Assembly (NCBI GenBank): GCA_001724265.1
Contig: MEDY01000124.1
Location: 50,501-70,500 of the forward strand
Direction of reading: 5' to 3'
From: Rhizaria sp. SCN 62-66
Lineage: Eukaryota
Length of the DNA: 20,000 bases
Position numbers and translations under genes: made by a program. Positions 1-20,000 of this stretch are shown piece by piece; position 1 is the stretch's first letter, and the number at the start of each line of letters is the position of its first letter. The notes under the pieces are model-generated. The model worked only from the letters and a program-made list of their open reading frames with translations. It was not told the DNA's origin and ran no database searches.

Positions 1-1
1 C

Positions 2-1891
2 AAGCCCAACGTGGTCTCGGAGACCGTGGCGAACCACGTCGACGCGAACCTCGCCGGCGCGGGCCACCCGGGCACCGTGCTACTTAACAAGCCCAGCGGA
101 CCGTACTTCCAGGCTTTTCCGTACATGTCGACTCCGTTCAGCGCCGTCGACGACCTCAAGCGCCGCGAGCGGCTCGAGCTCTCGGGCAAAATGACGCTGC
201 TCGCGCACGAGCCCTGGCGCCCCACGCACGCGCGCCCCGAGACGTGCTTTAACCCGCCCCCGCCGGTCTTTGCTGCACCCGTACGTCTCTAACTAAATCA
301 ACGCTCCATTCTTTGCCCTTGAAATGCATTCCTCTCCCACACTCACTGGTTTTTATCTCTCCCCGTGTTGCTCTATTGCATTCATTGTACCACACAGAAC
401 CCGCTCGCTGCGCACGAGTTTTACAGCGACCCGTTCGAGGACGCCGACGACGTGGAGCTGCGCGCGCGCTGGTTCGAGCGCTCCCGCGTGCGCGCGGGTC
501 CTTTCCTCGCTGGCGGCAAGGCCCCCTCGTCGACGTCGACGGCCTCGGCCGTGCCCTCCGCGACCTCGTCCGCTGGGCTTTCGCGCCAGGACCTGCCGCG
601 CGTCCTGCAGCGCCTGCGCGCGCTGCTGCGCGAGGACTGGGCCGAGGCCGAGACGTCGGTGTACGCCGACGAGGACGGCTACGTCGTGCTCGAGTTTGAC
701 ATGAACACATGTCCGTCGCGCCGCAGCGTGCTCGCCTACATGAACATTGTCACGGGCGCGAACCCAATCGTGTCGGAGCACGGACTGCGCAAGGTGCCGC
801 AGCTCTGGGGCTACTTACCCAAAAACAACAACAACAACAGTAACGCCGGCGGTGAAGCTCAATCTGGGTCTCAGCAACAGCAGCAGCAGTCGCAGCAGAC
901 TGCTGACGGCAAGCAGGACGGCGCCCTAACCGACAGCAGCGGCGAGCAGCAGCAGCCGGGGGGCCAGGGCGGTGACGGTGGCAAGGACCTGAACAAGATG
1001 TACTTCGCGTTCCGCCCGCCCTGGCTGGCGCAGGCGCCGCTCGAGGCCTACTACACTCTGCATCCGGAGAAGCGGTCGTTCCGCGCGGACCAGGCTCACC
1101 AGCGGCGCACGGCGGCCGAGGCGCAGGCGCGCGACGAGGAGGCCGCGCGGCAGCATCTGGCGCGCCAGCATGCGGTGCACCAGCAGCAGCAGCAGGGCAC
1201 TTTCGCGCAGCTCATGTCCCCGCAGCCGCCGCAGCAGCAGCAGCCGTCGTCGCTGGGGGCGCGTGGCGCGCGCGGCAGCGGCGGCGGCGGCGCGCTAGGG
1301 ACTGTGAGTAGCTCAGGCGCGCAGCCGAGCGCCGTGCCGCTGTCGCAATACGATTCGCCCTACTCGTTCGAAGCCGCGGGTCCCGGCACGCTGGCCTACG
1401 GCGCGCGCAGCTCGCTTGCCGTCACACCCACCAATAGCGCGCGCGCGGGCCCCCTGGGACCCATGGGTGCCGCTATGGGTACCGCGGGGACCACGGGCGC
1501 GTTGTACGCGAGCGCAGGCACGGGCGCCGCGAGCTACAACACGGGCTACAGCGCGTCGGTCGAGGACGGCGAGGAGCGCTATCACGGCGCTGGCGCCGCG
1601 CCGCTCGGGTTTGTGCGCGGGGACCAGTTTGTGGTTGACGCACAGCAGCAGCAGCTCATGCAGCAACAGCAGCAACAGCAGCAGCAGCATGGCAAAAGCG
1701 CGAGTTACACGCAGGGATACGGCGCGCACGCGTACGGCTCTCAAGGGTATGGCTCGCAAGGGCAGTCTAACCGGAGCTCGCTGGGGCAGACGCAGATGCA
1801 GATGATGCAGACGCAGGCCTCACAGCCAGCCTACTACCAGCAGCAGCAGCAGCAGCAGCAGCAGCCGCAGGCGCTGGCCCGACCCGGCTGA
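2..1891 (+). CDS. 5'-partial hypothetical protein (exons 2-280 and 398-1891; ~590 aa in window), folded N-terminal part plus Gln/Gly/Ser-rich low-complexity C-terminal tail
   Basis: Frame is open from base 2 (KPNVVSET...). ORFs 11..292 and 365..1891 join in frame across a phase-0 intron to give ...FAAP|NPLAAHEFYSDPF.... GC3-rich codon usage in both exons; TGA at 1889-1891 followed by an AT-rich 3' region. Confidence 0.82.
281..397 (+). other. spliceosomal intron (117 nt, phase 0)
   Basis: Donor GTACGT at 281, acceptor CACACAG ending at 397, pyrimidine-rich low-GC interior containing an in-frame TAA; removal keeps the frame. Confidence 0.88.
1838..1864 (+). repeat. (CAG)9 coding microsatellite (polyQ)
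   Basis: Nine perfect CAG units encoding the Gln run in YYQQQQQQQQQP; further CAG/CAA tracts near 872-889, 1181-1195 and 1643-1687. Confidence 0.9.
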
Positions 1892-2384
1892 GCATGGCAG
1901 CCAGCTCATCAGATGCACGTTTGCGTGTCTTCGTTTAACATGCGAGCTGATGTTTGATGTCGTGTCATAAGCTCGCTTTGTGCGTATTTGAGAAAATGCT
2001 GATTGGATCGTTACATTAGATTGCTTCTTGTTGTAATTTGCTCTGGATTAGGTGTGTTTGCCTGAGTTTTAAATCGTTCCATGAGTGTATTGCATTGCTC
2101 GAGTTAACTGCTTGAAACAAGACCACCGGCAAGGCCTCTGGCCCTGCTGTACACAGAATTGAATACATACGTCAGTATATCTATCATCAAAATATCTATA
2201 TAATTAGCGAAATACTATTGATCCGTTCAAATAGTCACAATGAAAAAACCTTATCAAGGCTAGTTGTCTAGTTGTGAAACAGAAGCGTAAAGTCGACGTA
2301 AACGCATTCACAGCATAAGTGCCCACCGCCACAGCAACCGGGGACTACAGCTACTACATACTGCGGTAACTCCACGCGCCCCAC

Positions 2385-3404
2385 TCAGTGCGCCTTGCCG
2401 GCGCCGCTCTGCGTGAGCGCGGTGAGCTGCCGCTGCAGCAGGCGGTAGATGGGTAAGTAGACTGACCCGCCGAGCATGATATGCGCGCCACGCGTCGTCA
2501 TGCCCGTGAACCAGAACCGCATGCCGCGCTCGGCGCGGATCGCGCTCAGCGCGTGCAGCACGCCGCGGTACTTAGGCGCGGGCGCGCCGGGCAGGAGCCG
2601 CGACATGGACTGCGTCTGGATGATGGTCTTGGCCACGTCGAGCGGCTGCGTCAGCACGGTCGTGGTCGCGCCCGACAACGCACCCGCGAGCATCGACACG
2701 TGCGCAGAGTGCGAGCGGCCCTCCTTGCGCATCGCCTGGTCGCGCGCGAAGTAGGCCGTGCCGAAGCCCGCGACGGAGCCCGTGGTGAGGAGGTGCGTGT
2801 AGAAGTCGTTGCCGGACATCATGAGGCACACTACGGGCAGGTCACGCGCTAGGTTCGCCCACAGGCCCTGCCAGAGGCCGCCGACGCCGTCGCGCGAGAC
2901 AAGCGTGCGCAGCGCGTCGAAGGATGAGCGCGAGCGCGGCACGCCCTGGAGCGAGCCCTCAACCTGCATGCGCTCCTTGACCACCTCGAACGGGCACTTG
3001 ACGAACGTCACCAGCGCGCGCGAGCCGGCGAACAGCGCCGCGTACTTGGCGGCGTCCAGAGTGGACGCGTTCTTGTGCGCGGCAACGTCGCGGAACATCT
3101 CGTAGGTCGTCCACTGCACGGCCGCCAGCGGGGACTGCATGAGCCGCGGGCCGAGGCCGCGGTAGAAGGCGCGGACGCCTTCGCCGTAGATGCCGCGCAC
3201 GGCGTCCGAGACGTTGCGGTACTGCTTGGCACCGACGACGGCGCCGGAGAACTGCTGGCGCACCATGACGGTGACGACGGGATGCCAGATGGCGCCCGTG
3301 ATCATGGTCGTCACGAACGATGCCATGCCGCCCTTGGTGATGGCTGTCTTGCCACGCTCCATCAGCGTCGGCTGCGTCTTGGAAGCAGGGGCCGCGACAG
3401 ACAT
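2385..3404 (-). CDS. mitochondrial carrier family (SLC25) protein, 339 aa, probably amino-acid/SAM-type substrate
   Basis: Three ~100-aa repeats with signatures HPVVTVMVRQQ (degenerate), CPFEVVKERMQ and QPLDVAKTIIQ, followed by EGVRAFYRG, DGVGGLWQG and RGMRFWFTG. Helix 4 carries R-D (LARDLP), the contact-point-2 pair typical of amino-acid-type carriers. Confidence 0.95.
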   Translation of the reverse strand: MSVAAPASKTQPTLMERGKTAITKGGMASFVTTMITGAIWHPVVTVMVRQQFSGAVVGAKQYRNVSDAVRGIYGEGVRAFYRGLGPRLMQSPLAAVQWTTYEMFRDVAAHKNASTLDAAKYAALFAGSRALVTFVKCPFEVVKERMQVEGSLQGVPRSRSSFDALRTLVSRDGVGGLWQGLWANLARDLPVVCLMMSGNDFYTHLLTTGSVAGFGTAYFARDQAMRKEGRSHSAHVSMLAGALSGATTTVLTQPLDVAKTIIQTQSMSRLLPGAPAPKYRGVLHALSAIRAERGMRFWFTGMTTRGAHIMLGGSVYLPIYRLLQRQLTALTQSGAGKAH

Positions 3405-3870
3405 CAGTGCTGCAAGAAATTAAATAATACGGGTCATTTGAAGGATATGAGAGTTCGTATGCACAGTTCAATTTTGACACCAACGATGAAACAATTGCGC
3501 TGTGGATAATCAAATCAGCCCAACTTTCGAGGGGGTGTGGCGTGATCTCTCGCTCGGCCACAGTCTGTCTTAAGAGCCCGACGGCACTGCGGACATTGAT
3601 CATGTGCACACGTATAAGGCCGTCGTTAAGAATAACGTCTGCATACTATATTATACTGATGCGCATGTGCTTATTTTTATAATTATACTTTCTACAGACC
3701 TATTTATAACTCACACCACTTACTCGCTTATCCTTCCGCACCCCACCATCAAAGCTTTACAACACCCACTTCGGCTGGCCCATTGCAACGGCACTCTTGG
3801 GTTCTCTCTTCAAGACACAGCAAAGGTACACCATCACCTAATCACCGCTCTTGCGGAGCGACTTGTCAGG
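3405..3870. promoter_or_regulatory. putative bidirectional promoter / 5' UTR region between divergent genes
   Basis: 466-bp AT-rich spacer between the carrier ATG (3404, minus) and the giant-ORF ATG (3871, plus); TATA-like runs around 3613-3710. Function is inferred from the geometry. Confidence 0.55.
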
Positions 3871-6800
3871 ATGCAACACCGCGCCCGCCACCTCGCTGGC
3901 GCCCTGCGCGCCGCAGTGCCCGCGGCGCCCGCACTGCCGTCCTCCGCGCTCCAATCCCCTGCCCTCGCGTCAACGGCGGGCCAGTCCCGCGCCATGTCGT
4001 CGTCGTCGTCGTCGTCGTTCTCGTCCTCGTCCTCCGGCCGCGGCGCGTCCCCCCGCAAGGGCTCTTCCGCGCGCATGCCCCCCACGTCGTCGGCGGACAT
4101 CGCGCAGCGCCAGTTCCGCCGCCCCGAGACCAGCGTGCTCGGCCGCTCCGGGGGCTCACTCAACAGCACCACCCCGGCCGAGCCCGAGGGCGCGGGCGAG
4201 AGCGAGGAAGAGGCGGACCCGGCGCTGGCGCTCGTGCAGCGCTACCTGGCGGCGGGCGACGTCGCGGGCGCCGAGGCCGCGCTGGCGATGGCCGTGCGCT
4301 CCACCGAGGACCGCCTGGGGCTCGACTACGTGGGTGGCGCGGGTACTCCGGCGACAGACGCTAAAGCCAACACAAACGTCCATCACTCATTGCAACAACA
4401 GCAGAAACAGACCGCTAAGCCCGCCAAACCTGCCACAACGAAGCTTTCTCAAACTGCTGCTGGCGCTAACGCTGCGAAGCCGCCTGTGACGCTGACGTCG
4501 CTGATGCAGGCTGCGCAGCGCGCGGAGCGCCGCGGGGGCGCGCTGGCAGCGCCGGTGCCGACGCAGGCTCAGCTGCGCGCGGAGCACGCGGCGCAAGGTG
4601 AGCGGCTTGCGCGCGGGGAGGACTTCGCTAGGGAGCAGACGCTGCACTTCGCTGCGCTCGGCCAACGCGCGGCCATGGGCACGGAGGAGGCGCTGCGGGC
4701 CGCCGCGCGCCGCAGGGCGGGGCTGCCCGCCGAGGAGGACGTCGACGACGACATTGACGACGATGTCGACGACGAGGTTGACTATGACGAGAACGATGAC
4801 GTCGAGGACGGCGCGTACGACAGTGATGGCCGCGCCGGCTCCGGCTCCGGCTACGACTCGGCCCTTGACTCCGGCGCCGACGCCGAGCTGGGCTCCGGCG
4901 TGGACTCGGCGGCCGAAAGCGGCGGGCTTATGAGCGGCTATGACTCGGACGCCCGCGCCGCCGACTCCGAAGTGCTGACGCGCATCGCAGAGGCCGGGCG
5001 CGCAGGCCGGCTTGGCAAGGACGCTGAGTGGTTCGACCCACGCCGGCCCGACGCGCTTGCGCGCAAGAGGGAGAAGGACGCCGCCGCCACCGCTAATACC
5101 AGTGCCAGTGCGGCCCGCCGCGGCGAGGTTGAGGAGGACGACGATGTGGACGCGGATGCGAGTGGGCGCGAGAGCTGGTTTGACTCTGCGATGCAGGCAG
5201 CCTCAGGCACTGAGGGCGAGCAACAGCGCAGCCAGCAGCAGCAGCGTGAGCAAAGCGACGCTGAGTGGCAGGCCCACGCGCGCGCCGCGATGTGGCACAA
5301 GGCCGGCAGCCCACCATCACAATCACCGGCTCACCCTGCGCAGTTATCGCGGCCGGAACAGGCCGCCGCCGCCGTGGCCGCGACCGCGCGCGCCACGGGC
5401 ACCACGGTCACGGCCCCGCCCGGCGAGCCCGCCTTCGCGTGGCCGCCGCCGCGCCGCTCGCTCGGCCTCTCCCGCCTTATGGCCTCTGCGCGCCCCCTGC
5501 CGTCCACCGCCTCAGCTGTCAGTGGCGCCGAAGGCACCGGCGCTAGCGGTGCTGGGTCGATGTCGGGCGTGGCGGCGCTGCGCCAGCTGCCCACCGCGGC
5601 CGCCCGGGCGGGAGTGCGCGGGGCCACAGCCGCGCTCGAGGCCGCGATGGCCGACATGGCCGCCGAGCTGGCCGCCGCGCGCACCGCGGCTGCCGCGGCC
5701 GCCGCTGAGGCCGCGGCGACGGGCGCCCCGGCGGCGGCGCCGTCGACCGCGGCCATCGCGCGCGCGCACGCCGTGGCGGCGGCGCTGACCGAGCTGTGCG
5801 CAGGGCTCGTCGCTGACGGCGCCGCGGACTCCGGGCTGCCGCCGCCGCGCCGCGCCGCCGCCGCCGCCGCGGGGCTGTCGCTGGACCCCGCGGAGCTGGT
5901 GCGCGAGTTCCAGGCCCACCGCGGCGCGCGCCTGGAGCACGAGGTCGCGCTTGGCGCAGACACCGACGGCGACAACGGCGGCGAGAGTGTGGCCGCAACT
6001 GTGGAGGCGGTGCGGGCCCCGGCGCTGTCGGCGCCCGCGCTGCCGTTCGAGCCCTTCGCGCCGTCGTTCGCGCGCAGCGACTCGGCGGCCGCACTCACTG
6101 CTTCGGCCGTGGCGGCGGCGGCTCCCACTCCGCGCGCCGCGCTGCTGGCCATGTCACCCGCCGCGGCCGCGTCGGCGCTGCGCGACGACCCGGCCTTGCT
6201 GACGATGCTGCGCATGCTCGACACCGCGGCTGCGAACGAGGCCCTCGGCGCCGCCAAGGGCAAGGGTGCGCGGAGCGACAAGGACGCGGCCGCGGCGGCG
6301 GGGACGCAGGTGGCCGTGCTGCGCGCGCTGCGGTCCGTGCTGCCGGCGACGTTCTCGCGCGTAGTGGCGACGATGGGCGCGCGCGGCGGGCGCGCGATGG
6401 CGCGCATGATGCAGGCCTCCGAGTCCGCGGCGGCGGCGGCGGCGCGGCGCGGGGCTGCGGCGCCCGACGCCGCGGCGGCCGCCAAAGAGGGCGCGCGCGC
6501 GACGGCCGCGCTGGCCAGCGAGCTGCGCAACATCGCCGCCAGCGAGGGCGCGACTGGCGCGCAGTTGCCGCCGGAGGTCGCGCGCGCGCTCGGCGTCGCC
6601 ACACCCGACGCCGAGGTCTCCCCCTCGCTGACTGGGGATTCGCAGGCGCATGCGCAGACACTTGAGTCAGACGAGGCCGCGGCGGTGCGGCGCGTGGCGG
6701 CGCTCATGGCGACGGACCGCGACGGCATCGTGGTGGATCTGGCCACAGAAGAACGCCGGCTCGCGCTCATGGCCGTCGAAGGGCTCTCACCGGCGGCCGC

Positions 6801-9800
6801 GGCCGCGCGGGCCATCAACGACGTCCACGGCGCCGACTCCGCCTCTGCTGCAGACGCCAGTGCGGACGGGGGCGAGGTCGTCGACGAGTACGGCGTGACC
6901 AAGGAGCAGCGGCAGCTGCAGGCGGCGCTGGTACAGTATGAGAACATGCTGCGTCGGCGCGTGATGCTGCTTGAGGCGGAGAAGGAGGCGCAGGCCACTG
7001 GCGCGCCGTTGATCGACGACCTGCGCACCCTGGCGTCGCGCATCGCGGCCGTGCGCGCCGATGTCAAGGACCGCCCGGAAGACTCGTCGCTGCTGCGGCG
7101 CGCCAACGAGCTGTACAAGCAGCTGGCCTTCGTGCAGCAAACGAAGCGGACGAACCCGACGCTCTACTACTGGCGCAAGTTTCTGGCCAACATCCCGCGG
7201 TCCGCGCGCGCTGACGCCATGGCGGCGCACGAGCTGCCGAACAACCCCATCGCGTGGGCCATCGAGACGGGCGAGCAGGAGGCCGCGCGCCGCGCCGCGC
7301 TCGCCGCGGGAGTGCCCGACGAGGAGTCGGCCGCGCGTCAGGACGAGACTGACAAGCCGCGGCTGACCCCGGAGATCGTCAAAGACGCGCTCACGCGGCT
7401 TGTGCGCCTGCGCCGCGACACCGCCGCGCTCGAGGCGCGCATCGAGCGCTCCGTGGCCGCGGGCGACGCCGCCGCGAAGCTGGCGAAGCGCGAGGGCCGG
7501 CCGCCCGCGCGCGCGCAGCGCGAGTCCGGCGGCACAAGCGCGGCCGAGGTAGAGCTCACGGAACACATGCGGTTCCTGTGGTCGCTGCGCGCTGACTGCG
7601 AGCTGGCGACGGCGGCGATCGAGCGCGACACGCGCGCCGAGCAGCGCGCGCTGCGGATGCGCGAGGTGCAGCGCGAGCTCAAACTTCTTGCCGGCTCGCA
7701 GGTCACGGATGCCGAGCGGCGCGTGGACGAGCTGCAAGAGCTCACGCGCACTGCGATGCTGGGCCGCAAGGCGCTGCGGTTCAACGTGACCGAGCTGGCC
7801 GAGGAGCGTGACGAGGCCGCCATGCACGGCGGGCACGTCGAGGCCCTCGTCGCGCCCAGCAAGTTCCGCCAGCGCGCCAACAAGACCGTCGCCGCGGGCG
7901 CCGCGGGGGCCACGGTCGCGTTCGTCGACCCGCTTCTCGCGCTCGCGCTGGCCGGGGATGATCCCGCTGCCGCTGCCGCCGCCACGGCCGGGCAGGCCGA
8001 CGCGTTCGGCTCCACGGCAGGCCGCGCGATGCCAGGCTCGGTTCAGGAGGCGCTGCAGCTGCAGGCGCGCGCGGTGCTGGCGTCTCCGACCGCCGCGGCC
8101 GCGTCCGCCGAGACTGCGGCGGCCGCCGCCGCCGCGGCGTCTGCGCTGCCGCGGTCCGAGGTCGCGCACCTCAAAGCGCAGGAGGCGCTGGCGCGCGCCG
8201 CCGAGGCAGAGGCGCGGCGCACAGTCATCACTGCGGCCGCGCAGGAGCACATCCTGCGGGCCGCGCAGCAGGAGCAGCAGGCGGGCGCGCCGACCACGGC
8301 TGCGCGCGCGAAGCTGACGCTGCGCGAGGTCGCGCCCGCGGCCGCGCGGCTGCTGTTCGGGCGCGTCGTTGGCGCGCACGGTGCGCGCGTGCTCGTGGAG
8401 CAGGTGGGCACGCGCGCCTACGCCAAGCACGCCATGTACTACGCGGGCACGCCCGTCGAACGCCTGCTGCGCGCTGTGGCGCCGCGCGCCGAGGACGAGG
8501 GCGAGGAGGCCGCCGCCGCCGCGGAGGCCGTGGCGCGCGCGCTCGACCTGCCCGGCGCCACCGCTGCGGCGCGGAATGCCGACAACGACGGCGAGATGGC
8601 CGCTGCCGATGCAGTGCTTGGCAATCGCCTTAAGACCTCCCAGCCCACTAATGACGCTGATGCCGAGGCTGATGCTGTCGCAGAGGCTCTGGAGCAGGGC
8701 GCCAGCGCCGGTGCAGTCAAGGCGGGCCGCCGCTGGGAGGCCGCACAGCGCCGGAACAACAACAACATCAAGTCACAGACTGCGGACGCCGAAAATGACG
8801 AGGACGTCGACGATGACAACGACGAAGAGCTCGACACCGACGCCGACAGCGCGACCGAGAGCGCTGTTTCTACTTACAAAGCGGGCGCGCGTCCGCTGTG
8901 GCAGTGCACCAAGTCGCGGCACATGCAGCTGCTGTGTGGCGACTATGTGCTCTTCGACCCGCACGCCGCGCGCGCGTGGTCCCAGTCGGCCGCGACCACG
9001 GCGGCCGCGGTCACCGCGCTGGGCGCTGCCGCCGACGGCGTCGTTAAGGTCGTCTTCAAGCGGCTCAACGAGCTCAAGCGCGGACTGGCCGTCAAGAAGC
9101 GCGGCACAGTGCTCTCGCAGCCAGCGTCAAGCATGGCGGCCAACGCGGACCACGTCGTGGTCTTGTGCGCGGCCGAGGGGCAGCCGCCGCTGTCGCCGTT
9201 CTTGCTCGACCGCTTCATCGCCATCGGCCAGCAGGCCAACGTGCCTGTGACGATTGTGTACAACAAGGTCGACCTGCTGGACACCGTCGCGGCGGCGGCG
9301 GAGGACTTCGAGCGCGAGCAGGCCCGTGCGCGGCTGCTGCGCGAGAAGAAGGTCAAGAACCACAAGTTGCGCCGCCAGATGCAGCGCGAAGACGCCGATG
9401 CCGACGTCGCTGTTGAGGATGACGCTCAATTGGAGAACGACGGCGAGGAAGAGGAGGAGTGGGACGAGGAGCAGTGGGAGGCGGCCGAGGCCGAGGACGC
9501 AGCGCAGCGCCGGCTCGCTCGTTGGGTGCGCAAGCGCGGCAAAGAGAGCACCAACGGGCGCCGCACGGCGTACTTGCCCGCCGAGGTGGACGCGCTGCTC
9601 GCGGCATACGAACAGCTCGGCCACCGCGTGATCCGCACGTCGGCGACGACGGGGCAGGGCGTGGACGAGCTGCGCGGCGTGCTGGACCGGTTCCACACGT
9701 CGCTGCTGCTGGGGCCCTCGGGCGCGGGCAAGAGCTCGCTGCTGAACCTGCTGCTGCCCGACACGCAGCTGCGCGTGAACCGGCTGACCGTGTCGGGCCA

Positions 9801-12800
9801 GGGCCAGCACACGACCACGGCGGCGAACCTGTACCGCCTGCCGTCGGGCGCCGCCATCGTCGACACGCCCGGCTCGCAGGGCTTCCTCCCCGACCTGCTC
9901 AATGCAGGCATGCTCGGCGTCCCCGGCGGGGCCGCGGGTGGCGAGGCCGCGGCCAGCACGCTGCAGCCCGGCGCGCCCGCCACCGCAGGCTCCGTGTCCA
10001 TGGCGGGTCCTGCGAGCTCGGCGCTAGTCGACGCGCAGGCGCTCGTGGCCTCAGTGGCCGGTTTGGGCAGGCTCTTCCCGGAGATCTCCCGCGCGAGCGC
10101 CTTCTGCCGCCTGGGCAACAAGTGTACGCACGTGCGCGAACCGGGCTGCGCGGTGAAGGAGCTCGTTGGCGTCGGCGCGGACCACAAGGCCGTGACGGTG
10201 TTCGACCTCTACCGCATGGACAAGCAGAGCAACGTATACGTGGCCAAGTTCTGGCAGGACCTCCGGTCGGGCGCGCTGCGGCCGCTGGCGTCGCTGGCGT
10301 CGCCGGACCCCGTGCTGGTGTTCGCCGCCAAGTGGTACCGCGACTGGGACGCCGGGCTGGCCTCGTCGCCGGCGCACAAGCCGCTCGACACGCACTCGCC
10401 CGCCGAGCTCAAGGTCATGGGTCAGCTTGCCGCCGCGACCGAGGCCGGCCGCAAGCTGGGCTCCGCGGCCAACCCCGGCTCGGACAAGCGCGGCGCGCGC
10501 GGCGACGTGGCCCCGCCGCGCGCGGCCGCCGCGATGCGCACCGCGCCCGTCGAGGCGGACTCGGAGCAGGCCATGGCGCTGGCGGGCGTCCCGCTGGGCG
10601 CTAGCGCCGAGGACGCGATGTTCGCCAAGGACGACGAGAAGATCCTCACGGAGCAGATGTCGCCGTCCCCGCAGCGCTTCGCGCAGGCCGCCGCGGCCGA
10701 CGCCGCCGACGCGGCCGCTGCGGCTGGCAAGCCGGATCCCTACGAGGGCTCGAGTCTGCGCAGCCGGCTGCTGGACGAGTCGGTGCTGGCGGCGCAGCGC
10801 GGGGACGCGCCGGGCGCCGACGCGCAGGACAAGGCGGCGCCCCCGCTGGGCGTGACGTCGCCAGAAGTGGTGCGCGAGCTGCTCGAGCGGCGCGCGCGGC
10901 GCGTGGCGCGCGATGTCGCCGAGATGGAGTTCGACCGCGACCTGTCCGCCGCGGAGGCCGCGCTGGACCGCATCGAGCGCGCCGAGGAGCGCAAGAAGCG
11001 CGCCGCGGTGCGGTCTACGGCCGGCATCCGCGGCGATCGCGATATCGAGGCCGATGAGGCTCTGGCCGAGGCCGAGGCCGAGGCCGAGGCGGAGGCGGAG
11101 GCTGCGGCGAAGTCAAAGGCACACGGTGGCGAGGTCGAGGCGTCCGAGGAGCAGCCGCCCAAGTCGTCGATGGCGCGCCTGTTCGCGGACATGGGCCGCG
11201 CGCCGTCGACGCTGGTGCGCATGCCGGGCATTCCCGCCAAGTACTACGCGCAGCAGCGCGAGGCGCAGGCCGCCGTTGACATCATGAACTCGAACCTCAA
11301 CGGCGATCATGATGACGCAGACGGTGGCGATTCCCTGTCGCCGAGCGGCGGCCGGCGCATCACCCCGGAGGCCACTGCCGAGGTCGCGTACGCGGCGCGC
11401 CGCAGCCCGGCTGCCGCCGCCGCCGCGGGCGTGTCCGTCGACCGCATGCGACTCGCGGACCGCGCCGCCGACGGCCGCGTCGTCGTGCGGCCCGTGCACA
11501 GCAAGTTCGACCGCCTGCTTTGGGAGAAGCTCTGGGCCGCGGCCGCCAGCGGCGCCAAGCCCGGCAAGCAGGCCGGCAGCAACACTATAGCCGTGCTCGC
11601 CCCCGCCAACACCTCCCCGACACGCGACGCCGACGCGGCCGCCGACTCCGCCGCGTCTGCCGGCAGCCGCGGCGGCGCGCTGGACGCGGCAGCGGAGCTC
11701 GGCTTTAGCGCCACGGGCCGCATGATGCGCGCGATGGACCGCGCGCGCCAACGCGCCTCCGAGGCCGGCGGCGACGGCGCGGACGCCGGCGTCGTCGTCG
11801 CGGGGGTGAGCCTCGACGCCTATCTGGCGGGCAAGCGCGCCGCCGACGGCGAGACGGTCGTGCTGCCATCACTCGCCGCCCTCGCGCGCGCGGGCTACGC
11901 CACCGCCGCGGACACCGCCGCAGACGGCGGCGCGGCCAAGCCCGGCAAGGGCAAGAGCACGCCGCTGTCGGCGCTGCCCATCGCGGACCCGGACGACGAC
12001 GACTTCGACGCCAACTTCACTGCCGGCGGCCGCGGGCGCACCAAGCGCGAGCGCCGCCTGGCCGCGCAGCAGGCGCAGCGCGACCAGCGCATGCGCGCGC
12101 TGCGCGCAGAGCTCGACCGCGTAGCCGCTGACGTCGAGGCCCAGCCTGCGCCCGTGACTCCCGCGGCTGCTGCGGCTGAGCCGGTGTCCGCGCCGCGCGC
12201 GGTGACCAAGACGTTCACGCCCTCGGCGACCGCTGCGCTGCGCGCGACGGTCGCTGGCGTTGTCCCGCTGCGCCCGCCAACTGCACTGCCAACCACGCAC
12301 GCGCTGCCCGTCACGCTGCACGCAGCGCTGCCGGCACTGGGCGGGCTCAAGCTGCCGACGGCGATGCGCCTGCCCTCGGCGGCTGCACTCCCCGTCGTCG
12401 TTGCCGCCGCCGCGCCGCCGAAGCCCACTGCGGGCGCTGCGGCGGTGAAGGTCGGCGAGTTCGAGGTGGAGGAGAGCGAGACGGAAATGCACGACGAGTC
12501 CCCCTTCTGGCGGATGCCGCGCGTCGCGCCGCTCCAACCCCACCTCAAGCGCGCCCCCGCCCCCGCCGCGGTCGCCACGGAGATCGGGCGCGAGAGCGAG
12601 CGCGATATGAGTGGCGTGCACATCTTCGACTACACGTCAGAGTCTGCGACGAACGCGGACGAGGACGCTGCGGCGCAGAGTAAGGCCGAGCTGAGCATGT
12701 TGAGCGGCCAGCGCGTGCCCGCCGGCGCAGCGCGCGGCCTGATGATTGCGCCCTCGCGCTACGAGAGCTACGTGCGGTTGCGCGGGATCCTCGCGGCGAC

Positions 12801-13365
12801 GACGGAGGCCCTGCGCACGCGCGGCCGGTCCAGCGCTAGCAAGAAGTTAGCCCGCGTGGAGCTGGAGACGGCGGCGGAGCGCGAGAAGGCCGAGATGAAG
12901 AAGTACAAGAAGGTTGCGCTCGCGCGCGCGCTGCGGCACGATAGCCGTGCGTTTGACGCGCTGGTCAAGCAGCAGGCCGCCAAGGAAAACGAGCTGCTGG
13001 GCGAGGGCTTCGACGCGACCGAGACGGTGCGCGCGCGCCTCGCAGTGACGCTGCACAACAGCGGCCAGGCTGTCGGCGCGAGCGCGAAGCAGGTCCGCGA
13101 CAGCGCCAAGAAGGGCCGCAGCGACAAGGTGATGACCGCGGAGCTCCGCACGAGCAGCAGCGGCAACGGCGGCGGCAGCGGCGGCGGCGATGGGGAGAGC
13201 TTCGGCATGGACGGCCACGATGACGCGGAGAAGGTGATGCGCGCGCACACGTACGAGGGCTCGGCTGAGGCCAACGAGGCGCGGGTGAAGCTTGGCGAGC
13301 GCGTGACGGGCATGGTCGGGCAGCGCGCGAATGCGACTGTTAAGTCGCTGCGTGAGAGCAAGTAA
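3871..13365 (+). CDS. rsgA: giant (~3,164 aa) RsgA/YjeQ-family circularly permuted GTPase with large low-complexity insertions and extensions; predicted mitochondrial
   Basis: Uninterrupted ORF; first in-frame ATG at 3871 coincides with the switch to GC-rich coding composition. Motifs in RsgA order: AANADHVVV (9136), G4 NKVD (9262), G5 TSA (9637), G1 GPSGAGKS (9712), G2 GQHTTT (9802), G3 DTPG (9862), Zn finger CRLGNKCTHVREPGC (10105-10149), OB-fold pieces at 8359-8400, 8896-8958 and 9037-9081, and IAPSRYESYVRL at 12745-12780. Confidence 0.9.
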   Translation: MQHRARHLAGALRAAVPAAPALPSSALQSPALASTAGQSRAMSSSSSSSFSSSSSGRGASPRKGSSARMPPTSSADIAQRQFRRPETSVLGRSGGSLNSTTPAEPEGAGESEEEADPALALVQRYLAAGDVAGAEAALAMAVRSTEDRLGLDYVGGAGTPATDAKANTNVHHSLQQQQKQTAKPAKPATTKLSQTAAGANAAKPPVTLTSLMQAAQRAERRGGALAAPVPTQAQLRAEHAAQGERLARGEDFAREQTLHFAALGQRAAMGTEEALRAAARRRAGLPAEEDVDDDIDDDVDDEVDYDENDDVEDGAYDSDGRAGSGSGYDSALDSGADAELGSGVDSAAESGGLMSGYDSDARAADSEVLTRIAEAGRAGRLGKDAEWFDPRRPDALARKREKDAAATANTSASAARRGEVEEDDDVDADASGRESWFDSAMQAASGTEGEQQRSQQQQREQSDAEWQAHARAAMWHKAGSPPSQSPAHPAQLSRPEQAAAAVAATARATGTTVTAPPGEPAFAWPPPRRSLGLSRLMASARPLPSTASAVSGAEGTGASGAGSMSGVAALRQLPTAAARAGVRGATAALEAAMADMAAELAAARTAAAAAAAEAAATGAPAAAPSTAAIARAHAVAAALTELCAGLVADGAADSGLPPPRRAAAAAAGLSLDPAELVREFQAHRGARLEHEVALGADTDGDNGGESVAATVEAVRAPALSAPALPFEPFAPSFARSDSAAALTASAVAAAAPTPRAALLAMSPAAAASALRDDPALLTMLRMLDTAAANEALGAAKGKGARSDKDAAAAAGTQVAVLRALRSVLPATFSRVVATMGARGGRAMARMMQASESAAAAAARRGAAAPDAAAAAKEGARATAALASELRNIAASEGATGAQLPPEVARALGVATPDAEVSPSLTGDSQAHAQTLESDEAAAVRRVAALMATDRDGIVVDLATEERRLALMAVEGLSPAAAAARAINDVHGADSASAADASADGGEVVDEYGVTKEQRQLQAALVQYENMLRRRVMLLEAEKEAQATGAPLIDDLRTLASRIAAVRADVKDRPEDSSLLRRANELYKQLAFVQQTKRTNPTLYYWRKFLANIPRSARADAMAAHELPNNPIAWAIETGEQEAARRAALAAGVPDEESAARQDETDKPRLTPEIVKDALTRLVRLRRDTAALEARIERSVAAGDAAAKLAKREGRPPARAQRESGGTSAAEVELTEHMRFLWSLRADCELATAAIERDTRAEQRALRMREVQRELKLLAGSQVTDAERRVDELQELTRTAMLGRKALRFNVTELAEERDEAAMHGGHVEALVAPSKFRQRANKTVAAGAAGATVAFVDPLLALALAGDDPAAAAAATAGQADAFGSTAGRAMPGSVQEALQLQARAVLASPTAAAASAETAAAAAAAASALPRSEVAHLKAQEALARAAEAEARRTVITAAAQEHILRAAQQEQQAGAPTTAARAKLTLREVAPAAARLLFGRVVGAHGARVLVEQVGTRAYAKHAMYYAGTPVERLLRAVAPRAEDEGEEAAAAAEAVARALDLPGATAAARNADNDGEMAAADAVLGNRLKTSQPTNDADAEADAVAEALEQGASAGAVKAGRRWEAAQRRNNNNIKSQTADAENDEDVDDDNDEELDTDADSATESAVSTYKAGARPLWQCTKSRHMQLLCGDYVLFDPHAARAWSQSAATTAAAVTALGAAADGVVKVVFKRLNELKRGLAVKKRGTVLSQPASSMAANADHVVVLCAAEGQPPLSPFLLDRFIAIGQQANVPVTIVYNKVDLLDTVAAAAEDFEREQARARLLREKKVKNHKLRRQMQREDADADVAVEDDAQLENDGEEEEEWDEEQWEAAEAEDAAQRRLARWVRKRGKESTNGRRTAYLPAEVDALLAAYEQLGHRVIRTSATTGQGVDELRGVLDRFHTSLLLGPSGAGKSSLLNLLLPDTQLRVNRLTVSGQGQHTTTAANLYRLPSGAAIVDTPGSQGFLPDLLNAGMLGVPGGAAGGEAAASTLQPGAPATAGSVSMAGPASSALVDAQALVASVAGLGRLFPEISRASAFCRLGNKCTHVREPGCAVKELVGVGADHKAVTVFDLYRMDKQSNVYVAKFWQDLRSGALRPLASLASPDPVLVFAAKWYRDWDAGLASSPAHKPLDTHSPAELKVMGQLAAATEAGRKLGSAANPGSDKRGARGDVAPPRAAAAMRTAPVEADSEQAMALAGVPLGASAEDAMFAKDDEKILTEQMSPSPQRFAQAAAADAADAAAAAGKPDPYEGSSLRSRLLDESVLAAQRGDAPGADAQDKAAPPLGVTSPEVVRELLERRARRVARDVAEMEFDRDLSAAEAALDRIERAEERKKRAAVRSTAGIRGDRDIEADEALAEAEAEAEAEAEAAAKSKAHGGEVEASEEQPPKSSMARLFADMGRAPSTLVRMPGIPAKYYAQQREAQAAVDIMNSNLNGDHDDADGGDSLSPSGGRRITPEATAEVAYAARRSPAAAAAAGVSVDRMRLADRAADGRVVVRPVHSKFDRLLWEKLWAAAASGAKPGKQAGSNTIAVLAPANTSPTRDADAAADSAASAGSRGGALDAAAELGFSATGRMMRAMDRARQRASEAGGDGADAGVVVAGVSLDAYLAGKRAADGETVVLPSLAALARAGYATAADTAADGGAAKPGKGKSTPLSALPIADPDDDDFDANFTAGGRGRTKRERRLAAQQAQRDQRMRALRAELDRVAADVEAQPAPVTPAAAAAEPVSAPRAVTKTFTPSATAALRATVAGVVPLRPPTALPTTHALPVTLHAALPALGGLKLPTAMRLPSAAALPVVVAAAAPPKPTAGAAAVKVGEFEVEESETEMHDESPFWRMPRVAPLQPHLKRAPAPAAVATEIGRESERDMSGVHIFDYTSESATNADEDAAAQSKAELSMLSGQRVPAGAARGLMIAPSRYESYVRLRGILAATTEALRTRGRSSASKKLARVELETAAEREKAEMKKYKKVALARALRHDSRAFDALVKQQAAKENELLGEGFDATETVRARLAVTLHNSGQAVGASAKQVRDSAKKGRSDKVMTAELRTSSSGNGGGSGGGDGESFGMDGHDDAEKVMRAHTYEGSAEANEARVKLGERVTGMVGQRANATVKSLRESK
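9133..10170 (+). other. RsgA GTPase core plus Cys3His zinc-finger domain
   Basis: Circularly permuted G4-G5-G1-G2-G3 order followed by FPEI...C-x5-C-x-H-x2-EPGCAV, diagnostic of RsgA/YjeQ/CpgA rather than other cpGTPases (RbgA, YqeH/NOA1, LSG1). Confidence 0.95.
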
Positions 13366-13388
13366 GCAAGTAAGCAAGCGAGCAAGCA
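13357..13388 (+). repeat. imperfect 8-bp tandem repeat (AGCAAGTA)2-AGCAAGCG-AGCAAGCA spanning the stop codon
   Basis: Read directly from the sequence; the TAA at 13363-13365 lies inside the array. Confidence 0.85.
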
Positions 13389-14121
13389 ATGAATGATGCA
13401 TGTGAGTGATCACACGCCTGACTGGTAACCAAAGCCACATGCTCACGCGACGACATGCTGTTTGGCGACAATTAAACGCACGTATTTATTATAACTATTC
13501 TTAATAACATTTAAGTTGATGCCTTAGGCTGAGATATGGCCTTTGTGTACGCAATAAACGACGAATCTTTAGTTACGCATAACAGTGAAGTTTGAGTTGA
13601 TATCGACACATATCCAGTCTTAATGACATGTTATTAGCAAGCATACTAGTGAGTTCTATAGCTATATGCGTATTGGTGATGTATACTACTTGTTTGTAAC
13701 AATTTGAACGAAATACAACTCGTTTTGTGAAAATGTGTCAAGCGGTCAGGTTTTGTGGTTGGCTGGTCGATGTATAAGCCTCGATTCAAACTAAGATCAG
13801 AGAATGTAGAGTCCGTTAATATGGACACGGTGCTATCATTAACGTAATCCAGCTGGTTTCTACTTTGTATTTAAGTCTTGCATGTTCACTACTCTATTTT
13901 GAAGCGCTGGGGTCCGGGAAATCTCGCTGATTCCAGAGTCGGGCCTCGTAATGATCAACTCCAAAACCTATGCCTCTAAACGCTTCATTTATCGAAGCAT
14001 CGTCCATTTTTGTTTACCACATATCAATTCTTTTTTCTACGTTGGTATCCTTTCTCAGTTGATTTTATCTTGCCTCTTTGTACCTTCTTTTCCTTCTTCC
14101 TCATCAGAGCATTCCGTTGGG

Positions 14122-15108
14122 ATGCAGCCGCACCACAACTGGAGCAGGCCACCCCCCGGTGGCAACAACTACGGCACGCCCCAGTTCCCCCACCCGGGCG
14201 CGCCCCACCCACCTTCCGGCTTGCCGCAGCACTACGCCTCCGGCCCCGCGCATGCGCACGCGCAGCATACGCCGCCGCAGTTCGGCGTCTCCCCGCCCCG
14301 CCACCACTACCACGGCGACCACAGCTACAGCCAGCAGCAGCCCCAGCAGCAGCAATACCAGCAGCAGTATCCGCCGCAGCCGCAGCATCACGGCGGGCCC
14401 CCGCGCCGCGACTACGGGGACCGGCCTGACTCGTACCCGCGCCGCAACGACCGCCAGAGCACCGCCAACTCTCACGGGTACGGCGCCGGGTACGGCGGCG
14501 GCTCCGGCGGCGGCGGCTACGGGGGTGGTCACAACCAGCAGAGCCAAGGCTTCGGAAGCCAGCGCCAGCAGCAGGGCGACGGCCAGGGCCACGGCCGCCA
14601 CAGCGCCAGCCCCGGCGGTCACAGTGGTCGTGGCGGGTATGACAACCACAACGGCCACCGCGGCGGTCGCGGCGGCGGCGGCGGCGGCGGCCGTGGCGGC
14701 GGCGGCGGCGGCGACGGCAGGCGCGGCGGGCGCGGCACCGGCGGTGCTGGCGGCGGCGGCGGGATTCGGCTTGAGGGCGGGCGCTCGCTGGCGCTGCCGA
14801 GCATGGCGCAGGACCCCTGGCTGCGGCACGGGCTGCTGACGGCAGACCGCGTGCGCACGCTCGACGCAGAGTGGACGGCGCGCAAGGCCGCCGGCGCCGG
14901 GGCCGTCGCGCACGCGCTCGGGACGCTGCCCGTCGCCGCGGCGACTGGGACCGCGACGGCTGGGGCGCGGGACGCGCGCGGGCAGAGTCAGCAGGCGGCT
15001 GCTGTCGCTCCTGTTGTGGCTGTTTCTGCGACTGCAGTGACGGAAGGGGGTGGCAAGGATGCGAGTGGGGAGATTGAGCTGGATATGTACGACATGTTCC
15101 AGACATGA
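14122..15108 (+). CDS. 328-aa Gly/Gln/His/Pro/Tyr- and RGG-rich disordered protein, possibly MPLKIP/TTDN1-like
   Basis: ATG at 14122 marks the onset of GC-rich coding composition. Prion-like N-terminus, RGG/GGC repeats, then PSMAQDPW (14797-14820) resembling the PSMLEDPW signature of MPLKIP/TTDN1; acidic C-terminal GEIELD. The CDS is well supported; the family call is tentative. Confidence 0.72.
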   Translation: MQPHHNWSRPPPGGNNYGTPQFPHPGAPHPPSGLPQHYASGPAHAHAQHTPPQFGVSPPRHHYHGDHSYSQQQPQQQQYQQQYPPQPQHHGGPPRRDYGDRPDSYPRRNDRQSTANSHGYGAGYGGGSGGGGYGGGHNQQSQGFGSQRQQQGDGQGHGRHSASPGGHSGRGGYDNHNGHRGGRGGGGGGGRGGGGGGDGRRGGRGTGGAGGGGGIRLEGGRSLALPSMAQDPWLRHGLLTADRVRTLDAEWTARKAAGAGAVAHALGTLPVAAATGTATAGARDARGQSQQAAAVAPVVAVSATAVTEGGGKDASGEIELDMYDMFQT

Positions 15109-15592
15109 GCTTTCAAGTTCTATTGCTGAAGGTTATTGCGATCCAAGTGTTCTTAAGACGAACTGTTCATGCCATACAAAGCGAGTGGCCTTAGTAACGG
15201 TGTTGCGTCAGCAGATACAGCAGGATACGTCGCGAAAACTAAGGTCCTTTAGGTGTCCACGATTATGTCAAGATATAATCAGGCCGAATATGTATATAAA
15301 TACAATACGCTCTCTAGTTTTCGCCGAGTTCCGCTTGGTGCACTGCGCTTACAGTCGTTTTGAGCACCCACTGCTACTGCAGTCCGTTCTCAGCCAACTG
15401 GCCAGGGAAACGGCAGTTCAAACGGCATTGACTGTAACGCAATTGAAACATCGTGAAATCTAAATGGGGCAAGTTTTTCTGAATTAAAAAGCTGCTATTT
15501 ATTTATTTTATATTTTGAAATTTCTATCATCATGCTAATTCTCCTGTTCTTACCAACCTCACTCATCCTTCTTTTCACTTCTCCAGAGAGCG

Positions 15593-17839
15593 ATGTCAGC
15601 TTCGTCTGCCGATGCCCTCCAGGCGATGCGCGCAAGCATCAAGCGTGGTGGCATTGACCTCATGGCTGCTTTCCGCGCTTTCGATAAGTACGTCATGCTC
15701 TTCTCGTATTTCCCTTTTTCTATCACACCCCACGCCAACAAAAAAAACAAACACCAAGCTCACTCGTCCCTGAACAACACTCCCTCTGATCTCTCGTTGC
15801 TCCCCAGCCTGCGTCTTGGCCGCGTCGACTTCTTCCGCGTGCGCCCGATCCTGGGTACGAGCGGCGTGCCCATGCCATCCGCGGAGGCGCTCGACGCGAT
15901 CATGGCCGACTACAAACATCCCGCTGACAAGACCAAGTTCGACTACTACCGCTTCGTTAAGGAGCTCGAGGACGTGCCTTCCTTCCATGCCGCCGTCCCG
16001 GCCCCGCGCGCCTTCACCGCGACGGCCGCGGCCGCGCTGCCGGCCAAGGTGCTCGCGCAGACCGAGGCCACGCTGGCGCGCCTGCAGGCCGTCGTGGCGC
16101 GCCTCCGCATGGACATCACGATCTTCTTCCAGGCGCACGACCGCTTCCGCAACGGCACGTGCCCGCCGCCCAAGTTTGGCTCCGTGCTCACCTCCTGCGG
16201 ACTCGTCGTGTCCGCCGCGGAGCTCGCCGCGCTGCTGCAGCGCTTCCACGTCTCCGAGACGGCGACAGACTACAAGTCGTTCCTCGCGCTCATCACAGCG
16301 CCCCCCGCGTCGCAGGACCGTGACCGCTACGGCGGCGACGGCGCTGACACCAGCGGGCCCGCGTCGCTCTCGGCGAGCTTCTCCCCCGCCAAGCAGTCGA
16401 TGTCGCGCACCTCCGCGCCGCCGCGCTCGACCTTCGACCAGCCCGTGGCCGTCGCCACCGACGTGTTGACAGTGCTCCGCAAGGCGCACGCACTCTTCTC
16501 GGCCGCGCGCGTGCAGCTCGACCCCTGCGCCAACTACTTCCGCGACCACGACCCGCTGAACCGCGGCGCCGTTGAGACGGGCGTGTTCGCGCGCGTGCTC
16601 TCCTCGGCCTACGCGCTCGCGTTGAGCCCGAGGGAGATCGCGGTGCTGACCGAGCAGTATCTGCTCACGCCGCCTGGCGCGTCACCCGCGTTCGTCGACT
16701 ACCGCGCCTTCGTCGCTGACGTCGCGATCGCAACGGCGGGCGGCGACGTCTTCGCGCTCGAGCGCGCGCCCACGCGTGATCTCACGGCGCCCGCGCCCGC
16801 CTGGTCCCCGCACGAGGAGAACGCCGCCTCTTTCGACGGCAGCACCGACGCCGGCTCCGGCTCCGGATCTGCTGGTGGCGGCGCCGGCGCGGGGCGCGTG
16901 CAGGAGCTACTCGCGGCGCTCGCGGTTGCGGGCTTCGCGCGGCGGCTGGAGCTGGAGCCGTCCTTCACGGACCGCGACCCGCTGCGCAAGGGCTGCGTAA
17001 ACGCGCGCCAGTTCCAGACGGTCATCTCCGAGATTCCCGCCGCGGGCGCGTTCCTCGCGCGCGACTGGGCCGCGCTGCTGGCGGCGTACCAGAAGGGCGC
17101 GCTGGGCCACGATTACCGCGCCTTCCTGGGCGACCTGCGCGCGCAGCAGCGGCGCGTGCAGGAGGGCCACCAGGAGGTCGTCGCGCGCGCGCAGGCGCAG
17201 GGGTTGTCGTCGTACGAGCTGCCGCCTTCGGCCGCGCTCACGCACGCGCGCCAGACCATGGGCGTGCGCGAGCTTGGCGGCGCCACGGCCGTGGGCTCGG
17301 GCGCCGCGCCGCGCGCCGCGGGCACGGCCGCGATCAAGGGTTATGGCCCCGTCGTCGGCGGCAGCACGCCCGGCGCGCGCGCGCACGACCCTTTCCCGAG
17401 CAACATCAAGAACGCCACGCTGCCCCGCGGCGCCGGCGGCGTGTACGGCTCCGGCGGCGCCGAGAGAGTCGAGGTCGCGGGTGTGCCCGAGGGCGCCGCG
17501 GGCGGGCTGTTCAGCTCGATGGCGGTGGGCGAGGACCTGGGCTCCGCGCTGGCCGCGCGCACCGATGCCGTGGTGCGCAAGGTGCGCGCGCTTGTGGCCA
17601 GCCGCCGCGTGCCGCTGCGCACGCACCTGGCGGCCGGCGACCGCGCTGGCTCTGGGCTGGTCGACCTCAACGTCGTGTGGCAGGCGCTGGCCAACAACGG
17701 CGTTGCTGTCAGCCAGGAAGAGCTCGAGCTGCTCGCGCTGCGCTACGAGCAGCCCGGAGCCGGCAAGAGCTTCCAACAGGGCGGGTCCGGCGCGCGCATC
17801 GCGTACGCGCAGCTCTGCGACGATGTGCAGTCCGCGTAA
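15593..17839 (+). CDS. multi-repeat degenerate EF-hand protein (EFCAB6-like architecture), exons 15593-15687 and 15808-17839, 708 aa
   Basis: Five repeats with loops FRAFDNLRLG (after splicing), FQAHDRFRNG, FRDHDPLNRG, FTDRDPLRKG and LAAGDRAGSG, each followed by an E..xL...[YF] helix and a [DA]Y..[FL] motif (FDYYRF, TDYKSF, VDYRAF, HDYRAF, IAYAQL). Confidence 0.85.
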   Translation: MSASSADALQAMRASIKRGGIDLMAAFRAFDKYVMLFSYFPFSITPHANKKNKHQAHSSLNNTPSDLSLLPSLRLGRVDFFRVRPILGTSGVPMPSAEALDAIMADYKHPADKTKFDYYRFVKELEDVPSFHAAVPAPRAFTATAAAALPAKVLAQTEATLARLQAVVARLRMDITIFFQAHDRFRNGTCPPPKFGSVLTSCGLVVSAAELAALLQRFHVSETATDYKSFLALITAPPASQDRDRYGGDGADTSGPASLSASFSPAKQSMSRTSAPPRSTFDQPVAVATDVLTVLRKAHALFSAARVQLDPCANYFRDHDPLNRGAVETGVFARVLSSAYALALSPREIAVLTEQYLLTPPGASPAFVDYRAFVADVAIATAGGDVFALERAPTRDLTAPAPAWSPHEENAASFDGSTDAGSGSGSAGGGAGAGRVQELLAALAVAGFARRLELEPSFTDRDPLRKGCVNARQFQTVISEIPAAGAFLARDWAALLAAYQKGALGHDYRAFLGDLRAQQRRVQEGHQEVVARAQAQGLSSYELPPSAALTHARQTMGVRELGGATAVGSGAAPRAAGTAAIKGYGPVVGGSTPGARAHDPFPSNIKNATLPRGAGGVYGSGGAERVEVAGVPEGAAGGLFSSMAVGEDLGSALAARTDAVVRKVRALVASRRVPLRTHLAAGDRAGSGLVDLNVVWQALANNGVAVSQEELELLALRYEQPGAGKSFQQGGSGARIAYAQLCDDVQSA
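15688..15807 (+). other. spliceosomal intron (120 nt, phase 2, no in-frame stop)
   Basis: Donor GTACGT (same as the 281 intron), CTGAT branch-like motif at 15786, pyrimidine tract and CCCCAG ending at 15807; low-GC interior; removal restores a D-x3-G EF-hand-like loop matching the other repeats. Confidence 0.85.
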
Positions 17840-19095
17840 GCAAGTATCAGTACAGCTGCGTGTATATGCAACTCTTTTCGTGCATGCTTTTTGTTTTTTT
17901 ATTCGCCGGTGTCAGTTTATTTTGCAGTCTTGAGTTTTATCATATGTGTCTTGTATAGTCTCGATCAAATATGCGCGCGAATTTTCAATGATCGCCCTCG
18001 TTGCGTCAATAAATAGTTTTGTGATAAAATAGGATCGAGAGCGGTTCCGGCGTAAAGTCTCCTTCGTCAGGGATTGAGACATAAATAACACTTTCACAAC
18101 ATAGTATAAGAGGATAAAGTACGACTGTAAATCTAAGTCACCATATCAAACGTTGAATACTTTTGGCGATTATTCTGTTGAGACTTAGCTGCAAAACGAT
18201 TTTTCTTCTTGGAGTGAGCGGAGGGTATTTCTGTGAGAAACTTTGGGTCCACGCGATATCCACCCTCTGCCTGGAGACTTGGAGTTCAAAAAGGAGCAAG
18301 CTTTCCTTTTCATGCAGTTAAGGGCTGGAGGGCTCTTGCGACGGACTTTTGAATCTGTGGCTTGTCATTATTGTTGACCGTAAGCGGTCGTAACGTTGAT
18401 ACGTTAATGTAACTGACACGAAGTACCAGGTTTTATCTGTGTGCTTTTATTATCCCCTGATTATCTTTGTGGTGATCGTGAAATCCAAGTTTCGAGTTTG
18501 TTGTCACCCAAAGTATGGGGCAGCAGCGGGCGCACGTGGACGCCTTCGGTCGTAGCGCAGTAGGTGACATGACAGAAGTGCAACGCGAGCATGCCCGCAA
18601 TTACGCCGCCAGCGACTCCGCTCTCGTCTTTATCGCCGACGGTCTCAAACCCGGCCTCAGTCGCCGACGGGACCGTTGCGGGGCATGAGCGGCGTGTCGG
18701 ATGGGCGCGACATCAACTGTGCCTCTATGATTGAAATGATGATCACATAACGGAGTGGTTGTCACGTGTCACAAGCTTTGTAAAGCACTAACGATGAATC
18801 TATATAAACTGCATTGGCTTTGTACTTCTGTCCCACAACCATGTTCTCTTTGTTGGAGTTAGAGGATCACTCTCAAACATGCCTCTTAAACGCAAGCTTC
18901 CTGTTAGTTAACCGTAAGCACATGTTGAACATACTCCCTGCTTACCACCCCCACTTATCACGACAAATACCCCTTTTACGTGTTTTCCCCCCACTTTGAA
19001 CACGTCTCTGTGCCGGTTGTATTACCCTTCGCATGTTTCTCTTCATGTCCGCCTTTCATCGTCCTCCAACACAGTTTGACGCGTGCGTCGCAACG

Positions 19096-20000
19096 ATGGC
19101 ATCCCACCACCGCGACCATGACCAGTCTCTCCGTCTAACGGCTATGTTTCTGCTGTTGACATTCGCGTGCTGTTTCTGCAACCTCGTCTCGGCTCTTCCC
19201 ACACTGGCGTCATTCCGCGTGACTTTGGCTGAGGCTGACCCGATGTTGCGCAGCCTTTATCCAGGTTTCACTTGGTACAACATAACCTCTCTTCTGCCAA
19301 ATGCGACGAACGGTGTCTTAAGGATGCGCTGCAATGGCGCGCCAGACGTTCTTCGCTTTATTTCGGGCATTCAGGGTTCTTTTTTTCCGACCGATCCGAT
19401 GCCAGTCGGAGCAACGGTGTGGGAAAAACCCAACACTCCGGCGGACATAACCTACATGTCAATTGTTTACCGCGCTGCGACAACGGAGGATGTGCTGTCA
19501 TGTTCGATTTTTACCCACGAGGAGCAGTACAGCTTACCAGTGAGTCTATTATTCAGCAAAAACCTCTGCGGCGTGTGGCGCAGGTCACGGTCTCCACGAC
19601 AGGAACGACATTCACCATTCCGGACGAGGCGAACGCGAGGCATCTGTGCTCACGCACAGACAAGTACGAGATTGCGGGCCCTGAATTGCCAACATTTGCG
19701 CTTACAACAGCGACCGCGGCATATTTCACCATGACTAAGACGACGACGCCAACGATTACATATGTCATGGTGCCAAAGTCAGACGTCTTCTCATCGACAC
19801 TCGCGCCGGAGCTGACAAGTTCGTCCGTGATGCCGGGCGCGAATGTCACTGTGACGCTGTACTCAAGTGGCCGCACCATTGTCCTTACGCCCGCGGCGCC
19901 GACCTTTGTGTACGTCACCAACACAGACGTGAACAACTTCGCGACATCCAAATGGAGTCTCGCGCTTTCGCCCACAATCTACTCGGACTGGATCATCGCC
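19096..20000 (+). CDS. 3'-partial secreted/cell-surface, Thr/Ser-rich beta-strand-like protein with a frame change near 19500-19583 (short intron or indel)
   Basis: Signal-peptide-like MFLLLTFACCFCNLVSA (ATG at 19096 or 19144); N-glycosylation sequons NIT, NAT, NVT. Protein-like sequence continues in the -1 frame (VTVSTTGTTFTIPDE...SPTIYSDWIIA), open to the window end; GTGAGT at 19540 with frame-restoring CAGs at 19556 and 19583. Confidence 0.6.

Follow-up and report, generated by a model that had tools for sequence, protein, structure and literature searches.

The window, a 20,000-nucleotide stretch of contig MEDY01000124.1 from Rhizaria sp. SCN 62-66, carries the gene of a real and intact RsgA/YjeQ protein of a eukaryote, roughly tenfold larger than usual, as supported by sequence comparison and structure models. 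The gene lies at 3871..13365 on the + strand, from the ATG at 3871 to a TAA stop that ends at 13365, and its product of 3,164 aa is called P0001 here. RsgA is known from textbooks as a bacterial assembly GTPase, and by homology we infer that P0001 functions as one. In our preferred reading, which we consider likely, this is a nuclear gene of a GC-rich, intron-poor protist that has not been cultured, encoding an organelle-targeted RsgA orthologue, most likely mitochondrial, whose extra bulk is mostly tolerated expansion.

Assignment to the family is based on profiles and motifs. The two profile searches proposed in the initial annotation (RsgA_GTPase and TIGR00157) were run on the full protein, which scores above cut-off with PF03193 (123.1 bits, cut-off 30) and with TIGR00157 (112 bits, cut-off 100). 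The YqeH profile TIGR03597 yields only 26.2 bits against a cut-off of 297.4, so the best profile match is not to another cpGTPase family, the outcome that had been named as fatal to the assignment. The NCBIfam RsgA equivalogs NF008931 (119.7 vs 360) and NF008932 (78.9 vs 483) stay below their cut-offs. All 12 of the 12 PDB sequence matches are RsgA/YjeQ/EngC entries, and an HMM derived from 108 RsgAs of normal size matches P0001 in colinear blocks (E 3e-61), with 33-34% identity to bacterial RsgA over the aligned core. Every GTPase motif is intact, in the circularly permuted order G4-G5-G1-G2-G3 that PMC9032327 gives for RsgA: NKVD at residue 1798 (G4), TSA at ~1925, GPSGAGKS at 1948 (G1), GQHTT at 1978 (G2, its His retained) and DTPG at 1998 (G3). 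GRVV at 1497 belongs to the OB fold and RYESY at 2963 to the C-terminal helix. The Zn knuckle reads C-x5-C-x-H-x5-C at 2079-2093, and its C, C, H and C columns are invariant over 124 aligned sequences. Compared with the RsgA Zn-finger motif quoted in PMC9032327, Cx(F/Y)xxCxHxx(E/D)xxC, the first spacer is one residue longer (C-x5-C) and a Leu replaces F/Y. The predicted ligands appear to be those that Zn binding needs. Profiles, motifs and the model presented below agree with the initial view of an intact GTPase with all G motifs, the G2 His and four Zn ligands.

The elements can be followed along the gene, all on the + strand. Residues 1-75 (3871..4095) form a presequence-like N-terminus by composition, rich in Arg, Ala and Ser, with the first acidic residue at 76. 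The N-terminal extension continues with residues 76-1000 (4096..6870), 50% low complexity and 27% Ala, which have no detectable counterpart in the relative P0002, and with residues 1001-1493 (6871..8349), which sequence comparison finds colinear with P0002 573-1087; within the latter, a module at about residues 1018-1130 (6922-7260) is better conserved in the comparison with P0002. The first strands of the OB fold (1494-1548; 8350..8514), highly similar to P0002, are followed by an acidic, Ala-rich insertion within the fold (1549-1675; 8515..8895; pLDDT <50, model residues 73-184) and by its second part (1676-1740; 8896..9090), with an extra loop of ~20-25 aa in the consensus alignment. Both OB blocks align to the bacterial consensus. 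The G4 half of the GTPase (1750-1806; 9118..9288), identified by HMM and motif, is separated by a charged G4-G5 insertion (1807-1903; 9289..9579), at a site also present in P0002 and P0062, from G5, G1, G2 and G3 (1904-2007; 9580..9891; HMM 119 bits, motifs). A Gly/Ala-rich insertion absent from P0002 (2008-2063; 9892..10059) precedes the Zn-knuckle region (2064-2103; 10060..10179), again identified by HMM and motif. After the knuckle come a lineage-specific module (2104-2162; 10180..10356), conserved with P0002 1636-1694 and with 0% low complexity, and the rest of an 855-aa insertion (2163-2957; 10357..12741), 40% low complexity and with no counterpart elsewhere. The protein ends with the displaced RsgA C-terminal helix (2958-2975; 12742..12795), recognised from a weak HMM match, the motif and the P0002 model, and with a basic, helical C-terminal tail (2976-3164; 12796..13362), the first ~40 aa of which resemble the tail of P0002.

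Relative to the bacterial RsgA consensus, there are five insertions. The OB blocks are parted by ~127-165 aa (about 165 aa, 1510-1676, in the consensus alignment), and the second OB part has ~20-25 aa more. A further 97 aa separate G4 from G5, 56 aa lie ahead of the Zn region after G3, and the last helix follows the Zn knuckle at a distance of 855 aa. To these come an N-terminal extension of ~1,493 aa and a C-terminal tail of 189 aa. The sizes originally estimated (~165, 25, 100, 55 and 860 aa; ~1,500 and ~190 aa) come close to those of the consensus alignment. The tenfold size is due to the N-terminal extension, the C-terminal tail and the five insertions, which in the models lie between conserved structural blocks. 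In bacterial RsgA (E. coli, 7BOI chain W; P. aeruginosa, 6H4D) the three domains, their order, the motifs, the Zn knuckle and the RYxSY helix are as in P0001. However, the bacterial protein has ~300-350 aa and an undivided Zn domain, whereas P0001 has 3,164 aa and a Zn domain split by 855 aa; also unlike bacterial RsgA, P0001 comes from a eukaryotic nuclear gene and has a presequence-like start.

An AlphaFold (AF2) model of residues 1485-2103 (pTM 0.69) superposes on E. coli RsgA on the 30S (7boi_W) with Z 28.3 and rmsd 2.4 A over 281 of 314 residues, starting at 7boi_W residue 34. Ranks 1-14 of the structural comparison are all RsgA/YjeQ/YloQ; other cpGTPases (YqeH/NOA1, YlqF/RbgA/MTG1, Nog2, Lsg1) give Z 11-15.6 over ~130-156 residues of the GTPase domain. 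Both OB blocks come out as beta strands in the model, at pLDDT >90. For P0002 the fit to 7boi_W reaches Z 31.9 over 306 of 314 residues, displaced helix included: this distal helix takes the docked position that it has in E. coli RsgA (pLDDT ~94, aligned to 7boi_W residue 344), and the post-knuckle module is also helical in that model. Structure prediction, another check proposed at the outset, thus returned the RsgA fold for both proteins, although the fold is partly built into the AF2 models because bacterial rows were in their alignment. The distal helix is the weakest element of P0001 (HMM alone -1.3 bits; i-E 0.098 with two targets, 0.2 with four). We accept it because RY[ER]SY is also displaced in P0002, after a 121-aa insertion, and in P0061, ~200 aa past the knuckle, and because the helix docks in the P0002 model. 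The last helix is accordingly taken as retained in P0001, its predicted docking being seen in the P0002 model only.

P0002 (1,840 aa) is the one giant relative among 1.84 billion protein representatives, and it is carried by an independent assembly (L001) with the same architecture and the same head-to-head neighbour, a mitochondrial-carrier gene, which in the window lies at 2385..3404 on the - strand, divergently oriented to P0001. A narrower and an exhaustive search both yielded P0002 as the sole giant. The two proteins carry insertions at the same points of the OB fold, between G4 and G5 and after the knuckle, and they also agree in a portion of the N-terminal extension and in the start of the tail. 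Identity between them is 26-33% in the ~110-aa N-terminal module, the ~60-aa post-knuckle module and the three insertion sites; the first 1,000 aa of P0001 and 795 aa of its 855-aa insertion have no P0002 counterpart. As this orthologue has them too, we take the three sites and that portion of the N-terminal extension to be inherited. Two shorter eukaryote-like proteins complete the outcome of the orthologue search that had been called for: P0061 (690 aa), with the OB insertion and displaced last helix of P0001, and P0062 (459 aa, probably N-terminally incomplete), with an acidic G4-G5 insertion and basic tail. P0002, P0061 and P0062 are 1.7, 4.6 and 6.9 times shorter than P0001 and contain 13-18% low complexity against its 35%. 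A word-based homologue search with residues 1480-2980 came back empty from 7,999 scored candidates, Ala-rich words having probably swamped it. Of 8,000 candidates scored in the search for shorter relatives, 275 matched at E <= 1e-20. The best 120 of these 275 look bacterial, those with a name being mostly Vibrio or other gammaproteobacteria, and the first in rank (P0156) is bacterial-like as well. Two clade-specific peptide patterns, scanned against metagenomes, matched 109 stretches, one of them a relative (L001). The intergenic regions between RsgA and carrier genes in the window and L001 have no evident common motif, and Rfam and tRNA scans of both found nothing.

The initial annotation saw P0001 as a giant scaffold for assembling a divergent, protein-rich mitoribosomal small subunit. 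We consider it improbable that functional extensions and insertions turned RsgA into such a scaffold, one that recruits or organises further factors while an unusually protein-rich particle is assembled. In its favour are the conserved sites and modules just described, the G4-G5 insertion, modelled as a long, ordered helical hairpin in both P0001 and P0002, and the precedent of lineage-specific assembly-factor extensions acting on mitoribosomes, such as the C-terminal plug of plant RsgA (PMC12672651). However, most of the extra mass is not conserved and is low complexity (35% overall, 50% in residues 1-1000), insertions have low model confidence, and neither Pfam nor the ESM Atlas, queried with P0001 and P0002, returned a domain or usable match for the N-terminal extensions. 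Unrelated neighbouring genes have similar expansions: two of the four neighbours contain 44% and 53% low complexity, compared with 4.5% in bacterial RsgAs. Beyond the inherited parts, the added sequence of P0001 is mostly Ala-rich, low-complexity and probably disordered, and its kind occurs in other genes of this genome; most of this bulk we regard as tolerated expansion, not as a proven scaffold. Nor did the divergent, protein-rich mitoribosome find support in the gene layout, which is not kinetoplastid-like. A trypanosomatid origin was first suspected from the GC-rich intronless ORFs. Kinetoplastid genes are arranged in polycistrons, and the idea was dropped because genes in the window alternate strand (+ - + + +) at ~0.5-kb spacing (spacers of 466-585 bp).

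In the surveys consulted, eukaryotic RsgA is reported only from plastids (PMC5224878) and, from 2025 onwards, from the mitochondria of plants (PMC12672651). According to the latter, a plant mitochondrial RsgA sits on the cauliflower mitoribosome (PDB 9EVT chain 7) and acts late on the small subunit. Like P0001, it is eukaryotic and has a lineage-specific C-terminal extension; it differs in its length of 496 aa and in its tail, whose 66 aa plug the mRNA channel, compared with the basic 189-aa tail of P0001. The structures match with Z 21.8 (P0001) and 27.3 (P0002). In sequence, the plant protein is a weak match of P0001 (E 9.6e-11 vs 8.7e-26 for bacterial RsgA), and phmmer finds no similarity between the P0001 tail and 9evt_7, a comparison in which short helical tails may diverge beyond detection. 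Neither the C-terminal tail of P0001 nor that of P0062 has a meaningful sequence match in the PDB, plant RsgA included. It had been stated that animal and fungal mitochondria are not known to use RsgA; this agrees with what PMC12672651 says of yeast and human, which lack it. The plant mitochondrial enzyme had been overlooked. A literature search on RsgA/YjeQ in protists, Leishmania and trypanosome mitoribosomes, in which relevance was judged partly by title, found no description.

We therefore have to ask which organelle P0001 serves. The four eukaryote-like rows that make up the P0001 clade group with Pseudomonadota RsgAs (SH-aLRT 97) in a quick tree of an arbitrary 79 bacterial RsgAs, with no row labelled Alphaproteobacteria; the bacterial sample was an arbitrary one of at least 80 loci, from a related-locus search with an 8-row alignment. 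The nearest sequences to the clade, among the matches listed, are of gammaproteobacterial type. An AU test rejected placement of the clade with Cyanobium and Melainabacteria (p-AU 0.00028, 64.9 lnL units worse), the tested clade having been named only after the tree was seen and the cyanobacterial side consisting of one cyanobacterial and three melainabacterial rows, with the plant 9EVT RsgA left out. These placements bear on a plastid reading, in which P0001 would belong to an alga, or to a protist that lost photosynthesis secondarily, and would act as its RsgA (cYjeQ) on the plastid 30S. PMC5224878 surveys eukaryotic YjeQ proteins, and those it covers are plastid proteins; AtRsgA is chloroplastic according to bioRxiv 10.1101/225052. 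Chloroplast AtRsgA/cYjeQ resembles what we propose for P0001 in being nuclear-encoded, organelle-targeted and involved in maturation of a bacterial-type small subunit. However, plastid cYjeQ is reported to group with cyanobacteria (PMC5224878), whereas the P0001 clade goes with Pseudomonadota, its cyanobacterial placement being rejected in the test above with one true cyanobacterial row. Moreover, the N-terminus of P0001 is without a hydrophobic, signal-peptide-like core (highest 12-aa hydropathy 1.34), and the runs containing the sequence are labelled activated sludge and wastewater. We regard the plastid reading as very unlikely. A mitochondrial location of P0001 is plausible, given its presequence-like N-terminus and its proteobacterial rather than cyanobacterial affinity. 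Its first 60 residues contain 5 R+K, 0 D+E and 19 S+T, and those of P0002 and P0061 are similar, in composition only.

The size itself could be an artefact, through misassembly across GC-rich repeats, merged genes or retained introns, a reading that we consider highly improbable. The ORF runs for 3,164 codons without interruption, and 3871 is its first in-frame ATG. In each of the 21 full 150-codon bins GC3 falls within 0.76-0.97, compared with 0.47 and 0.44 in the two flanks, and this indicates that P0001 is coding over its entire length, in one frame. GC3, HMM blocks and motif positions confirm the single uninterrupted ORF, with all RsgA elements in order, that was described at first. Eight colinear contigs of a polyA metatranscriptome map to the ORF, among them contigs at 5941-6358 and 6554-6891 in the N-terminal extension and three inside the 855-aa insertion (10323-10629, 10756-11023 and 11163-11529). 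This RNA evidence consists of assembled contigs, none of them gene-spanning, from a library that may contain DNA; run X2 (0.06 of sampled words) was left out of the comparison, and ORF stretches without an RNA contig prove nothing. For the unspliced CDS that was to be checked, the contigs give partial agreement: no credible intron joint was seen among their alignments (15 joints listed, 5 further), but they cover the gene in parts. The listed joints were rejected as introns and are taken for repeat artefacts, because their shorter sides are 20-27 nt in GC-rich repeats and they show no consistent GT..AG ends. Among isolated variants on the gene, 4 of 6 are synonymous. An artefact would be in line with the source, a metagenome contig, with the many short GC-rich repeats of the gene (21 TRF rows, each <=66 nt) and the false-looking joints at them, and with the absence of the exact protein from a collection of 15 billion proteins in which its neighbours are present. 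Against it, frame and codon bias are unbroken over 9.5 kb, RsgA elements flank every insertion in order and in frame, the independent assembly L001 shows the same architecture and neighbour, and colinear contigs from other runs fall on parts of the ORF, the big insertion included. The length of the ~1,700 aa without a relative (residues 76-1000 and 2163-2957) rests on one metagenome assembly.

It is equally hard to believe that P0001 has been neofunctionalised, retaining the RsgA fold as a GTPase without a ribosome role, as its extreme size divergence and the sub-threshold NF008931 and NF008932 scores might suggest, since the ribosome-facing elements (OB strands, switch I, C-terminal helix) are conserved and the model superposes on 30S-bound RsgA over 281 of 314 residues.

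As an RsgA orthologue with mostly tolerated expansions, P0001 is predicted to work like RsgA, clamping an organellar small subunit that is close to maturity at its decoding-centre region. It would check the subunit and then depart on GTP hydrolysis. In E. coli the last helix of RsgA is reported to drive RbfA release (PMC9032327), and the retained last helix of P0001 may be the counterpart of this releasing element. Beyond this, we tentatively raise the possibility, with a modest chance of being right, that heterotrophic protists have a hitherto unrecognised clade of proteobacterial-type RsgA whose conserved additions do real work in a lineage-specific checkpoint of mitoribosomal small-subunit assembly. 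The additions in question would be the N-terminal module, the helical G4-G5 hairpin, the post-knuckle module and the basic tail. With the Zn domain pulled apart, the RbfA-releasing helix would be held on a long tether, and the tail may block the mRNA channel, like the unrelated tail of plant RsgA.

In summary, P0001 is an extreme, undescribed form of a well-known enzyme. If our reading is true, certain protists have retained or gained an RsgA of proteobacterial type that serves their mitochondria, and the fold of RsgA can accommodate very large insertions at five defined places, one of them parting the knuckle from the key last helix. The series of 459, 690, 1,840 and 3,164 aa would then be a natural experiment on the growth of an assembly factor.

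The RsgA gene of the window (3871-13365, + strand) occupies a single reading frame that is open from 3604, has its first in-frame ATG at 3871 and ends with a TAA at 13365, encoding the 3,164 residues of P0001. GC content at third positions (GC3) is 0.76-0.97 in all 21 full 150-codon bins, 0.47 in the 450 nt upstream of the ATG and 0.44 downstream of the ORF, and this shift places the beginning of coding character exactly at 3871. As GC3 is high in every bin, the entire 9.5 kb, insertions included, bears a coding signature in one frame. No intron-like or spacer-like segment was detected in the ORF by 150-codon bins, which bears out the uninterrupted frame of the initial annotation. Tandem Repeats Finder returned only 21 short arrays (each of at most 66 nt) and, these being so few and short, the bulk of P0001 is not a recent repeat expansion.

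Window sequence occurs in runs labelled as activated sludge and as wastewater. In a polyA metatranscriptome run, X1, a fraction of 0.34 of the sampled window words was present, and eight contigs (268-608 nt) are colinear on the ORF, three within the 855-aa insertion and two in the non-conserved N-terminal extension; they are assembled contigs of a possibly DNA-containing library, each covering only part of the gene. Apparent joints were discounted, since every one reported has a side of 20-27 nt in a GC-rich repeat and consistent intron ends are lacking. One polyA-library contig shows a substitution cluster and four one-base indels (net zero) at 11199-11232, either an in-frame variant stretch of the 855-aa insertion or a misplaced repeat. 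Four of six isolated differences in other runs are synonymous third-position changes and two are Thr/Ala exchanges, so that the variants, being mostly synonymous, hint slightly that the extensions of P0001 are under constraint.

P0001 genuinely belongs to the RsgA family, intact and extraordinarily large, and its first description was a good one. Pfam RsgA_GTPase (PF03193) scored 123.1 bits (cut-off 30) and NCBIfam TIGR00157 scored 112 (cut-off 100), the two profiles proposed as a check, while the three remaining Pfam rows were generic P-loop families, each under its cut-off. The RsgA equivalog models NF008931 (119.7 vs 360) and NF008932 (78.9 vs 483) stayed well under theirs, and the YqeH model far under (26.2 vs 297). 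By phmmer, residues 1481-2143 matched 12 distinct PDB sequences, all RsgA/YjeQ/EngC, among them RsgA bound to the plant mitoribosome (9evt_7). An HMM that we trained on 108 normal-size RsgAs matched P0001 (E 3e-61) over blocks in colinear order (1680-1811, 1904-2007, 2064-2101 and, weakly, 2958-2971). The motifs run from the OB fold (GRVV, residue 1497) through G4 (NKVD, 1798), G1 (GPSGAGKS, 1948), G2 (GQHTT, 1978), G3 (DTPG, 1998) and the Zn knuckle (C-x5-C-x-H-x5-C, 2079-2093) to the C-terminal helix (RYESY, 2963). Invariant columns of a 124-row alignment comprise the four Zn ligands, the lysine of NKxD, P-loop residues, a threonine of switch I and, in G3, Asp and Gly. The insertions measure about 165, about 20-25, 97, 56 and 855 aa and the extensions roughly 1,493 (N-terminal) and 189 aa (C-terminal), in agreement with the lengths first estimated.

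Modelling agrees with this assignment. AlphaFold2, applied to residues 1485-2103 with an alignment of 114 rows, gave a mean pLDDT of 71.7 and a pTM of 0.69, with conserved blocks above 90; the OB and G3-Zn insertions fell below 50, as did the central part of the G4-G5 insertion. The model was compared by VIA-align with the top 1,000 PDB chains from Foldseek. Its best match was E. coli RsgA on the 30S subunit (7boi_W; Z 28.3, rmsd 2.4 Å, 281/314 residues), and ranks 1-14 were RsgA/YjeQ/YloQ without exception. The possibility of another circularly permuted GTPase fares poorly, as Nog2, Lsg1, RbgA and YqeH reached Z ≤15.6 over ~150 GTPase-domain residues only; the predicted core resembles RsgA best, which is consistent with the assignment but does not prove it independently, given that bacterial rows guided this model and that of P0002, the second giant. 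In both models the charged G4-G5 insertion (window 9289-9579; about 10790-11150 in L001, the stretch encoding P0002) is predicted to form a long antiparallel helical hairpin off the GTPase domain, its base fairly confident; it is the most structured-looking add-on.

Run exhaustively against 1.84 billion protein representatives, phmmer gave 8,353 matches at E ≤ 0.001. The sole match at E ≤ 1e-30 was P0002 (1,840 aa; 1.4e-78), the only other giant; the other 149 among the matches listed have 195-690 aa. Over P0001 residues 1001 to 2162 the two proteins are colinear and 26% identical, with 33% identity in the core. Common to both are the insertion sites in the OB fold, between G4 and G5 and after the knuckle, together with an N-terminal module of ~110 aa and a post-knuckle module of ~60 aa; P0002 lacks the G3-Zn insertion, and no counterpart of P0001 residues 1-1000 or 2163-2957 was found in it. 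L001 belongs to a metagenome contig of 302 kb and encodes P0002 exactly; it is compact, with long uninterrupted ORFs on both strands and a GC content of about 52%. Each locus has a mitochondrial-carrier gene immediately upstream, head-to-head with the RsgA gene (window 2385-3404, - strand; L001 5117-6343, - strand). Two independent assemblies thus concur on this architecture, sharing insertion sites and neighbour, and the carriers, 50% identical over 309 aa (Pfam Mito_carr, E 2e-43), indicate a microsynteny kept between two quite divergent organisms. PDB matches of the carrier were UCP and AAC only; its second and third signature motifs may resemble those of S-adenosylmethionine carriers. The other four window ORFs compared had no match in L001. 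Downstream of the P0002 gene, L001 carries a convergent 1,806-aa ORF (12312-17732, - strand) after a 76-bp spacer, with no Pfam family, so that this compact genome has a further unannotated protein of very large size.

Two shorter proteins from short contigs look like mid-size members of the same clade. P0061 (690 aa) begins with a presequence-like stretch and carries an OB insertion as well as the displaced helix; in P0062 (459 aa, probably N-terminally incomplete) the G4-G5 insertion is acidic and the tail basic.

The most daring element of the original observation, a C-terminal helix displaced by 855 aa, would be weak on its own: the P0001 helix alone scores -1.3 bits by HMM (i-E 0.098; 0.2 against four targets). 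The relatives back it. P0002 has the identical RYESY motif 121 aa past the knuckle, and P0061 has RYRSY ~200 aa past it (HMM i-E 0.01). In the AlphaFold2 model of P0002 residues 1075-1840 (pTM 0.71) the distal helix has a pLDDT of about 94, and the alignment to 7boi_W (Z 31.9, 306/314 residues) runs from chain residue 34 to 344, so that this helix is predicted to dock at the bacterial helix site. According to a review, RsgA cannot promote RbfA release without the C-terminal helix (PMC9032327). Keeping it across an 855-aa insertion argues for retained function.

By our analysis, P0001 is part of a small eukaryotic clade, hitherto undescribed, of apparently proteobacterial-type RsgA. A quick maximum-likelihood tree was computed over 310 columns for 95 rows, comprising the two giants, 14 long representatives and 79 named bacterial RsgAs that an arbitrary scan had supplied. 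P0001 and P0002 come out as sisters (SH-aLRT 99), joined by P0061 and P0062 (SH-aLRT 77). The group is nested within a clade of 10 Pseudomonadota rows (SH-aLRT 97), whose class labels, where present, are all Gammaproteobacteria, in a quick search with no row labelled Alphaproteobacteria and one true cyanobacterial row. Named best matches in a separate search were mostly Vibrio and other gammaproteobacteria. A plastid origin would predict cyanobacterial affinity, as plastid cYjeQ is reported to cluster with cyanobacteria (PMC5224878); forcing the four proteins with Cyanobium and three Melainabacteria, a group chosen after the tree was seen, was 64.9 lnL units worse and rejected (p-AU 0.00028). 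P0001, P0002 and P0061 start with basic, hydroxylated sequence, acid-free for 75, 30 and 27 residues respectively, in which no hydrophobic signal-like core was present. Placement and N-termini together favour a mitochondrial rather than a plastid protein.

As for the extra mass, a simple entropy mask gave low-complexity fractions of 35% for P0001 (50% in residues 1-1000, 40% in 2163-2957), 13% for P0002, 4.5% for bacterial RsgAs and 44%, 53%, 14% and 4% for the neighbouring window ORFs; Ala makes up 23% of P0001. The two richest neighbours, at 365-1891 and 13951-15108 (both + strand), are coding-like (GC3 0.85 and 0.78), contain poly-Gln and Gly/Arg-rich runs and matched no Pfam family. Their listed starts, a GTG at 365 and an ATG at 13951 within an AT-rich stretch, are doubtful and probably not the true ones. 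Since neighbours are also rich in low complexity, the expansion habit seems genome-wide, and much of the gap from 1,840 to 3,164 aa looks like its product. Further along, in a coding-like 748-aa ORF (15593-17839, + strand; GC3 0.89; no Pfam match; 4 contigs in the protein collection), a short unit of the F..D....G......F type recurs several times by eye. From 18001 to 20000 GC falls to 0.47-0.54, ORFs 19033-19734 and 19272-20000 (GC3 0.57-0.60) have no coding signature, and the stretch is probably non-coding or another kind of sequence.

Among known organellar proteins, AtRsgA is the chloroplast RsgA (bioRxiv 10.1101/225052) and cauliflower mitochondrial RsgA carries a 66-aa plug, while yeast and human are reported to be without RsgA (both PMC12672651). 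The kinetoplastid and diplonemid assembly papers queried describe no RsgA homologue in their available text: RsgA, EngC and YjeQ do not occur in PMC10325924, and in PMC8784144 EngC does not occur and YjeQ occurs once in the full text. In the literature searched, supplements excluded, we found no publication on a protist or giant RsgA.

Thus, the giant, intact RsgA of the initial annotation stands by profiles, motifs and fold, whereas its scaffold for a protein-rich mitoribosome is speculation, much of the bulk looking like low-complexity growth. The modules conserved between P0001 and P0002 would be the candidates for function; they gave no domain or look-alike in Pfam or the ESM Atlas, and no sequence resemblance was found between the tails and the plug that plant RsgA has for the mRNA channel. 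Bacterial RsgA is a three-domain protein of about 33 kDa that binds the decoding centre and departs on GTP hydrolysis (PMC9032327). P0001 would most likely act in the ordinary way, as a checkpoint late in the assembly of the small subunit of an organelle, probably the mitochondrion.

Follow-up and report, generated by a model that had tools for sequence, protein, structure and literature searches.

Bacterial RsgA/YjeQ is a small-subunit ribosome-assembly GTPase. Described members of the RsgA/YjeQ/EngC/YloQ group (E. coli 7boi, 5no2 and 5uz4; T. maritima 1u0l; B. subtilis 1t9h) are composed of an OB fold, a permuted GTPase domain with the motif order G4-G5-G1-G2-G3, a C..C.H..C knuckle and a G.I...RY.sY..L helix, and the protein analyzed here has the same parts. 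According to PMC4436671, the last helix of E. coli RsgA is dispensable for binding, whereas GTP hydrolysis stimulated by the subunit and the release of RbfA both require it; it couples small-subunit maturity to these two events. PMC12672651 describes RsgA as conserved among eukaryotes in plants, with yeast and human lacking it; in cauliflower RsgA, according to the same paper, the domain is intact and is followed by a 66-residue extension that plugs the mRNA channel. A literature search for papers on RsgA in protist mitoribosomes retrieved none; the term "RsgA" does not occur in the main text of the article on late small-subunit assembly in T. brucei (PMC8784144) or of the diplonemid article (PMC10325924).

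The analyzed window (the whole stretch of DNA studied, 20,000 nucleotides) contains an open reading frame on the forward strand at 3604-13365, whose 3253 codons provide the residue numbers used below. Its start codon is probably the first ATG (MQHRARHLAG...). GC content at the three codon positions is 0.78/0.60/0.88 past residue 89, compared with 0.55/0.34/0.47 for residues 1-89. By its profile matches the product is a member of the RsgA/YjeQ GTPases: it exceeds the cutoffs of Pfam RsgA_GTPase (PF03193; 123 bits, 1.5e-35, cutoff 30) and TIGR00157 (111.9 bits, cutoff 100), and remains below those of the equivalog models PRK12288 (119.6 vs 360) and PRK12289 (79.3 vs 483). Features distinguished within the gene are summarized in Table 1.

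Table 1. Features of the RsgA/YjeQ homologue gene (positions in the window; residues are codons of the ORF)
Feature	Position	Strand	Basis
Probable giant RsgA/YjeQ homologue gene, 3164 aa	3871..13365	+	ORF, translation, codon-position GC, Pfam, TIGR00157
OB-fold part, split by an insertion of ~170 residues	8353..9063	+	LFGRVVGAHG at 8353 (residue 1584); WQCTKSRH..CGDYV at 8899; GVVKVVFKR at 9037
Circularly permuted GTPase, with an insertion of ~91 residues	9262..9873	+	G4 NKVD 9262-9273; G1 GPSGAGKS 9712-9735; G3 DTPG 9862-9873
Zinc-binding domain, first part (residues 2152-2191)	10057..10176	+	LFPEIS helix, four ligands, post-knuckle helix AVKELVGVG; HMM 250-288, 33.2 bits
In-frame insertion inside the zinc-binding domain, 855 residues (2192-3046)	10177..12741	+	Profile break 288/289; GC3; frame stops; pLDDT; Ala 23%
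Conserved family-specific module, ~65 residues (2196-2255; VT..DL ... DPVLVFAAKWYRDW)	10189..10368	+	Three-way alignment with P0002 and P0152; BLASTP; AF2 pLDDT 65-79
Hypervariable Ala-rich spacer with a few confident helices (e.g. residues 2420-2472 and 2814-2846)	10369..12741	+	Unalignable between orthologues; pLDDT
Displaced C-terminal helix of the zinc-binding domain (M3047 to ~3074)	12742..12825	+	Core I3048, R3052, Y3053, Y3056, L3059; HMM 289-328 resume at 3047
Basic, Lys/Glu/Arg-rich helical C-terminal tail and stop codon	12826..13365	+	Translation; AF2 helix runs to residue 3098, where the modelled fragment ends

The OB fold, the circularly permuted GTPase and the zinc-binding domain are all present, interrupted by lineage-specific insertions. 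They were delimited with an HMM built from 95 bacterial RsgA representatives (the bacterial profile). Positions 41-147 of this profile align to residues 1769-1902 and identify the OB fold by sequence similarity, the structural model of this fold being that of the syntenic orthologue; solved RsgA chains align with that model from its first residue (7boi_W from chain residue 39, 1t9h from 1). The GTPase (profile positions 142-245 at residues 1994-2097, 127.2 bits) can be classed as circularly permuted from its motifs, because G4 (NKVD, residue 1887) precedes G1 (GPSGAGKS, 2037) and G3 (DTPG, 2087). Across 98 aligned sequences, the residues of G1, G2 and G3 are invariant and the N, K and D of G4 nearly so. 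Equally invariant are the four ligands of the putative metal site, C2168 (codon at 10105), C2174, H2176 and C2182, which correspond to C329, C335, H337 and C343 of the aligned fragment.

A preliminary description of this locus had proposed that an insertion of ~858 aa sits inside the zinc-finger domain, and that the helix beyond it has been kept by selection and folds back. Read from the DNA, the two peptides on which this proposal was based, EPGCAVKELVG (10138-10170, residues 2179-2189) and IAPSRYESYVRL (12745-12780, residues 3048-3059; the RY block), do lie in a single frame, with 871 residues between the G of GCAV (residue 2181) and the R of RYESY (residue 3052). The bacterial profile stops at position 288 (residue 2191) and restarts at position 289 (residue 3047), which sets the length of the insertion at 855 residues. 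Its placement within the domain also stands; it is, however, not located between the zinc ligands, but past all four of them, in the loop between the post-knuckle helix and the last helix of the domain.

The identity of the RY block was examined by several comparisons. In an ungapped scan with profile columns 289-303, the block ranked first in the whole 3253-residue protein. It scored 21.1 bits and the next best position 6.6; none of 200 shuffles reached the score of the block (highest 13.9), and a chance match, which had been considered, was rejected. Residues 1990-2191 were also joined to each of 1023 segments of 40 residues and scored with the bacterial profile. The segment starting at residue 3047 was the best of all, raising the score from 171.8 to 198.1 bits (+26.3), so the gain anticipated for joined fragments was indeed obtained. 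In an unguided MAFFT alignment, at least 90% of the rows placed their R on R3052, and likewise on the RYESY R of the orthologue P0002. As a separate HMMER domain the block scored only 3.6 bits (0.7 and 6.3 in the orthologues), against -2.4 and -1.9 for decoys elsewhere. A phmmer search of PDB sequences with a 77-residue fragment containing the block retrieved no RsgA (sole match eL27, E = 1), and a 71-residue fragment matched no NCBIfam family, since the isolated fragment is too short to be recognized on its own.

Three members of this family, including the window protein, were found, and the RY block occurs in all of them behind insertions of very different total length: ~120 residues in P0002, ~530 in P0152 and 855 in the window protein. 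The giant homologues range from 1840 to 3164 aa. P0002 and the window protein share 33% identity over 559 aligned residues, and at both loci a Mito_carr gene is located divergently upstream. The genes at the P0002 locus lie on alternating strands, just 77 bases apart; this arrangement and the missing mention of RsgA in the T. brucei and diplonemid articles lend no support to a trypanosomatid source, which had been considered. In P0002 the bacterial profile ends with position 292 at residue 1638 and resumes with 290 at residue 1757; the corresponding points in P0152 are 289 at residue 953 and 288 at residue 1483. The scan with columns 289-303 again ranked the RY block first, with 17.9 bits in P0002 (runner-up 12.4) and 18.9 bits in P0152 (runner-up 9.8), a score reached by none of 200 shuffles in either case. 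Joining the fragments added 18.1 bits in P0002 (best of 167 segments) and 27.8 bits in P0152 (best of 788). Among local alignments of the regions 3' of the conserved module, the best one contained the RY block in each of the three pairs; two of the three exceeded all 100 shuffles, while the P0001-P0002 alignment scored 51, below the highest shuffle (58). Conservation of the RYESY block in orthologues is thus borne out, with statistics that are thin because only three family members were found. The analyses show that the block is homologous to the last helix of RsgA and conserved, and that the coding sequence is continuous.

Searches for further members covered several data sets. A phmmer search of the whole library (without the window protein) gave 6965 matches at E <= 0.001, of which a single one, P0002, had E <= 1e-30; among the best 150 of the 6965, the remaining 149 are all at most 512 residues long. 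Homologue searches with residues 2140-3253 (lengths 1789-5693) and with residues 1560-2260 returned no protein and P0002 alone, respectively. A metagenome scan with the degenerate family-specific pattern KSRH..LLCGDYV identified one locus, P0002's own contig, and no new member.

The zinc-binding domain might instead be completed on the spot, by a true last helix in the stretch AVTVFDLYRM directly after the zinc finger (10189-10218), the RY block being a chance look-alike. A phmmer alignment of GCAVKELVGVGADHKAVTVFDLYRM (…VGVGADHKAVTVFDLYRM) with the helix stretch of the 2rcn chain, at 6.1 bits, is in line with this idea, as are the short helices predicted there by AF2. We nevertheless regard it as very improbable. 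The F and Y of the stretch are lost in the orthologues (VTLADLIS, VTITELFD), and the continuation in situ changes the profile score by only -0.5, +1.8 and +0.1 bits in the window protein, P0002 and P0152, against the gains listed above for the RY block. In all three proteins the stretch falls outside the top five of the PSSM scan, and TIGR00157 stops on it at position 230 of 247.

The insertion is not spacer throughout: its first ~65 residues constitute a module conserved among the family members; no Pfam family matches this module (residues 2196-2255). What follows it is probably an Ala-rich spacer, for the most part disordered, that evolves fast and would be free to vary in length. In the AF2 model of residues 1990-3099, 544 of the 1110 modelled residues have pLDDT <50.

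If the 2.6-kb insertion were an intron, encoded an intein or had arisen as an artefact of assembly, the mature protein would lack it and the domain would be contiguous. The protein is known from its sequence alone and RNA contig cover is patchy, with several bins devoid of cover, but a removed or artefactual insertion is scarcely credible in view of the following data. GC3 is 0.82-0.97 in frame throughout the insertion, as in its flanks, while the other two forward frames contain 13 and 9 stops. A Pfam search with the whole 3253-residue protein at E <= 1 detected no Hint/intein family, only RsgA and weak P-loop overlaps. The conserved module is preserved as protein in the orthologues, and the contigs of P0002 and P0153, which are independent, likewise bear an insertion here. 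Within the insertion, contigs assembled from a polyA RNA library match 10323-10629 and 10756-11023 exactly; a further exact match of this library, 12644-13000, spans the 3' junction, and a contig from a run of unrecorded type matches 9900-10317 exactly, bridging the 5' junction. Each side of six contig "joints" comprises only 20-25 letters of GC-rich low-complexity sequence; none of the six links ~10170 to ~12740, and they were read as other organisms or repeats.

Packing of the displaced helix on the zinc-binding domain was addressed with structure predictions. Residues 1840-2191 and 3030-3100 were co-folded as two chains with ESMFold2, with no alignment and with the conserved module left out. 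The score was 0.62, compared with 0.00 for the best of three controls, a model that supports binding without showing it. Among 78 solved complexes, 51 attain the mark applied to such co-folds, as do 2 among 108 mismatched pairs; for eukaryotes, it is attained by 39 of 65 solved pairs for which no similar earlier complex exists and by 2 of the 126 pairs that are unrelated. The co-fold runs share at least 61% of contacts, with a partner pLDDT of at least 56 and the interface at residues 3045-3060. Contacts of lowest error connect F2158, I2161, H2176, V2184, L2187 and V2188 with I3048, R3052, Y3053, Y3056 and L3059. This pass may reflect memory of solved RsgA structures.

The single-chain AF2 model of residues 1990-3099 gives helix 3050-3098 a pLDDT of 89-96 among segments below 50. 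It superposes on solved RsgA structures through the last helix: all 14 RsgA rows of the structure comparison reach model residues 1074-1086 and the last helix of the chain (7boi_W: Z 10.4, rmsd 3.4, 176 aligned, chain 168..346), while other circularly permuted GTPases stop at model residues 104-110. For the P0002 core (pLDDT 73.1, pTM 0.67), the predicted domain is closed in cis, with a last-helix pLDDT of ~94; 7boi_W aligns over 302 of 314 positions (Z 32.1, rmsd 2.5, model 1..697, chain 39..344), and the 14 RsgA rows all end at 686-698. The AF2 models and the sequence result cannot be counted as independent, because their alignments had already placed the bacterial helices on the block. The C-terminal alpha-helix G.I...RY.sY..L is present at a displacement of 855 residues, with its packing on the zinc-binding domain predicted; of the preliminary proposal, retention of the helix holds in all three members, and its folding back has the standing of a model.

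A homologous helix need not complete its own domain. It could dock in trans, by a domain swap or in an oligomer, it could dock transiently or in a regulable manner, or it could be a vestige kept for another contact. A co-fold of two separate chains does not discriminate between docking in cis and in trans, most of the long spacer is modelled with low confidence, and the conserved module beside the zinc finger, omitted from the co-fold, could compete for the site. On the other hand, the insertion of P0002 is only ~120 residues long and its single-chain model closes in cis, the predicted contact residues coincide with the conserved ones, and nothing points to oligomers, so we consider these arrangements unlikely.

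We conclude that the locus very probably encodes a giant eukaryotic RsgA in which the 855-residue insertion loops out and the last helix returns to pack canonically in cis. The block MIAPSRYESYVRL... (residue 3047 onward) would be translated in the same chain as the last helix of the zinc-binding domain, and its conserved I, R, Y, Y and L are predicted to make the contacts of bacterial RsgA, packing on the LFPEIS helix, the His ligand and the AVKELV helix. As the helix would return to this domain, the insertion, the largest of all and situated in a surface loop, would have to loop out. The helix was presumably retained because it most likely does what it does in E. coli. The conserved module probably makes lineage-specific ribosome contacts, and the protein as a whole probably serves an organellar ribosome, that of the mitochondrion being the most likely.

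A more elaborate scheme, which we consider rather unlikely, would make the insertion a device that turns the last helix into a tethered, detachable sensor. The module and spacer would bind lineage-specific mitoribosomal components, and docking of the helix, hence GTPase activation and RbfA-like release, would depend on the state of the subunit or be achieved in trans between molecules. In this scheme, the basic tail would play the part of the plant extension in blocking the mRNA channel.

The family retains a helix of ~25 residues across 120 to 855 inserted residues in a domain of ~70 residues. This is strong comparative evidence that selection preserves the helix and not an uninterrupted domain, and an unusually clear natural example of a small domain that is discontinuous in sequence. 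Giant RsgA homologues are also documented here as a family occurring in eukaryotes. There is a consequence for annotation: if the displaced block is not sought, profile searches will describe the zinc-binding domain of such proteins as truncated.

Compared with bacterial RsgA (~290-350 aa), the window protein is eukaryotic and, at 3164 aa, ~9 times longer. Its additions are an N-terminal extension of ~1490 residues and insertions of ~170 aa in the OB fold, ~91 aa in the GTPase, ~54 aa in the segment linking switch II to the zinc domain and 855 aa ahead of the last helix. The GTPases RbgA/YlqF, YqeH, Nog2, Lsg1 and GTPBP7 have the permuted G-domain in common with it (Z 7-8 and 11-16, over ~100-150 residues), but lack the RsgA zinc-binding domain and the RY helix; most of their alignments end with the G-domain (model residues ~104-110 or ~502-518), and two RbgA rows reach 679-680. 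Plant mitochondrial RsgA (cauliflower, 9evt; Z 10.1 with the window model and 27.1 with the orthologue model) is likewise eukaryotic, is organellar and bears a lineage-specific C-terminal addition, to which the basic helical tail of the window protein, similar in composition to the tails of its orthologues, can be compared. In the window protein, in contrast to cauliflower RsgA, the main addition splits the zinc-binding domain itself.

A single very long open frame on the plus strand encodes P0001, the giant RsgA/YjeQ homologue of the window (residues are numbered from the start of the frame; coordinates are listed in the table). Over the 89 codons upstream of its first ATG (3871) the codon-position G+C is flat (0.55/0.34/0.47), but downstream of it skewed (0.78/0.60/0.88). 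Because of this turn, 3871 is most likely the gene start, yielding a product of 3164 residues. The first ~70 residues from this ATG are rich in Arg, Ala and Ser and contain no acidic residue, a composition that fits an organellar presequence. On both strands, many ORFs of 200-600 codons overlap the gene in frames other than its own (5000-13400); these are expected, since the DNA of the frame is ~74% G+C, and were not taken as genes.

P0001 was matched by Pfam RsgA_GTPase (123 bits, cutoff 30), TIGR00157 (111.9 bits, cutoff 100) and the sequences of solved bacterial RsgA chains (best 1.1e-25). Its GTPase motifs follow the order NKVD (1887), GPSGAGKS (2037), DTPG (2087), as in the circularly permuted GTPase of RsgA, and four zinc ligands were distinguished (C2168, C2174, H2176 and C2182). 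When P0001 is aligned with its two long relatives and 95 bacterial representatives, the residues of G1-G3 and the zinc ligands do not vary. Judged by its sequence, P0001 belongs to RsgA. Over all 3253 residues, Pfam revealed beyond RsgA only weak overlapping P-loop matches, and no intein or other domain. Three extra insertions interrupt the core; the orthologues carry insertions of different lengths at the same three sites (OB fold, GTPase, pre-zinc domain).

Features of the P0001 locus, its relatives and the remaining ORFs of the window
Feature	Nucleotides (strand)	Residues	Remarks
Mitochondrial carrier gene	2385-3404 (-)		Pfam Mito_carr 2.3e-43
Open frame of P0001	3604-13365 (+)		3253 codons
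N-terminal extension	3871-8350	~1490 in length	no Pfam family
Motif YYWRKFLANIP	7165-7197		in N-terminal extension; counterparts, by eye, in P0002 and P0153
OB-fold insertion	8383-8898	~170 in length	between LFGRVVGAHG… and WQCTKSRH
GTPase insertion	9274-9570	~91 in length	between G4 and the strand preceding G1
Pre-zinc insertion	9895-10056	~54 in length	Gly/Ala-rich; between switch II and zinc domain
EPGCAVKELVG	10138-10170		end of zinc finger
Main insertion	10177-12741	2192-3046	conserved module, then spacer
(Ala-Glu)n run	11065-11103		perfect, AEAEAEAEAEAEA; inside spacer
RY block	12745-12780	3048-3059	IAPSRYESYVRL
Basic tail	12826-13362		Lys/Arg/Glu-rich; after displaced helix
Bacterial RsgA profile 41-147		1769-1902	
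Bacterial RsgA profile 142-245		1994-2097	
Bacterial RsgA profile 250-288		2152-2191	
Bacterial RsgA profile 289-328		3047-3086	
G of GCAV to R of RY, P0001		2181 to 3052	distance 871
G of GCAV to R of RY, P0152		942 to 1489	distance 547
G of GCAV to R of RY, P0002		1624 to 1761	distance 137
Mitochondrial carrier gene, L001	2793-4019 (-)		
ORF, L001	9988-15408 (-)		1806 codons, no Pfam family; ends 77 bases from RsgA stop, opposite strand
ORF	365-1891 (+)		no Pfam family at E <= 0.01
ORF	13951-15108 (+)		no Pfam family at E <= 0.01; product Gln, Gly, Pro rich
ORF	15593-17839 (+)		no Pfam family at E <= 0.01
ORF	19033-19734 (+)		no Pfam family at E <= 0.01

The preliminary description, made from the sequence alone, proposed that an insertion of ~858 residues inside the zinc finger domain displaces the C-terminal helix of RsgA. 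Both peptides on which it relied, EPGCAVKELVG and IAPSRYESYVRL, lie where it placed them and share one frame; its feature begins at 10105, where the first zinc ligand is encoded. A profile was built from 95 full-length bacterial RsgA representatives out of the library search. Its alignment to P0001 breaks after residue 2191, one position ahead of the consensus 'eiseeRyesYlrlle', and restarts exactly there at residue 3047, which confirms the displacement and gives the insertion a length of 855 residues. The insertion does fall within the domain, but after all four zinc ligands rather than between them.

The last profile piece is weak as a separate HMMER domain (3.6 bits), and the RY block might be regarded as a chance match. 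In an ungapped scan of profile columns 289-303 over every position of P0001, it ranked first with 21.1 bits (runner-up 6.6), a score reached by none of 200 shuffled copies (highest 13.9). Residues 1990-2191 were also joined to each of the 1023 possible downstream 40-residue windows and scored with our own bacterial RsgA profile. The score rose from 171.8 to 198.1 at residue 3047 (+26.3 bits, best of all windows; median gain 0.2), and the sequence naturally following the zinc finger added -0.5 bits. These scans argue against chance. TIGR00157 on the unjoined zinc-finger piece ends at position 230 of 247. Without guidance, MAFFT aligned a 1110-residue stretch with the bacterial sequences such that R3052 coincides with the arginine of their RY motif in at least 90% of rows. 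A helix directly after the zinc finger, to which a single phmmer alignment with 2rcn pointed (6.1 bits), was rejected, as its aromatic residues are lost in the relatives.

An exhaustive library search with P0001 gave 6965 matches at E <= 0.001, the sole one at E <= 1e-30 being P0002 (1840 residues, contig L001; 33% identity over 559 aligned residues). P0152 (1779 residues) was found by a word-based search from P0002, and its cluster mate P0153 (2544 residues) represents the full-length form. In the window and in L001 alike, the RsgA gene has a divergent mitochondrial carrier gene as its upstream neighbour, so P0002 was considered a syntenic orthologue. The carrier gene next to P0001 also marks the source of the window as a eukaryote. 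Genes in the P0002 genome are closely packed and alternate between strands, in contrast to the gene clusters of kinetoplastids.

In both relatives the zinc knuckle is followed by a conserved ~65-residue stretch absent from bacteria (VT..[DE]L … NDP.[VL]L[FY]A.[KR].Y), a non-alignable spacer and then [FY]IPQ.RY[ED][SN]Y. The insertion of P0001 is in-frame and inside the domain, but its first ~65 residues are this conserved module rather than spacer. The GCAV-to-RY distance is ~17 residues in the bacterial profile consensus. The profile breaks and restarts at the same positions in P0002 and P0152, and the RY block ranked first in the ungapped scan of each (17.9 and 18.9 bits; 0 of 200 shuffles in each case) and gave the best join gain (+18.1 among 167 windows, +27.8 among 788). 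Downstream of the conserved module, the best local alignment includes the RY block in all three protein pairs; two exceeded all 100 shuffles, and P0001-P0002 scored 51, below the highest shuffle (58). The RY block is thus kept in both relatives found, behind spacers of other lengths, in line with the proposed retention of the helix by selection.

Third-position G+C is 0.82-0.97 across the whole insertion in the P0001 frame (0.88 in the RsgA core), and the other two forward frames contain 13 and 9 stops. Public runs with near-identical sequence are environmental. Contigs from a polyA RNA library match 10323-10629, 10756-11023 and 12644-13000 without a difference, and the third of these spans the spacer-helix junction; a contig from a run of unrecorded type, identical to 9900-10317, spans the zinc finger-module junction. 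No contig linking ~10170 to ~12740 was present among the patchy contigs of public runs; read mapping passed over 11053-11114 as a repeat. As coverage has gaps and DNA may be present in RNA libraries, these contigs are no more than supporting evidence for a translated insertion. The conserved module (pLDDT 65-79) probably forms a small lineage-specific subdomain. The rest of the insertion is rich in Ala (23%), mostly of low confidence and not alignable between members.

Folding of the helix back onto the zinc finger, also proposed in the preliminary description, is a prediction. Residues 1840-2191 were co-folded with residues 3030-3100 using ESMFold2 (supplied alignment unused). The score of 0.62 (runs 0.63, 0.62, 0.59; best of three controls 0.00) supports binding without showing it: 51 of 78 solved complexes reach the mark, as do 2 of 108 mismatched pairs (eukaryotes: 39 of 65 solved pairs without a like older complex, 2 of 126 unrelated pairs). 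At least 61% of contacts are common to the runs, with partner pLDDT of at least 56. The confident interface places 3045-3060 against 2150-2167 (LFPEIS helix), 2175-2177 (around the His ligand) and 2183-2191 (AVKELVGVG helix), with the lowest errors between I3048, R3052, Y3053, Y3056, L3059 and F2158, I2161, H2176, V2184, L2187, V2188. As RsgA structures are already solved, this result may reflect memory; it shows that, to the model, the pieces resemble an RsgA zinc-binding domain cut in two.

An AlphaFold2 model of residues 1990-3099 with alignment had a mean pLDDT of 56.6 (544 of 1110 residues <50), rising to 86-95 in the zinc domain and 89-96 in helix 3050-3098. In structure comparison, each of the 14 RsgA entries matches the model from its residue 1 as far as 1074-1086, reaching the last helix of the solved chain (7boi_W: Z 10.4, rmsd 3.4, 176 aligned, chain 168..346; 9evt_7: Z 10.1, rmsd 2.8, 173 aligned), whereas other permuted GTPases end at 104-110. 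The P0002 core (1085-1840; pLDDT 73.1, pTM 0.67, helix ~94) matched E. coli RsgA with Z 32.1 and rmsd 2.5 (302 of 314 residues, model 1..697, chain 39..344), and each of the 14 RsgA rows stops at 686-698. Neither AlphaFold2 model is independent of the sequence result: the alignments they were given had the bacterial helices on the RY block from the start.

For E. coli, PMC4436671 describes the zinc-coordinating part of the domain as what anchors YjeQ to the 30S subunit. Binding does not need the C-terminal helix, whereas 30S-stimulated GTP hydrolysis, RbfA release and in vivo complementation do. Given this helix function, the simplest reading is that the giant proteins would retain the helix because it couples in the same way, and that the loop preceding it would be a permissive surface site where sequence has built up.

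No description of a giant, domain-split RsgA family, and no work combining RsgA, mitoribosome and protist, was found in the literature searched, which excluded subscription papers. Within the known RsgA family the giant split form is thus a variant without a description in that literature. Its moderate interest lies in a domain insertion that is extreme and varies naturally in length, next to a helix of defined function. Among known systems, bacterial RsgA and plant mitochondrial RsgA come closest. According to PMC12672651, RsgA is conserved in plants and not found in yeast or human, and a 66-residue C-terminal extension of the plant protein plugs the mRNA channel. The basic tail of P0001, predicted to be helical over its modelled part (to residue 3098, pLDDT up to 96) and resembled by tails in both orthologues, recalls this extension. 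The P0001 family differs from bacterial and plant RsgA in its size and in that the zinc-binding domain itself is split.
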